Made by a program: the position numbers and the translations under genes. From positions 547,838-611,837 of the forward strand of contig CAVXXI010000001.1 in the NCBI GenBank assembly GCA_963765725.1: a stretch of 64,000 bases of DNA, in the 5' to 3' direction. The DNA comes from an uncultured Actinomycetota bacterium. GTDB lineage: Bacteria > Actinomycetota > Actinomycetes > Propionibacteriales > Nocardioidaceae. Positions within the stretch are counted from its first letter, which is position 1. Every line of letters starts with the position of its first letter. Positions 1 to 64,000 of this stretch are shown here, one piece after another. The notes beneath the pieces were generated by a model, which did not search any database, was not told the origin of the DNA, and saw only the letters and a list, made by a program, of their open reading frames with translations.

Positions 1-1043
1 CCGCCGAGATGACCGAGGAGATGACCACGATGGCGATCATGACGGTCGTCGTCGTCGAGAGCAGCGTCCGCGTCTGCTCGCGCTGACCGGCAGACAGGCC
101 GACCCACGAGTCGACCGAGACCTGAAGCGCCTTCAGCCCCGAGGCGAAGGTCGTCACGAGCGTCACTCCGATCACCAGGCCCATGGTGGAGCGGGTGGTC
201 CGCAGCGGGTCCTTCACCGCGTTGCGGCCGGCGACGCGGGATACAGGGCCATGCCCCAGTGCCCGGCTCACCGCGGCTACCAGTCCTGGAATCACGAACC
301 GGGCGCCCACCAGCAACCCGGTACCCGAGGTCGCGGACCCGACGAACGCGACCAGGAACCCTGCCGGAGTCCGGGCCTCGCCGAGCAGCGCGGCGGCAGC
401 AAGCATCGCTGCGCCCCCCGCCATCAGAAGCGTGGCCAGCACGATTCGGACGGTGGATGCCCGGCGGGTCGGGTTGGGGGTCAGGGTGACGTCGGACAAC
501 GCGGCGGCAGGGGAGATGGTCAGCACTTTGCGTGACCCGGCCCATCCCGCTGCCGCTGAGGCCAACGCCATCGTCACCACCGGCAGGCCGAGCAATGGGC
601 TGGCGACAGGGTAGGCGGCGTGCGGCATGTCTCCGCGAGCGACCAGCACTGCCAGGAAGAGGTCGGCGGCGAGAGTGCCGGCCAGCACGCCGACCAGCGC
701 GCCGGCAGCACCGGTGAGGGTCGTCGTTCCGTACGACCGCCCTGCGAAGTGACCTGCCCCGGGCTCCCAGCAACCGCAGCAAGGCGATCTGCGCGAGTCG
801 GCCGGCGAGGACCGTGTCGACACCGTTCGTGATGACCACCGCAGAGACGTACACGGCGATGAGGACGAACACCGTCGATACGACGCCGAGCAGGACGGCC
901 ACCCCCGATCCCGAGTCGTCGGCGGCCGTGGCCAAGAACGTGCTCGTCATGATGAGCACCCCGGCGTAGGCACCGCACAGGGCGGACACCACGCCGACGG
1001 TTCCCAGCTCGCGCGCCGAACCCAGCACGAGGTCACGTCTCAC
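1..1043 (-). pseudogene. FtsX-family ABC transporter permease (multi-TM). The 3' part runs off the window and the reading frame changes near 731.
   Basis: GTG at 1043-1041 overlaps the stop of the upstream ATPase (GTGA). Hand translation gives TM-rich FtsX-like sequence (...LAGRLAQIALLRLLGARGRSLRRAVV). This continues sensibly (TTLTGAAGALVGVLAGTLAADLF...) only after a 1-nt frame change at about 731. Both segments have GC-rich third positions. Confidence 0.55.
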
Positions 1044-1810
1044 GAGGCCACCTCCAGCGAGATCATCAGGTCGGAGATGTGCTGGGCCGACAGCGAGGGG
1101 TGATCGGCGACGATGCGACCGTCCGCGATGACCAGGATCCGGTCGGCGTACGACGCGGCCACGGGGTCGTGGGTGACCATGGCAATGGTCTGGCTGTACT
1201 CGCGGGCGGCCGTCTTCAACAAGTCGAGCACCTCGCGGGAGGACCGTGTGTCGAGGTTCCCGGTCGGCTCGTCCGCGACGACGATCTGTGGACGCGATGC
1301 GAGCGCCCGGGCGAGCGCGACGCGCTGTTGCTGTCCGCCGGACAGCTCGCTCGGCCGATGGTCTGTGCGATCCGCGAGCCCGAGGCCCTCCATGAGCGAA
1401 CCGACCCAGCGACGCTGGTCGGCGTCGAGCGTGCGCCCGGCCAGCTCGAATGGCAGGACGACGTTCTCGAGCGCGGTAAGCGTCGGAACCAGGTTGAACG
1501 CCTGGAACACGAACCCGACGTGGGTACGGCGCAGCACGGTTCGGGCATCGTCGTCCAGAAGGTGCAACGGCTCACCTGCCACCCACACCTCGCCCGAGGT
1601 CGGGTCGTCGAGGCCGGCGGCCAGATTCATGAAGGTCGACTTGCCTGACCCCGACGGCCCCATGACGGCCGTGAACTGGCCCGGCGAGATGTCTGCGGTG
1701 ACGCCGTCGAGGGCCCTCACCTGTCCGCGTCCCGAACCGTAGATCTTCGTGACGTCACGGAAGGCGACGATCGCCGTCGGCGCGAGGGGAGACAGCGCTG
1801 AAGTAGTCAT
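1040..1810 (-). CDS. ABC transporter ATP-binding protein (MacB/LolD-like, partner of the FtsX permease)
   Basis: Walker A GPSGSGKST, signature LSGGQQQRVALARAL, Walker B IVVADEPT and H-loop VTHD are all present in the 256-aa ORF. Confidence 0.93.
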   Translation of the reverse strand: MTTSALSPLAPTAIVAFRDVTKIYGSGRGQVRALDGVTADISPGQFTAVMGPSGSGKSTFMNLAAGLDDPTSGEVWVAGEPLHLLDDDARTVLRRTHVGFVFQAFNLVPTLTALENVVLPFELAGRTLDADQRRWVGSLMEGLGLADRTDHRPSELSGGQQQRVALARALASRPQIVVADEPTGNLDTRSSREVLDLLKTAAREYSQTIAMVTHDPVAASYADRILVIADGRIVADHPSLSAQHISDLMISLEVAS

Positions 1811-1907
1811 GACTCGACGGTATGCAGCCCGGTCCCGCTGCGAATCTGCCGTAGGACGTCACTTGCGGTACGTCCTGAGAGGTACCTCCCAGGGCTCGGC
1901 GACGTGG

Positions 1908-2555
1908 TCAGGCCAGGCCGTGCTCGTACGCGTACACCACCAGCTGGACCCGGTCACGCAGGCCCAGCTTGCTGAGCACTCGGGAGACATGAGTCTTGAC
2001 AGTGCCCTCGGACAAGACTTCCGCCGCCGCGATCTCCGCGTTGGAGAGTCCCTGAGCAGCGCGTAGCAGGATCTCCCGTTCGCGCTGGGTGAGGGCGTCG
2101 TACTCCGGGCCTGGCGAGAGGGTCGGCCGTGAGCGAAACCGTTCCCACAGCGCGCGGGTTGCACCCGCCGCGACCACCTTGTTGCCTGCAGCCACCGCGC
2201 GCAGGGAGGCCAGCAGGAACTCCGGCTCGGCGCTCTTCAACACGAACCCGCTCGCGCCGGCCTCGATCGCCGAGGCCGCCGCCTCGTCGAGGTCGAACGT
2301 CGTCAACACCAAGACCTTGGGTGCCTGGGCGCCATGAGCATCGAGGAGGGCCCGGGTCGCCGCGACCCCGTCGACGCGGGGCATGCGGACATCCATGAGC
2401 ACGACGTCGGGACGGCACCGTCGCACCAGCTCGAGAACCTCGGAGCCATCGCCGGCCTCGCCGGCGACCTCCAGGTCAGGCTGTGTGCCGATGACCATCG
2501 CGATCCCTGCGCGGAACAGCGTCTGGTCGTCGACAAGGGCCACCCGAACGGTCAC
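1908..2555 (-). CDS. NarL/LuxR-family response regulator
   Basis: Receiver domain (VALVDDQ...VVLMDVRMP) plus a C-terminal LuxR HTH (LTQREREILLRAAQGLSNAEIA). The likely start is GTG at 2555, overlapping the kinase stop (GTGA). The track ORF start at 2798 lies inside the kinase gene. Confidence 0.9.
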   Translation of the reverse strand: MTVRVALVDDQTLFRAGIAMVIGTQPDLEVAGEAGDGSEVLELVRRCRPDVVLMDVRMPRVDGVAATRALLDAHGAQAPKVLVLTTFDLDEAAASAIEAGASGFVLKSAEPEFLLASLRAVAAGNKVVAAGATRALWERFRSRPTLSPGPEYDALTQREREILLRAAQGLSNAEIAAAEVLSEGTVKTHVSRVLSKLGLRDRVQLVVYAYEHGLA

Positions 2556-3790
2556 GTCATGTCGACCTTGACACCGTCGAGAAGCCGGGTCTGCGCGACC
2601 TCGGCCTCGACGACCCACTGGTCGCCGTCTCGTCCGGCGCGAAGGGCCCCGCCGACGAGCTTCATGCGTTCGGCCATCCCGAGTAACCCGTGTCCGGGCT
2701 CGGGTGTGGCTGACTCGGCGGTGGGTGGCCCGCAGGTCGCGTTGGCGACTCGCAGCCGGTAGCCGTCGCGCCAGTCCTCCTCGACGTGCACGGGCCATGA
2801 CAGGTCGCCGTGCTTCAGTGCGTTGGTCAGCGACTCCGCCAGGACCCGCGTGGTCGCCATCGTCAACAGGTCGGACGGCGCGGATAGGCCATGCCGCTCG
2901 AAACGGAGGTCCATACCCGAGGCGCGCATCCTCGCCATCAGTGCGTCGGTCTGCTCGAACTCGAGGCTGTCTGACTGCTGGCGGCTCTCCGAGCGGTCTC
3001 GCAGCTGTGCCAAGAGCACCCGTACGTCAGCCATGGCCGATCGTGCCGTGTCGGCGATTACGCGTAGCGCTTCGGTCGCCTGGTCGGGATCGGCACGCAG
3101 CACGTACCGGGCGCCGTCGGCCTGGGCGGCCACGATGGCCCATGAGTGGGCCACCAGGTCGTGCATGTCGGCGGCGATCCGTCCCCGTTCCTGCTCCTGC
3201 TCGTACAGGTCCCGCAGCCGCCGCAGCTCTGCGGCCTCGAGGACGGCGTCCGCTCGCGCCTGCACCGCTTGGCGGCGCTGCCACCGCAGGAAGCCGCCGA
3301 CCCAGCCGCCGCCGATGACCACAGCGGTGATCGCGGCGAAGGCAATACCTACGAAGACGGCTCCGCGAACCGACTCCGAATCCGATGCCCGAGCTCCGGC
3401 CCAGGAGCCGGCGACCACGACGGCGACGGCCGCACAGACCAGACCGAGGCGCCGCACTCGTTGGACGCGGTGGCTTCCCAACGTGGAGAACAGCGCGATG
3501 TAGGCCGCATCGGCCACCACCGCGAGATCTCCGGTCACGACCTGCAGGACGGATGCCCCTACCGCCAGGACCACCATGCACATGGGGAGGCGTCGGCGTA
3601 CGGCGAGAGCCGCTCCCAGCAGCAGCGCCGCGACGCTCGACCACGGCGACAGCTGCAGCTGGACGAGCCCGATGACCGCCGCGAAGGCCGCGCCCGCGAA
3701 CACGTCGACCAGCACCTGGCTGCGGCGCAGCGGGCCGGTGTCGCCCCACAGGTCGGCTACGCCCGCCGCCGGCGCGCGATCAGTGGCCAT
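2552..3790 (-). CDS. Sensor histidine kinase (HisKA_3 type, NarL partner)
   Basis: N-terminal TM segments, an H-box ERGRIAADMHDLVAHSW and an ATPase domain (LTNALKHG...GHGLLGMAER). The start was chosen at ATG 3790 (MATDRAPAAG...). The upstream part of the 738-aa track ORF is Arg-rich non-coding-like sequence that crosses a repeat array. Confidence 0.88.
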   Translation of the reverse strand: MATDRAPAAGVADLWGDTGPLRRSQVLVDVFAGAAFAAVIGLVQLQLSPWSSVAALLLGAALAVRRRLPMCMVVLAVGASVLQVVTGDLAVVADAAYIALFSTLGSHRVQRVRRLGLVCAAVAVVVAGSWAGARASDSESVRGAVFVGIAFAAITAVVIGGGWVGGFLRWQRRQAVQARADAVLEAAELRRLRDLYEQEQERGRIAADMHDLVAHSWAIVAAQADGARYVLRADPDQATEALRVIADTARSAMADVRVLLAQLRDRSESRQQSDSLEFEQTDALMARMRASGMDLRFERHGLSAPSDLLTMATTRVLAESLTNALKHGDLSWPVHVEEDWRDGYRLRVANATCGPPTAESATPEPGHGLLGMAERMKLVGGALRAGRDGDQWVVEAEVAQTRLLDGVKVDMT

Positions 3791-3842
3791 ACGTCGAGTA
3801 TGAGCCCGCCACCGCTCCCGGAGAAGCCCGTGCCCGTCCGGC

Positions 3843-3975
3843 CGAGTGGGCACATATGTGGGCTCGAGTGGGCGGCGATGTCGGCTCGAGTGGGCGCAGA
3901 TGTCGGCGTCGAGTGGGCGCAGATGTCGGCTCGACCGGTCACATATGTCGGGTCGAGCGGGCGCATATGTCGGGT
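3843..3975 (+). repeat. 22-bp tandem repeat array, 6 units (family consensus about CGAGYGGGCGSNNATGTCGGNT)
   Basis: Units start at 3843, 3865, 3887, 3910, 3932 and 3954 and are head-to-tail with no spacers. The array is intergenic, between the kinase start and the SMP-30 gene stop. Confidence 0.9.
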
Positions 3976-3993
3976 GGAGGAAGCCGGTGTGGC

Positions 3994-4821
3994 TTACGGG
4001 CACCCGGCGTGAGCCGCCGGCTGCCCTGGTGCTGCGAGGAGCTGCCCGGTGACCCCCGGGCCTTCGGCCATCAAAGCGTCCATCCCACGCCACTTCGCGG
4101 CGGCGATGAACAGGGTACGACCGTCGTCGCCTCCGAGCATGCAAGCGAAACAGCCCCGATCGACCGCGACGGTTGCGAGCACGGCGCCACCTTCCTGGAC
4201 GCGTACGCAGGCCTGGCCGGGAACGCTGGCGGCCCAGATCGCACCCTCCGCGTCGGCGCAGATGCCGTCGGGTGCGTGCTCGAGGTCCGCCCAGACCCGA
4301 CGGTTGGAAAGGGTCGCGTCGACCGCCACCTCGTACGCGACGAGCTGCTTGGCGTGGGAGTCGGCGACCACGAGTGTTCGACCGCGGTCGACGAGGGCCA
4401 TGCCATTGGGCCAGAGCAGGCCGTCGGCGACCGTGCGCGACGAGCCGTCGGGACGCACGAGTACGACGAGGCCCGGACCGCCGTTGACGTAGGCGTTGCC
4501 CACGCGGTCGACCACGAGCTCGTTGAACGGCGCCGGCCCGAAGCCGGTGAGATCCGCGACGGTCGTGAGCGTCCCGTCGAGCTCTTGACGTAGCAGCGTG
4601 CGCCGTGGCCCGTCGACGATGAGCAACCGACCGTCGGGCATCCAGTCGATGCTGATGGGCAGCGTCTCCCGGGTGAGCCTCGCCATCACCTCGCACTCGC
4701 CGTCGGGCGTCACTGCGAGCACCTCGCCGGAGCCCCAGTTGCACAGCCAGACCCGCCCGTCGTGCCACCGCGTCGACTCGGGGAAGCCGAGACCGTCCAG
4801 CAGTACACGTGTTTCACCCAT
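3994..4821 (-). CDS. SMP-30/gluconolactonase/LRE-family beta-propeller protein
   Basis: Typical family sequence is present (LLDGLGFPESTRWHDGRVW...PDGICADAEGAIW...). Start chosen at ATG 4821 (MGETRVLLDG). Confidence 0.8.
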   Translation of the reverse strand: MGETRVLLDGLGFPESTRWHDGRVWLCNWGSGEVLAVTPDGECEVMARLTRETLPISIDWMPDGRLLIVDGPRRTLLRQELDGTLTTVADLTGFGPAPFNELVVDRVGNAYVNGGPGLVVLVRPDGSSRTVADGLLWPNGMALVDRGRTLVVADSHAKQLVAYEVAVDATLSNRRVWADLEHAPDGICADAEGAIWAASVPGQACVRVQEGGAVLATVAVDRGCFACMLGGDDGRTLFIAAAKWRGMDALMAEGPGVTGQLLAAPGQPAAHAGCP

Positions 4822-4985
4822 GCCATTGCCCTTCCCCGTTCCATCCTGTCGCGGTGACCCGCAGCAGAACACGTTCTCATGACGATCTGATAGGACGACG
4901 ATCCTGGCGGACGGGGACGTCTGGGCGCCGCACTCGCGCCAGGTACGCTGCCGGCTCACTGGAGGCGCCTCACCGCGCCGCCGAT

Positions 4986-5153
4986 ATGCGCAACCGTCAA
5001 GGGGGAGGCACGACGGGGTCGCCGGTCATACCCGAACCGCCACGTGCGGACGCCGCTGAGCGGCTGACCGAGCTCAGGTCGCTGAAGGAGCAGGGTCTGG
5101 TCACGCCAACCGAGTACGAGGAGTGCCGCAGAGCCATCATCGACACGGTGTAA
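4986..5153 (+). CDS. Small SHOCT-domain protein
   Basis: The C-terminal sequence ERLTELRSLKEQGLVTPTEYEECRRAII matches the SHOCT pattern. Start chosen at ATG 4986 within track ORF 4809-5153. Confidence 0.5.
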   Translation: MRNRQGGGTTGSPVIPEPPRADAAERLTELRSLKEQGLVTPTEYEECRRAIIDTV

Positions 5154-5344
5154 CGGCGAAGCGCTGCCTGGATCTCCAGGACCGGTTTTCCTCTCCCGGT
5201 GACATGTCGTGTGCTGCTCATAGCAGTGTGTCCGCCTCGGCCGGTCGCTGTCACGGGGTGTCATCCACAGGGCACGGATGTGGTCTGGCGGTGAGGGTTG
5301 TGCTGCGCCAGACTCCCGGTACCTCGTCCGGAGGAAGGCGGTGA

Positions 5345-6622
5345 ATGGTGCCCAGCGGTGTGGTCGACGGCTCAACGGTCGTTGAGCTTCTGGACGCCGA
5401 GGTGCGGGAAGAGGTCCGCCGCAGCGGGGTGGATCCGTTGGTCGACGCTGATGCGGTGCGTCGGTTCGCGCGGTCTGCGGTAGCCGGCCACGACCAGCGG
5501 AGCCTGTCGGGTGTGGTGCGCCCGGTCGACGATCCTGATGCGGTCGTCGAGGAGCTGGTGGCGCGGGTGGCGGGGTTCGGGCCGCTGCAGAGGTACCTCG
5601 ACGACCCGTCCGTGGAAGAGGTGTGGATCAACGAGCCGCAACGGGTGTTCGTCGCCCGTGACGGTCGCCACGAGCTGACCACGACGATCTTGTCGACGGC
5701 GGAGGTGCGTGACCTGATCGAGCGGATGCTGAAGACGTCCGGGCGTCGCGTGGACGTGTCCAGTCCGTTCGTCGATGCGATGCTTCCATCGGGTCACCGC
5801 TTGCATGTCGTGCTGGACGGCATCACGCGCGGGTTCAGCGCCGTCAACGTGCGCAAATTCGTCGCCAAGGCGACGCGGCTGCCCGACCTGGTGACGCTGG
5901 GGTCTTTGCCCTCGCAACCCGCGTCGTTCTTACACGCTTGCGTCGTGTCCGGTCTCAACATCGTCGTCTCCGGGGGAACGCAGGCCGGGAAGACGACGGT
6001 GCTCAACACTCTGTGCTCCTCCGTGCCGGGACACGAACGCATCGTTTCGGTGGAAGAGGTGTACGAGCTGCGGTTCGAGCACCCCGACTGGGTGGCGATG
6101 CAGACACGCCAGGCCGGGCTTGAGGGTACCGGTGAGATCAGGCTGCGCAACCTCGTCAAAGAGGCGCTGCGCATGCGGCCATCGCGGGTCGTCGTCGGTG
6201 AGGTTCGAGCCGAGGAGTGCCTCGACCTACTGCTCGCTCTCAACAGCGGCCTCCCCGGCATGGTCACCGTGCACGCGAACTCTGCCCGGGAAGCGTTGGT
6301 CAAGCTCTGCACCCTGCCTCTTCTTGCCGGAGAGAACATTTCGTCGCGCTTCGTGGTGCCGACGGTGGCCTCGACTGTGGACATCGTGGTGCAGGTCGGC
6401 ATCGACTCAGAGGGTAGGCGGCGGGTGCGGGAGATCGTCGGCGTACCGGGACGCGTCGAGGCCGACATCATCGAGACCGAGCCCATCTTCTCGTGGCAGT
6501 TCGGCGCGTTGCATCGGGCGCACGGCATGCCGCCTCGACTCGAGAGCTTCGCGAGCTCTGGCATCGACGTACATCAGCTTCTGGCGGTCGACCAACAGCT
6601 GGCCGAGACGTCGGGAGGCTGA
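5345..6622 (+). CDS. tadA: CpaF/TadA-family pilus assembly ATPase (type II/IV secretion ATPase)
   Basis: Walker A VVSGGTQAGKTT plus the conserved segments RIVSVEEVYEL and RPSRVVVGEVR. Confidence 0.92.
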   Translation: MVPSGVVDGSTVVELLDAEVREEVRRSGVDPLVDADAVRRFARSAVAGHDQRSLSGVVRPVDDPDAVVEELVARVAGFGPLQRYLDDPSVEEVWINEPQRVFVARDGRHELTTTILSTAEVRDLIERMLKTSGRRVDVSSPFVDAMLPSGHRLHVVLDGITRGFSAVNVRKFVAKATRLPDLVTLGSLPSQPASFLHACVVSGLNIVVSGGTQAGKTTVLNTLCSSVPGHERIVSVEEVYELRFEHPDWVAMQTRQAGLEGTGEIRLRNLVKEALRMRPSRVVVGEVRAEECLDLLLALNSGLPGMVTVHANSAREALVKLCTLPLLAGENISSRFVVPTVASTVDIVVQVGIDSEGRRRVREIVGVPGRVEADIIETEPIFSWQFGALHRAHGMPPRLESFASSGIDVHQLLAVDQQLAETSGG

Positions 6623-6623
6623 T

Positions 6624-7484
6624 GTGGGTGCTGCTGTGGGGTTGACGTTCGGGGTTGGGCTGCTGCTGATCTGGCGCGTGTTCACCGCGCCGGCGACAGC
6701 TTGGCCACGGAGCAAGCGGGCGCCGGGCTCGCGGCTTCGTCGCCTGTTGCACGAAGCCGGCCTCAGCGGCGTGAGCCCCGTCGGCCTGCTGATGTTGGCG
6801 GCGGTATGCGGCCTCGTCGCCGGATCCGTCGTTCTGGCGATCTCTGAGACGCCGCCCGTTGCAGTGGCCTTCGCGCTGATCGCCGGGTACGGCCCCATCG
6901 CGGTGGTTAGAGGCAGGGCGCAGAGCCGCCGCAGGGAGCTTGCCGAGGTGTGGCCCGAGGCGGTCGACAACCTGGCTTCCGCGATCCGCGCCGGGCTCTC
7001 GCTGCCAGAAGGGCTCACGCAGCTCGGCGAACGGGGACCGGAGCCGCTCCGGCCGGCGTTCGCGGCCTTCGGTCGTGACTATCTCGCGACCGGTCGTTTC
7101 GGTGACTGCCTCGACCGGCTCAAGGATGACCTCGCCGATCCCGTTGGTGATCGAGTCGTGGAGGCGCTGCGCATCGCGCGCGAGGTCGGCGGCGGCGACC
7201 TCGGTCGGATGCTGCGCGCGCTGTCGCGGTTCCTTCGCGACGACGCCCGCACCCGATCAGAGCTCGAGTCCCGCCAAGCCTGGGTCGTCAACGGCGCAAG
7301 GCTCGCGGCCGGCTCCCCGTGGGCCGTCCTGCTCGCCTTGTCCATACAGCACGAGGTGATCGGACGTTATCGGTCGGCGGCGGGTGTCGTCGTGCTCGCG
7401 GTCGGAGGCGCCGCGTGCGTGCTCGCGTATCGGCTGATGGTGCGACTCGGACGACTTCCACCGGAACGGCGCGTCCTCACGTGA
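6624..7484 (+). CDS. tadB: Type II secretion system F-family protein (TadB-like)
   Basis: A GTG start lies 2 nt after the tadA stop. It is a polytopic membrane protein with a T2SSF-like cytoplasmic domain (AEVWPEAVDNLASAIRAGLSLPEGL). Confidence 0.85.
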   Translation: MGAAVGLTFGVGLLLIWRVFTAPATAWPRSKRAPGSRLRRLLHEAGLSGVSPVGLLMLAAVCGLVAGSVVLAISETPPVAVAFALIAGYGPIAVVRGRAQSRRRELAEVWPEAVDNLASAIRAGLSLPEGLTQLGERGPEPLRPAFAAFGRDYLATGRFGDCLDRLKDDLADPVGDRVVEALRIAREVGGGDLGRMLRALSRFLRDDARTRSELESRQAWVVNGARLAAGSPWAVLLALSIQHEVIGRYRSAAGVVVLAVGGAACVLAYRLMVRLGRLPPERRVLT

Positions 7485-8422
7485 TCCTCGCCGCGTGGGG
7501 AGGACTCTTGGGTGGCGCAACCGGTCTCGGGATCGCTCTTGCGGTGTCCAGCCTCCTCGCAGCTCGACGCCCGACTCTCGAGAGCCGAGTCGCCCCGTAC
7601 ATCCGCGACGTGCCCAATGCCGCCCTCCGATGGCGCCCGAGGAAGACCTCCGACCGGCCCTCGACCGCACTGCGTGCGCTGGCGGTCCCTCTCCTGGAGT
7701 CAGGGGCACGGCGCCTGCAAAGCGTGCTCGGCGGACGCGAATCCGTTCGTCGCCGTCTTGAACGTGCCGGATCGGCGATGACCGTCGAGGAGTTCCGGCT
7801 CTCGCAGCTGTACTGGGGTCTGTCGGCGTTCGGGGCGTCCGTCGTGGTCGGACTGCTCGCCTCGGCGCGTCAGCCCGACCGGGCACTGCCCTGGCTGATC
7901 CTGTCGTCCGGCGCGGCTGTTGCCGCGATCCTCGCCCGCGACAGCGCGCTCAGCCGACGCGTACGACGGCGCGAGGAGCGGATGCTCGCCGAGTTCCCGG
8001 TCGTCGCGGACCTGCTAGCCCTCGCCGTCGCCGCCGGCGAAGGACCCGCAAGTGCCCTCGACCGGGTCGTCACGACCTGTCATGGCGAGCTGCCCGATGA
8101 GCTGGGGATCGTGCTCGCTCATTCGCGTACCGGGGTTCCGGTTGCGCGCGCCCTCGACGGCTTTGCGCAGCGCAACGGGTTGGCGGTCGTGTCCCGCTTC
8201 GCGGAGGGCTTCGCGGTGGCGATAGAGCGCGGGACCCCGCTCGTCGATGTCCTGGCCGCGCAGGCGGCTGACGTACGCGAGGCGACCAGACGGGCACTCA
8301 TCGAGACCGGCGCGCGCAAGGAGATCGCCATGATGGTCCCGGTCGTCTTCTTGATCATGCCGGTCACCTTGCTGTTCGCATTCTTCCCTGGAGTCGTCGG
8401 ACTCAACCTGTTGGCGCCCTGA
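7481..8422 (+). CDS. tadC: Type II secretion system F-family protein (TadC-like)
   Basis: The GTG start overlaps the tadB stop (GTGA). T2SSF-like sequence is present (EFPVVADLLALAVAAGEGPASAL...) with C-terminal TM segments. Confidence 0.85.
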   Translation: MILAAWGGLLGGATGLGIALAVSSLLAARRPTLESRVAPYIRDVPNAALRWRPRKTSDRPSTALRALAVPLLESGARRLQSVLGGRESVRRRLERAGSAMTVEEFRLSQLYWGLSAFGASVVVGLLASARQPDRALPWLILSSGAAVAAILARDSALSRRVRRREERMLAEFPVVADLLALAVAAGEGPASALDRVVTTCHGELPDELGIVLAHSRTGVPVARALDGFAQRNGLAVVSRFAEGFAVAIERGTPLVDVLAAQAADVREATRRALIETGARKEIAMMVPVVFLIMPVTLLFAFFPGVVGLNLLAP

Positions 8423-8443
8423 GCAAACCCCCTAGGAGGACGG

Positions 8444-8617
8444 ATGAAGTTACGCGCGACACTCTTGCAGCGGCTGCAGGCTCGCGACGAGAGGGGCGAT
8501 GTACCCGGTTGGGTGATGATCACGGTGATGACCATCGTGATCGCCTCGGCGATCCTCGTGATCTTCCAAGACCGCGTCACATCGTTCCTCAGCTCGACAC
8601 TCAACCAGTACATGTAG
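8444..8617 (+). CDS. Small Flp-pilin-like membrane protein (DUF4244-like), 57 aa; not in the ORF track
   Basis: AGGAGGA at 8434-8440 precedes ATG 8444. Hand translation: MKLRATLLQRLQARDERGDVPGWVMITVMTIVIASAILVIFQDRVTSFLSSTLNQYM. It has a basic leader and one hydrophobic helix, and sits directly before the TadE-like genes. Confidence 0.6.
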   Translation: MKLRATLLQRLQARDERGDVPGWVMITVMTIVIASAILVIFQDRVTSFLSSTLNQYM

Positions 8618-9022
8618 GTGACGGCCAACGCGCTCGGCCCGCTCCAACCGTCCGAGCGGGGATCTGCGCTGGCGGACTTCGCACTGGTGTCCGTCGTGCT
8701 CGTGCCACTGTTCTTCGGAGTCCTCCAGATCGCGCTGATTTGGCATGTGAAGACCACCCTCACCTCGGCCGCGTCCGAGGGCGCGCGGTACGGCGCGACG
8801 TACAACCGGTCTGCGGCCGACGGAGCACGGCATACCAGCGGCGTCATCGACGACGTCTTTGGCACGGCATTCTCGGACCGGGTGTCCGCGCAGGACATGG
8901 CAGTCGACGGTCAGCCGGCCGTCGAGGTGGACGTACGGGCACAGGTCCCCGTCTTGGCGTTCTGGGGACCGACGGTCACCGTCCACGTGAGCGGGCACGC
9001 CATCAAGGAGCTGCTGCCGTGA
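8618..9022 (+). CDS. TadE-like pilus assembly/pseudopilin protein
   Basis: The N-terminal segment GSALADFALVSVVLVPLFFGVLQIAL is typical of the TadE family. The start abuts the preceding stop. Confidence 0.8.
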   Translation: MTANALGPLQPSERGSALADFALVSVVLVPLFFGVLQIALIWHVKTTLTSAASEGARYGATYNRSAADGARHTSGVIDDVFGTAFSDRVSAQDMAVDGQPAVEVDVRAQVPVLAFWGPTVTVHVSGHAIKELLP

Positions 9023-9480
9023 GCCGGCTGCGCAGGCGGACCCCGCGAAGCAGCGAGGCCGGCTCGGCGCTCGTCGAGCTGACCTGGCTCGGGCTGCTCA
9101 TGCTCATCCCGCTCGTGTACGTCGTCATCACGATCGTCACGGTTCAACGTTCGGCTTACGGTGCGACCGAGGCGGCGCGCGCCGCCGGTCGGGCGTTCGT
9201 CCTCGCACCGGACGTGGCCACCGCCTCGCACCGTGCGTACGACGCCGCGAAGGTCGCCATGGCCGACCAGGGCGTGGCGCTGCGCGGCGACGAGATGGTG
9301 GTGCGCTGCTTGCCGACACCCCAGTCCTGTCTGCAGCCCGGTTCGACGGTGAGTGTCGAGATCCACCTCGACGTGCGACTGCCGTTCGTCCCGACGGTTT
9401 TCGGGCACTCAGCAGCGAGCTTCGCCGTGCGCGCGACGCACGCCGAGCCCTATGGGACCTTCCGTGAGGCGGCCCCGTGA
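9019..9480 (+). CDS. TadE/TadG-like pilus assembly protein
   Basis: GTGA overlap with the previous gene. N-terminal motif GSALVELTWLGLLMLIPLVYVVITI. Confidence 0.75.
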   Translation: MSRLRRRTPRSSEAGSALVELTWLGLLMLIPLVYVVITIVTVQRSAYGATEAARAAGRAFVLAPDVATASHRAYDAAKVAMADQGVALRGDEMVVRCLPTPQSCLQPGSTVSVEIHLDVRLPFVPTVFGHSAASFAVRATHAEPYGTFREAAP

Positions 9481-9929
9481 CGCGGTGGCGTACACACCAC
9501 TCGCGTTCCCGCGGCGATGACGGCCAGATCACCGCGATGCTGGTCCTGCTCAGCATCTGCCTCCTGCTGGCGATCATCGCCGTCACGGACATCTCGGGGA
9601 GCTACCTGCGACGGCAGGCAGTGTCGTCGCTGGCCGACGGCGCAGCGTTGTCGGCCTCGGACTCCGCGGTGGCCTCCGGCATCTACCGCGGTTCGGACGT
9701 GGGTTTCGTCGACCTCGATCCTGCGGCGGCGTCAGCTGCCGTCCAGGAGTACCTGCGCCGGTGCGGCGCATTCACGCGGTACCCAGGCCTCGACGCACGG
9801 GTCGTCGTCGACGGCCATGTCGTCACGGTGTACCTGACTACGCCGTACCGGCTTCCGGTCGCGATGCCGGGCGTGTCGGCCACGGCCGCCATCCACGGCA
9901 GCGCCGCAGTCGAGGTTCCGATCTACTGA
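9477..9929 (+). CDS. TadG-related putative Flp pilus-assembly protein
   Basis: GTGA overlap with the previous gene. It has an N-terminal TM helix (ITAMLVLLSICLLLAIIAV) and is the last gene of the tad cluster. Confidence 0.7.
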   Translation: MTRWRTHHSRSRGDDGQITAMLVLLSICLLLAIIAVTDISGSYLRRQAVSSLADGAALSASDSAVASGIYRGSDVGFVDLDPAAASAAVQEYLRRCGAFTRYPGLDARVVVDGHVVTVYLTTPYRLPVAMPGVSATAAIHGSAAVEVPIY

Positions 9930-10098
9930 CGACGACCCGGATGCCTCGGAGCACCGTTCCGGGAAGCGGCCGAACAACCGAAGGCGCCGACCGGGCCGTG
10001 CTCGAGACTCAACTGGCCGGGGCGCTCGGCTGCAGGGGTGTGTCACCTCGGGCGACGCGCCCTTGGGAGGAAGTCGACAAGCAAGGTGAGTGCCCGGC

Positions 10099-10252
10099 CC
10101 CCTAGCGTTGTGCCCGCTCGACGCAGCATTTGTGCCCGCTCGACGCAGCATTTGCGCCCGCTCGGCCGAGCATTCGCGCCCGCTCGGCCGAGCATTTGTG
10201 CCCGCTCGAGCCAGCATTTGTGCCCGCTCGGCCGACATTTCCGCCCGGTTGG
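10099..10252 (-). repeat. 22-bp tandem repeat array, 7 units, opposite orientation (...CATTTGYGCCCGCTCG)
   Basis: Units end in CTCG at 10120, 10142, 10164, 10186, 10208 and 10230, followed by a degenerate last unit. The array is intergenic, between the tad locus and paaA. Confidence 0.9.
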
Positions 10253-10346
10253 CGCGACAGGTCTACCCACTCGACGTAGAGGGGGAGTGTTACAGTCGCG
10301 GGGCAGATCGGTGACGGGAGTGTAATACCTCCGCTAGGATGGGGCC

Positions 10347-11339
10347 ATGTACGGAAACGACGTGGCCGAGCCCAATGACGCCAAGCCGACGGCCGACGCG
10401 GAGAGCGCATCCAGCCCTGAGTTCCAGGCGATCATCGACGGCGAGGGGCGGGTGGAGCCCCGCGACGCGATGCCCGACGCCTATCGCAAGAGCCTGATCC
10501 GCCAGATCGCGCAGCACGCGCATTCGGAGATCATCGGCATGCAACCAGAGGGCAACTGGATCAGCCGCGCCCCCAGCCTGCGCCGCAAGGCGATCCTGAT
10601 GGCGAAGGTCCAAGATGAGGCCGGACACGGCCTGTACCTGTACGCGGCCGCGGAGACCCTCGGTGCCGACCGTGCCGACCTGCTCGACCTGCTGCACTCG
10701 GGGCGGCAGAAGTACTCCTCGATCTTCAACTACCCGACGCTCACCTGGGCCGACATGGGCGCCATCGGCTGGCTCGTCGACGGCGCCGCGATCGTCAACC
10801 AGGTGCCGCTGTGCCGCTGCTCCTACGGCCCGTACGCCCGCGCGATGGTCCGCGTCTGCAAGGAGGAGTCCTTCCACCAGCGGCAGGGCTTCGAGATCCT
10901 CAACACGCTGTCGCAGGGCACGCCGGCCCAGCACGCCATGGCCCAAGACGCCGTCGACCGCTGGTGGTGGCCCAGCCTGATGATGTTCGGCCCTCCCGAC
11001 GACGCTTCCCCGAACTCGGCGCAGTCGATGGCGTGGGGCATCAAGCGGTTCAGCAACGACCAGCTGCGGCAGCGCTTCGTCGACATGACGGTTCCGCAGT
11101 CGCAGGCGCTCGGCCTGACCCTGCCCGACCCCGACCTGCGCTGGAACGCGGAGCGCGGCTCCTACGACATCGGAGAGATCGACTTCAGCGAGCTCTTCGA
11201 GGTGATCAAGGGCAACGGTCCCTGCAACTCCGCGCGCATGAACCACCGGCGCACGGCCCACGAGGAGGGCGCCTGGGTCCGCGAGGCAGCGGCGGCCTAC
11301 GCCGCGAAGCACCGCGCGCCTCAGGCGAGCGCAGCATGA
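10347..11339 (+). CDS. paaA: 1,2-phenylacetyl-CoA epoxidase subunit A
   Basis: Di-iron oxygenase family sequence ([12 protein letters not shown]...KVQDEAGHG...EESFHQRQG), at the head of a paaABCDE operon. Confidence 0.93.
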
Positions 11340-11626
11340 CCGACCGCGACGAGTGGCCGCTCTGGGAGGTCTTCGTCCGGGCCAAGCGCGGTCTCAGCCA
11401 CGTCCACGTCGGCAGCCTGCACGCCCCGGACGCGCCGATGGCCGTCCGCAACGCTCGCGACATCTTCACCCGTCGCCAGGAGGGTGTGTCGATCTGGGTC
11501 GTGCCGTCGGAGGTCGTCGTCGCCAGCAGCCCCGACGAGAAGGACGCCTTCTTCGACCCTGCGGGGGACAAGATCTACCGGCACCCCACCTTCTACACCG
11601 TGCCCGAAGGCGTCGAGCACCTGTGA
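11336..11626 (+). CDS. paaB: 1,2-phenylacetyl-CoA epoxidase subunit B
   Basis: ATGA overlap with paaA. 96 aa with [24 protein letters not shown]. Confidence 0.92.
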
Positions 11627-12417
11627 CCACCGACCTCCCCGCAGTCGGTGCGGTCGCCCCAGCCGAGAGCGCAGCGGTGTTCGCCTACACGTTGCGGCTC
11701 GCGGACGACGCGCTGGTATACGCCCAGCGGATGGGGGAGTGGATCGCGAAGGCGCCGCAGCTCGAGGAGGACGTCGCCCTCGCCAACATCGCTCTCGATC
11801 TGCTCGGCCAGGCACGCTCACTGCTCACCTACGCCGGCGAAGTCGAGGGCGCCGACCGCGGCGAGGACGAGCTCGCGTACTTCCGCGACGAGCGCGACTT
11901 CGTGAACGCCCAGATCTTCGAGCTCCCCATCGGCGACTTCGGCTTCACCGTCGCCCGGATGCTGGTGACGTCGTCGTACCAGTACGCGCTCTACACGCTG
12001 CTCCAGGACTCCACCGACCCGGTCCTCGCGGCGATCGCGGCGAAGGCCGTCAAGGAGGTCGACTACCACCGCGACCATGCCACGCAGTGGACGCTGCGCC
12101 TCGGTGACGGGACGCCCGAGTCCGCTCGCCGGATCTCTGGCGGGCTCGTCGAGGTCTGGCCGTACGTCGCCGAGCTGTTCGAGTCCGACGAGCTCGTCCG
12201 GGAGCTCGCGACGACCGGAATCGCCGTCGACCCGGAGCGGCTGGAGGACCCGGTCTCGACCTACCTCGACACCGTTCTCTCCGCAGCCACCCTCAGCTGT
12301 CCCGACGTCGCCGTCCGGCACACGGGTGGCCGTCGAGGCGTCCACACCGAATACCTCGGCTACCTGCTCGCCGAGATGCAGTACCTGGCCCGCTCACACC
12401 CTGGTGCCCGATGGTGA
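11623..12417 (+). CDS. paaC: 1,2-phenylacetyl-CoA epoxidase subunit C
   Basis: GTGA overlap with paaB. PaaC-like sequence (LRLADDALVYAQRMGEWIAKAPQLEEDVALANIALDLLGQAR). Confidence 0.9.
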   Translation: MTTDLPAVGAVAPAESAAVFAYTLRLADDALVYAQRMGEWIAKAPQLEEDVALANIALDLLGQARSLLTYAGEVEGADRGEDELAYFRDERDFVNAQIFELPIGDFGFTVARMLVTSSYQYALYTLLQDSTDPVLAAIAAKAVKEVDYHRDHATQWTLRLGDGTPESARRISGGLVEVWPYVAELFESDELVRELATTGIAVDPERLEDPVSTYLDTVLSAATLSCPDVAVRHTGGRRGVHTEYLGYLLAEMQYLARSHPGARW

Positions 12418-12914
12418 GCACTACAAGTATGCCCGCCGTCGACGCCGACGTCGTCCGGGCGATCGTGGCCGAGGTCGCCGACCCCGAGCTGCCGGTCCTC
12501 ACGATCCACGACCTCGGGATCCTCCGCGACGTCACGGTCGGCGACGACGGGCACGTCGCCGTCACCGTCACGCCCACGTACTCCGGCTGCCCGGCGATGG
12601 ACTCCATCCGCATCGACATCACCCAAGCCCTTGCCGACAAGGGCTTGCATGACGTCAGCGTCCGGATGGTGCTGGCCCCGGCGTGGACGACCGACTGGAT
12701 GACAGACGCGGGACGGAACAAGCTGCTCGAGTACGGCATCGCGCCGCCGCAGCCACGTGCGGCAGGCGCCGTGACGGTCTCGCTGTCGCTTCGCTGCCCG
12801 CAGTGCGGCTCGCCGGAGACGCGGGAGCTCAGCCGGTTCGGCTCGACCTCGTGCAAGTCCTTGTGGGTGTGCACGTCGTGCAAGGAGCCGTTCGACCACT
12901 TCAAGGCGATCTGA
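12411..12914 (+). CDS. paaD: Phenylacetate-CoA oxygenase subunit PaaD (PaaJ)
   Basis: N-terminal MIP18/SufT-like domain (VADPELPVLTIHDLGILRDV) plus a C-terminal Cys cluster CPQCGS...CTSCKEPF. Confidence 0.9.
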   Translation: MVSTTSMPAVDADVVRAIVAEVADPELPVLTIHDLGILRDVTVGDDGHVAVTVTPTYSGCPAMDSIRIDITQALADKGLHDVSVRMVLAPAWTTDWMTDAGRNKLLEYGIAPPQPRAAGAVTVSLSLRCPQCGSPETRELSRFGSTSCKSLWVCTSCKEPFDHFKAI

Positions 12915-12915
12915 C

Positions 12916-13995
12916 GTGCCGACACCACGACGCGCGGTGTTCCATCCGCTCCGGGTGTCCGACGTCATGGCGCTCACCGACGACGCGGTGTGCATCGAGT
13001 TCCACGTTCCGCCCGATCTCGCCGCCGACTACGACTATGTACAGGGCCAGCACCTCACCATCCGGACAACGCACGCGGGAGACGACGTCCGGCGCAGCTA
13101 CTCGATCTGCGCGCCCGCAGGCTCGGGACGGTTGCGGATCGGGGTCAAGGTACTCCCCGGTGGTCACTTCTCCGGCTTCGCCGCGGGAGGCCTCGCGGTG
13201 GGGGACGTGCTCGAGGTGATGACACCCTCCGGCCGCTTCCACACCCCGCTCGACGCGGCTCACGCGAAGCACTACTGTGCGATCGCGGCCGGCAGCGGCA
13301 TCACACCGATCTACTCGATCATCGCGACCACGCTCGAGCAGGAGCCGTCGAGCCGTGTCACCTTGATCTTCGCCAACCGGACGAGCCGGAGCGTGATGTT
13401 CCTCGAGGAGCTCGAGGACCTCAAGGACACCTACCCCGACCGCTTCCACCTGATCCATGTGCTGAGCCGGGAGCCACAAGACGCGGAGCTGCTGTCCGGC
13501 CGGCTCGACGCTGCCCGGCTGACGAAGATCAACGAGACCCTGGTGCCGATCGAGACGGTGGACGACTGGTTCCTGTGCGGGCCTTTCGAGATGGTCGTCG
13601 ACCTCAAGGAGGCGCTCCTCGAGCAGGGAGTCGACGGGCACCACGTCCATACCGAGCTCTTCCACGTCGAGTCCACCCCGAGCGTGCGCCACGAGGCGCC
13701 CTCGACCGAGGGGAAGGGCTCCGAGGTGACCATCAACCTCGACGGCCGCCGGTCGGTCTTCGCGCTCAGCCGAGACGACGTCTCGGTCCTCGAGGCCGCC
13801 CTGCGGGTACGCGCCGACGCCCCCTTCGCCTGCCGCGGCGGGGTCTGCGGGACCTGCCGCGCAAAGGTCGTCGAGGGCGAGGTCGTGATGGACACCAACT
13901 ACGCCCTGGAACCCGAGGAGATCGAGGCCGGGTACGTCCTGACCTGCCAGAGCCACCCCACCACGCCGCGGCTGTCCGTCGACTACGACGCCTGA
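12916..13995 (+). CDS. paaE: Phenylacetate-CoA oxygenase reductase subunit (FAD/NAD-binding domain plus 2Fe-2S ferredoxin)
   Basis: RRSYS flavin motif, GSGITP NAD motif and C-terminal CRGGVCGTC...C ferredoxin motif. Confidence 0.92.
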   Translation: MPTPRRAVFHPLRVSDVMALTDDAVCIEFHVPPDLAADYDYVQGQHLTIRTTHAGDDVRRSYSICAPAGSGRLRIGVKVLPGGHFSGFAAGGLAVGDVLEVMTPSGRFHTPLDAAHAKHYCAIAAGSGITPIYSIIATTLEQEPSSRVTLIFANRTSRSVMFLEELEDLKDTYPDRFHLIHVLSREPQDAELLSGRLDAARLTKINETLVPIETVDDWFLCGPFEMVVDLKEALLEQGVDGHHVHTELFHVESTPSVRHEAPSTEGKGSEVTINLDGRRSVFALSRDDVSVLEAALRVRADAPFACRGGVCGTCRAKVVEGEVVMDTNYALEPEEIEAGYVLTCQSHPTTPRLSVDYDA

Positions 13996-14064
13996 GGAGC
14001 GCCAGCCGGGCCCTGACGCTCGACGACCGCCTGGCCGTTACGTGTCGGCGGGCGGTTCCTGTCG

Positions 14065-14826
14065 GTGGGGGATGCGAGACTGTTCGACATGTCTTCAGAC
14101 CTTGCCGTCAGCACAGAAGTCGAGTTCCGAAGCGACGTGGAGGTCGAGCTCGTGCGCTCCTCGGCGAGCGACTCCGATGTGCTCTTCGCGGCCAGGGTCT
14201 CGACGAAGGGCGAGCAGTCGCTGGAGGACGTCGGTGCCGACGCGAGCAGGTCGTCGGGGCTCATCAACTTCTTGATGCGCGACCGGCACGGGTCGCCCTT
14301 CGAGCACAACTCCATGACCTTCTACGTCTCGGCACCCATCTTCGTCTTCCGCGAGTTCATGCGTCACCGCATCGCGTCCTACAACGAGGAGAGCGGGCGC
14401 TACCGCGAGCTCCGTCCCGTCTTCTACGTTCCCGGGCCGGAGCGAAGGCTCGTGCAGATCGGCAAGCCCGGTGCCTACGACTTCGTCGAAGGCAGCCGCG
14501 AGCAGTACGAGCTCGTCACCTCGCAGACCCGGTCGGTGTGCCGGGAGGCTTACGCGGCCTATCAGCGGATGCTGGATGCCGGAGTCGCACGCGAAGTCGC
14601 CAGGATCGTCTTGCCGGTGTCGATCTTCTCCACCATGTACGTGACGATGAACGCCCGGTCGCTCATGAACTTCCTCTCGCTGCGCACCAAGCGCGACGAC
14701 GCGCACTTCAAGTCGTTCCCGCAGCGCGAGATCGAGATGGTCGCCGAGCGCATGGAGACGGAGTGGGCGTCGTTGATGCCGGTCACGCACGCGGCGTTCG
14801 AGAACAACGGCCGCGTCGCTCCGTGA
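14065..14826 (+). CDS. thyX: FAD-dependent thymidylate synthase
   Basis: ThyX motif RHRIASYNEESGRY and family-typical sequence. The start is either GTG 14065 or, perhaps better, ATG 14089 (MSSDLAV...). Confidence 0.9.
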   Translation: MGDARLFDMSSDLAVSTEVEFRSDVEVELVRSSASDSDVLFAARVSTKGEQSLEDVGADASRSSGLINFLMRDRHGSPFEHNSMTFYVSAPIFVFREFMRHRIASYNEESGRYRELRPVFYVPGPERRLVQIGKPGAYDFVEGSREQYELVTSQTRSVCREAYAAYQRMLDAGVAREVARIVLPVSIFSTMYVTMNARSLMNFLSLRTKRDDAHFKSFPQREIEMVAERMETEWASLMPVTHAAFENNGRVAP

Positions 14827-14857
14827 CCGCCGTCGCGTCCGGCTGAGATGGATCGGG

Positions 14858-14907
14858 AAAAAAAATCATCGATTCTCTGTAACACAACGGCCGCCGGCTC
14901 CGATATA
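14858..14907 (+). promoter_or_regulatory. Candidate sigma-A-type promoter: A8 tract (14858-14865), -35 GTAACA (14879-14884), 17-nt spacer, -10 GATATA (14902-14907)
   Basis: The hexamers and spacing were read directly. An A8 run and an AT-rich -10 stand out in this GC-rich DNA. The predicted start lies just before the 14916 hairpin. Confidence 0.4.
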
Positions 14908-14915
14908 CCACCTGA

Positions 14916-14959
14916 AGCGCCGTTACTGCCCGGACCCCCGAGCGGACAGTAACGGCGCT
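14916..14959 (+). other. Perfect 13-bp inverted repeat (AGCGCCGTTACTG / CAGTAACGGCGCT) with an 18-nt C-rich loop
   Basis: Arms lie at 14916-14928 and 14947-14959. A second 6-bp stem (CTGCGG/CCGCGG, with one G-U pair) and a C-rich loop follow. This may be the start of the dapA 5' UTR, a small RNA, or the thyX terminator. Confidence 0.45.
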
Positions 14960-15107
14960 CCCCCATATCTGCGGACCATCTCCACCCGCGGCGCCGTCCG
15001 CCAACCCGATGCAGTGCGACTCCCGAGCGTGCTGCGCTTCAATCCGGGTAGGCCGCCGCACGCGGCACGTCCCGGGTGCCGACGGGCCCGACCGGTAGCC
15101 TCGAGAC

Positions 15108-16015
15108 ATGACCTCGGCGAGTACCGTTCCGTTCGGCCGCGTCATGACGGCGATGGTCACCCCCTTCGACGACGAGGGAAGGCTCGACCTCGACGCGGCC
15201 GGCCGCCTCGCCACCCACCTCGTCGACTCCGGCCACGACGGCCTCGTCGTCTCCGGCACGACGGGAGAGTCGCCGACCGTCGACCCCGACGAGCAGCGGG
15301 ATCTCCTGCGGGTGGTCGTCGACGCCGTGGGTCACCGGGCGAGCATCGTGGCCGGGGCCGGAACGAACGACACGGCGCACTCGGTACTGCTGGCCCGCAA
15401 CGCGGAGTCCGCCGGCGCGCACGGGCTGCTGGTGGTGACGCCGTACTACAGCAAACCCGCTCAGGACGGCATCCTCGCGCACTTCCGCACGGTGGCCGAC
15501 TCGACCGGCCTGCCGGTGATGATGTACGACATCCCCGGCCGTACCGGCGTCAAGCTCGCCGCCGACACGCTCGCCCGAGCGGCCGAGCACGACCGCATCG
15601 TGGCCGTCAAGGAGGCCAGTGGCGACCTGTACGCCGGCAGCTGGCTGCTGCGCTCGACCGACCTGGCGGTCTACAGCGGTGACGACGCGTTGAACCTGCC
15701 CTGGCTCGCGATCGGCGCCGTCGGGATGGTGTCCGTCGTCGGTCACGTCGCCGGGCAGCGGCTCGCCGAGCTCCTCGCCGCCGTCGACAAGGGCGACCTC
15801 GAGTACGCCCGCGAGATCGACCGCTCCCTGCTCCCCGCGGTCGACGCCGTCATGACCCGCGCGCCAGGCCTCGTCATGGCCAAGGCAGCCCTGGAGCTGC
15901 TCGGCGTGCTTCCCAACCGACACGTGCGGGCACCGCACCTACCGGCCACGGACGCCCAGGTCGCCGACCTGCGACGCGGTCTCGCCTCGGCCCGCCTGAT
16001 GGAGGACGCCACCCG

Positions 16016-16019
<4 letters not shown>
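15108..16019 (+). CDS. dapA: 4-hydroxy-tetrahydrodipicolinate synthase
   Basis: Family motifs GTTGES, TPYY and IVAVKEASGD, with thyX-dapA-rnj synteny. Confidence 0.94.
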
Positions 16020-17708
<1,689 letters not shown>

Positions 17709-17712
17709 GCCG

Positions 17713-19152
17713 GTGGCGGAGGCGCAGGCCGTCCCCGCGCCGGTGGACCCGGTCGAGAGGACCCGTCGTTGGCTGGCGCCGCCGGTAGCCCTGCTGGCCT
17801 CGGTCCTCGCCGCCACCTGCATGCTGAACGTCGTCGCCGTGGCCAGATCGACCGCCGCCCTCACAGAGCTCGACGCTCACTTCGTCGGTTGGGTGGGTGT
17901 CGGCGCGCTGGGAGCGGTCGCTACGGCAGCCGTCGCGCTGGTCTCGGGCGACCGCGTGGGCTCGGGGCCGTTCCTGTCACTGGGCGCGGTTGCGGCCGTC
18001 TTCGGCGTGTCGCTCGGCCATCACGTAAGCGGCAGCGGGGAGCTCACGGCGGTGATCCTCGTCTGCGGCCTGTCGGTCGGAGCCCTTCTCGCCGGTGCCG
18101 TCGCCGTGGGGGCGACACTCCCGGCGGCGTGGGCGGCGCTCACGCTCACCGCGTGGGCAGGTCCTCTGGTCGTGGCCTGGCCGCTGCTGGCCGCTGCCGT
18201 GACAGGCCGGGCGGCAGGCCCGACCCCCGGCCTCCTCGCCCATCCGCAGACGTCGCTCCTCGCGGTGGTGGCGGTGCTGATCGTCTCCTGGAGCTTGCTG
18301 ACCATGCTCGTGGAGCCGGTACCGGTCCCGGATCCGACGTGGGCGTCGTGGCAGGCGTCCTGGTGGGCACTCCTGCTGCTGGCGTCGGGCGCCGCCATCG
18401 TCACGGCAGTCCTCGGGTTCTCTCCACAGCTGTCGTTGGTGTGGCTGCGCCCGATCGTCGTCACCGCCACGGCCGCAGTGGTGGCCGGGTGGATGCTCAC
18501 GGCCAAGCTCGTCCCCGAACCGTCCGCCCGGCTGTCGTACATCGCCGTCAGCGCGGTGTCGTGGGTGGTCCCTGCGACGGCGATGTTCGCGGTCAGTGTC
18601 GCCGGCACCGACAAAGGCGTGTCCGGAACGATCACCGTGCTGTTCCTCGTCGCGGCTGCCTGCGGTGTCGCGATCGGGTACCGAGGCAGCACCGCCGTCA
18701 TCCCCGTCGGCTTCGCGCTGATGGTCGTGGCCGGCTGCGGCATCTGGGTGATGCCCACCGGGCAATGGCTCATGCTCGCCTCGGTCGGCCCCCTCGTCGT
18801 GGTCGGGACCGCGGTGCTCGTGTCCGCGGTCCGGATCGTCGGCTACGGCGGTCCGGCGAGTCGCCTCGTCGGGCTCGCCATCGTCGGCTCGCTCGTGCTG
18901 GGGCAGGTCGTGGCGATCCCTTTGGACTGGGCGATGCTGGGTGACGTCCCGAGCAGCGGAAGGGAGATGGTCGCCTCCGGCCGACTTGACGCAGGGCTGA
19001 CCGTCGCCGTCGCCAGCCTGGCCGCGTCGTGGACCTGGGTGGTCCGCCGGCGGCTGCAGCGAGCCGCCACGCGCATGCCCCGGTGGCCGGGCATGGCGGC
19101 CCCGCAGGTCGTCGGCACTGACAGGCCCGCTGTCGGTACCGAGCGGCCCTGA
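17713..19152 (+). CDS. Polytopic integral membrane protein of unknown function (about 12 or more hydrophobic segments)
   Basis: A 479-aa ORF, Ala/Val/Leu/Gly-rich with repeated TM-length hydrophobic stretches and GC-rich third positions. Confidence 0.6.
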   Translation: MAEAQAVPAPVDPVERTRRWLAPPVALLASVLAATCMLNVVAVARSTAALTELDAHFVGWVGVGALGAVATAAVALVSGDRVGSGPFLSLGAVAAVFGVSLGHHVSGSGELTAVILVCGLSVGALLAGAVAVGATLPAAWAALTLTAWAGPLVVAWPLLAAAVTGRAAGPTPGLLAHPQTSLLAVVAVLIVSWSLLTMLVEPVPVPDPTWASWQASWWALLLLASGAAIVTAVLGFSPQLSLVWLRPIVVTATAAVVAGWMLTAKLVPEPSARLSYIAVSAVSWVVPATAMFAVSVAGTDKGVSGTITVLFLVAAACGVAIGYRGSTAVIPVGFALMVVAGCGIWVMPTGQWLMLASVGPLVVVGTAVLVSAVRIVGYGGPASRLVGLAIVGSLVLGQVVAIPLDWAMLGDVPSSGREMVASGRLDAGLTVAVASLAASWTWVVRRRLQRAATRMPRWPGMAAPQVVGTDRPAVGTERP

Positions 19153-19153
19153 A

Positions 19154-19172
19154 CTGCGGGTACGGTCCGCAG
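19154..19172. terminator. Short hairpin between convergent genes (CTGCGG-7 nt-CCGCAG)
   Basis: The stem was read directly. It lies between the stops at 19152 (+) and 19193 (-), and there is no U tract. Confidence 0.3.
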
Positions 19173-19192
19173 CTCAGCTGCGCACGGACCGG

Positions 19193-20047
19193 CTAGACCG
19201 CCCGCAGCGGCCGGGGTGCATCGGGATGTGACCGGGCTGGATCGAGATCCACGACCTGGGCCTCCAACGGCGGCTCGTCATCGCGTTCGCTGCTGAGGAG
19301 CGGCTGCCCACCACGCTGTGCTTCGCGCTCTGCCCGCCGCGACACGGCCAGCAACGTCGCCCGACCGCCGCGATCGTACTCACGGGCTCCCTTGAGGTCC
19401 GGATGGTCCGCTCGGATCTGGGACCAGTCTGGCCGGCTCGACACCCTGTACCCGTAGCACTTCAGCATGTGGACGACGGCCGCGTAGTCGGGGACGCCCA
19501 CCAACGAGCGCCGCTTGAAGGAGTACCTGTCCTTGACCGCCATGGACTCGACGCGGTTGGTGTTTCTGATCAGTTTGACAACACAGTCGTCGCCGGGAGC
19601 AACTCTCGTGTCGATGATGACATGTCGCGCACCCGTCGCCCGGATGCCCGCGAAGAGCTCGGTGTAGCGGAGCGTGTGGTAGAGGAACCCCAGCAGCATG
19701 ACGACGTCGAACGACCCGACCCCTGCCGTGAGCGTGTCGTGGGCGTCGCCCCGGATGAAGCGGAAGCGCTCGCGCTCGATCCCCTTGCTGATCATCGTTT
19801 TCCTGGCGTTGACCACGAGGTAGCGACGGCCCTCGATGCCCGTGACATGGGCTGCCCCGGCCTGGAGCGCGGCGAAGGACCAACGTCCGTCGTGGCTCGC
19901 GATATCGAGGACGCGAGCTCCCCGCAAGACGTCTGCATGCTCTCGGATGATGCCGAGATGCCGCAGGTTGAGGCGACTTCTGCTGCTCGCTGTGTCGCTG
20001 GTCTCGAGAAACTCTGGGTGCTCGTCAAAGAACAGGCTCATCAACAC
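19193..20047 (-). CDS. Class I SAM-dependent methyltransferase
   Basis: Motif I VLDIASHDG and the spacing of following motifs (FDVVMLLGFLYH). Third codon positions are visibly less GC-rich than in neighbouring genes. Confidence 0.75.
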   Translation of the reverse strand: MLMSLFFDEHPEFLETSDTASSRSRLNLRHLGIIREHADVLRGARVLDIASHDGRWSFAALQAGAAHVTGIEGRRYLVVNARKTMISKGIERERFRFIRGDAHDTLTAGVGSFDVVMLLGFLYHTLRYTELFAGIRATGARHVIIDTRVAPGDDCVVKLIRNTNRVESMAVKDRYSFKRRSLVGVPDYAAVVHMLKCYGYRVSSRPDWSQIRADHPDLKGAREYDRGGRATLLAVSRRAEREAQRGGQPLLSSERDDEPPLEAQVVDLDPARSHPDAPRPLRAV

Positions 20048-20275
20048 TCCGGGTATCGTTCCGGGCCCCCGATCGGACCGGCGGGCTCTTCGTCAGTGCT
20101 CGGCGTGGCCGCTTCGCAACCTCGGCAACGGCATCTCCTCACTGCTTTCGGATCACTCGAGGCGTACGTGGGCCAGCCTGTCATCCGACGGCACCGAAGT
20201 GCCAGCGCGGCACGCCGACAGGGAGCGTCAACCAGCGCAGCCTCCTCGCCGTCGAACCCTCAGCAGTGCTCGCAG

Positions 20276-20319
20276 AAGCGGAGGTGAGGCGGCCCCCTCA
20301 AGCCGTCTCACCTCCGCTT
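20276..20319 (-). terminator. Perfect 13-bp hairpin downstream of the secreted-protein gene (AAGCGGAGGTGAG / CTCACCTCCGCTT)
   Basis: Arms at 20276-20288 and 20307-20319, 37 nt past the stop at 20356. There is no U tract, which is common in actinobacteria. Confidence 0.45.
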
Positions 20320-20355
20320 GTGGTGCCGGAGCCTGTTGCGAATGCCGCCGGCGGG

Positions 20356-20931
20356 TTACTCGCTCGTCTCTGCGTGCAGCATCGGGTCCCACAGGTACAC
20401 CGCACCGGTGCTCGTACCGCTCGCGACGTCGGAGATCGTGACGCGAAGGCTGTGGTGGCCAGGGCCGATGTGGCGGCAGTAGTTCTGCGCGAACGTGCCG
20501 TAGCCCTGGGCGTAGATCGGGCTGCCGTTGTTGAGGTCGGACGGAGCCATCGGGATGCCGTCCAGGAGCACCTTCACCTTGCCCTGCGAGCTGTTGGAGT
20601 CCAGGTAGTCCTGGGCGGTGAAGCTCACGCTCAGCACGTCTTTGCCGTGCCGAGGTCCGTTCACCCGGAACAGGGTGCCCGGGACGATGGTGGGGCCGTT
20701 GTTGCTGCTCGCGGAGATGGTGTCGTGGACGCCACCGTTGTACGTGGCCTTCTGGGCGCCGCCGACGCAGCTCACCTCGTTGCCGGTCTTCATGGCTCGT
20801 CCGAACGGTGCCTTCGAGTCGTGGTGCGACCCGGCGGCATCCGCCTGGAGCGTACTGGCGCTCAGCCCACCGGCCACCAGGGCGGCGGATGCAAGAACGG
20901 GCGCGGTCATGATCAATGTCTTCTTGAACAC
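20356..20931 (-). CDS. Secreted protein of unknown function
   Basis: Signal-peptide-like N-terminus MFKKTLIMTAPVLASAALVAGGLSASTLQADAA and a Gly/Ser/Asn-rich mature part. No family was recognised. Confidence 0.65.
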   Translation of the reverse strand: MFKKTLIMTAPVLASAALVAGGLSASTLQADAAGSHHDSKAPFGRAMKTGNEVSCVGGAQKATYNGGVHDTISASSNNGPTIVPGTLFRVNGPRHGKDVLSVSFTAQDYLDSNSSQGKVKVLLDGIPMAPSDLNNGSPIYAQGYGTFAQNYCRHIGPGHHSLRVTISDVASGTSTGAVYLWDPMLHAETSE

Positions 20932-21248
20932 GGGGACCTCCTCAAGTCTCGATTTCCGTGTCTTCGAGCGCTAAGGACGCCACGGGGCGGACGCTGATAC
21001 CGGCTCGATGCGACGTATCACGAGAGCGGCGGGGACCTCTTCACCTGGCCCGGTCGACTACTTCTGGGGCTCGACATGCGACGCAGAGTGACTAGGATTC
21101 CTCACCTCGGACGTGATCAGCCCAGTCACGGACGCGCAGGTATCACCGGCGGGAGGAGCGCCTCCTGAGGTCTGTGCAGTCCACAGGGATCAGCAAACCG
21201 AAGGGTCCGCTCGTGAGCCTGCACGACGCTCGTGACGCAACCGCCGGG

Positions 21249-21809
21249 ATGTCTGTGTGGGACTCGTCGGCGGAGCACTTCCGTCGCTGGCGGGCCGGTG
21301 ACCACACCGGTCTGGACGACCTCGTCCGCTCCCTGACGCCGGTGCTCTGGCACGTGGTCAGGTCCTACGGGCTCGCCGCCGAGGCGGCCGAGGACGTCGT
21401 CCAGACCGCCTGGCTGACCCTGGTACGCCGTCATGAGTCCATCAGCGACCCGCAGGCAGTGGCCGCCTGGCTCACCACGACCGCTCGACGTGAGGCCTGG
21501 CGGGTCTCGAAGACCGCCACGAAGTCGTTGGTGCTGGGCGAGGAGGTCATCGAGGCGCGGATGCCGCACGCGGCCACGGCCGAGGCGCAGGTGCTGGCCG
21601 ACGACGACCAGGAGCGGCTCTGGCAGCGCGTCCAGGAGCTGTCGCCGCGGTGCCAGCGACTGCTCCGCATCATCGCGTTCGACGACCGCCCCGACTACGC
21701 GGGCATCGCTGACGAGCTCGGCATGCCGATCGGCAGCATCGGCCCGACCAGGGGCCGCTGCCTCGCGAAGCTCAAGGCGCTCCTGACTGAGGGAGAAGAC
21801 GATGACTGA
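21249..21809 (+). CDS. ECF-type RNA polymerase sigma-70 family factor
   Basis: Region 2 (DVVQTAWLTLVRR...AWLTTTARREAWR) and region 4 (LSPRCQRLLRIIAF...YAGIADELGMPIGSIGPTRGRCLAKLK). Start placed at ATG 21249; the track ORF opens at 21174. Confidence 0.85.
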   Translation: MSVWDSSAEHFRRWRAGDHTGLDDLVRSLTPVLWHVVRSYGLAAEAAEDVVQTAWLTLVRRHESISDPQAVAAWLTTTARREAWRVSKTATKSLVLGEEVIEARMPHAATAEAQVLADDDQERLWQRVQELSPRCQRLLRIIAFDDRPDYAGIADELGMPIGSIGPTRGRCLAKLKALLTEGEDDD

Positions 21810-22266
21810 CCGCGACCCAGTGCTCGTCGACCTGGCCGCCATGTGGCGAGCCGTCGACCCGGTGCCACCCACCCTTGTCGACAAGGTGCTCGTGGCCGTC
21901 GAGACCGAGAACCTGGACGCCGAGTACGAGCTCCTCCACCTCGTGGAGCGCAGCCGCGACCTTGCCGGCGCCCGTAGCGCCGGAGAAGCCGTCACGATCT
22001 CGTTCTCCACCGGAGCGTTCTCGCTGCTTTTGCGGGTCAGCGAGGTCAGCGGCGGGCAGCGCCGCGTCGACGGCTGGGTGAGCCCGCCGCAGCCGATGCA
22101 GGTCACGGCCATCCAGCCGGAGCGTTCGGTGTCCGCTGTCGTGGACGCGCTCGGACGCTTCGAGATAGCGCGCCTGCCCAGCGGCCTAACCCGTTTCTGG
22201 CTCGTGTCCGAGGACGGGTCCGACTCGGCGGAGCAGTCATTCGCGACGCCGACATTCGAGCTGTAG
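21802..22266 (+). CDS. Hypothetical 154-aa protein, candidate non-canonical sigma-factor partner
   Basis: 8-nt overlap with the sigma gene. No TM segment and no Cys/His zinc motif. The C-terminal half looks beta-sandwich-like (VVDALGRFEIARLPSGLTRFWL). Confidence 0.7.
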   Translation: MTDRDPVLVDLAAMWRAVDPVPPTLVDKVLVAVETENLDAEYELLHLVERSRDLAGARSAGEAVTISFSTGAFSLLLRVSEVSGGQRRVDGWVSPPQPMQVTAIQPERSVSAVVDALGRFEIARLPSGLTRFWLVSEDGSDSAEQSFATPTFEL

Positions 22267-22279
22267 AAGGGATTCCTCC

Positions 22280-23899
22280 GTGGTAGACCAAGCGGCACCG
22301 AGCGCACCTGCCGAGCGTGGTGGCAGAGCGCGCCGCCGTTCCCTGGCGTACCGACGGGCCGACCGGGACCCGTCGTACCCGCCCGACCACGTGCTCGCCG
22401 AAGTCGACGGGCGTGTGCTCGACCCCGGTACGGCACTGACGGTCGACGGGATCGTCCCCCGCTCCACCGTGTATGTAGGCCCCCGGCTGGTGATCTCCGC
22501 GGATCGGGACCGCGACGAGGTCCTGGGGCTGCTGCGCGACGCCGCGAGGCCGCTCGGATGGAGGATCGACCTCGACCGCTCCTACCCGGAGTCCCGCGTG
22601 CAGGGCCGCACCACCGGTGGCCGGGCGTTGGGTCTGTCACGCTGCATCATCCGGGTCGAGTCGTCGGGTGCCGCCCTCGCACCCGACGGCTGGGTGCTGC
22701 TGCAGCAGGCCCGGGGGGCGCACGGCAAGTCGGCCCTCCGGGGGGTCGGGCTCGACCACGTCCTGTTCGTGGCGCCGCGGGCGAAGCGACCGTTCCACGA
22801 GTCCAACCCCGTGCCCAGCTCGACGGAGTTCCTGGGCGTCCCCGTCGACTCGTACGGGACGCCTGGCTACGGCGGACGACAACCGGTCGCGTACGTCGGT
22901 CCGCCACCTCACCGCCGTCCCGACAGCGATTTCGTGGCGCGGCGCAGGCCCATCGTCGCCATCCTCGACACGGGGTGCGGTGAGCACGAGTGGCTGGACG
23001 ACATCGTCGACACCTCCGTCGGGCTCAAGGTCGGCGACACCACCCTCGACATCGGCTACACCGACGCGGCGACCGACCCAGAGGTGGGTGGGGACTACGT
23101 CGGCCCACTCGACGGCGGCATCGACGAGCTGGCAGGTCACGGCACTTTCATCGCCGGCCTGGTCCACCAGGCCTGCCCGGACGCCGACATCGTCGCGTGG
23201 CGCGCGGTGAACTCCAGTGGACCGATCGTCGAGTCCGACTGGACCGACGCTCTCGCCCGGATCGTCGAGCTGGTCCGACGGCACGCCGAGGGCGAGCCCG
23301 ACGGGATGCCGGTCGATGTGCTCAACCTCTCGAGCGGCTACTACCACGAGACGCCGGGCGACGAGGAGCTGTACGACCCGACCATCCGGAGCCTGCTCGA
23401 GACGCTCGGGCGCTGCGGCACGGTCGTGGTGTGCTCCGCGGGCAACGACGCGACCGCCCGCCCGCTCTACCCCGCCGCCTTCGCGCCGTGGGACGACGCG
23501 CCGGCCGGTCCACCCGCCGATGCGCTCCCGGTCCTGTCCGTGGGCGCCTACAACCCGAACGCAACGGTCGCCCTCTTCAGCAATACCGGACCCTGGGTGC
23601 GGTGTTACGAGCCGGGTGCGGCGGTGCTGAGCACGATGCCGAAGTTCCAGGGCGGTCTCCAGCCGAGCGCCCGGACGACCGCCTACAAGCTGGTCCGCGA
23701 GTCGGTCGACCTCGACGACTTCACGAGCGGGTTCGCCCTGTGGAGTGGCACGTCGTTCGCCGCTCCGATGCTCGCGGGCAAGGTGGCGGCGGCGCTCGTC
23801 GACTCCATGCCCGCGCCGGGGACGGTCGAGGACCGGGCCGCGGCGGTTGCCCGGGGCTGGTCGGCGGTAGAGGAGATTAGCCCGGTCAGGCCACAATGA
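22280..23899 (+). CDS. Cytoplasmic S8 (subtilisin-like) serine peptidase with an unassigned N-terminal region of about 230 aa
   Basis: Asp AILDTGCG, His AGHGTFIAG, Asn SAGNDA and Ser SGTSFAAPMLAG are all present. There is no signal peptide. Confidence 0.88.
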   Translation: MVDQAAPSAPAERGGRARRRSLAYRRADRDPSYPPDHVLAEVDGRVLDPGTALTVDGIVPRSTVYVGPRLVISADRDRDEVLGLLRDAARPLGWRIDLDRSYPESRVQGRTTGGRALGLSRCIIRVESSGAALAPDGWVLLQQARGAHGKSALRGVGLDHVLFVAPRAKRPFHESNPVPSSTEFLGVPVDSYGTPGYGGRQPVAYVGPPPHRRPDSDFVARRRPIVAILDTGCGEHEWLDDIVDTSVGLKVGDTTLDIGYTDAATDPEVGGDYVGPLDGGIDELAGHGTFIAGLVHQACPDADIVAWRAVNSSGPIVESDWTDALARIVELVRRHAEGEPDGMPVDVLNLSSGYYHETPGDEELYDPTIRSLLETLGRCGTVVVCSAGNDATARPLYPAAFAPWDDAPAGPPADALPVLSVGAYNPNATVALFSNTGPWVRCYEPGAAVLSTMPKFQGGLQPSARTTAYKLVRESVDLDDFTSGFALWSGTSFAAPMLAGKVAAALVDSMPAPGTVEDRAAAVARGWSAVEEISPVRPQ

Positions 23900-23903
23900 G
23901 TAC

Positions 23904-26381
23904 GTGCTGACGGCCGCCGAGCTACATCAGCAGGGCTTGCTCGCGAGCAACGCCGGCAGGCACAAGCGCGCGCGGGGCCTGTTCGACGCGGCGCTGGAGC
24001 GCTGCGACGACGACGAGACCCGGGCGCGGATCCTGTTGAGCCTCGCCCATGTGGCGTCGGAGCTCGGCAGCCGGCAGGAGGGTCTCGAGCTGTGCGACCA
24101 GGCGCTCGCCGTCGGTGCGGTACCGCCCGACCTCGTCGGGCTGGTGCAGTCACAACGCGGGCTCCTGCTCATGCGGGCGGGTGCGGGTGATGAGGCGCTC
24201 GCCGCGTTCGCCGAGGCCCTGCGTCTGTTGCCCGCGGCTCCCCAGGCGCGGTGCCGGGTCCACCTGAATCGCGGGAACGTGTACCTGCAGCGTGGCGACG
24301 CGGTCCGCGCGAGGCGGGACTTCGAGCGGGCGTCGGCCTGCGCCGAGGAGTCCGGTGACCACGTCCAGCAGGCGCGGATCGCTCACAACATCGGCTACAC
24401 GCACCTGCTGACGGGTGACCTGATCATGGCGCTGCGGATGATGGACGCCGCTCGTACGGTGCTGGTTCCGCTGTCGCGGGTGTCCGAGGCGGTCTGCGAG
24501 CAGGACCGGGCGGAGGTCCTCTCGGCGCTCGGTATGGTTTCCGACGCCGAGGCGTCGCTGCAGGCGGCCGCGCGGGCCTTCGGCTCGCGTGGACTGAGCC
24601 AGCAGCAGGGCGAGGCGGAGTTCATCCTCGCCAAGCTGCTGCTGCTCGACCGGCCCGCCGACGCCGCAACGGTCGGTCGCCGGGCACGTCGCCGGTTCGA
24701 GCGGCGCGACAGCGTCGGCTGGGCGTTGCGCGCAGACGCGGTCGCGACGGCGGCGGAGCTCGCCTCCTCGCCGGGCGGCTCGCGGGTGCTGGAACGCGCG
24801 GATCGCCTCGCGACGCAGCTCCGCAGCGCCGGGCTGCGCACCGAGGCGTCGACCGTGCACCTGTACGCCGCGCGGGCCCTCGCGGAGCGCGGCCGCGTCG
24901 ACCCTGCCTGCGCCGAGCTCGAACGGGCGAGGGTGAGCAACCGTTCGGCGCTGACCCTGAGGCTCCTGGCCCGCGAGGTGCAGGCGAGGGTCGCAAGGCG
25001 GAAAGGCAGACGTGCCGACGTCGTACACCATCTGCGGCGCGGCCTGTCCGAGCTGCACGAGTGGCAGTCGTCGTTCGGGAGCCTGGAGCTGCAGAGCTCG
25101 CTCGTCGGTCACGGGCGCGGCTTGGCGGTCCAGGGCCTGGAGTACGCGATCGACGACGGTCGGCCCGCGGTGGTGTTCGAGTGGTCGGAGCGGGCGCGGG
25201 CGCTGGCCGGCCGGGTGCCGCCGGTACGCCCTCCTGCCGACGCGGACGCCGCCGCCGATCTCACCCGACTGCGGCAGCTGCGGCTGATGATCGCGTCGGC
25301 CGGCTCGGACCCGCCGTCCGGTGTGGAGCGCGAGGCCAGCGAGCTCACCGAACGAGTCCGCCGGCGCGCCTGGTACGACTCAGGCTCCGGCCTGGTCACC
25401 GAGCCCTGCGAGCTCGACGCGCTCGTCGCCGAGCTGCAGCGGTCCGACGGCGCGCTGGTGGCGTACCTCGCCGTGAGCTCAGAGCTGCACGCGCTCGTGG
25501 TGGCCGGAGGACGGTCGAGCCTGGTCCCGCTCGGTCCGATGTCGGTGGTGCGCGCACTGCTCGACGGCATGCAGGCCGACCTCGACGTGGCGGCGAGCAG
25601 GCTCCCCGAGGTGTTGAGGGCCGCTGTCCATGCGTCGCTGCTGCGACGGCTTGACCTGCTCTCGTCCGCACTCGTCGCGCCGATCCGCCCGTCGCTGGGT
25701 GAGGGTCCGGTTGCCGTGGTGCCGGCCGGTTCCCTCGCCGCCGTCCCGTGGCCGTTGCTCGACGGGCTCGCGGGCCGGCCGCTCACCGTCCCGCGGTCGG
25801 CCTCGTCCTGGTTGAGCGCTCGTGCGTCGCGACCCAAGGCGACGACGGCCGGCTTCGTGGCGGGTCCGGGGGTCGCGCGGGCCGAGGAGGAGGTGACGCG
25901 GGCGGCCGCGCAGTGGGCGAGCTCGTGTGTGCTCTCGGGCAGCGGCGCCCTGGCGGTGGTGGTACGCGACCTCGCCGAGACCGTCGACGTCTTCCACGTG
26001 GCGGCGCACGGCCGTCATGCCGCCGAGAACCCGCTTTTCTCCGCCGTCGAGCTCGCCGACGGCCCGCTGTTCGGGTACGACATCGACCGGCTGAAGGCCA
26101 TCCCCGCGACGGTCGTGCTCTCGGCGTGCGAAGTCGGACGGTCGTCGGTGCGGTGGGGGGAGGAGACGCTCGGCATGACCGTCGCCTGGCTGCACGCCGG
26201 GGCGCGGTGCGTCATCGCCTCACCCGCGAGTGTCAACGACGACGTGGCGTGCGAGGTGCTGGCGGCGACCCATGCCCTCCTCGCTGCTGGGGAGGCGCCC
26301 AGCAGCGCGCTGGCGTCCGCGACGCGTGCAGTGGGTTCGCATCCTCCAGCGCCGTTCATCTGCTTCGGCAGCGGCTGGTAG
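23904..26381 (+). CDS. TPR-repeat plus CHAT (caspase-like) domain protease
   Basis: N-terminal TPR-like helical repeats (about 400 aa). C-terminal CHAT domain with His (FHVAAHGRH) and Cys (VVLSACEVG). Only a 4-nt gap separates it from the S8 gene. Confidence 0.88.
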   Translation: MLTAAELHQQGLLASNAGRHKRARGLFDAALERCDDDETRARILLSLAHVASELGSRQEGLELCDQALAVGAVPPDLVGLVQSQRGLLLMRAGAGDEALAAFAEALRLLPAAPQARCRVHLNRGNVYLQRGDAVRARRDFERASACAEESGDHVQQARIAHNIGYTHLLTGDLIMALRMMDAARTVLVPLSRVSEAVCEQDRAEVLSALGMVSDAEASLQAAARAFGSRGLSQQQGEAEFILAKLLLLDRPADAATVGRRARRRFERRDSVGWALRADAVATAAELASSPGGSRVLERADRLATQLRSAGLRTEASTVHLYAARALAERGRVDPACAELERARVSNRSALTLRLLAREVQARVARRKGRRADVVHHLRRGLSELHEWQSSFGSLELQSSLVGHGRGLAVQGLEYAIDDGRPAVVFEWSERARALAGRVPPVRPPADADAAADLTRLRQLRLMIASAGSDPPSGVEREASELTERVRRRAWYDSGSGLVTEPCELDALVAELQRSDGALVAYLAVSSELHALVVAGGRSSLVPLGPMSVVRALLDGMQADLDVAASRLPEVLRAAVHASLLRRLDLLSSALVAPIRPSLGEGPVAVVPAGSLAAVPWPLLDGLAGRPLTVPRSASSWLSARASRPKATTAGFVAGPGVARAEEEVTRAAAQWASSCVLSGSGALAVVVRDLAETVDVFHVAAHGRHAAENPLFSAVELADGPLFGYDIDRLKAIPATVVLSACEVGRSSVRWGEETLGMTVAWLHAGARCVIASPASVNDDVACEVLAATHALLAAGEAPSSALASATRAVGSHPPAPFICFGSGW

Positions 26382-26384
26382 CGC

Positions 26385-26516
26385 CGAGAGGTCAGAGATG
26401 TCCGGTCGAGCGGGCGCAAATGCTGCGCCGAGCGGGCGGGAATGCTGCGCCGAGCGGGCGCAAATGCTCCGCCGAGGGGGCAGAGATGTCCGGTCGAGCG
26501 GCTGAGGATGTGCGGC
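26385..26516 (+). repeat. 22-bp tandem repeat array, 6 units
   Basis: Units start at 26385, 26407, 26429, 26451, 26473 and 26495. The array begins 4 nt after the CHAT gene stop. Confidence 0.9.
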
Positions 26517-26556
26517 TGAGCAGCCGGCTACGTCGCGGGCTCCACCGAAGACAGGG

Positions 26557-26688
26557 TCAGCGGGTGATCTGGGACATGTCCGCGACCACGTGACAGCGGT
26601 TGTTGCAGTCGGCGGATGGCCGGTGGCAGTGCACGATGATCCCCTTCGGCACCACAGCGGGCCAACATTCGTCGATCGTCGTGGCCAT
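26557..26688 (-). CDS. Small Cys/His-rich protein (43 aa), unknown function; not in the ORF track
   Basis: AAGGGG lies 5 nt upstream of ATG 26688. Hand translation: MATTIDECWPAVVPKGIIVHCHRPSADCNNRCHVVADMSQITR. By my hand count, about 38 of 43 codons end in G or C. Confidence 0.5.
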   Translation of the reverse strand: MATTIDECWPAVVPKGIIVHCHRPSADCNNRCHVVADMSQITR

Positions 26689-26872
26689 CGGGACCCCTTA
26701 GCTGAGGACGGCCGGTGTGTTCCCGGTTCGTACCAGACTAGACCTGGCCGACTACGCAACGAGAGGTTATCCACACGGAGCGTGTCGCCGGGAGGTCAAG
26801 GAGTACACCGAAGGCCTAGTACAGCCCCTTCGCCGAGGCTCGACGGCACCCCGCGGTCGCTAGGGTCGGGCC

Positions 26873-28030
26873 ATGGAAACCCGGTCCGTGGACCCGGCCG
26901 ACGTCGGCCGCTCGTTCGACATCCGTACCCGCTCCTTCGGCGTGGCGCCCGCGTCCAGCCGGCCCGGATGGGAGGAGCGGGCCCGCGCGGCCGGCGACGA
27001 GGGGCGAACCGTCGGGGTGTACGAGGGCCGGCTTCTCGTCGGTCGCGCGATGATCTGGCCCTTCCGGCAGTGGTGGGGCGGGCGAGCGCTGCCGATGGCC
27101 GGTATCGCCGGAGTAGTGGTCTCGCCGGAGTACCGTGGCCGCGGCGTCGGCACGGCTCTCATGCAGGGCATTCTCGAACGCTCGCGGGAGCTCGGCTATC
27201 CGCTATCGGTGCTGTACCCCGCAACCGTGCCCGTGTACCGAAGGCTGGGCTGGGAGGTCGCCGGATCCCAGTACCGCGTCACGATGGACACTCGGCTGCT
27301 TCGTGAGCTTCGCGGCGGACCTCGCACCGTTCGGGAGGCAGGCCCGGACGACGTGGGCAGCATGCTGGAGATCATGCGGCGTCAGTACACCCGGACACGG
27401 GCGAACGGCCCGAAGGACGACGACGAGGCAGAGCTCCGCGAGCAGCTCGCCGAGGAGTCTGTCCTGGCGTACATCTGCGACGACGGGTACGTCGTGTACG
27501 GCTGGGAGGGCGACGACCTCGCGGTGTACCAGCTACAGGCCGGCGACGCCGAGACCGCCCGCTCCCTCTGGTCGGTCGTCGGGTCGGGATCCTCGATCGC
27601 CAAGCATGTCTACGCCTACCTCGCACCCGACGACCCCGTCCACTGGCTGGTGCCCGACGTGGTGGCGCCGAGCGTCCATCAGAACCGCTGGATGCTCCGC
27701 TGCTGCGATGTCCGGGCGGCGGTGGAGGGCCGCGGGTACCCCCCGGCAACGACGGTCGACGTCGCACTCGAGATCGCCGACCCGCAGCTCTCGGGCAACG
27801 GCTTCACCGGGAGACTCCAGGTGTCCGACGGCGCAGGCCGTCTGGTTCCCGGTGCCGGGCGGGGTCCCGTCACCCGCATCGGCCCCAACGGTCTCGCCGC
27901 GCTGTACGCGGGCGCGTCCGCGAGCATGCTGGCCGCCGGGGGCCTCGTCTCCGGCGGGGACCGGGAGACCTACGCGCTGCTGGACTCGGCGTTCTCGGGG
28001 CGTCCCGCCTATCTGCTCGAGTACTTCTGA
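26873..28030 (+). CDS. GNAT N-acetyltransferase with a sterol-carrier-like C-terminal domain (Eis-like)
   Basis: GNAT motif A VVVSPEYRGRGVGTALM, and the overall length and C-terminal region are typical of Eis-family enzymes. Confidence 0.8.
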   Translation: METRSVDPADVGRSFDIRTRSFGVAPASSRPGWEERARAAGDEGRTVGVYEGRLLVGRAMIWPFRQWWGGRALPMAGIAGVVVSPEYRGRGVGTALMQGILERSRELGYPLSVLYPATVPVYRRLGWEVAGSQYRVTMDTRLLRELRGGPRTVREAGPDDVGSMLEIMRRQYTRTRANGPKDDDEAELREQLAEESVLAYICDDGYVVYGWEGDDLAVYQLQAGDAETARSLWSVVGSGSSIAKHVYAYLAPDDPVHWLVPDVVAPSVHQNRWMLRCCDVRAAVEGRGYPPATTVDVALEIADPQLSGNGFTGRLQVSDGAGRLVPGAGRGPVTRIGPNGLAALYAGASASMLAAGGLVSGGDRETYALLDSAFSGRPAYLLEYF

Positions 28031-28104
28031 GCGGTCGCCAAGCTCGGGGCCGCCGGGCGCGTGTTACACGTGAGACTGCTGTGGCTATCGCGTAGCGTCG
28101 CAGC

Positions 28105-30615
28105 ATGGCGACCCGTACGTCCTCCTCGTCACGGTCGCGCAGCGCCAGCGGCAGCTCTCGATCCGGCTCGCGGGGCAGCTCCGCGAAGCGGTCCTCGAGC
28201 GCGCGGAGACGTCCGTCGGGCAGTTCGCGAGCCCGCAGTGCCAGCGCTCGGCGCACCGGGCCGGGTCCGGTCGTCCGCTTCATCGGCGGGATCGGACGGG
28301 CACTCCGCGCGATCTGGCTGGCCGTGGCGCACCTGCTCGGCGCGGTGGTGCGGCGGGTAGGGACGGTTGCCCGCGACCTCGACCCGGAGCATCGCCGCGA
28401 CGGGCTCGGCCTGGCGTTCCTCGGCCTCGCCATCGTGATCGCCGCCGCGGTCTGGTGGCAGCTCCCGGGCGGTGTCGGTGACGGCATCCGTACGGTGGTC
28501 GAGGGGTCGGTCGGGATCGCGGCGTACGCCGTACCGATCCTGCTCGTCGGGGCTGCCTGGCGGACGATGCGCAAGCCGGAGCTCAATGGCCCGGCCGGTC
28601 GTCCGGTCGTCGGCTGGACCGCGATCGGTCTCGGAGTGCTCGGCCTCATCCACATCTCCCACGGCCTCCCGCGGCCTGGCGGCGGGCAGGACGCGATGCG
28701 GGCGGCCGGGGGAGCGGTCGGCTACGTCGGCTCGGCGATGATCGCCGACCTGTTCCACAGCACCGTTGTCGCCATCCCGCTCCTGGTGCTGCTGTCGCTC
28801 TTCGGCCTCCTCGTGGTGACCGCGACCCCGGTGTACAAGGTCCCGAGCCGGCTTGCTGCGCTGCGTGACAAACTGCTGGGCCGTACGGCGTCGCAGGCCG
28901 GTGAGGCCACCGGTACCCTCGACTCGCCGCCACCGTTGGAGCCCCTCAACCGCGGGAGGCGCAGGCGCCGGGTCGGTGCCGCAACGGACCTCGGACCGCC
29001 CGACGAGGCCACCGACGCCGACGTGCTCGAGGGCCGGGAGTTCGCGTCGCGGCACACCGGGACGGAGTCGACCGTCGAGGACGGCCCGGGCGAGGCGCCG
29101 CCGCACACCCCACTGCCCCAGCGCGTGGAGCAGCTGAGCCTGTCCGGGGACATTTCGTACAGCCTGCCCGGCAACGAGGTGCTCAAGCCGGGCAGTGCCC
29201 ACAAGGCTCGTTCGACGGCGTCCGACGCGATCGTCGACCGGCTGACCGAGGTGCTCGACCAGTTCGGGATCGACGCCCAGATCACGGGCTACACGCGCGG
29301 GCCGACCGTCACCCGGTACGAGGTCGAGCTCGGGCCCGCGGTGAAGGTCGAGAAGGTGACCGCGCTGAGCCGCAACATCTCGTACGCCGTCGCCAGCGCC
29401 GACGTCCGCATCCTGTCCCCGATACCGGGGAAGTCGGCGATCGGGGTGGAGATCCCCAACATCGACGCCGAGATCGTGTCCCTGGGTGACGTGCTGCGCT
29501 CGGGGTCCGCCCGCAACTCACACCACCCGATGGTGGTCGCGCTGGGGAAGGACGTGGAGGGGGGTTTCGTCGTCGCCAACCTCGCCCGGATGCCGCATTT
29601 GCTCGTCGCCGGTGCCACCGGCTCGGGCAAGTCGAGCTTCATCAACTCGATGGTGTGCTCACTGCTCATGCGGTCGACCCCCGACGACGTGCGGATGATC
29701 ATGGTCGATCCGAAGCGCGTCGAGCTCACGGCCTACGAGGGGATCCCGCACCTCATCACCCCGATCATCACGAGCCCCAAGAAGGCCGCCGAGGCACTGC
29801 AGTGGGTGGTCCGCGAGATGGACCAGCGCTACGACGACCTGGCGCACTTCGGCTTCCGCCACATCGACGACTTCAACCGGGCGGTGCGCGCGGGAGCGGT
29901 CACGCCGCCGCCGGGCAGCGAGCGCGTACTCACGGCGTACCCGTACCTCGTCATCGTCGTCGACGAGCTCGCAGATCTCATGATGGTCGCACCCCGCGAC
30001 GTCGAGGACTCCGTCGTCCGCATCACCCAGCTCGCGCGGGCCGCCGGCATCCATCTGGTGCTCGCGACGCAGCGGCCGTCGGTCGACGTCGTCACCGGGC
30101 TGATCAAGGCGAACGTCCCGAGCCGGCTCGCGTTCGCCACGTCGTCCCTGGCCGACAGCCGGGTCATCCTCGACCAGCCGGGTGCGGAGAAGCTCGTCGG
30201 CAAGGGCGACGCCCTCTTCCTGCCCATGGGCGCGAGCAAGCCGGCCCGTGTACAGGGCGCGTGGGTGACCGAGGAGGAGATCAGAAAGGTCGTCGCCCAC
30301 TGCAAGAAGCAGCTCCAGCCGACGTACCGCGACGACGTCACGGTCCCGCAGCAGGCCAAGCGGGAGATCGACGAGGACATCGGCGGTGACCTCGACCTGG
30401 TTTGCCAGGCGGTAGAGCTGGTGGTTTCCACCCAGTTCGGCTCGACGTCGATGCTCCAGCGCAAGCTCAGGGTCGGCTTCGCCAAGGCCGGCCGCCTCAT
30501 GGACATCCTCGAGAGCCGGGGGATCGTCGGCCCATCCGAGGGCTCGAAGGCCCGCGATGTGCTCATCAAGCCCGACGACCTCGATGACGTGATCGCAACA
30601 CTGCAAGGGGAATGA
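28105..30615 (+). CDS. ftsK: DNA translocase FtsK
   Basis: N-terminal TM segments, a linker, a motor domain with Walker A GATGSGKSS and Walker B VIVVDELADL, and a C-terminal gamma winged-helix domain. Confidence 0.95.
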   Translation: MATRTSSSSRSRSASGSSRSGSRGSSAKRSSSARRRPSGSSRARSASARRTGPGPVVRFIGGIGRALRAIWLAVAHLLGAVVRRVGTVARDLDPEHRRDGLGLAFLGLAIVIAAAVWWQLPGGVGDGIRTVVEGSVGIAAYAVPILLVGAAWRTMRKPELNGPAGRPVVGWTAIGLGVLGLIHISHGLPRPGGGQDAMRAAGGAVGYVGSAMIADLFHSTVVAIPLLVLLSLFGLLVVTATPVYKVPSRLAALRDKLLGRTASQAGEATGTLDSPPPLEPLNRGRRRRRVGAATDLGPPDEATDADVLEGREFASRHTGTESTVEDGPGEAPPHTPLPQRVEQLSLSGDISYSLPGNEVLKPGSAHKARSTASDAIVDRLTEVLDQFGIDAQITGYTRGPTVTRYEVELGPAVKVEKVTALSRNISYAVASADVRILSPIPGKSAIGVEIPNIDAEIVSLGDVLRSGSARNSHHPMVVALGKDVEGGFVVANLARMPHLLVAGATGSGKSSFINSMVCSLLMRSTPDDVRMIMVDPKRVELTAYEGIPHLITPIITSPKKAAEALQWVVREMDQRYDDLAHFGFRHIDDFNRAVRAGAVTPPPGSERVLTAYPYLVIVVDELADLMMVAPRDVEDSVVRITQLARAAGIHLVLATQRPSVDVVTGLIKANVPSRLAFATSSLADSRVILDQPGAEKLVGKGDALFLPMGASKPARVQGAWVTEEEIRKVVAHCKKQLQPTYRDDVTVPQQAKREIDEDIGGDLDLVCQAVELVVSTQFGSTSMLQRKLRVGFAKAGRLMDILESRGIVGPSEGSKARDVLIKPDDLDDVIATLQGE

Positions 30616-32522
30616 TGGCCGACTCGCCCGATGTACTGGTCCGCAGGCGCACCTCGCTGCTGGTGGTCCTGCTCGCTGCCTCCACGGGGCTGGCGGCTGG
30701 GTATGTCTGGCGGTTCTCTGCTTCGAGCCGTCTGCTCGACCTGGTCGTAGGACTCGTCCTCGCCGTCATCGCGCTGTGTCACGCGTACGCCTGGGTGGAC
30801 TCGCGTACGCCGCTGTTCGTGGCCGACAGTACGGGGGTACGCATCCGGCTGGGTCGGGACTGGACCGGCATTCCGTGGGACCGGGTCGAGTCGGTCGAGG
30901 TCGAGGCCCGCGGTCGGGTAAAGGACGGCCGGGTGGCGGTGCTGACCGCGGATTCAGGTGCCCTGTTGGCGAAGGCCGGCCGTCGGTCACGGTGGGCGGC
31001 CGCGCTCAACCGGCGGCTGTACGGAGCAGCACTGGTGGCGCCGTACGGGTTGGCGACGACCGAGTCCGTACCGGACATCGCGGCCGCCATGGAGCGGCTC
31101 GCGCGGGGGCGGGCCGCTGTCGTGGTCCTCGGCTCACGGACCGGGTCCGACTCGGCCGAGGACGAGGCGTCGGCGGTTGTACCCATCAGTGCTGACGGCG
31201 ATGTCGGCGACCACGACTTCGACGCGGGTCTGGACTTCGACACGGTCACCAACGACGACGGCGGTGAGGCGTCGGCCGATGAGGAGGTCGCCGAGACTGC
31301 GCCGGCGCTTGTCGACGTCGAAGGGCGGGCGGCCGCTGCGCCGCCCGACCCCACCCCGGCAGTACCCGATCCCCGTCGGGCTCGGGCGCCGCGGCGCAAG
31401 GTGTGGGCGGCGCGCTCGTCGAGGTCGGCGGCCGGTCCGTCGCCGGTGGTGTCCATCCCGCGTATGGCACGGCGCGAGGAGCGCACCCTCGACGCACGGC
31501 CGGCGGCGGCGAGCTTCGGGGCGCTTGCCCTGTCGGAGCCCAGCAACGCCGCGGCTGAGCAACTGCCCGAGATCGAGGAGCTCCGCCGCCGTGTCGAAGG
31601 CGAGGCGGTCATCCCTGAGCAGGCGACGGGAGACAACGACCTGGTGTCGGGCAACGTCTCGCTGATCATCGACGCCACCACCGACTTGTCCGCGCGGGCC
31701 ATGCAGCGCGTCAGGGAGTTCCAGCCCACCCTCCCCGCGCAGAGCACCCCGACCGATGGGGACCAGGCGGGCCAGCCGCCCATGGGTACGGTGATCGGCG
31801 CAGAGCTGGCCCACGCCCGGGAGACCCTCGGGCTGAGTGTGGACGAGCTCGCCGACCGTACGAGGATCCGGCCGTCGGTCATCGAGTCGATCGAGCGCGA
31901 CGACTTCTCCCCGTGTGGTGGGGACTTCTACGCCAAGGGGCATCTGCGGATGCTCTGCCGCGTGCTGGGCGTCGAGGCGGCCCCTCTCCTCGGTGCCTAC
32001 GACGCGAGCTTCGCCACCACCCCCATCAAGGCGCGGGACGTGTTCGAGGCCGAGCTGTCGAGCGGCTCGTCCGGACTCGTCCGTGGTGGCGCCTCGGGCG
32101 CGAATTGGGGCGTGCTTGTCGCCGTGGTCGTCGTCCTGCTGGTGACCTGGGGTGCTGCCCGGGTGTTCTCCGGCCCTGGGGACCAGTCGCAGACGAACGC
32201 GGCGGCAACGGGGAGTCGGGGGGCCGTGACGCCGAAGGTTGCGTCACCGCCCGTCGTGCCGCCGGAGACACACGTCGAGGTGACTGTCTCGGGTGGCCAC
32301 TCTCGGGTTGTCGTACGCGACGGGTCGATGCACGTGCTTTTCAGCCGCGTGCTGACGGACGGCACGGTACGACACTTCCACGGCTCGGGACCGTTGCGGA
32401 TACATGCCGCCGACGCGGGAGTCGTCTCGCTCAGCGTGTACGGCCGAAGCCTCGGCGTCCTCGGTCCCGCCGGATCGCCGGCACACCGCATCATCCCGGC
32501 GCCTCACGCACACACGCGCTGA
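30612..32522 (+). CDS. Membrane protein with a RodZ-like HTH (XRE-type) and a DUF4115-like C-terminal domain, with a long acidic/Pro-rich linker
   Basis: ATGA overlap with ftsK. It has N-terminal TM helices and a PH-like segment. The HTH is GAELAHARETLGLSVDELADRTRIRPSVIESIERDDF, followed by a TM helix and then a beta-rich C-terminus. Confidence 0.7.
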   Translation: MMADSPDVLVRRRTSLLVVLLAASTGLAAGYVWRFSASSRLLDLVVGLVLAVIALCHAYAWVDSRTPLFVADSTGVRIRLGRDWTGIPWDRVESVEVEARGRVKDGRVAVLTADSGALLAKAGRRSRWAAALNRRLYGAALVAPYGLATTESVPDIAAAMERLARGRAAVVVLGSRTGSDSAEDEASAVVPISADGDVGDHDFDAGLDFDTVTNDDGGEASADEEVAETAPALVDVEGRAAAAPPDPTPAVPDPRRARAPRRKVWAARSSRSAAGPSPVVSIPRMARREERTLDARPAAASFGALALSEPSNAAAEQLPEIEELRRRVEGEAVIPEQATGDNDLVSGNVSLIIDATTDLSARAMQRVREFQPTLPAQSTPTDGDQAGQPPMGTVIGAELAHARETLGLSVDELADRTRIRPSVIESIERDDFSPCGGDFYAKGHLRMLCRVLGVEAAPLLGAYDASFATTPIKARDVFEAELSSGSSGLVRGGASGANWGVLVAVVVVLLVTWGAARVFSGPGDQSQTNAAATGSRGAVTPKVASPPVVPPETHVEVTVSGGHSRVVVRDGSMHVLFSRVLTDGTVRHFHGSGPLRIHAADAGVVSLSVYGRSLGVLGPAGSPAHRIIPAPHAHTR

Positions 32523-32590
32523 CCCCTGCCGCCCGCGCACGTAGTCAGCCATCGGACCCTCGTCGCTGAGGTACGGCTACCTCCCGATAT

Positions 32591-32892
32591 CGAGTGGGTA
32601 GAAATGCATGCTCGAGTGGGTAGCTCTGTCCCCCTTCGACTGGGCGCAAATGTCGCTTCGAGCGGGCGCATATGTCGCGTCGACTGGGCGCGTATGCACC
32701 TTCGAGTGGGCGCGTATGCATCGTCGAGTGGGCGGATATGTGTCTCGCGTGCATGGTGTGGTCCGTTCGCTGCGCCGGCTGACGCCAACATCTGCGCCTG
32801 TTCGAGCGAGCATTTGCGCCCGCTCGACCAGACATTTGCGCCCGCTCGACCAGACGTTTGCGCCCGCTCGACCAGACATTTGCGCCCGCTCG
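32591..32892. repeat. Composite inverted array of the 22-bp repeat: 7 forward units (32591-32746), a 36-nt spacer, and 5 reverse units (32783-32892)
   Basis: Units were read directly. The forward type is CGAGTGGGCGCGTATGCATCGT and the reverse type is ACCAGACATTTGCGCCCGCTCG. Confidence 0.9.
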
Positions 32893-32972
32893 ACGGGGAA
32901 TGTGGGGGGCGATCGTGGGTACGTCGCAGGGGCTGCCCCGACGGGGGCCACGACTCGGGAGAGGACACTGCC

Positions 32973-33791
32973 TTGAGCACGACATCGGACACCATCGACA
33001 CGGCCGTTCGGCCACTGGCTGTCGTCACCGGAGCCTCGAGCGGGATCGGGCGGGAGCTCGCTCGGCAGTTCGCAGACAACGGCTTCGATCTGGTCTTGGC
33101 GGCAGAGGACGAGGAGCTGGCGCAGGTTGCCGTCGACCTCGAGCGGGCCGGGGCCGAGGTACGGGCCGAGCAGGTCGACCTCGCCACCCGTGAGGGCGTC
33201 GAACGTCTCGCTGCTGCGATCGCCGCGACCGACCGCCCGGTGGCTGCCGCGGCGCTCAACGCAGGCGTCGGTGTGTCGGGGCGCTTCGACGAGATCGATC
33301 TGGCCGACGACCTCCGGCTGATGGAGCTCAACGTCGTGTCGACGGTTCACCTGGCCAAGCGGCTGGTTCCGGCCATGGTGCAGCGCGGCGAGGGACGGCT
33401 CCTCTTCACCGCGTCGGTGGCGGCGACCATGCCCGGCCCGTACTACGCGACGTACGCCGCGTCCAAGTCGTTTGTGCACTCGTTCGCCGAGGCCATCCGC
33501 CATGAGCTGAAGGACACCGGTGTCACCGTCACCTCGCTCATGCCAGGCCCGACCGACACGGAGTTCTTCGACCGGGCCGGTATGCAGGACACCAAGGTCG
33601 ACAGCGGCAAGAAGGACGACCCGGCTGATGTCGCCCGGGACGGCTTCGAAGCCCTGATGGCGGGCAAGGACCACGTGGTCGCAGGGTCGGCGATGAACCG
33701 CGCGCAGACCGCCGCCAGCACGATCCTCCCGGACCCGATCAAAGCGCGGGTACACGCTTCGATGACCGAGCCGGGGTCGGGAGACTCGTAA
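32973..33791 (+). CDS. SDR-family oxidoreductase
   Basis: TGASSGIG cofactor motif and YxxxK (YAASK). Start placed at TTG 32973 after GGGAGAGGA. The upstream part of the track ORF crosses the repeat array. Confidence 0.85.
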   Translation: MSTTSDTIDTAVRPLAVVTGASSGIGRELARQFADNGFDLVLAAEDEELAQVAVDLERAGAEVRAEQVDLATREGVERLAAAIAATDRPVAAAALNAGVGVSGRFDEIDLADDLRLMELNVVSTVHLAKRLVPAMVQRGEGRLLFTASVAATMPGPYYATYAASKSFVHSFAEAIRHELKDTGVTVTSLMPGPTDTEFFDRAGMQDTKVDSGKKDDPADVARDGFEALMAGKDHVVAGSAMNRAQTAASTILPDPIKARVHASMTEPGSGDS

Positions 33792-33870
33792 CGCGCAGGA
33801 CTGATGCGCTTCGAGGTCGGTAGGGAACCCAGTGCGGGCCGTCGGCCAGACGGCATACTGGTGGGACCTT

Positions 33871-35397
33871 ATGACGACCCTGAAGCGTGCACTCGCCACG
33901 ACTGCCCCAGCGAGCATCGCTGCTTCCGTAGGACCTGCCGACAGCAGAACACCTGGGTCGGACACCCAGCCGACCGTCGCACTGGTGACGCTGGGATGTG
34001 CTCGCAACGACGTCGACTCCGAGGAGCTGGCCGCCCGGTTGGACGAGGGCGGCTTCGCGCTCGTCGAGGCTGCCGAGTCGGCTGACCTTGTCGTCGTGAA
34101 CACGTGCGGTTTCGTCGAGGCTGCCAAGAAGGACTCGGTCGACGCCCTCCTGGAGGCCGCAGACCTGAAGACCGGCGGCCGGACGCGCGCCGTCGTGGCC
34201 GTCGGGTGCCTCGCGGAGCGGTATGGGCGCGAGCTGGCCGAGTCTCTCCCGGAGGCCGATGCCATCCTCGGCTTCGACGACTATCCGGACATCTCGGCGA
34301 GGCTGAGGAGCATCCTCGCCGGGGAACGGCATGAGGCGCATGTGCCTGTCGACCGCCGTGTCCTACTGCCGATCAGCCCGGTTGAGCGCGCCGCCGCCGC
34401 CGTGTCGGTACCGGGGCACGGCCAGTCGGCACCCGACCTCCCGGCCGAGCTCGCGCCGGCCAGTGGACCGCGGGCGGTACGCCGGCGGCTCGGCTCGGGT
34501 CCGCTCGCGCCGCTCAAGATCGCCTCCGGATGCGACCGGCGTTGCGCCTTCTGCGCCATCCCGAGCTTTCGCGGGTCGTTCGTGTCGCGGCCGCCGACAG
34601 ACATCCTCGACGAGGCGCGTTGGCTCGCCGGCCACGCGGTCCGCGAGCTGCTGCTGGTGAGCGAGAACTCGACGTCGTACGGCAAGGACCTCGGCGACCT
34701 GCGGCTGCTGGAGTCGCTGCTGCCGGCCCTGTCGGAGGTCGAGGGCATCTCGCGGGTACGGGTGTCGTACCTGCAGCCGGCGGAGACCCGCCCGACCCTG
34801 GTCGAGGCGATCGCCTCGACCGTCGGTGTGGCGCGCTACTTCGACCTCTCGTTCCAGCACGCATCGGCGGGCGTACTGCGCCGGATGCGCCGGTTCGGCG
34901 ATGGCGAGCGCTTCTTGGGGCTCCTCGAGCAGATCCGCTCCGCGAGCCCGTATGCCGGGGCCAGGAGCAACTTCATCGTCGGCTTTCCGGGAGAGACCGA
35001 CGCCGACGTCGAGCAGCTCTGCGCCTTCCTGGAGGCGGCCCGGCTGGACGCCGTCGGGATCTTCGGGTACTCCGACGAGGACGGCACGGAGGGGACCTCG
35101 CTGCCGGGACACCTCGATGACGACGAGATAGCGGCTCGGGTACGGCACGTCTCCCGCCTCGCCGAGGAGCTCACCGCACAGCGGGCCGAGGACCGGATCG
35201 GCGAGCGGGTCGACGTCCTGCTCGAGCGGCTCGAGGACTCGGCCGCGGAGGGGAGGGCCGACTGCCAGGGCCCCGACGTGGACGGCTCGACCACGCTCAC
35301 GGCGCTCCCGACGGGTGCCGCGGTCGGCGACATCGTCACCGCACGTGTGGTTGCCAGCTCGGGTGTCGACCTGATCGCCACCCCCGTCGGGTCATAG
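33871..35397 (+). CDS. rimO: Ribosomal protein S12 methylthiotransferase
   Basis: UPF0004 domain ([11 protein letters not shown]...VVNTCGF), radical-SAM motif CDRRCAFC and a TRAM C-terminus. Start at ATG 33871 or the upstream ATG 33832. Confidence 0.85.
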
Positions 35398-35398
35398 G

Positions 35399-36028
35399 TT
35401 GTCGCACATGCCGACGCCCCTCACCAAGCCGAACAACTGGAACCTGCCGAACGGCTTGACGACGCTGCGCATCGTGCTCGTTCCGCTGTTCGGCTGGGTG
35501 CTCCTCATGGACGGCGGCCAGAGCTCCGGCCTGCGGATCTGGGCGTTCGTCGTGTTCCTGGTGGCGATCCTGACCGACCGGATCGACGGCGACATCGCGC
35601 GCCGGCGCAACCTGGTCACCGACTTCGGCAAGCTGATGGACCCTATCGCGGACAAGGCTCTGACGGGCATGGCGTTCGTGGGGCTGTCGATCATCGGCGA
35701 GCTGTGGTGGTGGGTCACGATCGTCGTGCTCGGCCGAGAGTGGGGTATCACCCTGCTGCGGTTCTGGGTCATCCGTTACGGCGTGATGCCGGCCAGCCGC
35801 GGCGGCAAGCTCAAGACCACGCTTCAGGCGGTCGCCCTCTGCGGGCTGATCCTGCCGTTGCGCGAACTCCACGGCGGATGGCACCCGATCGGGCAGGGGC
35901 TGTGGTGGGTCGCCGTCGTGCTGATGGTCGCCGCGGTCGTCACCACGCTCGTGACTGGGGTCGAGTACGTGCGCGATGCGGTCAGGCTGCGCCGCGACGG
36001 ACAAGCCGCCGCCTCGGCGTCCTCGTGA
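35399..36028 (+). CDS. pgsA: CDP-diacylglycerol--glycerol-3-phosphate 3-phosphatidyltransferase
   Basis: CDP-alcohol phosphatidyltransferase motif DRIDGDIARRRNLVTDFGKLMDPIADK. Start at TTG 35399 or ATG 35408. Confidence 0.9.
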   Translation: MSHMPTPLTKPNNWNLPNGLTTLRIVLVPLFGWVLLMDGGQSSGLRIWAFVVFLVAILTDRIDGDIARRRNLVTDFGKLMDPIADKALTGMAFVGLSIIGELWWWVTIVVLGREWGITLLRFWVIRYGVMPASRGGKLKTTLQAVALCGLILPLRELHGGWHPIGQGLWWVAVVLMVAAVVTTLVTGVEYVRDAVRLRRDGQAAASASS

Positions 36029-36540
36029 CCTCGTCGGCCCAGCACTGCCTCGCCGAGCTGCAGACCCGAGGTCAGACGCTCGCGACGGCCGAATCGCTGA
36101 CCTGTGGGCTGATCGCGGCCACGTTGGCCGGCGTGCCGGGTGCGTCGGCGGTGCTTCGGGGAGGACTTGCGGCGTACGCGACGGACGTCAAGACGAGCGT
36201 GCTCGGGGTGGATGCCGCCCTCGTCGACCGGTACGGCGTCATCTCACGTCAGTGCGCCGAGGCCATGGCGGCCCGCGCGGCGACCATGTTCGGGAGCGAC
36301 TGGGCCGTCGCGTCAACCGGTGTGGCCGGCCCGGACTCACAGGAGGGTCACGAGGTCGGCACGGTGTTCGTCTCAGTCGCCGGACCGGGCGTCGCTCGCA
36401 GCGCCGCACTCGCGCTCAGCGGCGAGCGCAACTCCATCCGCGCCGCAACGGTCGACGCGGCTCTTGCGCTGCTCGAGGCGGCTCTGGACGCGGCACCGGG
36501 GCGACGGGGGAAGGATCGCGACGGGGGTGGCGTTGACTGA
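36025..36540 (+). CDS. CinA-family nicotinamide-mononucleotide amidohydrolase (PncC domain)
   Basis: GTGA overlap with pgs[10 protein letters not shown] motif, with pgsA-cinA-clgR synteny. Confidence 0.85.
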
Positions 36541-36634
36541 AGCAGGTGTGCCACAGCAGCAGACGGGTAACCTTAGAGAACCATCACTTTGGAGCACCAC
36601 CACGGCACCAGACCCGCAGAACGAAGGGAGACTC

Positions 36635-36952
36635 ATGATCCTGTTCCGGCGGCTGCTAGGAGACGTGCTCCGTGAGCACCGACGGTCACAGGGACGTACC
36701 CTTCGCGATGTCTCCGCGGGGGCCCGAGTAAGCCTCGGGTACGTCTCCGAGATCGAGCGCGGTCAGAAGGAAGCCTCCTCCGAATGCCTGGCGGCGATCT
36801 GCGCGGCGCTGAACGTCCCGCTGTCGGTGGTCATGGCCGAGGTCAGCGACGAGCTGGCCCGCGAAGAGGCCTCGATGGCCGCCCTCACGTCGCTGCGCCT
36901 CCCGAGTCGACGTCACCACGCACAGGCCGACGTCACGAACGTCGCTGCCTGA
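36635..36952 (+). CDS. clgR: XRE-family HTH transcriptional regulator (ClgR-like by synteny)
   Basis: [28 protein letters not shown], in the position downstream of pgsA/cinA as in mycobacteria and corynebacteria. Confidence 0.7.
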
Positions 36953-37784
36953 CCGTCGGGGCGGGTACCTCCGGCTGGCATCGAGGGCACCAGAAGCTCT
37001 CACGCGCGCGGTCCTGATCCTGGCGAGCGTCCGCTCGCCGTTCGAGATCGGCCGTCGACACGAACACGTCGCGACGGATCTTCGTGCCGCACCTGCGACA
37101 CGGCAACCCCCGCCGTCCGTACACCCACAGCTCCCTGCCGCGGCGCAGGTCACCGGTCGTCGACTGGGTCGACCGAGCCTTGTTGGCCTCGAGCAGCTGC
37201 TGGGCCCGTTGCACCAGCCGCGGGAGCGTGTCGATCTGCGCGACCGGTGAGTTGGGGTGCACGCCCATCAGGAAGCACACCTCGGCCTTGTACATGTTGC
37301 CGATTCCTGCCAGGTTGCGTTGGTCGAGCAGTGCCTCGCCGACCGGGATGTCGCCACGTGAGCGCAGCCGACGCAGCGCCTCGTCGAGGGACCAGTCGCC
37401 GCCCAGCAGGTCGGGTCCCAGGTGGCCGACGACCTCGTCCTCGGCCGCACGACTCACCACCTCGACCCGGCCGAGCCGGAAACCGACCGCCTGCCGATCC
37501 GCTGTGGCGAGCACGACCCGCGCCTGGAACGCCGGCGACCGCCACGCGGCGCCGAGCCGGTAGATGTGCCAGGACCCCTCCATCTTCAGGTGGGAGTGGA
37601 TGGTCACGTCCTCGACGCGGGTCAGCAGGTGCTTGCCGCGGCTGACGGTCTCGGTGACCCGGCGGCCGCGCAGATCCACCTCGGCCCACTCCGGGACCCT
37701 GAAGTCGCTCACCGTCAGCGCCTCGCCGCTCAGTGCTTCGTCGAGCCGCCGGGCCGTCAACCAGACGGTGTCGCCCTCGGGCAT
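36933..37784 (-). CDS. nei: Fpg/Nei-family DNA glycosylase (endonuclease VIII)
   Basis: N-terminal MPEGDT catalytic motif, H2TH domain and C-terminal zinc finger CRRCG...CPRC. It lies downstream of lhr. Confidence 0.9.
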
Positions 37785-37880
37785 CGATCCTCCTCGCGCG
37801 ATCCGCCGCTCGCCGCCGGACGGCCGGCGCAGTCAGCGACGCAACGGTAGAGCGCGCTCGCCGCAGGGCAGCCGACGCGG

Positions 37881-42464
<4,584 letters not shown>

Positions 42465-42470
42465 GCCGCC

Positions 42471-42493
42471 ATCCTGTCCGATGCCACCGACAG
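42471..42493 (-). promoter_or_regulatory. RecA-NDp/PafBC-type promoter-like motif for lhr: CTGTCGGTG-N8-CAGGAT, 6 nt before the ATG
   Basis: The minus strand reads CTGTCGGTG GCATCGGA CAGGAT GGCGGC ATG. The -10 first base deviates from TAnnnT. The geometry implies a leaderless mRNA. Confidence 0.45.
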
Positions 42494-42521
42494 TTTCACG
42501 GCCCGGGAGCGCGCACAGCCT

Positions 42522-42544
42522 CTGTCGGCGGCGCTGGCTAGATT
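42522..42544 (+). promoter_or_regulatory. RecA-NDp/PafBC-type promoter-like motif: CTGTCGGCG-N8-TAGATT, 6 nt before GTG 42551
   Basis: Read directly on the plus strand. It mirrors the lhr motif 29 nt away on the other strand. Confidence 0.45.
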
Positions 42545-42550
42545 CTTCCC

Positions 42551-43531
42551 GTGCCCCGAGAGTCCGCCGCCGACCAGATCTCCTCTTCGCCCGCCCGGTC
42601 ACTATCCGCGTCGCCGATGGTGTCGGCACGAGGGCTGCGCAAGTCCTACGGCTCCTTCGAGGCCGTGAAGGGCATCGACGTGGAGGTGTACAGGGGTGAG
42701 GCGTTCGGCTTCCTCGGGCCCAATGGTGCCGGGAAGTCGTCCACGATGCGGATGATCGCGGCCGTCTCACCGGTCTCGGGCGGCTCGCTGCGGATCCTCG
42801 ACATGGACCCCGTGACATCCGGGTCCAGCATCAGGGCACGGATCGGGGTGTGTCCGCAGGAGAACAACCTCGACATCGAGCTGAGCGTCGCCGAGAACCT
42901 CATGGTGTACGGCCGTTTCTTCGGGCTGTCACGGGCGCAGGCTCGGGCGCGCGCCGACGAGCTGCTGGCGTTCGTACAGCTCACGGACCGCGCGGGGGCC
43001 AAGGTGGAGGCGCTCTCTGGCGGGATGAAGCGGCGGCTGACGATCGCCCGCTCGCTCGTCAACTCGCCCGACCTGCTCCTGCTCGACGAGCCCACCACCG
43101 GTCTGGACCCGCAGGCTCGGCACCAGCTCTGGGATCGCCTCTTCCGGCTCAAGCAGGAGGGCGTCACGCTCGTTCTCACGACCCACTACATGGACGAGGC
43201 CGAGCAGCTCTGCGACCGGCTCGTCGTGATGGACAAGGGCCTGATCGTGGCCGCGGGCTCGCCGTCGGAGCTCATCGCCGAGCACGCCACCCGCGAGGTC
43301 GTCGAGCTGCGTTTCCCGGTCGGCGCGCACGACGCCATGGCGGCGCCCGTCGCGGGCCTCGCGCAGCGGGTCGAGGTCCTGCCCGACCGACTGCTGCTGT
43401 ACACCGACGACGGCGACGCGACGGTGAACGCCCTGCACGCGCAGGGCGTCACACCGCTGTCCACGCTCGTACGCCGAGCGACGCTGGAGGATGTCTTCCT
43501 GCGGCTGACCGGACGGACGCTGGTCGACTGA
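42551..43531 (+). CDS. ABC transporter ATP-binding protein (DrrA/NodI-like, ABC-2 exporter)
   Basis: Walker A GPNGAGKSS, signature LSGGMKRRL and Walker B LLLDEPT. Start at GTG 42551 (fits a leaderless promoter) or ATG 42617. Confidence 0.9.
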   Translation: MPRESAADQISSSPARSLSASPMVSARGLRKSYGSFEAVKGIDVEVYRGEAFGFLGPNGAGKSSTMRMIAAVSPVSGGSLRILDMDPVTSGSSIRARIGVCPQENNLDIELSVAENLMVYGRFFGLSRAQARARADELLAFVQLTDRAGAKVEALSGGMKRRLTIARSLVNSPDLLLLDEPTTGLDPQARHQLWDRLFRLKQEGVTLVLTTHYMDEAEQLCDRLVVMDKGLIVAAGSPSELIAEHATREVVELRFPVGAHDAMAAPVAGLAQRVEVLPDRLLLYTDDGDATVNALHAQGVTPLSTLVRRATLEDVFLRLTGRTLVD

Positions 43532-44304
43532 TGCTCGCACCACGGCTCGGCCAGTACTGGGTCACCGCCTACAAGCGCACCTGGCGCGGCTCGGTGATCA
43601 GCAGCTTCGTGCTCCCGCTCCTGTACCTGACCGCGATGGGGAAAGGCCTCGGCCGGTTCGTCGACTCCGGCTCCGCGGCGGGCGCGCTCGGCGGTGTCAC
43701 GTACCTCGCCTTCATCGCGCCCGGCCTGCTGGCCACCACGGCCATGAACACCGCCGTCGGCGAGTCCACGTACCCGGTGATGAGCGGCTTCAAGTGGAGC
43801 CGCATGTACTACTCCATGGCCGCCACACCCCTGGAGCCGTCCGACATCCTGCTGGCCCATCTGGTCACGGTCGCGGTCCGCATCCTCACCACCTGCGCGG
43901 TGTTCCTGGCCGTGCTCGCGGCCTTCGGAGCGCTGGTCACCTGGTGGGGGGCGCTCGCCGCGCTCGCCTCCTCGGTCCTCCTGGGGATGGCGCACACGAC
44001 CCCGCTGTTCGCGCTGAGCGCCCGACTGCCCGAGCCGAGCGCCTTCGCGCTCGTGTACCGGCTGGGGCTGATGCCGATGACCCTGTTCAGCGGTGCCTTC
44101 TTCCCGGTCTCGCAGCTGCCGGCGGCCGTCTCCTGGCTCGCCTACCTGACCCCGGTCTGGCACGGCGTCGACCTGAGCCGGATGCTGACCCTCGACGAGG
44201 TCAGCCTGTGGCCGGCGCTGGGTCATGCGGCGTACCTGTCGGTCTGGCTCGTCGCCGGCTGGTACCTCGCCCGCCGGGCCTTCGCGAACCGGCTCGCACA
44301 GTGA
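43531..44304 (+). CDS. ABC-2 type transporter permease
   Basis: The start overlaps the ATPase stop (TGATG). Six-TM ABC-2-like protein. Confidence 0.85.
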   Translation: MLAPRLGQYWVTAYKRTWRGSVISSFVLPLLYLTAMGKGLGRFVDSGSAAGALGGVTYLAFIAPGLLATTAMNTAVGESTYPVMSGFKWSRMYYSMAATPLEPSDILLAHLVTVAVRILTTCAVFLAVLAAFGALVTWWGALAALASSVLLGMAHTTPLFALSARLPEPSAFALVYRLGLMPMTLFSGAFFPVSQLPAAVSWLAYLTPVWHGVDLSRMLTLDEVSLWPALGHAAYLSVWLVAGWYLARRAFANRLAQ

Positions 44305-45113
44305 CGGCCCTGCAGACCCGGACCCTCGGCCCGCGCATCGTGCCCGTGGTCGGCGCCGGGGCATGGCGCATCGTCGAGCGCAACTACCTCGTCTACCGGC
44401 ACGGCTGGTTCGTGTTCGTCACCGGGATGCTCGAGCCGGTCTTCTACCTCTTCTCGATCGGGATCGGCGTAGGTGGCCTCATCGGGCACTTCGCCCTCGC
44501 CGACGGCGCCTCCGTGAGCTATGTCCAGTTCGTCGCGCCCGCGATGCTCGCGACCTCTGCGATGAACGGCGCGCTGTTCGACGCCACCTACAACATCTTC
44601 TTCAAGATGAAGTTCGAGAAGCTCTACGACGCGATGCTGGCGACGCCGCTGAGCCCGAACGACGTCGCCCGCGGCGAGATCATGTGGGCGTTGCTCCGGG
44701 GCGCCTGCTACTCGGCGGCGTTCATCGTCATCATGCTGGCGATGGGCCTGGTCAGGTCCTGGTGGATGCTGCTGGCGCTCCCGGCGACCGTCCTGATCGG
44801 CTACGCGTTCGCCGGCGCCGGGATGGCGCTGACCACCTGGATGCGCTCGTGGCAGGACTTCGAGTACGTCCAGCTCGCGATCATGCCGATGTTCCTCTTC
44901 TCGGCGACCTTCTTCCCGCTGTCCGGCTACCCCGCCGCGATCGCGGCGGTGGTGCGCTGGACGCCGCTCTACCAAGGTGTCGTGCTGTGTCGCGACACCG
45001 CACTGGGCTCCATGGGCTGGGACTGTGTGACCGCCGCCGGCTACCTTGCCGCGATGGGGTCGCTGGGCCTGTACGTCGCGTCCCGCCGCGTCGGCGCGCT
45101 CCTGCTGACCTGA
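44301..45113 (+). CDS. ABC-2 type transporter permease (second subunit)
   Basis: GTGA overlap. Paralogous six-TM membrane protein. Confidence 0.85.
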   Translation: MTALQTRTLGPRIVPVVGAGAWRIVERNYLVYRHGWFVFVTGMLEPVFYLFSIGIGVGGLIGHFALADGASVSYVQFVAPAMLATSAMNGALFDATYNIFFKMKFEKLYDAMLATPLSPNDVARGEIMWALLRGACYSAAFIVIMLAMGLVRSWWMLLALPATVLIGYAFAGAGMALTTWMRSWQDFEYVQLAIMPMFLFSATFFPLSGYPAAIAAVVRWTPLYQGVVLCRDTALGSMGWDCVTAAGYLAAMGSLGLYVASRRVGALLLT

Positions 45114-45125
45114 CAGACTGCGGCC

Positions 45126-45926
45126 ATGGCGTTGCGGGAACGTGCCGAAATCGGTGTGATCGGCGGGTCCGGGCTCTACGAGTTCCTCGACGCGCCCGAG
45201 CTCGTCGACGTCACCACGCCGTACGGGCCACCGTCGGCGCCGGTCGCGGTCGGCGAGGTGGCGGGACGCGCCGTCGCGTTCCTTCCGCGCCACGGGGTCC
45301 GGCACGAGTACCCGCCTCATCGAGTCAACTATCGCGCCAACCTGTGGGCGCTGCGCTCCGTGGGCGTCCGTCGCGTTCTGGCGCCGTGCGCCGTCGGGAG
45401 CCTGCAGCCGCAGCTCTGCCCGGGCGCGCTGGTGGTGCCGGACCAGCTCGTCGACCGCACCAGCGGGCGCGTCCAGACGTACATGGACAAGGGCGCGGCG
45501 CATGTCGGGTTCGCCGACCCCTACTGTCCGACGTTGCGGTCGTTTCTGGTCCGCGGCGACGCCGACGTCGTCGACGGAGCCACGATGGTCGTGGTCGAGG
45601 GTCCTCGGTTCTCGACCAGGGCGGAGTCCCAGTGGTACGCGGCGCAGGGCTGGTCGCTGGTGAACATGACGGGTCATCCCGAAGCTGTCCTCGCCCGCGA
45701 GCTGGCCATGTGCTACGCCGCCGTCGCCCTGGTCACCGACCGCGACGCCGGGGTGAGCGATGGCGAGGCGGTCGACCAGGCCGCGGTGTTCGCCGAGTTC
45801 GCGCGCAACGTGAGCACGCTGCGCGCCTACCTGATCGGCGTCGTGGCGGCCCTGCCCGCCGGGCGGGAGGGGTGCACCTGCCCCGGCGCCCTCGACGGCC
45901 TCATCGTGCCGTTCGAGCTGCCATGA
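45126..45926 (+). CDS. mtnP: S-methyl-5'-thioadenosine phosphorylase
   Basis: PNP/MTAP family sequence (IGVIGGSGLY...FLPRHG...VNMTGHPEAVLAREL). Confidence 0.88.
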   Translation: MALRERAEIGVIGGSGLYEFLDAPELVDVTTPYGPPSAPVAVGEVAGRAVAFLPRHGVRHEYPPHRVNYRANLWALRSVGVRRVLAPCAVGSLQPQLCPGALVVPDQLVDRTSGRVQTYMDKGAAHVGFADPYCPTLRSFLVRGDADVVDGATMVVVEGPRFSTRAESQWYAAQGWSLVNMTGHPEAVLARELAMCYAAVALVTDRDAGVSDGEAVDQAAVFAEFARNVSTLRAYLIGVVAALPAGREGCTCPGALDGLIVPFELP

Positions 45927-46049
45927 AGGTCGTGATCTGGGGCAGGTCCTCCTGGCTGCCCGTTGTCGACCGAGCCTGACGGGCTTCCGGGGTGGTCGTC
46001 CACGTAGGCTTGGAGCTCTCGACGGCACGAGCACGCAGCGAGGGCGACG

Positions 46050-46244
46050 GTGCGACACACGGAATTCTGGACCCGGATGAACGCGGCCCTGGGCCCCGCC
46101 TACGCCACGACGTGGGCCAGGGAGCAGGTCCTGGCAGGGCTCGACGAGATGACGGTGCAGCAGGCCCTCGAGGCCGGGTGGGACGCCAAGACCGTGTGGC
46201 GTGTCGTCTGGCGGGCGCTCGAGCTGCCGCCCCGCGACCGCTGA
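46050..46244 (+). CDS. DUF3046-family small protein (conserved upstream neighbour of recA)
   Basis: MRHTEFWTRMNAALGPAYATTWAREQVLAGL... is typical of DUF3046, and it is positioned before recA. Confidence 0.8.
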   Translation: MRHTEFWTRMNAALGPAYATTWAREQVLAGLDEMTVQQALEAGWDAKTVWRVVWRALELPPRDR

Positions 46245-46247
46245 CCT

Positions 46248-46401
46248 CGAGCGGGCGGGAATGTCCGGCCGAGCGGGCGGGAATGTTCGGCCGAGCGGGC
46301 GGGAATGTCGGGTCGAGCGGGCGGGAATGTCGGGTCGAGCGGGCGGGAATGTCGGGTCGAGCGGGCGGGAATGTCGGGTCGAGCGGGCGGGAAGCTGCAC
46401 G
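46248..46401 (+). repeat. 22-bp tandem repeat array, 7 units; the most regular copy of the family (CGAGCGGGCGGGAATGTCGGGT)
   Basis: Units start at 46248, 46270, 46292, 46314, 46336, 46358 and 46380. Four consecutive units are identical. Confidence 0.95.
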
Positions 46402-46417
46402 GCGTGTCGAGGAGGAT

Positions 46418-46433
46418 TCGAACACACGTTCGG
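46418..46433 (+). promoter_or_regulatory. LexA SOS box upstream of recA (TCGAACACACGTTCGG)
   Basis: It matches the mycobacterial/actinobacterial consensus TCGAAC-N4-GTTCGA, with a perfect GAAC-N4-GTTC core. Confidence 0.8.
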
Positions 46434-46500
46434 GATACGGTTTATCCGCAGGAAGCGAGTCGCGACGTTCTTACCCACAGGCAAGCCCGACCATCCGATG

Positions 46501-46523
46501 TTGTCGGTGGTGGCGTCTAGCGT
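46501..46523 (+). promoter_or_regulatory. RecA-NDp/PafBC-type promoter of recA (TTGTCGGTG-N8-TAGCGT)
   Basis: Exact match to the published motif tTGTCRgtg-8nt-TAnnnT, 57 nt upstream of the recA ATG. Confidence 0.75.
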
Positions 46524-46580
46524 CGTGTCACGACAGCACGGACCCGGGTCCACGACCCCTCACACGTTACGGATGGCGCA

Positions 46581-47633
46581 ATGGCTGCAGCAGATCGTTC
46601 CAAAGCCCTCGACAACGCACTCGCGCAGATCGAGCGCTCGCACGGCAAGGGCTCCGTCATGCGACTGGGTGACCAGGGCCGTGCGCCCGTCGAGGTGATC
46701 CCGACAGGGTCCATCGCGCTCGACATCGCGCTCGGCATCGGGGGTCTTCCCCGCGGGCGGGTGGTCGAGGTCTACGGGCCGGAGTCGTCCGGCAAGACCA
46801 CGGTCGCGCTGCACTCCGTCGCCAATGCCCAACGAGCCGGCGGGATCGCGGCGTTCATCGACGCCGAGCACGCGCTCGACCCCGACTACGCACAGCGGCT
46901 GGGAGTCGACACCGACGCCCTGCTCGTCTCCCAGCCCGACAGCGGCGAGCAGGCGCTGGAGATCGCCGACATGCTCATCAGGTCGGGTGCCCTCGACATC
47001 ATCGTCATCGACTCGGTTGCGGCGCTGGTGCCACGCGCGGAGATCGAGGGCGAGATGGGCGACTCGCATGTCGGGCTCCAGGCACGACTGATGAGCCAGG
47101 CGCTGCGCAAGCTCACCGGCGCGTTGAGCAACTCCGGTACGACGATGATCTTCATCAACCAGCTGCGCGAGAAGATCGGCGTCATGTTCGGCTCCCCGGA
47201 GACGACCACGGGTGGTCGCGCGCTCAAGTTCTACTCCTCCGTTCGGCTCGATGTCCGCCGCATCGAAAGCCTCAAGGACGGGACCGACTTCGTCGGGAAC
47301 CGCACCAGAGTGAAGGTGGCGAAGAACAAGTGCGCGCCACCGTTCAAGCAGGCTGAGTTCGACATCATGTACGGGCAGGGGATCAGCCGGGAGGGCGGAC
47401 TGATCGACGTGGGCGTGGAGACCGGGCTCGTACGCAAGGCCGGCGCCTGGTACACGTATGAAGGCGACCAGCTGGGGCAGGGCAAGGAGAACTCGCGCAC
47501 CTTCCTCCGCGACAACCCCGATCTCGCCAACGAGATCGAGAAGCGGATCCTGGAGAAGCTCGGTATCGGTGCGACGCTCGAGACCGACGCTGTCGCCGCC
47601 GCTGGAGCCGGGCCCACTGACATCGACTTCTGA
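46581..47633 (+). CDS. recA: Recombinase RecA (no intein)
   Basis: Walker [10 protein letters not shown] and full-length RecA-typical sequence of 350 aa. Confidence 0.98.
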
Positions 47634-48241
47634 TGGCTCGGCGTCGGTCAGCGCGAGAGGAGCCGGTAGACGCCGACCGTGACCTCGGCCCGCCGGCAGA
47701 CCCGGAGGCGGTTGCCCGGACGATCCTGCTGGCGAAGCTCACCGGTCAGGCCCGCTCCCGAGACGAGCTGGCTCGAGCACTCGAGGCCAAGGCTGTGCCG
47801 GTCGAGGTCGCCGACACCGTGCTCGACCGCTTCGAAGAAGTCGGGCTGATCGACGACCAGGCGTTCGCGGAGGCCTGGGTGGAGTCGCGCCAAGCGACCC
47901 GCGGCCTGTCCCGGCGGGCTCTGGCCGTCGAGCTGCGGCGTAAGGGGATCGCGGACGACCTCATCCAGGAGACGGTCTCGGCCATCGACCCGAACCGGGA
48001 ACGCGCGATCGCCCGCGCCCTCGTCGACCGCAAGCTCGCCAGCACGCGCCGTCTCGACGGGGCGACCCGGTTCCGTCGACTTGCGTCCGCCCTGGCCCGC
48101 AAGGGCTATCCGCCCGGGCTGTGCACAGCGGTTGTGCGGGAGGCGCTGGCCGACGAGTCGGACGACTCCTCCTCGGGCGGCCTTGGCTTTGGGGATACCG
48201 ACTTCGACGATGCCGACGTGGAGCACGCGGAGGTGAGCTGA
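47633..48241 (+). CDS. recX: Recombination regulator RecX
   Basis: The start overlaps the recA stop (TGATG). Helical-repeat RecX-like sequence. Confidence 0.9.
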   Translation: MARRRSAREEPVDADRDLGPPADPEAVARTILLAKLTGQARSRDELARALEAKAVPVEVADTVLDRFEEVGLIDDQAFAEAWVESRQATRGLSRRALAVELRRKGIADDLIQETVSAIDPNRERAIARALVDRKLASTRRLDGATRFRRLASALARKGYPPGLCTAVVREALADESDDSSSGGLGFGDTDFDDADVEHAEVS

Positions 48242-48453
48242 CGTACGTCGGCGCCATCCGCAGCTCCCAGTCCCGAGCCGGTCACCGAAGCCAGGAAGGG
48301 TGCCCCGCGTGCGGGCAGCCATCGCGCCGCCGCGACGACCTCGCCAGCTATGGCGGCCGAGTGCGCCAGCACGCCGAGCACGTCACTTGCGGCGAATGAA
48401 GTGGTATGCACCGAATCGCTGCTATCCCACCAAGTCTCTGTAGTATCCGGAGC

Positions 48454-49599
48454 ATGCCTGCCGCCCGACCCGCTGAAGCACCAATCGGTGCGGAGCTGAG
48501 TACTGGCGGCCCGATCTTTGCGAAGCCGCTGCCGCCTGAGTGGTTCATCGAGCACGACACGAATGCCGAGATGCGGTGGGAGTCGGCACACGAGCAGCGG
48601 TTCGCGACCGCGAACGGCCGCTTCTTCGTCCGCAACCACACCCGCACGCCGAGGATCGATCCAGCGACGTATCGACTGGAGATCTTCGGCGACGGACTCG
48701 ACGGGGAGCCCACGGCCGACGAGCCGATCACCCTGAGCCTCGACCAACTGCGCGACTTCGCGCCGTACTCACTCAGCTCGTTCCTCGAGTGCACCGGCAA
48801 CGGGCGGGCGCTGTTCGCAATCCAGCAGCAGATGGCTGTTCCCGGCACGCCATGGCTGCTGGGCGGGATCGGCATGGCGACCTGGTCCGGCATCCGCTTG
48901 TCGTCGGTGCTGCGGTGGGCGCACCTGCGATCCGACGCCCTGAGTGTGATGGCCACGGGACTGGACGACCCGTATGTCTACCGGGGCGTCGACTACGGCC
49001 CGGTCCGTCGTCCGCTTCCCGTCCACAAGGCCCTCGACGACTGCATGCTCGTCCTGGAGATGAACGGTGAGCCCCTGCCGCTGGATCACGGCGCTCCCGT
49101 ACGGCTGCTGGTCCCTGGCTGGGTCGGCATCGCCAGCATCAAATGGCTGGGACAGCTCGAGGTGTCGAGCCGGCAGCTGCAGTCACCGTGGAACACCATC
49201 TGGTACCGGATGACGGGCGGCGCCTACCCGAGCGACGCGCCGCCGCTCACCGACGTTCCGGTGCGCAGCACGTTCGAGCTCCCGTGGGGTGCTCGGCTCG
49301 CTGCAGGGTCCCCGGTGACCCTGCGGGGAAGGTCGTGGTCGGGTGCCGCGCCGATCGAGCGGGTGGACGTGAGCCTCGACGGCGGGGCGACCTGGCAGAC
49401 GCCGCAGCTCAGTGGCCCCAACCGCCGGTACTCGTGGGCGCACTGGCAGGTGAGGTGGGTGCCCCCCTCCGTCGGCACGCACGAGCTGCTGGCGCGAGCC
49501 ACCGACAAGCGCGGCCGCACCCAGCCCGACACCGTTCCGTTCAACAACGAGGGGTACCTCTTCTGGGCCGTCGTGCGGCATCCCGTCACGGTGGTCTGA
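48454..49599 (+). CDS. Molybdopterin-dependent oxidoreductase (sulfite oxidase family)
   Basis: Conserved Moco-binding segment (SFLECTGNGR), VRLLVPGWVGIASIKWL, and a C-terminal dimerisation/Ig-like domain. Start placed at ATG 48454; the track ORF opens at 48406. Confidence 0.85.
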   Translation: MPAARPAEAPIGAELSTGGPIFAKPLPPEWFIEHDTNAEMRWESAHEQRFATANGRFFVRNHTRTPRIDPATYRLEIFGDGLDGEPTADEPITLSLDQLRDFAPYSLSSFLECTGNGRALFAIQQQMAVPGTPWLLGGIGMATWSGIRLSSVLRWAHLRSDALSVMATGLDDPYVYRGVDYGPVRRPLPVHKALDDCMLVLEMNGEPLPLDHGAPVRLLVPGWVGIASIKWLGQLEVSSRQLQSPWNTIWYRMTGGAYPSDAPPLTDVPVRSTFELPWGARLAAGSPVTLRGRSWSGAAPIERVDVSLDGGATWQTPQLSGPNRRYSWAHWQVRWVPPSVGTHELLARATDKRGRTQPDTVPFNNEGYLFWAVVRHPVTVV

Positions 49600-49656
49600 G
49601 CGACCGGCTTGCGCTTACCGCCACCTGACATGATGGCGTGCATGCGGGTGAAGGCC

Positions 49657-51168
49657 ATGCAGCCACCGGGACACGAGCGCACGTACGAGGTGCGTACGTA
49701 CGGCTGCCAGATGAACGTCCACGACTCCGAGCGGATCGCGGGCCTGCTGGACGCCGCCGGCTACGCGCGGGCACACGACGGCCAGGACGCCGACGTGGTC
49801 GTGTTCAACACCTGTGCCGTCCGCGAGAACGCCGACAACAAGCTGTACGGGAACCTTGGCCATCTCGCCCCGGTCAAGGCCACCCGGCCGGGCATGCAGA
49901 TCGCGGTCGGCGGGTGCCTCGCCCAGAAGGACCGGTCGGAGATCACGCGGCGCGCGCCGTGGGTCGACGTCGTCTTCGGTACGCACAACGTCGGCAGCCT
50001 TCCCGTCCTGCTCGAGCGGGCCAGGATCGCCTCGGAGGCGCAGATCGAGATCCTCGACTCGCTCGAGGTCTTCCCCTCCACGCTGCCGGCGCGTCGAGAG
50101 TCCGCGTACGCGGCGTGGGTGGCTATCAGCGTCGGGTGCAACAACACCTGCACCTTCTGCATCGTGCCGTCGCTACGCGGCACCGAGCGGGACCGCCGAC
50201 CGGGGGATGTGCTTGCCGAGATCGAGGCGCTCGTCGCCGACGGGGTGGTGGAGGTGACCCTGCTCGGCCAGAACGTGAACTCGTACGGTGTCGAGTTCGG
50301 TGACCGGCTCGCGTTCGGGAAGCTGCTGCGCGCCTGCGGCGAGATCCAGGGACTGGAACGGGTCCGGTTCACCTCTCCGCACCCCCGTGACTTCACCGAC
50401 GACGTCATCGCGGCGATGGCGCAGACCCCGAACGTCATGCCGCAGCTGCATATGCCTCTGCAGTCGGGGTCGGACGCGATGCTGAAGGCGATGAAGCGCT
50501 CTTACCGCCGCAACCGGTACCTGGGCATCCTCCAGCGCGTCCGCGCCGCGATGCCCGAGGCAGCGATCACGACCGACATCATCGTGGGCTTCCCCGGTGA
50601 GACCGAGGCGGACTTCGAGGAAACGCTCTCGCTGGTCGAGGAGGCCAGGTTCAGTGGCGCCTACACGTTCTTGTACTCCAAGCGCCCGGGTACGCCGGCC
50701 GCGGACATGCCGGGGCAGCTGCCCCGAGCGGTGGTTCAGGAGCGCTACGAGAGGCTCGTCGCACTCGTGGACGCGATCGCCTGGCGGGAGAACCAAGCCT
50801 TCGAGGGCCGACAGGTCGAGGTTCTCGTCGCGCACGGCGAGGGCCGCAAGGACGCCGCGACGTCGCGCCTGTCCGGTCGGGCCCGCGACAACCGGCTCGT
50901 GCACTTCACCCCCGGGCCACTCGAGGCCCTCGGGGGCGTGCCGGTGCGGCCCGGCGACGTCGTGACGGCCCAGGTCACGTACGCCGCGCCGCATCACCTG
51001 GTCTCCGACCTGCCGGTGACGTCGGTACGCCGTACCCGCGCCGGCGACGCCTGGCAGCCGACGGACGCACCCGCCGGCGCGGTCCTGCTCGGCATCCCCA
51101 CGCGCGGTGTCCCGGAGCCGGTACCGCCGCCGGCCGGCGCGTGTGCCGTCACCACCGCACCGTGTTGA
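49657..51168 (+). CDS. miaB: tRNA (N6-isopentenyl adenosine(37)-C2)-methylthiotransferase
   Basis: [11 protein letters not shown], radical-SAM motif CNNTCTFC and a TRAM domain. Start at ATG 49657 or an upstream alternative (track 49609). Confidence 0.92.
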
Positions 51169-52541
51169 CCACGGGCGACCCGCTCGCCGCGACGAGCGGC
51201 ACGCCCGTCTGGCTCGACAGCCCGGACCGCCCAAGCCCCCGGGTCGCCCTCGACGGAGACTTCCGGTCCGACCTGGTCGTCGTGGGTGGCGGCTACACCG
51301 GGCTGTGGACGGCGCTGCTCGCGAAGGAGGCGGATCCCTCCCTCACCGTGATCCTGCTCGAGGCCGAGACCATCGCGTGGGCGGCGAGCGGTCGCAACGG
51401 CGGCTTCTGTGAGGCCAGCCTGACCCACGGCCCGGCGAACGGGCTGAGCCGCTTCCCCGACGAGTTCGAGGAGCTGGAGCGGCTCGGCCGCCGTAACCTG
51501 CACGAGCTGCAGGACGCGGTTGACCGCTACGGGATCGACTGCGAGCTCGAGCCGAGCGGTCAGCTCAACGTCGCGACGGAGCCCTACCAGGTCGACGATC
51601 TGCGCGCCGAGGCGCAGCGTGGGGGCGGGCGCTTCCTCGACCGCGACGAAGTACGGGCAGAGGTCGCATCGCCGACGTACCTCGCCGGGCTGTGGAGTCC
51701 CGACACGGTGATGATCCACCCGGCCAAGCTGGCGTGGGGTCTGGCGGACGCGGCCGAGTCGCTCGGCGTACAGGTGCACGAGCACAGCCGGGTGACCGGC
51801 CTGCGTCGCCGAGGCGACGTCATCGAGGTGTCGACGCGGGCGGGCAGCGTCTGCGCCCGAAGAGTCGCGCTCGGCACCAACGCGTTCCCCTCCCTCGTGC
51901 GCCGGGTCAGGCCGTTCGTCGTTCCCGTGTACGACTATGCGCTCGCCACCGAGCCGCTGACATCCGAGCAGCTCGCGTCGATCGGCTGGCGCAACCGGCA
52001 GGGCATCGGCGACAGCGCCAACCAGTTCCACTACTACCGGCTGACCGCCGACAACCGCGTCGTGTTCGGTGGCTACGACGCGATCTACCACTTCAGGCGC
52101 GGGCTCAGGCCGTCGCTCGACCAGCGCCGGGCGACCTTCGAGCTGTTGTCGGCGCACTTCTTCGAGACGTTCCCTCAGCTCGACGGTCTGCGCTTCACCC
52201 ACGCCTGGGGCGGGGCGATCGACCTCTGCAGCCGGTTCTGCGCGTTCTCCGGCACGTCGCACCGCGGCCGGGTCGCCTACACCGCCGGGTACACCGGCCT
52301 CGGCGTTGGTGCCAGCCGGTTCGGCGCGGCCGTCATGCTCGACCTGCTGGCCGGTGCGGAGACGGAGCGCACCCGGACCGCCTTGGTCGAGACCATGCCG
52401 ATCCCGTTCCCGCCCGAACCGTTCACCTGGCTGGGCGTCACCGCCACCCGCGCCGCGCTCAAGGCCGCCGACCGCAACCAGGGCCGGCGCAACCTCTGGC
52501 TGCGAACGCTCGACCGGCTCGGGCTGGGCTTCGACTCCTAG
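51162..52541 (+). CDS. FAD-dependent oxidoreductase (DAO family)
   Basis: Dinucleotide-binding motif [13 protein letters not shown]. Start at GTG 51162 near the miaB stop; the track ORF opens at 51141. Confidence 0.8.
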
Positions 52542-52601
52542 CAGCCGCCTCGCAGCCGTCGGCGGCCCCCACAGAGCACCCGCGCTGCGGACCCCGACGG
52601 C

Positions 52602-53057
52602 TCAGAACCCGAACGTGACGACGGCGCGAAGCTCGTCGGCTTGCAGGGCGTCGAGCACCCGTCGCTCGTGGGGTACGACGTTGTCCGGCAGGGCGTGCAG
52701 GTCGAACCACTGCAGGTCGACCGCCTTGTCCGTCTCAGCCATCCGAGGCTCGCCCAGCCAGTGCGTGCACTCGAAGAAGAAGTCGACCCGCTCGTCGACC
52801 GGCCGGTCGTTCCCGTGCGTGCGGTGCATCGCACAGAGCGGACGCAGGTCGTCGGGCTCGATCGTGACGCCGACCTCTTCCCGGGCCTCCCGGGCGGCCG
52901 CCTGGTACACCGACTCGCCCTGCTCGACGTGCCCCGCGGCGGCGGCTGCCCAGTAGCCGTCCATGTACCCGGTGCCGTCGCGCAGCTGGAGGAGCACCTG
53001 GTCTCCTCGCCGCATGAACACGTATGCGGCGGGGACAACCCGGAATCGTTGCGTCAC
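52602..53057 (-). CDS. NUDIX hydrolase
   Basis: Nudix box GHVEQGESVYQAAAREAREEVG. Confidence 0.88.
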   Translation of the reverse strand: MTQRFRVVPAAYVFMRRGDQVLLQLRDGTGYMDGYWAAAAAGHVEQGESVYQAAAREAREEVGVTIEPDDLRPLCAMHRTHGNDRPVDERVDFFFECTHWLGEPRMAETDKAVDLQWFDLHALPDNVVPHERRVLDALQADELRAVVTFGF

Positions 53058-53138
53058 ACTGCGAAGCCTAAGCCGCCGCTCTTCCGGGAGCGAAACCCTC
53101 GACCTGGCGGCAGCCGGCAGCGGTCGGGCCCGCGCTTG

Positions 53139-53456
53139 CTACGACAGCGGCGGCGGAGTCGGCTCGGCGTCGTCGGGACCCGGTGCGGGAGACGACGTCC
53201 CGAACGCGTCTGCTTGCGGCGCAGGCGGGGGCGCCGGCTTCGCTGCGTTCTTGGTTTCCAGCTTCTCCAACCCCTGCTTCGCCTTGACCTTGCCGGTAGC
53301 GATCTTGTCGGTGTACTTGCCCTTCGTCCGCTTGTCGACGTAGTCCCCGGCCTTGTCGAGCCCTTCGGTGATCTTGTCGCTGTTCTTCGCCGCGGTGTCG
53401 ACCGCCTTGTCCAGCAGGTCGCCGGCCTGCACCTTGACCTTGTCGAGAAAACCCAT
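53139..53456 (-). CDS. MT0933/Rv0909-like small 'antitoxin' family protein with a Pro-rich tail
   Basis: MGFLDKVKVQAGDLLDKAVDTAAKNSDKITEGLDKAGDYVDKRTKGKYTDKI is typical of that family. Confidence 0.7.
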   Translation of the reverse strand: MGFLDKVKVQAGDLLDKAVDTAAKNSDKITEGLDKAGDYVDKRTKGKYTDKIATGKVKAKQGLEKLETKNAAKPAPPPAPQADAFGTSSPAPGPDDAEPTPPPLS

Positions 53457-53575
53457 CTGTGCCTCCGTCGTGTCGAGCAGTTGTCGCCATTGTGTCCCAG
53501 CCGGCCGACAACCGGTTCCACCGGTGCCGGTTAGGGTTGAGTCCCATCACGCCGCTCGGAGGAGATCACCGTCCG

Positions 53576-55126
53576 ATGGCACCGCGAAGCCTCGTCGGCA
53601 CCGCCCTCGTCGCGGCTGCGCTGACCGTCGTGGCGGGCTGCACCGCAGGTGCGTCCGGTGTGCAACGGGCGGGTGCGACGGCATCGGCACCGCCGGCCGC
53701 CATCCCCTCCACCTCGGCGCCTGCACCGGCACCGCTCTCGCCGCTGCCGCCGTCCGCCGACGTGAGGACCGGGCGGCGGTGGCCGATCGAGCCGACCCCG
53801 GCCCGGCTTCGGTCGGCCCGTTCGAGGCCGGTCGAGGATCCGTACTATCCCGGCACCAGCAACCCGGAGTTCGACGCCCTGCACTACCTGCTCCGGCTCG
53901 ACTGGAACGGGACGCGGTTGAAGGGACGTACCACCGTACTGTTCCGAGCCGCGGCCACCACCCGGCAGGTCCGGCTCGACCTGTCCCAGGCGCTGAGGGC
54001 CGGCAGCGTCCGCCTCGACGGCCGCAGCATCGCGTACAGACAGTCCGGCGACGCGATCGTGATGAGGACGGGACGTCTGCGCGAGAACACCCAGCATGTC
54101 GTGACCATCGCCTATGCAGGTGTACCGCACTCGACTCCGGCGCCCAGCCGGCGAAGCGACCTGGCGGAGGGTCTCGGCTGGAACGTCGACCGGCATGGCT
54201 CGGTCTACACCTTCCAGGAGCCGTACGGTGCCTTCACGTGGTACCCGGTCAACGACGAGCCGTCCGACAAGGCGCTGTACGACGCCGTGATCTCGACGCA
54301 CGGCCGCGACGTGGCCGTCTTCAACGGCGACCTCGTCTCGAGGTCGCGCCAGGGCGGCACCACGGTCAGCCGGTGGCACCTGGACGCTCCGGCCGCCGCG
54401 TACCTGACGACGCTCGCGATCGGGCCGTACTCGCGATCGGTCGTCACCACCGGCAGCGGCATGGACATCGCGTACTGGGTGCTCCCGCGCGACCGGTCGG
54501 CCCTGCGGATCCTGGAGACCGAGGGAAGCAACGCCTTCGACTGGCTCGTCGCGCATGCCGGCCCCTACCCGTTCGACTCCCTGGGCGTCGTGGTGGTCGA
54601 CGGCGACAGCGCCATGGAGACGCAGACGATGATCACCTTCGGCCGGACCGAGCTGAGCCGGCCCGACTCGGTCCTCGAGCACGAGATGGCGCACCAGTGG
54701 TTCGGCGACAGCCTGACGCCGAGGACTTGGCCGGACCTGTGGCTCAACGAGGGGTGGGCCATGTACATGGAGCAGTGGTTCGAGAGCAGCACCCACCGGC
54801 AGCCGTACGCCGGGGGAGTCTCGCACTGGCGGCGCCTCGACCAGCAGTCCCGCGACCGGTCGGGCCCGCCGGCCTCCTACGACCCTCAGACGTTCGGTGA
54901 CCTCAACGTGTACCTCGGCCCGGCGATGATGCTCGACGCCATCCGCATCAGGATCGGTGACGCTGCCTTCCACCGGCTGGTGAAGGCCTGGGCGAGACAG
55001 CACGCGTACTCGACAGTGAGCCGCACCAGGTTCACGAGGTGGCTGCACGCGGAGACCGGCCAGCAGTTCGGCCCGCTGCTGCACGCCTGGCTGGACTCGG
55101 CTCGGACACCCCGCCTGCCTCGATGA
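53576..55126 (+). CDS. M1-family metallopeptidase (aminopeptidase N-like), probable lipoprotein
   Basis: Lipobox LTVVAGC, HEMAHQWFG zinc motif and downstream LNEGWA. GGAGGAG lies before ATG 53576. Confidence 0.88.
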   Translation: MAPRSLVGTALVAAALTVVAGCTAGASGVQRAGATASAPPAAIPSTSAPAPAPLSPLPPSADVRTGRRWPIEPTPARLRSARSRPVEDPYYPGTSNPEFDALHYLLRLDWNGTRLKGRTTVLFRAAATTRQVRLDLSQALRAGSVRLDGRSIAYRQSGDAIVMRTGRLRENTQHVVTIAYAGVPHSTPAPSRRSDLAEGLGWNVDRHGSVYTFQEPYGAFTWYPVNDEPSDKALYDAVISTHGRDVAVFNGDLVSRSRQGGTTVSRWHLDAPAAAYLTTLAIGPYSRSVVTTGSGMDIAYWVLPRDRSALRILETEGSNAFDWLVAHAGPYPFDSLGVVVVDGDSAMETQTMITFGRTELSRPDSVLEHEMAHQWFGDSLTPRTWPDLWLNEGWAMYMEQWFESSTHRQPYAGGVSHWRRLDQQSRDRSGPPASYDPQTFGDLNVYLGPAMMLDAIRIRIGDAAFHRLVKAWARQHAYSTVSRTRFTRWLHAETGQQFGPLLHAWLDSARTPRLPR

Positions 55127-55130
55127 GCGC

Positions 55131-56051
55131 ATGACGCCCGGACCGCCCCCCGTGGTCGCGCTCGTCGGCCCGACCGCCGCCGGCAAGAGCGACCTCGCCG
55201 TCGACGTCGCGCTGTCCTTCGGTGCCGAGGTGGTCAGCGCCGACTCGATGCAGATCTACCGCGGCATGGACATCGGCACGGCGAAGCTGCCCGTCGCCAG
55301 TCGGCGCGGCGTGGCCCATCACCTGCTGGACCTTCTCGACGTCGGCGAGCCGGTGACGGTGGCCGAGTTCCAGGGGTGGGCACGAGAGGCGGTGTCGGAC
55401 TGTCGGCAGCGTGGCGTCGTGCCGGTCGTCGTCGGCGGCTCGGCGCTCTACCTGCGTGCCGTGCTCGACGAGTTCCACTTCCCCGGCACCGACGCCGACG
55501 TGCGGGCCCGACTCGAGGCGGAGCTGGAGGTGTCCGGGGCCGCCGACCTGCACCGCCGCTTGCTGGCGCTGGACCCGGTGGCCGGCTCGGCGATCCTGCC
55601 GGGCAACGGCCGGCGGATCGTCCGTGCCCTGGAGGTGATGGAGCTGACGGGCGAGCCGTTCCGCGCCAGCCTGCCCGCGTACGTCTATGCGTTCTCGCCT
55701 GTCGTCCAGATCGGGCTCGACGTGCCCAGGGACGTACTCGACGTCCGGATCGAGCAGCGGGTCGCACGGATGTGGTCAGCCGGCTTCGTCGACGAGGTCC
55801 GCCGGCTCGAGCGCGATGGCCTCAGGGAGGGGCGCACCGCCAGCCGGGCGCTCGGGTACCGGCAGGTGCTCGGCTTCCTGGCGGGCGAGACCGACGAGCA
55901 GACCGCGCGGTCGCAGACGGTACGGCTTACGCGCCGGTTCGCGCGGCGCCAGCTCACCTGGTTCAGGCGCGACCCCCGGATCCACTGGCTGCCTTACGAT
56001 GACCCGGCACTGCTCGAGCACGCCGTCGACGCCGTACGCTCGGTCGGGTGA
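55131..56051 (+). CDS. miaA: tRNA dimethylallyltransferase
   Basis: P-loop GPTAAGKS and DSMQIYRGMDIGTAK. Confidence 0.94.
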   Translation: MTPGPPPVVALVGPTAAGKSDLAVDVALSFGAEVVSADSMQIYRGMDIGTAKLPVASRRGVAHHLLDLLDVGEPVTVAEFQGWAREAVSDCRQRGVVPVVVGGSALYLRAVLDEFHFPGTDADVRARLEAELEVSGAADLHRRLLALDPVAGSAILPGNGRRIVRALEVMELTGEPFRASLPAYVYAFSPVVQIGLDVPRDVLDVRIEQRVARMWSAGFVDEVRRLERDGLREGRTASRALGYRQVLGFLAGETDEQTARSQTVRLTRRFARRQLTWFRRDPRIHWLPYDDPALLEHAVDAVRSVG

Positions 56052-56848
56052 GCTTCGCCTTCCTCAAGGGTCACGGCACACGCAACGACTTCATCGTGCT
56101 GCCCGACCTCGACGGCTCCGTCCACGGCGAGCTCAGCTCGTCGGTAGTCGTGGCTCTGTGCGACCGACGCGCCGGGCTGGGAGCCGACGGGGTGCTGCGG
56201 GTGCTCGCCTCGACCGGCAGCGCCCCCTGGTTCATGGACTACCGCAACGCCGACGGCTCGCTGTCGGAGATGTGCGGGAACGGTGTGCGCGTGTTCGCGC
56301 GCTACCTCGAGGCGTCCGGCCTCGTCGACCGGTCGCAGCCGCTGCGCGTCGACACGCGGGGCGGCGTCAAGCAGGTGACCTTCTGCGACGACGGCGAGAT
56401 CAGCGTCGAGATGGGCACCCCGATGGCCCTGCAGGAGACCTTCGTGTCGTCCGCGGGCGTCGAGTACCCGGCCAGGGCAGTCGACGTCGGCAACCCGCAC
56501 GCCGTCGTCCGGGTCGCGTCGTTGGAGGACCTGGGCGGGCTCTCCGAGCCGCCGCTGTACAGCACCGAGCACTTCCCCCACGGGGTCAACGTGGAGTTCC
56601 TCGAGGTGCGCGGCGACGACCGGCTCGCGATGCGCGTTTACGAGCGCGGAGTCGGAGAGACCGCCTCGTGCGGCACGGGGGCCGTCGCCGCAGCCGTGGC
56701 TCTACGCACCCAGGTGGGCTACCGGGGCGCAGCCTCGTACGCGGTCGAAGTGCCAGGAGGGCGGCTGACGGTGACGATCGACGGCGAGGGGTGTGCGCAC
56801 CTCAAAGGCCCGGCGGTTCTGGTCGCCGACGGCACCTGGACGGGCTGA
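56048..56848 (+). CDS. dapF: Diaminopimelate epimerase
   Basis: GTGA overlap with miaA. Catalytic Cys motifs (EMCGNG and SCGTG). Confidence 0.93.
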   Translation: MSFAFLKGHGTRNDFIVLPDLDGSVHGELSSSVVVALCDRRAGLGADGVLRVLASTGSAPWFMDYRNADGSLSEMCGNGVRVFARYLEASGLVDRSQPLRVDTRGGVKQVTFCDDGEISVEMGTPMALQETFVSSAGVEYPARAVDVGNPHAVVRVASLEDLGGLSEPPLYSTEHFPHGVNVEFLEVRGDDRLAMRVYERGVGETASCGTGAVAAAVALRTQVGYRGAASYAVEVPGGRLTVTIDGEGCAHLKGPAVLVADGTWTG

Positions 56849-56975
56849 GGCGGGCCTCCCCACAGGGCCGACTGCACGGCAGCGGCGAGGCGCGCAGAAG
56901 GACGCCGGGCGGCTGACGGGGCCTTCGGCAATTGGGTCGAGCCCACGGGTGTCCCCGACGTACAGTTGTCGCACG

Positions 56976-58511
56976 ATGACAGTGGACACCTCCGGATACG
57001 CCGAAGACCTCCCCGAGAGCGGGACGCTCGACTCGTCGAAGATCGAGCTCGGCGCGGACTACTTCGACCAGGCTGTCGGCCCTGATGACGACCCCGTGAC
57101 GGACTGGGGCGCCGACGGTGAGGACCGTTTCGGGGTCGGCGGCTACGAGCTCGAGGAGCGGCACGCCCTTCGTCGCGTGAGCGGGCTGTCGACCGAGCTC
57201 GACGACGTCAGCGAGGTCGAGTACCGCAGGCTGCGACTGGAGCGTGTCGTGCTGGTCGGGGTCTGGGGCGAGGGATCGGTCGACGACGCCGACAACTCGA
57301 TGTCCGAGCTCAAGCTCCTCGCCGAGACGGCCGGCTCCGTCGTCCTGGAGGCACTGTCCCAACGACGTCAGAAGCCGGATCCGGCGACGTACATCGGTCC
57401 CGGCAAGGTCGACGACCTCCGGATGGTCGTGGCCGACACGGGCGCTGACACCGTCATCTGCGACGGCGAGCTGAGCCCGTCGCAGCTGCGCAACCTGGAG
57501 GACCGCGTCAAGGTCAAGGTGGTCGACCGGACCGCACTGATCCTCGACATCTTCGCCCAGCACGCCCGCTCGAAGGAGGGCAAGGCGCAGGTCGAGCTCG
57601 CCCAGCTGGAGTACGGCAAGCAGCGGCTGCGTGGGTGGGGCGGCAACCTGTCCCGGCAGGCCGGTGGCCGCGTCGGCGTCCAGGGCGGCGGTATCGGCGG
57701 CCGTGGACCAGGCGAGACCAAGCTCGAGACCGACCGCCGGCGCATCACGACCCGGATGTCGAAGCTGCGGCGCGACCTCGAGCACATGCAGACGGCGCGG
57801 GTGACCAAGAAGGCCGAGCGCGTGCGCAGGGAGATCCCTGCGGTCGCCATCACCGGCTACACCAACGCCGGCAAGTCGTCCCTGCTCAACCGGATCACCG
57901 GCGCGGGTGTGCTCGTGGAGGACGCCCTGTTCGCCACCCTCGACCCGACGACGCGCCGGACGACGACCGACGACGGCAGGGTGTACACGCTGTCGGACAC
58001 CGTCGGCTTTGTGCGGCATCTCCCGCATCAGCTCGTCGAGGCGTTCCGTTCGACGCTCGAAGAGGTCGCACAGGCGGATCTCATCGTGCACGTGGTCGAC
58101 GGTTCACACGCCGACCCCGAGGGGCAGATCGCCGCCGTGCGCGAGGTGTTCGCCGAGATCGGCGCCGATCGGGTGGCCGAGCTGATCGTGATCAACAAGG
58201 CCGACGTGGCCGACCCGCTGGTGACCGCTCGCCTGCTGAGCAGGGAGCCTCACTCCGTGGTGGTGTCCGCCCGCACCGGCGCCGGGATCGACGACCTGCT
58301 CACGGCGATCGAGGCGGAGCTGCCGCGGCCGTCCGTCGACGTCGACGCGTTGGTCCCGTACTCACGCGGTGACCTCATCAACAAGGTCCACGAGAACGGC
58401 GAGGTCGTGTCGATCGAGCACCTGGCCGACGGGTCCCATCTCAAGGCCCGGGTAAACCCCGGACTGGCGGGGGAGCTGGCGCAGTACGCTTCGGTATCCA
58501 CGCGGACCTGA
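56976..58511 (+). CDS. hflX: GTPase HflX
   Basis: HflX N-domain and G motifs (GYTNAGKSS, DTVGF, NKAD). Start at ATG 56976; the track ORF opens at 56793 inside dapF. Confidence 0.92.
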   Translation: MTVDTSGYAEDLPESGTLDSSKIELGADYFDQAVGPDDDPVTDWGADGEDRFGVGGYELEERHALRRVSGLSTELDDVSEVEYRRLRLERVVLVGVWGEGSVDDADNSMSELKLLAETAGSVVLEALSQRRQKPDPATYIGPGKVDDLRMVVADTGADTVICDGELSPSQLRNLEDRVKVKVVDRTALILDIFAQHARSKEGKAQVELAQLEYGKQRLRGWGGNLSRQAGGRVGVQGGGIGGRGPGETKLETDRRRITTRMSKLRRDLEHMQTARVTKKAERVRREIPAVAITGYTNAGKSSLLNRITGAGVLVEDALFATLDPTTRRTTTDDGRVYTLSDTVGFVRHLPHQLVEAFRSTLEEVAQADLIVHVVDGSHADPEGQIAAVREVFAEIGADRVAELIVINKADVADPLVTARLLSREPHSVVVSARTGAGIDDLLTAIEAELPRPSVDVDALVPYSRGDLINKVHENGEVVSIEHLADGSHLKARVNPGLAGELAQYASVSTRT

Positions 58512-58529
58512 CAGAAGGGGCACAGGCTT

Positions 58530-58769
58530 GTGGGCGACCCCATCGACGACGGTCTGGAGCGCGAGCCGGTACTGCATTTCCACCACATAGAGGCCCTGCC
58601 CGAGGACGCGGTGCGGATGGGCCTGGACCGCAACACTCAGGAAGGCGCCATGATCGGGATGGCGGGCTCCCTCAGCGCTGCCAAGGCGTCGCACCGCATC
58701 GTGGCGTGGCTGATCCTCCTGAGCCTCACGGTGCCGTTGCTGATGACCCTGGCCCGGGGTCTGCTCTGA
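58530..58769 (+). CDS. Hypothetical small protein with a C-terminal TM helix
   Basis: 79-aa ORF with GC-rich third positions. GAAGGGG precedes GTG 58530. Hydrophobic tail IVAWLILLSLTVPLLMTLA. Confidence 0.45.
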   Translation: MGDPIDDGLEREPVLHFHHIEALPEDAVRMGLDRNTQEGAMIGMAGSLSAAKASHRIVAWLILLSLTVPLLMTLARGLL

Positions 58770-58805
58770 CCGTCCGCCCCTCGCCTGTGTACAACGGCGC
58801 CTCGG

Positions 58806-58827
58806 TGTCGTCGCCGACCGATACCCT
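58806..58827 (+). promoter_or_regulatory. RecA-NDp/PafBC-type promoter-like motif for the dinG-like helicase (TGTCGTCG-N8-TACCCT), 6 nt before GTG 58834
   Basis: Read directly. The geometry is identical to the lhr and ABC motifs and suggests a leaderless mRNA. Confidence 0.5.
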
Positions 58828-58833
58828 CGCGGA

Positions 58834-60894
58834 GTGACGACACGCGCCACGGTCGACGACGTGCTCCGGGCAGCGGTCGACAAGCTGGCCGGCGAGGATC
58901 GGCCCGGGCAGCGGGAGATGGCGCGGGCGGTGCACTCGGCGCTCGAGTCCGGGCAGCATCTGTTGGTGCAGGCCGGTACGGGGACTGGCAAGTCGCTGGG
59001 CTACCTCGTGCCGGCGATCCTGCACGAGGCGCGTGTGGTGATCGCCACGGCCACGCTGGCACTGCAGCACCAGCTCGTCGAGCGTGACATCCCCGCGCTG
59101 CTTGACGCAGCGGCCGACGTCATGGGGAGCAGGCCCGCGTACGCCGTCCTCAAGGGGCGCAGCAACTACGCCTGCCTGCACCGCATCCGCGACGGCGTGC
59201 CCGACGACCAGGGAGCGTTGATCGAGGTACCGGAGGCCGGAATGGGAGCGGAGGTCCTGCGGCTTCGCCGCTGGGCCGAGGAGGAGTCGAAGAGCTCGGG
59301 ACCGGGCGACCGCGACAGCGCACCGGCTCATACGGACCGGCTGTGGCAGCAGGTCTCCGTCAGCCACCGCGAATGCCTCGGTGCGGCGCGCTGTCCGTAC
59401 GGCATCGAGTGTTTCGCCGAGCGGGCCCGTGATCGGGCGAACGCGGCGAGCCTGGTGGTGACGAATCACTCGCTGCTCGCCATCGACGCGATCGAGGGTG
59501 TCCCGATGATCCCCGAGTACGACGTCGTTGTCGTCGACGAGGCTCACGAGCTCGCGGCGCGGGTGACCCAGGCGGCCACCGACGAGCTCTCCGTGGGCGC
59601 CGTCGAGCGGACCGCGCGGCGCGCCCGGAGTTTTCTGCCGAACGGCGAGGCGGAGCGGGTCTCGGAGGCGGCTGACGCGCTGCGTGACGCCATGGACGCG
59701 GTTCCGCCGGGGCGCCTCGACGCGCTGCCCGAGCCGCTGGCCGATGCGTTGGAGCTGCTCAGGAGCGCCACGCGGGCCGCGTTCTCCGCGTTCGCCAAGG
59801 ACTCGAGTGAGGCCGGCGTCGACGCCGCGCGTCAACAGGCCAGGGGGATGGTCGACGAGATCCGTAAGGTGGTCGAGCGGCTGGCTCTGCACGACGAGGC
59901 CGACGTGACCTGGTTGGCGGAGCGCGAGCGGTCCCGAGGCGGCAGCTCCCTGCAGGTGGCACCCCTTCAGGTGTGGGGACCGTTGCGGCACCGACTGCTC
60001 GCGCAGAAGACCGTGGTCTTCACGTCGGCGACCCTGAAGCTGGGCGGTGACTTCACGGCGATCGCTACCGCTCTCGGTCTACGGCCGTCGGAGCGGGCCG
60101 ACCACTCGCAGGACACCGCGACGGACCTGTCGTCGCAGGCTGCGGTCGCTCCGGAGGTGACGGACGACGAGTCGGACGAGGCGGCTGACGAGACACCGGA
60201 CGTCCTGCCCTGGCGAGGCATCGACGTCGGCTCGCCGTTCGACTACCGCGCACAGTCGATCCTGTACGTCGCCAGGCATCTGCCCACACCGGGTCGCGAC
60301 GGCATCGGGACGGCCCAGATCGAGGAGATCCGGTCCCTCGTGGAGGCGGCGGGCGGGCGTACGTTGGGCTTGTTCTCGTCGCGTCGCGCAGCCGAGGCGG
60401 CGGCCGAGGCGGTGCGCGACCTGGCGCCGCACCTGCCGATCCTGTGTCAGGGCGACGGGCAGCTGTCACACCTGCAGGCCGAGTTCGTCGCCAACCCTGC
60501 GGTGAGTCTGTTCGGCACGCTCTCGCTGTGGCAGGGACTCGACGTGCCGGGTGAGACGTGCCAGCTGGTCATCATCGACCGCATCCCGTTCCCGCGCCCC
60601 GACGACCCGCTCATGTCGGCGCGGAGCCGCGCTGCTGAGCGTGCGGGCGGGAACGGTTTCATGGCCGTGTCGGCGACGCACGCGGCCCTCCTGCTCGCGC
60701 AGGGCAGTGGTCGGCTGATCCGGTCCAGGGCCGATCGCGGCGTGGTGGCGGTGCTCGACCCGCGGTTGGTGACGGCGCGCTACGGGCCGTTCCTGCGGGC
60801 GTCGCTTCCGCCGATGTGGATGACCTCCGACGGCGAGCTGGCACGTGCGGCGCTTCGTCGGCTGACGTCGCCGCAGCCCGCGACGTCGGGATGA
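58834..60894 (+). CDS. dinG: ATP-dependent DNA helicase, DinG/XPD (Rad3-related) family
   Basis: Walker A AGTGTGKSL, DEAH box VVDEAH, and Cys residues consistent with an Fe-S cluster (C...C..C....C). 686 aa. Confidence 0.85.
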   Translation: MTTRATVDDVLRAAVDKLAGEDRPGQREMARAVHSALESGQHLLVQAGTGTGKSLGYLVPAILHEARVVIATATLALQHQLVERDIPALLDAAADVMGSRPAYAVLKGRSNYACLHRIRDGVPDDQGALIEVPEAGMGAEVLRLRRWAEEESKSSGPGDRDSAPAHTDRLWQQVSVSHRECLGAARCPYGIECFAERARDRANAASLVVTNHSLLAIDAIEGVPMIPEYDVVVVDEAHELAARVTQAATDELSVGAVERTARRARSFLPNGEAERVSEAADALRDAMDAVPPGRLDALPEPLADALELLRSATRAAFSAFAKDSSEAGVDAARQQARGMVDEIRKVVERLALHDEADVTWLAERERSRGGSSLQVAPLQVWGPLRHRLLAQKTVVFTSATLKLGGDFTAIATALGLRPSERADHSQDTATDLSSQAAVAPEVTDDESDEAADETPDVLPWRGIDVGSPFDYRAQSILYVARHLPTPGRDGIGTAQIEEIRSLVEAAGGRTLGLFSSRRAAEAAAEAVRDLAPHLPILCQGDGQLSHLQAEFVANPAVSLFGTLSLWQGLDVPGETCQLVIIDRIPFPRPDDPLMSARSRAAERAGGNGFMAVSATHAALLLAQGSGRLIRSRADRGVVAVLDPRLVTARYGPFLRASLPPMWMTSDGELARAALRRLTSPQPATSG

Positions 60895-60899
60895 GCCGC

Positions 60900-61631
60900 C
60901 TAGAGCCGCCGCATCACCGTCACGACCTTGCCGAGGATCGCGGCGTCGGTGCCGTCGATGGGCTCGTAGTTGGCGTTGTGGGGGAGGAGCCACACCTTGC
61001 CGGACCGACGTTGCAGGGTCTTCACCGTCGCCTCCCCGTCGATCATCGCTGCGACGATCTCACCGTTCTCGGCGTTGGGTTGCTGCCGCACGACCACGAA
61101 GTCGCCGTCGCAAATGGCGGCCTCGAGCATCGAGTCACCTCGGACCTCCAGGAGGAACAAGGTTCCCTCGCCCACCAGCCGGCGCGGGAGCGGGAAAACC
61201 TCCTCGATTCGCTCTTCGGCGAGGATCGGACCTCCTGCTGCGATCCGGCCGAGGACCGGCACCAGCACAGCCTCGGGATGGGCGTCACCCACACCCGTGT
61301 CGTCGAAGCCGACGTCGCCCGTCTCCTCCGCAGCCCGGCGGACTGACGTGTCGGGCAACAGCACCTCGAGTGCACGGGGACGGTTGGGGTCGCGGCGGAT
61401 GTAGCCCTTGCCCTCGAGGACGCGGAGCTGGTGTGCCACCGACGACGAGCTCGTCAAACCCACCGACAGACCGATCTCGCGCATGCTGGGCGGATACCCC
61501 CGCGACTCCACCGAGTCACGGATGACGGCGAGAACCCGGCGTTGCCTCGGCGTCAGGCCGAGCGCGTCCGGTGGGCCGTCGGGAAGCTCGTGTACTGCTG
61601 AGTCGTCCTTGGCGCTGGCCATGTGGGTCAC
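60900..61631 (-). CDS. lexA: LexA repressor
   Basis: N-terminal winged HTH, cleavage site AAG, and S24 peptidase Ser/Lys (GDSM ... VKTL). Start at GTG 61631 or ATG 61622. Confidence 0.96.
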
Positions 61632-61693
61632 CTTCAGGTCGGTCGGATCGAAACCGGGCGGGCCTGGTGAGCCGGGCGCGCCTCGATGACCTG

Positions 61694-61716
61694 ACGGTAA
61701 ACCTGTGCGCCGACAC
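61694..61716 (-). promoter_or_regulatory. Promoter-like motif for lexA (GTGTCGGCG-N8-TACCGT on the minus strand)
   Basis: The minus strand reads GTGTCGGCG CACAGGTT TACCGT, 2 nt downstream of the lexA SOS box. Confidence 0.45.
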
Positions 61717-61718
61717 TT

Positions 61719-61734
61719 TCAAACACCTGTTCGA
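61719..61734 (-). promoter_or_regulatory. LexA SOS box upstream of lexA (minus strand TCGAACAGGTGTTTGA)
   Basis: One mismatch to the GAAC-N4-GTTC core, as expected for autoregulation. Confidence 0.75.
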
Positions 61735-61746
61735 ATCGGCGTGTCG

Positions 61747-62223
61747 TCAGACGGAGCCCGGTTCCGCGCCCTCCGACGGCGACTCGAGCTGGCTCAGAGC
61801 GGAGGCGAGACTCACCTTCGCGTTGTCCGCGAGCTTCTCCAGCGGGGCGCGGAGAACGACCTGCAGGAGTTTCGCCACCCCCTTGAACTCGAACTCTGCG
61901 GTGTACAGCACCTCGGTGCCACGCTCGACGGACTGGATCAAGATGTGGTCGGTCGACGTCACCGTGCGGTTCTCGCCTCGCAGCACGATCAGCCGGTCCG
62001 GTTCGAGCTCGACCACTTCATAGGTCAGCTCGGTCTCGAGCCCCATGAACTTCGACGTGTTCGCGTACGTGGTACCCACCCCGCCGTCCCCCTGGAGCAT
62101 CGAGCACCGCACCGTACCCGCGTCCCACTCGACGGCGTTGGTGAAGTCGGAGAGGTACGTGTATACGCGATGGACGGACGGCTGGACGACGACAGCGCGC
62201 TGAACCATGATCACGCCTCCCAC
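61747..62223 (-). CDS. SRPBCC-family (polyketide cyclase/START-like) protein
   Basis: VQRAVVVQPSVHRVYTYLSDFTNAVEWDAG... is typical of SRPBCC. Start at 62223 or ATG 62208. Confidence 0.75.
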   Translation of the reverse strand: MGGVIMVQRAVVVQPSVHRVYTYLSDFTNAVEWDAGTVRCSMLQGDGGVGTTYANTSKFMGLETELTYEVVELEPDRLIVLRGENRTVTSTDHILIQSVERGTEVLYTAEFEFKGVAKLLQVVLRAPLEKLADNAKVSLASALSQLESPSEGAEPGSV

Positions 62224-62319
62224 GCTACCCGCGCCGGCTCACATGGCACCGAAGCAGGCCTCGACAGGTCGCGGGCTCCCACGTGTGCTCTGGAAAGTGT
62301 CTCCCGCCACTGCTAGCGT

Positions 62320-62351
62320 TCGCACATGTGTTCGATCGAACGTATTTTCGG
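62320..62351 (+). promoter_or_regulatory. Two abutting SOS-box-like sites (TCGCACATGTGTTCGA and TCGAACGTATTTTCGG), preceded by TGTCTCCC-N8-TAGCGT (62298-62319)
   Basis: Each box has one mismatch in the GAAC-N4-GTTC core. They lie between the divergent SRPBCC and LysM genes. Confidence 0.6.
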
Positions 62352-62413
62352 TTTCATGCTGGTAGTGCGCCGCCTCGCCGCGGAGGTGCTGAGAGCGGTC
62401 TGGACCGCCGAAC

Positions 62414-62435
62414 TGTCGGTGCACCCCGATAGACC
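62414..62435 (+). promoter_or_regulatory. RecA-NDp-like motif upstream of the LysM gene (TGTCGGTG-N8-TAGACC)
   Basis: The upstream element is exact. The -10 lacks the final T. It is 70 nt before ATG 62505. Confidence 0.35.
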
Positions 62436-62504
62436 TGCTCCCAGCACGCGACGCGCGTACGAGTCAGGGCGGCTCGGGCCGGCTCAGCTTCCTGGAGGTC
62501 AGCA

Positions 62505-62942
62505 ATGAGCAGCATGGTCATCGATGTCGAGCAGGTCGACAGTTCCCTCGGGCGACTCAGCCCCTCGCGGGATGCCGCTGGAGGGTCACGCCGGGCCGAG
62601 GGTCGAGGCAGACCCGCGCGACCCCGGCCCAGCACGGCGACCGGCGATCCTCCACTACGGCTGACTCGACGTGGACGCCTGGTCGTCGTGCTGGTCGTGC
62701 TGGCGCTGGCCTACGCCGGGCTGACCATGGTGAGCGCACCCGCGGCCTCCACCGGTCAGGTCCGTCATGTCCGCGCCCAGACGGTCGTCGTCACGCCGGG
62801 AGAGACACTGTGGGACATCGCCAGGTCGGTCGCGCCGGAGTCGGACCCCCGAGACGTGGTCGCGGAGATCGTCGACCTCAACTCCCTGACCGATCCGGGT
62901 GCCATCCGAGTCGGTCAGCCCCTGGATGTGCCGGCGCAGTAG
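62505..62942 (+). CDS. LysM-domain membrane protein (Rv2719c-like, lexA-neighbourhood gene)
   Basis: TM helix LVVVLVVLALAYAGL plus a C-terminal LysM (VVVTPGETLWDIARSV...LNSLTDPGAIRVGQPLDVP). Confidence 0.85.
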   Translation: MSSMVIDVEQVDSSLGRLSPSRDAAGGSRRAEGRGRPARPRPSTATGDPPLRLTRRGRLVVVLVVLALAYAGLTMVSAPAASTGQVRHVRAQTVVVTPGETLWDIARSVAPESDPRDVVAEIVDLNSLTDPGAIRVGQPLDVPAQ

Positions 62943-63023
62943 CAGAACTGCGAGCTCTCGCAGCGCCCCTCGACCCGGCGCAGTGAGTAACGCGCGCCGC
63001 CCCTCGACCCGGCGGAGCGCGGC

Positions 63024-63059
63024 GAGCGGGTCAGCCGCTCCACAGTGGCTGACCCGCTC
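63024..63059. terminator. Perfect 13-bp hairpin between convergent genes (GAGCGGGTCAGCC-10 nt-GGCTGACCCGCTC, followed by TT)
   Basis: Arms at 63024-63036 and 63047-63059, located between the LysM stop (62942) and the protease stop (63122). Confidence 0.5.
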
Positions 63060-63121
63060 TTCGGGGTGTGGGGCCCGTCAGTGCGGCTGACCCGCAGCGC
63101 GCACGACGGAGCTGACGGCAT

Positions 63122-64000
63122 TCAGGGCAGTAGGTGGCGAGCTGTGAGCGCGGCCCGGACCTTACCCATCGAGCCGGTGGCGATGAATCCGTGCTTGGCG
63201 AGCTTGTGCGCCACCTTCACCATGATCGCGGCGCCGGTGGGCATCGTGATCGGGGGGTACATCCAGAACTGCGACTCGATGATGACCTTGGTGGCGTCCG
63301 CGCGACCCATCGACCGGTTCATGTCCCACAGCGCCCGAGACCAGATCTCTCCGCCCATGTGGGGATCGGCCGGATCGAGGTCGGCAGGGTAGGTCTTGGC
63401 GGTGTCCGTGCGTCGAAGACAGTGAACAGGCCCGCTCGTGTACGCGGTGGCGTCCCAGTCGGCGATGCATGCGGTGGCGGGCACGGAGGGCCCCTTCGGT
63501 TGGGTCGGCTGGCTCATCGTGACAGCCATGTAGTCGCCGAAACCCTCTCCCATGGCGCGTCCCTGATTCCTCGTTCCGAAGTCGAGCACCTGGTCGGCCT
63601 GGATGGCGTGCCCGTACTCGTGCCACACCACCTCGGGGTCCTCTGCGTCGTCGACGCCACCGCGGCCGAGGGAGATCTGGTCGTTCTGCGGGGTGAAGTA
63701 GGAGTTGTCCTCGCTGAACGCGTCGGTGAGGATTCGTTGGGGTGACGCGTTCACGTCGTGGAAGCCGAGCCTCTGCAGGAAGGTCTGCTCCCTGGTGGCG
63801 GCGTAGTACGCCTCGGTCTGCTCGAACCTGTTGTCGCTGCGGTTGAATCGGTAGGTGTTCGTCGCCGAATGAGCGACCTTGGGGTTGATGATCTTGGCGT
63901 AGCGACCCGACAGCGTGTGACTGTGGTCGAGGTCGACCAGCCTCACCGGTGTGTAGGCCGTGAGCGGCACGGCACTGGCGGCGTCGTTGTGGTCCTTGAG
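63122..64000 (-). CDS. Zinc metalloprotease (HExxH; fungalysin/thermolysin-like). The N-terminal part lies outside the window.
   Basis: VVWHEYGHAIQ zinc motif and downstream GEGFGDY. The frame stays open to position 64000, so the true start is beyond the window. Confidence 0.7.
   Translation of the reverse strand, partial: LKDHNDAASAVPLTAYTPVRLVDLDHSHTLSGRYAKIINPKVAHSATNTYRFNRSDNRFEQTEAYYAATREQTFLQRLGFHDVNASPQRILTDAFSEDNSYFTPQNDQISLGRGGVDDAEDPEVVWHEYGHAIQADQVLDFGTRNQGRAMGEGFGDYMAVTMSQPTQPKGPSVPATACIADWDATAYTSGPVHCLRRTDTAKTYPADLDPADPHMGGEIWSRALWDMNRSMGRADATKVIIESQFWMYPPITMPTGAAIMVKVAHKLAKHGFIATGSMGKVRAALTARHLLP

Follow-up and report, generated by a model that had tools for sequence, protein, structure and literature searches.

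The ECF sigma factor group ECF54 reportedly has its source in Huang et al. (2015, J Bacteriol 197:2517). Members of the group lie beside genes for a carboxypeptidase-regulatory-like protein, a subtilase and a CHAT protein (PMC8999054; PMC7826278), with a 4Fe-4S protein given as a further neighbor (Casas-Pastor et al. 2021, NAR 49:986). Classification papers list ECF54 without an anti-sigma factor (PMC7826278), and proteolytic control has already been proposed for it (PMC8999054, section 3.3). What has been published comes from in silico work alone, and no experiments on the ECF54 mechanism were found in the literature searched. Casas-Pastor et al. warn explicitly that gene neighbors may be targets and not regulators (PMC7826278).

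TPR-CHAT proteases are coupled to sigma factors in two known systems, and in both the protease stands upstream of the sigma factor (PMC11506125, PMC10028731). In Craspase (Cas7-11/Csx29/Csx30/Csx31/CASP-sigma), the TPR-CHAT protease Csx29 cuts the sigma inhibitor Csx30 within a linker, relieving the inhibition of a sigma factor that autoregulates its locus (PMC10028731). In the DdvA-DdvS system of Myxococcus xanthus, the anti-sigma binds its sigma factor through a three-helix bundle, and a CHAT cut of a flexible linker is the proposed first step of sigma release (PMC11506125). A bacterial cascade from a CHAT protein to a second protease is also on record, in which SAVED-CHAT of a type III-B system activates PCaspase (bioRxiv 10.1101/2023.06.23.546230).

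The window, by which we mean the whole 64 kb stretch of DNA that was analyzed, carries four genes on the + strand: an ECF sigma factor (21174..21809, with an alternative start at ATG 21249), gene 2 (21802..22266), an S8 subtilase (22280..23899) and a TPR-CHAT protease (23904..26381). Their stop codons were checked, and the tight same-strand packing described in the original prediction proved exact, with an 8-nt overlap between sigma and gene 2, a 13-nt gap between gene 2 and S8, and a 4-nt gap between S8 and TPR-CHAT. The three genes that follow sigma match the +1, +2 and +3 genes of ECF54 exactly, without a difference in architecture: PF13620 is found in 18/37 relatives of gene 2, and the next two genes encode PF00082 and PF12770 proteins. 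All named relatives belong to the Actinomycetota, and gene 2 contains no anti-sigma family of Pfam or NCBIfam. On the strength of this gene context, and not of clade placement, the operon is most likely a member of ECF54. A 4Fe-4S gene is absent beside the window cassette; in Cellulomonas marina, a protein with an EndIII_4Fe-2S domain is encoded directly upstream of sigma. The combination originally presented as new is therefore already the defining neighborhood of ECF54, and the operon matches a known system to the extent that ECF54 is catalogued, though not experimentally characterized in that literature.

The sigma factor is of ECF size, as first read. It matches Sigma70_r2 of Pfam (E 3.5e-10) and, weakly, Sigma70_r4_2, the two regions lying at residues 50-108 (sigma2) and ~147-189 (sigma4), and it scores 61.6 bits against the NCBIfam ECF model TIGR02937 (cutoff 42.9). 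Only these two regions are present, other domains being absent, as in group 4 (ECF) sigma factors. No NCBIfam ECF subfamily model is specific for it, all scores falling far under the cutoff, and no close solved relative was found. The start codon had been placed at ATG 21249. Orthologs are 200-219 aa long, and a promoter-like motif stops 7 nt short of GTG 21174, with the same geometry in 14 related loci; for both reasons GTG 21174, which yields a protein of 211 aa, is the most likely start.

This motif, GTATCA-N16/17-CTC(C/T)T, is found family-wide upstream of sigma genes. GTATC(A/T) and a CTC-type -10 element occupy a fixed position 5' of sigma in 28/28 unique loci, the strict pattern occurs in 23/31 loci, and a motif of the GTATC(A/T)/CTC type also precedes the sigma gene of Cellulomonas marina. 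Two matches lie in the 64 kb window against 0.01 expected (Cellulomonas: 1 against 0.00). The proximal copy, P1 (GTATCA-N16-CTCCT; 21140..21166, + strand), takes the fixed position upstream of sigma. The distal copy, P2 (GTATCA-N16-CTCTT; 21015..21041, + strand), is kept at the same place in three close relatives (L006-L008); no conserved ORF was found downstream of it, and it may form a tandem promoter with P1. The -10 element is separated from the start codon by 6-7 nt in the window and the 14 loci, a layout as in leaderless mRNA. The sigma mRNA is probably leaderless and driven by the motif, which the operon's own sigma factor may read. The motif also stands upstream of a papain-like Peptidase_C1 gene in two genera, Luteipulveratus and Ornithinicoccus.

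Gene 2 encodes a protein of 154 aa that AF2 builds from three N-terminal helices (residues 5-56), a linker and a CarboxypepD_reg-like beta-sandwich (residues 63-148), the last in keeping with the small C-terminal beta-sandwich proposed at the outset. Block-mean pLDDT is about 80-95 for the sandwich, 57-72 for the helices by themselves, and <50 for the linker. Three residues of the linker, L54-x-G56-x-R58 (LxGxR), are invariant in the family alignment. The family comprises 1315 representative clusters; the 18 of 37 members that match PF13620 (CarboxypepD_reg) do so weakly (best E 0.0011), and Pfam, NCBIfam and PADLOC assign no family to the window's protein. It was rightly described as free of TM helices and of a zinc anti-sigma motif, having no TM segment and 0 Cys. 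The published description of ECF54 treats the +1 gene as peptidase-type, and the wording of the review makes it a carboxypeptidase; judged by its predicted helices and sandwich fold and by the regulatory-like class of PF13620, it is not one.

The start of gene 2 overlaps the sigma stop in 26/28 loci, and by this arrangement of reading frames the two genes are translationally coupled. They also remain adjacent in loci where the gene order is permuted. In Leekyejoonella the pair is intact and the adjacent S8 and CHAT genes are missing, which links gene 2 to sigma and not to the proteases. Because it joins helices, an invariant linker and a sandwich, and is coupled to sigma so consistently, gene 2 is a candidate soluble anti-sigma factor. 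No known anti-sigma family matches it or its N-terminus in Pfam, NCBIfam or profile searches. The comparison with Csx30, Csx31 and known anti-sigma folds proposed with the original prediction gave no credible match: neither a profile search of the PDB nor Foldseek of the model revealed a credible likeness to Csx30 or Csx31, and Foldseek returned generic sandwiches only, all with E of at least 4e-3.

The subtilase (539 aa) contains a Peptidase_S8 domain (PF00082; residues 223-506, E 7e-21) with catalytic residues D230 (nt 22967), H287 (nt 23138), N389 (nt 23444) and S492 (nt 23753). In an alignment of 32 homologs, D230, H287 and S492 never vary and N389 is conserved to at least 90%; the Asp/His/Asn/Ser set is intact, as had been claimed. 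The N-terminal ~230 aa, called unassignable before, can now be described, by structure only (AF2 model of the protein, pTM 0.82; Foldseek), as an I9-type propeptide-like domain followed by a disordered linker. The former (residues ~36-162; nt 22385-22765) has a beta-alpha-beta-beta-alpha-beta topology predicted with good confidence. The linker (residues 165-204, ~40 residues; nt 22772-22891) holds a PFHESN unit and an invariant GGRQP, and in relatives contains 2-5 tandem Pro/aromatic peptide units that vary by lineage; the catalytic domain follows at nt 22892-23896. The longest Foldseek alignments of the model (470-518 columns) are to unprocessed pro-subtilases, with TM-scores of only 0.35-0.40, and Pfam Inhibitor_I9 does not match the N-terminus. 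Since an I9-like propeptide appears to precede the disordered linker, the protein is predicted to be a zymogen. It resembles pro-Tk-subtilisin, fervidolysin, PCSK9 and intracellular subtilisins in its D/H/S catalytic domain and in the predicted beta-alpha-beta-beta-alpha-beta domain before it, and differs from the pro-subtilases compared in lacking a signal peptide and in placing a 40-residue disordered linker between propeptide and catalytic domain.

The TPR-CHAT protease (825 aa) ends in a CHAT domain (PF12770; residues 583-810, E 3e-21; nt 25650-26333). The His and Cys noted originally form the dyad H702 (nt 26007) and C742 (nt 26127), and 18 orthologs all keep H702-G703 and C742. Of the ~400 aa first read as TPR-like repeats, Pfam places TPRs at residues ~8-185 (nt 23904-24473), and beyond them lies a helical middle region in which the block 378-444 (nt 25035-25235) is highly conserved (15-18 orthologs). 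Among the matches listed from searches against all PDB chains (phmmer; a 15-sequence profile) there was neither Csx29 nor another solved CHAT protease, and all were TPR proteins of a generic kind. A TM segment or signal peptide is absent from all four proteins (maximum KD-19 score 1.63), and both proteases are by this measure cytoplasmic, with intact catalytic residues.

The DdvA-DdvS system likewise brings together an ECF sigma factor and a TPR-CHAT unit, which is physically linked there to a three-helix anti-sigma. DdvA is one membrane-spanning chain that carries a zinc-binding CHCC ZASD and, in the periplasm, a dimeric TPR-CHAT in which part of the active site is missing, whereas here the helices (0 Cys) and TPR-CHAT belong to separate cytoplasmic proteins, the CHAT dyad is intact, the RseP step is absent and an S8 zymogen is added. 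The separate proteins and the absence of TM segments and Cys from gene 2 rule out a DdvA-type single-polypeptide anti-sigma. The SAVED-CHAT cascade is CRISPR-linked and triggered by cyclic oligoadenylate via its SAVED domain; it has no TPR, and its second protease is caspase-like and not S8.

A survey of gene neighborhoods, set beforehand as a test, found the four families together in >25 independent loci at 43-99% identity, a co-occurrence that is not chance. The loci span three actinobacterial orders, Propionibacteriales, Micrococcales and Streptosporangiales, and the order is permuted in the last (S8-sigma-gene2-CHAT in Nonomuraea); that the set outlasts this change supports the view that the four genes are a conserved functional unit. 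No fifth conserved gene or other sensing component was found near the cassette. The original prediction placed it in an accessory insertion between rnj and ftsK, which is unsupported because the same dapA-rnj-membrane-protein position is held in 16 Nocardioidaceae/Propionibacteriales loci, down to ~51% gene 2 identity. The flanking genes (dapA, rnj, methyltransferase, GNAT, ftsK) are housekeeping neighbors, GC content is ordinary (0.724 vs 0.700 for the window), and true plasmids and phages were found not to carry the cassette; judged from this context it is chromosomal, syntenic and vertically inherited. No CRISPR-like array was detected in the 64 kb, as first reported. For the suggested role in phage defense there is no support, PADLOC giving no significant match and the neighbors being housekeeping genes.

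We read the operon as a self-contained cytoplasmic switch of the ECF54 type, in which proteolysis gates a sigma/anti-sigma pair with positive feedback, and give this reading a probability of roughly 45%. Logic that runs from protease to sigma is the most economical reading and is supported by several observations: co-occurrence in three orders that persists through permutation; the sigma/gene 2 overlap, the adjacency in permuted loci and the Leekyejoonella pair; helices, a low-pLDDT linker with three invariant residues and a confident sandwich in gene 2, with the DdvA bundle as precedent (PMC11506125); a predicted S8 zymogen with invariant triad; an invariant CHAT dyad; and a specific motif before every sigma gene examined. 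Proteolytic control was proposed independently (PMC8999054), and Csx29-Csx30 (PMC10028731) and DdvA are precedents for the control of ECF sigma factors by TPR-CHAT. Of the two-protease cascade originally suggested, the conserved unit and the intact cytoplasmic proteases stand, and the cascade itself is conjectural. Against the switch count the listing of ECF54 without an anti-sigma, the lack of any anti-sigma family match for the gene 2 N-terminus, the generic Foldseek sandwiches, and a propeptide assigned by structure only, with modest TM-scores and no Pfam I9 match. In Leekyejoonella, moreover, sigma and gene 2 can exist without adjacent proteases, and with all four genes behind an autoregulated promoter the proteases could equally be outputs.

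If they are, sigma and gene 2 would be an ordinary pair responding to another cue, possibly sensed by the gene 2 sandwich, and the main task of sigma would be to switch on an intracellular two-protease effector in which one of the pair, CHAT or S8, activates the other. Some genera would add a C1 peptidase accompanied by inhibitors; the proteome would be remodeled or destroyed in stress, dormancy or cell death. The co-transcription of S8 and CHAT behind a sigma-type promoter, the Peptidase_C1 gene behind the same motif, the protease-free Leekyejoonella pair, a zymogen design that fits a dangerous effector and the warning that neighbors may be targets (PMC7826278) agree with such an output. We nevertheless consider it unlikely, given that the four genes are held together through permutation and deep divergence more tightly than is usual for a regulator and its regulon, that no other conserved sensing component lies nearby, and that the protease precedes sigma in both known TPR-CHAT systems.

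Direct proteolysis of sigma, as proposed for ECF54 (PMC8999054, section 3.3), would dispense with an anti-sigma: S8 and/or CHAT would hold the system in the off state by degrading sigma, which gene 2 would deliver as an adaptor or specificity factor. No anti-sigma domain is indeed recognizable, and the gene 2 sandwich is of a 'regulatory-like' class. A sigma factor co-expressed with its own destroyers under an autoregulated promoter offers no obvious switch, however, and constitutive degradation is unlikely because S8 is predicted to be inactive when made and resting TPR-CHAT proteases are inactive (PMC11506125). The carboxypeptidase that the review sees in gene 2 is contradicted by the fold, and tight sigma/gene 2 coupling is typical of 1:1 inhibitory pairs; we regard this account as improbable.

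Very improbable is a CRISPR-less homolog of type III-E Craspase (Csx29/Csx30/Csx31/RpoE) with an anti-phage or abortive-infection role, for which the shared pairing of TPR-CHAT with an ECF sigma domain, the cleavage of Csx30 by Csx29 (PMC10028731) and lineage-variable repeats of the S8 linker imaginable as fast-evolving bait can be cited, against the missing link to Csx29 in sequence and profile, the lack of a Csx30- or Csx31-like protein, the PADLOC result, and the syntenic, vertical inheritance, ordinary GC content and absence from real plasmids and phages of the cassette. The original label "Craspase-like" thus holds only for the domain pairing: as in Craspase, the gene of a cytoplasmic TPR-CHAT lies with those of an ECF sigma factor and a small protein, here a candidate sigma-binding inhibitor. 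The label fails for Csx29 by sequence and profile and for Csx30/Csx31 by sequence and fold. Craspase is part of a defense locus; the window cassette resides in a chromosomal housekeeping region, lacks a CRISPR array and, among its flanking genes, Cas7-11, offers nothing that could act as a second partner like Csx31, and adds a protease of another class, S8. Target RNA in complex with a Cas effector cannot serve as the signal that activates it.

For the proteolysis-gated switch, several elements were not found in the literature searched: gene 2 as a candidate anti-sigma with helices, LxGxR and sandwich, coupled to sigma; S8 as an I9-like propeptide zymogen; the GTATCA-N16/17-CTC(C/T)T motif; and the permuted variant. 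We infer the binding of gene 2 to sigma, the cleavage partners, the order of the cascade and the nature of the signal. Because of translational coupling, sigma and gene 2 would be made in fixed stoichiometry. The three-helix N-terminus of gene 2 would keep sigma inactive, with the beta-sandwich as a handle seen by the proteases, and S8 would be produced inactive, as a zymogen whose I9-like propeptide blocks it. TPR-CHAT, as both sensor and initiator protease, would be triggered by a cytoplasmic cue and would cut a disordered linker in gene 2 (near L-x-G-x-R), in pro-S8 (near G-G-R-Q-P) or in both, putative sites suggested by conservation within predicted disorder. Active S8 would then degrade the rest of gene 2. 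The freed sigma factor would transcribe its own leaderless operon via GTATCA-N16/17-CTC(C/T)T, giving positive feedback, and would also transcribe lineage-specific targets, among them the gene for the papain-like C1 peptidase that Luteipulveratus and Ornithinicoccus have.

The cassette consists of four plus-strand genes that encode an ECF sigma factor (ending at window position 21809), gene 2 (21802–22266; 154 aa), an S8 subtilase (22280–23899) and a TPR-CHAT protease (23904–26381). The sigma gene overlaps gene 2 by 8 nt and gaps of 13 nt and 4 nt follow, so the packing of four ORFs described in the original prediction is borne out by their coordinates. Its domain assignments also hold in Pfam and NCBIfam: the sigma factor is of the ECF type (Sigma70_r2, E = 3.5e-10; TIGR02937, 61.6 bits against a cutoff of 42.9), the subtilase carries Peptidase_S8 at residues 223–506 (E = 7e-21), and the last protein combines TPR repeats (residues ~8–185) with a CHAT domain (residues 583–810; E = 3e-21). 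Gene 2 has no match in Pfam, NCBIfam or PADLOC. The catalytic residues cited for both proteases are present and conserved across homologues, with Asp230, His287 and Ser492 of S8 invariant and Asn389 at least 90% conserved among 32 aligned homologues, and His702-Gly703 and Cys742 of CHAT invariant among 15–18 aligned orthologues. One of the most conserved stretches of the CHAT protein in the orthologue alignment, residues ~378–444, is non-catalytic. A sequence scan found no transmembrane segment or signal peptide in any of the four proteins, in agreement with the proposed lack of a transmembrane helix in gene 2 and the proposed cytoplasmic location of S8, and gene 2 contains no cysteine.

The cassette is real and robustly conserved. 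Its most specific marker is gene 2, for which a word-based search recovered ~130 relatives, every one of them annotated as hypothetical, and a profile returned 1315 matches at E ≤ 1e-3 and 448 at E ≤ 1e-10 among 1.84 billion cluster representatives, nearly all of them 150–180 aa long. Neighborhoods were drawn from 23 reference-genome loci, contigs with distant homologues and two annotated records, and were compared by tblastn with the four window proteins as queries. The order sigma-gene 2-S8-CHAT occurs in all sufficiently long loci save the exceptions named below, including those of Nocardioidaceae and other Propionibacteriales MAGs, Aeromicrobium, Luteipulveratus (Dermacoccaceae), Ornithinicoccus, Segeticoccus, Salinibacterium (Microbacteriaceae) and Cellulomonas marina. 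Co-occurrence of the four families across Actinomycetota, on which the original prediction depended, is thus seen in many loci, whose proteins are 43 to 99% identical to those of the window. In 26 of 28 loci, the end of sigma overlaps the start of gene 2 by 1–14 nt, and S8 and CHAT are 3–12 nt apart in most. Nonomuraea gerenzanensis (Streptosporangiales) and a mislabelled 74% GC ‘Bacteriophage sp.’ fragment have the order S8-sigma-gene 2-CHAT; these rearranged loci keep the full gene set, and sigma still adjoins gene 2. Leekyejoonella antrihumi retains sigma and gene 2 intact, with S8 and CHAT absent within 8 kb downstream, and one further locus (L028) is fragmentary.

Several apparent variants of this architecture were discarded. 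The long gene 2 family members reflect frameshifted gene calls rather than fusion, and short S8 relatives (310–360 aa) lie within the same cassette, their N-terminal part frameshifted or called as a separate ORF. One MAG (MFD01213.bin.2.129) holds the whole locus on different contigs in two versions that are 73–75% identical; these were rejected as paralogues and probably come from different strains that share one bin, since both have identical dapA-rnj flanks.

The window places the cassette in the order paaA/C, PaaE-like reductase, thyX, dapA, rnj, membrane protein, methyltransferase, secreted protein, cassette, Eis-like GNAT, ftsK. The original prediction regarded it as an accessory insertion, which is at odds with the dapA-rnj-membrane protein setting common to 16 related loci and with a GC fraction of 0.724 for the cassette vs 0.700 for the window. 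A plasmid search gave two matches among 72,556 records, a Streptomyces megaplasmid, where the match is a CHAT-domain fragment, and ‘plasmid I’ of N. gerenzanensis (NZ_LT559118.1, PLSDB), a misleading label for a chromosome-scale replicon of 11.85 Mb. The single match of the phage search is the ‘Bacteriophage sp.’ record (MT838002.1), an unverified entry from human faeces that consists of a 74% GC actinobacterial fragment with the cassette and a cysK-like ORF. Plasmid or phage carriage was consequently rejected. Because the flanks are shared, the GC content is near that of the window and the plasmid and phage matches are discounted, the cassette is a resident chromosomal feature rather than a recent accessory insertion.

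Other features of the surrounding sequence were also recorded. Divergent from the sigma promoter region, the minus strand at 20356–20931 encodes a protein of 191 aa that bears a signal peptide, matches no Pfam family and is kept beside the cassette in four related loci (L007–L009 and L016) at 51–70% identity. Tandem repeats of ~22 bp (unit about CGAGCGGGCGCAAATGCTGCGC) form a dispersed family with 3–7 copies per array in both orientations (3839–3973, 10108–10247, 26382–26501, 32634–32741, 32788–32894 and 46247–46393), and the array at 26382–26501 starts directly 3′ of the CHAT stop codon. The repeats lack an Rfam match, the arrays are unlike CRISPR, and they may represent a terminator, insulator or REP-like element. 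RNase J is split at 16016–17708 into ORFs of 421 aa and 139 aa in different frames by a 1-nt indel (GTCGCAGACC vs GTCGAGACC in relatives). The gene lies in one frame in most relatives, and frame breaks also occur in some long-read MAGs; the split probably stems from an indel made in assembly or from a frameshift of recent origin, and calls for caution, as indel errors are possible in the window.

The architecture itself is not new. The combination has been catalogued as ECF54 (PMC8999054, citing Huang et al., 2015 and Casas-Pastor et al., 2021), a group defined in silico, and the window operon, judged on genomic context, is most likely a new member. ECF54 is listed among the groups without an anti-sigma factor or clear regulator, has a 4Fe-4S protein nearby and is placed beside the planctomycetal group ECF58 (Casas-Pastor et al., PMC7826278). 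In agreement with the 4Fe-4S remark, the gene directly upstream of sigma in C. marina contains an EndIII 4Fe-4S domain. Full-text literature searching found no experimental work on ECF54 or the cassette. The original interpretation is supported in part: the conserved sigma/protease unit stands, whereas specific kinship with Craspase and the accessory insertion do not.

A bipartite motif, GTATCA-N16/17-CTC(C/T)T, occupies a fixed position upstream of sigma in 28 of 28 unique loci, with small variants in some, and is also found upstream of sigma in C. marina. The 64-kb window contains two copies (21015–21041 and 21140–21166) against 0.01 expected, both upstream of sigma. The geometry of the motif is ECF-like and it is distributed together with the cassette, from which we infer that it is the sigma factor's own promoter. 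The window and 14 loci have a GTG or ATG 6–7 nt past the −10-like element. This start codon opens a sigma ORF of 210–219 aa, an arrangement that predicts a leaderless mRNA. This spacing and the long ORF make GTG 21174 (211 aa) the most likely sigma start, not ATG 21249 as first read. Processing of the N-terminal extension as a pro-sigma was judged unlikely, as its length and sequence differ between genera, and the small ORF that follows the distal copy of the promoter was dismissed for lack of conservation. Seven Nocardioidaceae loci (L010, L011, L013, L014, L017, L019 and L021) carry a further, minus-strand copy ~100 nt upstream of the sigma promoter. In L011 and L014, this copy is followed ~170–200 nt downstream by a gene for a short-chain dehydrogenase; no clear target gene was found for the copy in the other five loci.

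The AF2 model of gene 2 (37 sequences, mean pLDDT 77) comprises helices at residues 5–18, 25–34 and 38–56, in a region with block-mean pLDDT ~57–72, and a confident beta-sandwich at residues 63–148 (block-mean pLDDT ~80–95), as had been suspected for the C-terminal half. Between them, residues 52–60 fall below pLDDT 50, and this low-confidence stretch holds three residues that are invariant in the family alignment, Leu54, Gly56 and Arg58. Foldseek against the PDB retrieved generic Ig/CBM-type sandwiches only, all at E ≥ 4e-3, and the gene 2 profile found no credible match among PDB sequences. For five orthologues, the first 62 residues gave no Pfam match even at E ≤ 10, and a known anti-sigma family was rejected on these grounds. 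Eighteen of 37 family members weakly match PF13620, the carboxypeptidase regulatory-like domain (best E = 0.0011), and the Luteipulveratus and Cellulomonas proteins bear that name in UniRef; the weak matches explain the ‘carboxypeptidase’ of the ECF54 description. What the analysis shows for gene 2 is a predicted beta-sandwich of the regulatory type, not a peptidase.

In the S8 model (32 sequences, pTM 0.82), residues ~36–162 form a confident beta-alpha-beta-beta-alpha-beta domain, followed by a disordered linker (residues 165–204) and the catalytic domain. In Foldseek, the alignments to unprocessed fervidolysin, pro-Tk-subtilisin, ProN-Tk-SP and PCSK9 are the longest (470–518 columns); only ~300–340 columns align with mature subtilisins. 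Because these longest alignments reach unprocessed pro-subtilases, we read the N-terminal domain as a putative propeptide of the I9 type, which would make the protein an intracellular zymogen, with only moderate confidence since Pfam I9 finds no match in the sequence. The linker closes with an invariant Gly198-Gly199-Arg200-Gln201-Pro202. In relatives it opens, directly after the propeptide-like domain, with 2–5 tandem copies of a Pro/aromatic/His unit of 5–8 aa (PFHAG ×5, PFGMT ×5, PG[M/A]WxPN ×3–4, PHYDSN ×3 or HWEIPHP ×2) whose sequence and copy number differ by lineage; the stretch of the window aligned to this region (22745–22890, S8 residues 156–204) has one unit, PFHESN. In pro-subtilases, the processing tail sits at the equivalent position, and the units may be repeated processing or pseudo-substrate sites.

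We assign a probability of about 0.45 to the best-supported model, in which proteolysis gates a cytoplasmic sigma/anti-sigma switch. Gene 2 would act as the anti-sigma factor, its helices binding sigma and its beta-sandwich serving as a handle. TPR-CHAT would be the sensor and initiator protease, and pro-S8 an amplifier activated by propeptide removal. Destruction of gene 2 by S8 or CHAT would free sigma for its own operon, in positive feedback, and for lineage-specific targets. To the observed anatomy, conservation, coupling and motif and the predicted folds, the model adds binding, cleavage, an order of events and a signal, each of which we infer.

TPR-CHAT proteases are abundant in bacteria, and the only mechanistic descriptions known to us are tied to CRISPR (Craspase) or concern an anti-sigma-fused protein (DdvA). 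In type III-E systems, binding of target RNA by Cas7-11 leads Csx29 to cut Csx30 in a linker; the N-terminal domain of Csx30 binds and inhibits an ECF sigma that autoregulates the locus (PMC10028731). DdvA of Myxococcus, a transmembrane anti-sigma factor, binds sigma through a zinc-binding domain of three helices; its TPR-CHAT lies in the periplasm and has been proposed to cleave the linker of DdvA itself (PMC11506125). The cassette has the same logic, a TPR-CHAT, an ECF sigma and a small helical partner protein whose linker is flexible, but no specific family kinship was found in any comparison made; at best it would work like these systems, as a member of neither. A more ambitious and rather doubtful version of the switch model would make ECF54 cassettes a widespread CRISPR-independent counterpart of Craspase logic. 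Here a two-step cascade of a stand-alone TPR-CHAT sensor and the S8 zymogen would cut a soluble, zinc-free and previously unrecognised class of anti-sigma factor (three helices and a beta-sandwich) at its invariant LxGxR linker, the lineage-variable tandem units of pro-S8 would be cleavage or ‘tripwire’ sites, and sigma would switch by positive feedback.

Somewhat less probable still is that the proteases are outputs of the sigma switch, a reading favored by the co-transcription of S8 and CHAT with sigma and by C1-peptidase genes as targets. Extra motif copies precede papain-family Peptidase_C1 genes in Luteipulveratus (L001, 15845–16474) and Ornithinicoccus (L003, 6707–7230 and 8366–10379), which suggests that a putative third protease belongs to the regulon in some genera; in Ornithinicoccus another copy of the motif stands before an ORF of 104 aa that comes right after CHAT. 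A gene with a precomputed Pfam match to Inhibitor_I42 lies downstream of the C1 peptidase. That the proteases degrade sigma directly, with gene 2 as adaptor, is improbable. Least likely is a true Craspase-derived defence module: specific homology to Csx29, Csx30 or Csx31 was rejected, as PDB searches with the CHAT sequence and profile (no Csx29 relationship among the matches listed) and with the gene 2 profile, like gene 2 Foldseek, gave no such link, and the phage-defence reading finds a cassette without defence-island marks, for which PADLOC defence models return only sub-threshold S8 matches.

Few ECF groups besides ECF54 are still listed as lacking a regulator, and the cassette is a CRISPR-free TPR-CHAT/sigma module that is tractable in experiments and yields concrete predictions to test. 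It is compact, with four genes, all products soluble and its own putative promoter, and has cultured carriers in Luteipulveratus mongoliensis, C. marina, Aeromicrobium, Leekyejoonella and Nonomuraea. The experimental handles gained are a candidate anti-sigma factor, candidate cleavage linkers, catalytic residues and a reporter promoter. If the proteases are outputs, the system would be a regulated intracellular proteolysis module, likewise uncharacterised; if the cascade model is true, it would provide a new anti-sigma class and a second, CRISPR-free case of caspase-like transcription control in bacteria.

Follow-up and report, generated by a model that had tools for sequence, protein, structure and literature searches.

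The array of 22-bp tandem repeats upstream of recA is probably one locus of a MIRU/REP-like family of interspersed minisatellites, and a passenger at this site. Six arrays of this family are present in the window, i.e., the complete 64-kb stretch of DNA analysed here (G+C content 70%), and more than 70 were found at the loci taken from related genomes. The arrays are confined to intergenic DNA and have a sharp 5′ end, which usually lies 3–15 nt past a co-oriented stop codon and less often just upstream of the core promoter of a divergent gene. Unit number and unit sequence turn over fast between close strains. Seen in this way, the recA-proximal array is a passenger that varies between strains and is not to be counted among the elements of the SOS/PafBC control region.

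The 22-bp repeat family and its hosts

At the recA locus TRF called a 22-bp array at 46247–46393 with 6.7 copies, 96% matches and the consensus TCGAGCGGGCGGGAATGTCGGG. Read in the 22-nt register, it starts with two slightly divergent units, followed by four identical ones (CGAGCGGGCGGGAATGTCGGGT; units 3–6, 46292–46379), the truncated unit CGAGCGGGCGGGAA and unique sequence. The first base of the array (46248) lies 4 nt past the last base of the DUF3046 stop codon (TGA, 46242–46244), which leaves 3 nt between them, and the repeat similarity ends with the truncated unit. The initial annotation had described seven units extending from 46248 to 46401. Its start and its four consecutive identical copies could be confirmed; the seventh unit, however, is only 14 nt long, and the end at 46401 merely corresponds to 7 × 22 nt, the true end being at 46393. 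The same array, with differing unit numbers, was found in five independent metagenome assemblies and one MAG and is therefore no assembly artefact, which the initial annotation had named as a possible refutation.

Table 1. Positions of the recA-proximal array, of the features flanking it and of the other family arrays in the window.
Feature	Position	Strand	Basis and remarks
Family array, 6 units	3839..3975	+	TRF and sequence
Family array, ~7 units	10099..10252	-	TRF and sequence
Family array	26382..26516	+	starts directly past the stop of a TPR/CHAT-domain gene (23904-26381)
Family array, left arm of convergent pair	32591..32745	+	TRF and sequence
Family array, right arm of convergent pair	32784..32894	-	TRF and sequence
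DUF3046 gene	46050..46244	+	Pfam PF11248, E = 7e-25; stop codon anchors the array 5′ end
recA-proximal 22-bp array	46248..46393	+	TRF and sequence; 6 full units, then a truncated 14-nt unit
CGGCGTGTCG motif	46400..46409	+	comparison of L076, L078, L087-L090 and the window; bounds the array 3′ side
LexA SOS box TCGAACACACGTTCGG (TCGAAC-N4-GTTCGg)	46418..46433	+	sequence; kept in all recA loci examined
RecA-NDp (PafBC-type) promoter motif TGTCGGTG-N8-TAGCGT	46502..46523	+	motif search
recA	46581..47633	+	Pfam PF00154, E = 1e-141

Related 22-bp arrays were called by TRF at 3839–3973, 10108–10247, 26382–26501, 32634–32741 and 32788–32894. All six arrays of the window have 5–7 units, are intergenic and contain no spacers, which bears out the earlier description of a dispersed family of spacer-less intergenic 22-bp arrays. 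The loci listed in that description were found again, with one correction: the block 32591–32892 is not a single array and consists of two arrays in inverted orientation, approximately 36 nt apart. The family core CGAGYGGGC-N4-ATG, searched with up to one mismatch, has 34 matches in the window compared to 1.98 ± 1.4 in shuffled sequences, and 30 of the 34 lie inside the six arrays.

The five arrays outside the recA locus flank unrelated genes. [quoted passage not shown] The array at 10099 points with its 5′ end toward the start of paaA (10347), approximately 95 nt away; for a comparison of this array between strains we looked up the paaA protein and found no exact protein on record. Like the array at recA, the one at 26382 follows a stop codon directly, and the left arm of the convergent pair starts 68 nt past the stop codon of a RodZ-like gene (30612–32522). 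A short-chain dehydrogenase gene (ends 33791) has its start facing the 5′ end of the right arm. An array orthologous to the one at 26382 is present in the MAG contig L058, which is 91–96% identical to window positions 20997–26680; the window organism is therefore a close relative of the organism represented by this MAG.

Altogether 408 units from 80 arrays yielded the consensus unit CGAGCGGGC-GCAA-ATG-TCSSGT, and the core of the family is CGAGCGGGCGCAAATG. Positions 1–3, 6–9, 14 and 16 of these units are nearly invariant and positions 10–13 and 17–22 variable, the apparent conservation of the core being inflated since the pattern used to select the loci fixed part of it. Nearly all statistics given here derive from one species-level lineage, namely the window and the MAG BP_366.

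The reference genomes were scanned with a pattern, using one genome per species, and the host range given here holds among the matches listed. Most of the matches listed come from the Nocardioidaceae MAG BP_366, a close relative of the window organism in which the family is abundant, and many contigs of this MAG end inside arrays. True arrays among the matches listed were also found in three further MAGs, one each from the Propionibacteriales, the Actinomycetota and Intrasporangium; the few listed from other phyla are two-unit chance matches within genes. The family occurs in the Nocardioidaceae and related actinobacteria and is lineage-restricted, and the possibility considered initially, that the repeat is confined to this window or strain, does not apply.

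A search against Rfam 15 gave no match in the whole window at the gathering score and none with E ≤ 1 in the region 45900–46650. An array built from the consensus had no BLAST match among PLSDB plasmids or INPHARED phages, to which the low-complexity filter may contribute, and a pattern scan of IMG/VR gave no match; a plasmid or phage origin was rejected on this basis. The core sequence is absent from the literature searched by sequence string, and topic searches gave no description of the family, which is apparently undescribed so far. The arrays are abundant and hypervariable and thus suitable as VNTR markers for typing strains of these soil actinobacteria. They also break short-read assemblies and are places where gene callers put spurious ORFs.

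The recA locus with and without the array

The RecA of the window has identical counterparts on seven metagenome contigs. Among the contigs reaching upstream, one carries three units (L067) and one nine (L066), and where the contig ends inside the array at least 5–6 are present. A check for VNTR behaviour, proposed in the initial annotation, was thus positive, as contigs that agree 100% in RecA have 3, 7 or 9 units at this locus. The unit tails also differ among these contigs, and the recA control region of approximately 190 bp downstream of the array is almost invariant among them.

More distant recA loci were located via DUF3046 homologues. An array between DUF3046 and recA is present in L088/L094 (recA nucleotide identity to the window 87.7%, three units) and in L087/L093 (86.9%, five units of the diverged variant CGACCGGGCAGAAACGTCCCT). 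No array is found at this site in L089 (86.3%), in L090 (86.1%) and in four loci with lower recA identity (L073, L074, L076 and L078). The array has been kept in three lineages that are approximately 13% apart in recA. The array-free loci L089, L090, L076 and L078 retain the SOS box, the RecA-NDp promoter and the upstream GGCGTGTCG motif, and in L076 and L078 the distance from the DUF3046 stop codon to the SOS box is only about 40 nt.

At every filled recA site the 5′ junction consists of TGA, three nucleotides and CGAG. On the 3′ side the array halts a few nucleotides short of the GGCGTGTCG motif, which is conserved upstream of the SOS box regardless of whether an array is present. From the constant junctions and the conservation of GGCGTGTCG with or without an array it follows that the array occupies a dispensable stretch, which extends from the stop codon to the first conserved control element. 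The CGGCGTGTCG motif upstream of the SOS box is kept in relatives with and without arrays, and this comparison assigns it to the putative ancestral recA control region, outside the repeat. The presence, length and sequence of the array are uncoupled from the regulatory elements of recA. The main effect of the array at this locus is that DUF3046 is shifted a variable 66–200 bp from the operator.

These data bear on the role in recA control for which the array had initially been considered, as a decoy, by titration or by cooperative binding of PafBC. In such a model, TGTCGG(G/C)T elements phased by two helical turns would titrate or cooperatively recruit PafBC/LexA and thereby modulate the induction of recA. 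The 22-bp period does correspond geometrically to two helical turns. At recA, TGTC(C/G)GG is indeed present in six of the seven units, and the true RecA-NDp box is located 100 bp downstream. In the family as a whole, however, only 44 of the 408 units (11%) contain TGTCGG, and they do so in the variable tail, where the conservation of the unit is lowest. Most frequent among the tails are TGTCCGGT (41 units), TGTCGG[GC]T (38) and TGTCGCGT (31), and the PafBC box TGTCRGTG does not occur in any of the 408 units. The full RecA-NDp pattern (tTGTCRgtg, 8 nt, TAnnnT) has six matches in the window if one mismatch is allowed, compared to 0.5 expected. All six are promoter-like in position, including a divergent pair beside a putative lhr helicase gene, and none of them lies inside an array of the window; the motif upstream of recA is the sole perfect match within the 64 kb. 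The LexA palindrome TCGAAC-N4-GTTCGA is absent from the unit, which contains only TCGAG, and the true box is located outside the array.

The comparison of relatives points in the same direction. Array-free loci keep the SOS box and the RecA-NDp promoter, the units of the array in L087/L093 are completely devoid of TGTCGG, and sister strains and relatives vary in unit tails, unit number and array presence with the recA control region staying the same. In addition, the five other arrays of the window are located beside unrelated genes. The titration model is close to refuted, and we give hardly any credence to a contribution of the arrays to recA induction via PafBC or LexA.

The array at recA also contains the longest run of canonical G4 motifs in the window (46297–46391, coding strand), and only four G4-motif regions are present on the plus strand of the 64 kb. 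Such a strain-specific run, or an intrinsic curvature resulting from AAAT tracts phased by 22 bp, might alter read-through from DUF3046 or the activity of the SOS promoter. The alleles L066, L067, L093 and L094, however, have little or no G4 potential, which is therefore a by-product of one unit variant. A G-quadruplex function was rejected, the run being present only in the window allele. The conserved positions, moreover, are the three 3′-terminal ones closest to the promoter, and we consider an effect of G4 or curvature on either process very improbable.

Polarity and position relative to genes

For the positional analysis all arrays were oriented to read CGAGCGGGC..., and a stop was scored if the stop codon of a coding-looking ORF lay within 30 nt. 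In 35 of 62 arrays the 5′ end lies not more than 30 nt from a co-oriented stop codon, with a median distance of 11 nt, and 31 of these 35 (31 of all 62) start not more than 15 nt from the stop codon. The mirror test, for a convergent stop codon within 30 nt of the 3′ end, was positive in 8 of 60 arrays only (Fisher p = 5e-7). With wider limits the numbers were 36 of 61 at the 5′ end and 11 of 58 at the 3′ end. Stop-codon adjacency holds also in the Propionibacteriales and the Actinomycetota MAG. The stop codons preceding the arrays are TGA (28), TAG (6) and TAA (1), which is roughly the genome usage. A DNA target motif TGAC as the basis of stop adjacency was rejected, since the arrays also follow TAG and TAA near genome usage. 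The C-rich "leader" consists for the most part of the tail YCCSGT of an incomplete unit.

In a further 13 arrays the 5′ end lies within 120 nt of a divergent gene start, and in the four gene-start arrays that were read a plausible TANNNT −10 element follows approximately 10–20 nt beyond the array end. Close array pairs are convergent in 14 cases and divergent in none, and the spacers between convergent arrays (31–463 nt) are unrelated in sequence. About a fifth of the arrays are antisense to both neighbouring genes. The one-ended anchoring at stop codons is the most striking property of the family.

If the arrays are transcribed as part of 3′ UTRs, they might act as RNA elements similar to the REPs of E. 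coli, with the folded array blocking 3′ exonucleases or hindering translation termination and thereby tuning the upstream gene. The short distance to the stop codon (≤15 nt in 31 of the 35 stop-adjacent arrays) would fit such a role: approximately half of the REPs in E. coli have a stop codon not more than 15 nt away and cause ribosomes to stall (PMC12306157). Sense-strand RNA of the window arrays folds better than shuffled sequences (z = −3.7, −1.4, −3.8 and −3.1) and also better than the antisense strand. The folds are, however, inconsistent between arrays, in L093, whose arrays are diverged, folding in the sense direction is no better than that of shuffled sequences (z = 0.09 and 1.99), and the lack of an Rfam match extends even to E ≤ 1; a conserved RNA structure was rejected for these reasons. 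The best hairpins in the 110 nt past the arrays are not stronger than those in random segments, which also led us to reject the insertion of arrays between a stop codon and its terminator hairpin. Simple terminator and promoter scans found nothing. Together with the arrays that are antisense to both neighbours, these results render a REP-like 3′ UTR function improbable.

The sense strand is G-rich in the window lineage and balanced or C-rich in L093, and explanations by RNA structure, R-loops or C>G Rho loading are therefore not general. By our own estimate the C>G skew of the antisense strand lies within the expectation for a random 22-mer. Rho loading, or a G-rich sense strand, as the reason for the orientation of the arrays was rejected because the skew is within chance and is reversed or absent in L093.

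A single rule would fit all positional data if the arrays acted as polar insulators at gene boundaries. An array would then be a row of protein sites or, in the window lineage, a C-rich antisense Rho loading site, which stops polymerases arriving from its 3′ side and allows those leaving from the 5′ side to pass. The gene at the 5′ end would be shielded from antisense transcription if the array is on the stop side and from upstream read-through if it is on the promoter side. The 5′ end faces a gene boundary in approximately 50 of 61 arrays and the 3′ end in 16 of 58. The convergent arrangement of all 14 close pairs, the position of gene-start arrays upstream of plausible −10 elements and the conservation of the core despite rapid turnover agree with this rule, and the 22-bp phasing and the 5–7 units per window array are compatible with cooperative binding. 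Antisense RNA is also less structured than sense RNA in the window lineage. Several observations argue against insulation: no binding protein was found, arrays are lost without obvious replacement, and at the recA locus polymerases would be let through toward recA, so that there would be no insulation at this locus. The Rho version has the additional difficulty of the skew described above, which makes it not general. Polar insulation is a possible explanation that we regard as rather unlikely.

More broadly, the arrays might be a genome-wide and so far unrecognised gene-boundary marking system of the Nocardioidaceae, either as polar barriers that bind a dedicated factor or as rows placed by a new insertion mechanism that senses gene ends. 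As barriers, the oriented rows would always have the same end next to a stop codon or core promoter, and they would be comparable to the tandem Sal-box/TTF-I terminators of rDNA or to Tus-Ter. We consider this proposal unlikely as well. To our knowledge, no known mechanism explains one-ended stop anchoring, convergent-only pairs and a core conserved through turnover. The polarity is an interesting lead and offers a tractable route to the question of how such repeats spread in bacteria, or whether they act as gene insulators.

Array turnover and comparison with known repeat systems

The two ends of the arrays differ in structure. At the 5′ boundary, which is sharp, the phase does not vary, and the partial tail YCCSGT is followed by a full unit; the 3′ boundary is frayed and carries one or two units that are degenerate. 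CGACC/CGACT is enriched in the first units (21 of 65 compared to 12 of 153 inner units), the "GC" variant of the unit middle is overrepresented toward the 5′ end (p = 3e-4), and degeneracy is greatest in the last units. In the orthologous arrays past the CHAT-domain gene of the window and of L058, the distal degenerate units are common to both and the stop-proximal units have been replaced. L093 has a second array, upstream of miaB, which consists of the same variant (CSACCGGGCAGRAAC-GTCCCT) as its recA array; in this relative, the only one sampled at more than one locus, both arrays thus have a lineage-specific unit variant in common. The site upstream of miaB is filled in L093, decayed to two units in L094 and empty in the window. 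The mode of the array length is 5–6 units, and array length was rejected as evidence for constraint, since short-read assembly and locus selection truncate both tails of the distribution.

The edge, turnover and cross-locus variant data lead to a series of founding, expansion and contraction, homogenisation across loci, decay and loss, and this series points to the life cycle of an interspersed minisatellite. An array might be founded when a unit with fixed termini inserts next to a gene boundary and could then grow and shrink via slipped-strand mispairing or unequal recombination. Exchange between loci would homogenise the interior of the arrays, with edge units retaining older variants, and the core may be kept since a sequence-specific factor, either a protein or the copying mechanism, recognises the unit.

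Some observations do not fit easily with an interspersed minisatellite. Signatures of mobility such as a transposase or a target-site duplication were not found, and no duplications were evident at the array junctions examined. A purely selfish or neutral element does not by itself explain why the 5′ rather than the 3′ end is located at gene boundaries, nor why the 16-nt core is kept despite array turnover; a host function would fit these two facts equally well. The persistence of the recA array across three lineages with approximately 13% recA difference is long for useless DNA. The statistics, furthermore, come almost completely from one species-level lineage and from loci chosen with a pattern that fixes part of the core. 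We nevertheless favour the interspersed minisatellite as the probable nature of the array at recA.

Among the known systems, MIRU-VNTRs are similar in being actinobacterial, arranged head-to-tail without spacers at many intergenic loci and polymorphic in unit number between strains, and in touching the ends of flanking ORFs and having filled and empty orthologous sites. MIRUs adjoin the ends of flanking ORFs, and both filled and empty orthologous sites exist (Delihas, 2011, PMC3184786; PMC2734929). They have units of 40–100 bp, are present at approximately 41–50 loci per genome, contain small ORFs that overlap the flanking genes and have been described with imperfect terminal inverted repeats and 4-nt direct repeats (PMC3184786). 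The unit studied here, in contrast, is 22 bp long, which is not a multiple of three, and has no sequence similarity to MIRUs; neither an internal inverted repeat nor a target duplication was seen, and the density is much higher, with six arrays in 64 kb. With a 22-bp unit, no small ORFs and a Nocardioidaceae host, the family does not belong to the MIRUs in the strict sense, but it has the general characteristics of an interspersed minisatellite.

REP and BIME elements of enterobacteria and pseudomonads resemble the family as short intergenic copies, present in the hundreds, that are often clustered, non-coding and lineage-specific. About half of the REPs are found within 15 nt of the upstream stop codon (PMC12306157), comparable to the 31 of 62 arrays here that have a co-oriented stop codon within this distance of their 5′ end. 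REPs are imperfect palindromes that form hairpins, BIMEs alternate in orientation and contain linkers, and RAYT transposases mobilise the elements. The units described here differ in being direct repeats without dyad symmetry, with one orientation per array and no conserved hairpin.

The pneumococcal BOX element (boxA-boxB(n)-boxC) is likewise a dispersed intergenic element with a tandem module of variable copy number. Its repeat is 45 nt long, and its termini consist of two distinct conserved modules, boxA and boxC, whereas conserved non-repeat termini were not seen here.

Iterons of plasmids or phages are direct repeats of approximately 17–22 bp that lie on one helix face and are cooperatively bound by one protein, and the ends of Tn7 carry 22-bp transposase-binding sites in inverted arrays. 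The arrays of the present family, in contrast, are located at dozens to hundreds of chromosomal loci and have no adjacent replication or transposase gene. Unlike those of iterons, their flanking genes are unrelated chromosomal genes, and PLSDB contains no match. Unlike in Tn7, convergent arrays are separated by non-conserved spacers and differ in unit variant between the two arms; the arms are therefore not the two ends of one element. A composite MITE or Tn7-like element made up of two convergent arrays was rejected because the spacers are unrelated, the arms are not mirror copies and no duplications are evident.

CRISPR arrays have in common with the family that they are short intergenic direct repeats with a weak polarity, newer-looking units being located at one end. 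The family fails the defining feature of CRISPR, since its arrays have no spacers; the 22-bp units abut each other, and each genome contains many small arrays. In summary, the family is an additional case within the known class of bacterial interspersed repeats, and its one-ended anchoring to gene boundaries is possibly a new property in this class.

Promoter motifs around recA and elsewhere in the window

The motif CGGCGTGTCG (positions 46400-46409) precedes the recA SOS box by about 10 nt. It is kept in all DUF3046-recA loci examined, across genera and with the array present or absent. It probably either belongs to the LexA-controlled promoter or represents a second site of the TGTCG type. 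A pattern scan for RecA-NDp/PafBC-type promoters (TGTCRGTG-N8-TANNNT, at most one mismatch) returned six motifs in the window, where 0.5 are expected. The genes located at these motifs are candidate members of the PafBC regulon.

RecA-NDp/PafBC-type motifs found in the window by the pattern scan, besides the one at recA (46502-46523)
Position	Strand	Remark
14060-14081	+	
42471-42492	-	member of divergent pair
42523-42544	+	member of divergent pair
61694-61715	-	
62414-62435	+	

The divergent pair lies between a large helicase gene (37881-42818) and a putative ORF at 42551-43531. Length and position make the helicase gene the putative counterpart of the Lhr gene on L093, an array-bearing contig of a relative. 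At the position of the neighbouring ORF, L093 and a second such contig, L094, encode ABC transporters. The 3′ end of the helicase gene carries a 48-bp tandem duplication (37807-37899; 1.9 copies, 86% match, TRF score 144), which is unrelated to the 22-bp family.

Effects of the arrays on assembly and gene calling

Among L001-L064 (contigs of MAG JAWWPH01), L068 (3-155) and L070 (1-135), many of the short-read contigs from MAGs and metagenomes terminate within arrays, and therefore the 22-bp repeats break up assemblies. Spurious ORFs of 45-51 amino acids are annotated within the arrays by gene callers. Since none of the frames of the units is interrupted by a stop codon, long false ORFs also run through arrays, for example at 3146-4012 and 32604-33791. 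A possibly non-coding stretch of approximately 1 kb (2800-3840) precedes the array that starts at 3839; none of its long ORFs has a Pfam match, and its third-position G+C is below that of neighbouring genes.

The longest canonical G-quadruplex motif run of the window (46297-46391, + strand) is due to a GGGCGGG...GGG unit variant. This run was not found in the alleles of L093, L094 and L066, the latter encoding an identical RecA.

Possible relic units and array loss

In L072 (1095-1140), one degenerate unit, TCGAGTGG-CGCAAACG, lies directly 3′ of the stop codon of a DUF3046 homologue (paralogue or orthologue, 84% identity) and is followed by a GC-rich hairpin. The unit may be solitary or a relic. 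A similar relic may be present between the DUF3046 stop codon and the SOS box in L090, a relative without array. Upstream of miaB, the intergenic site that follows on from the neighbouring Mo-co oxidoreductase gene is filled with three units in L093 (13364-13430), decayed to two degenerate units in L094 (8321-8608) and empty in the window (49599-49630). These three states provide a natural series for studying array loss.
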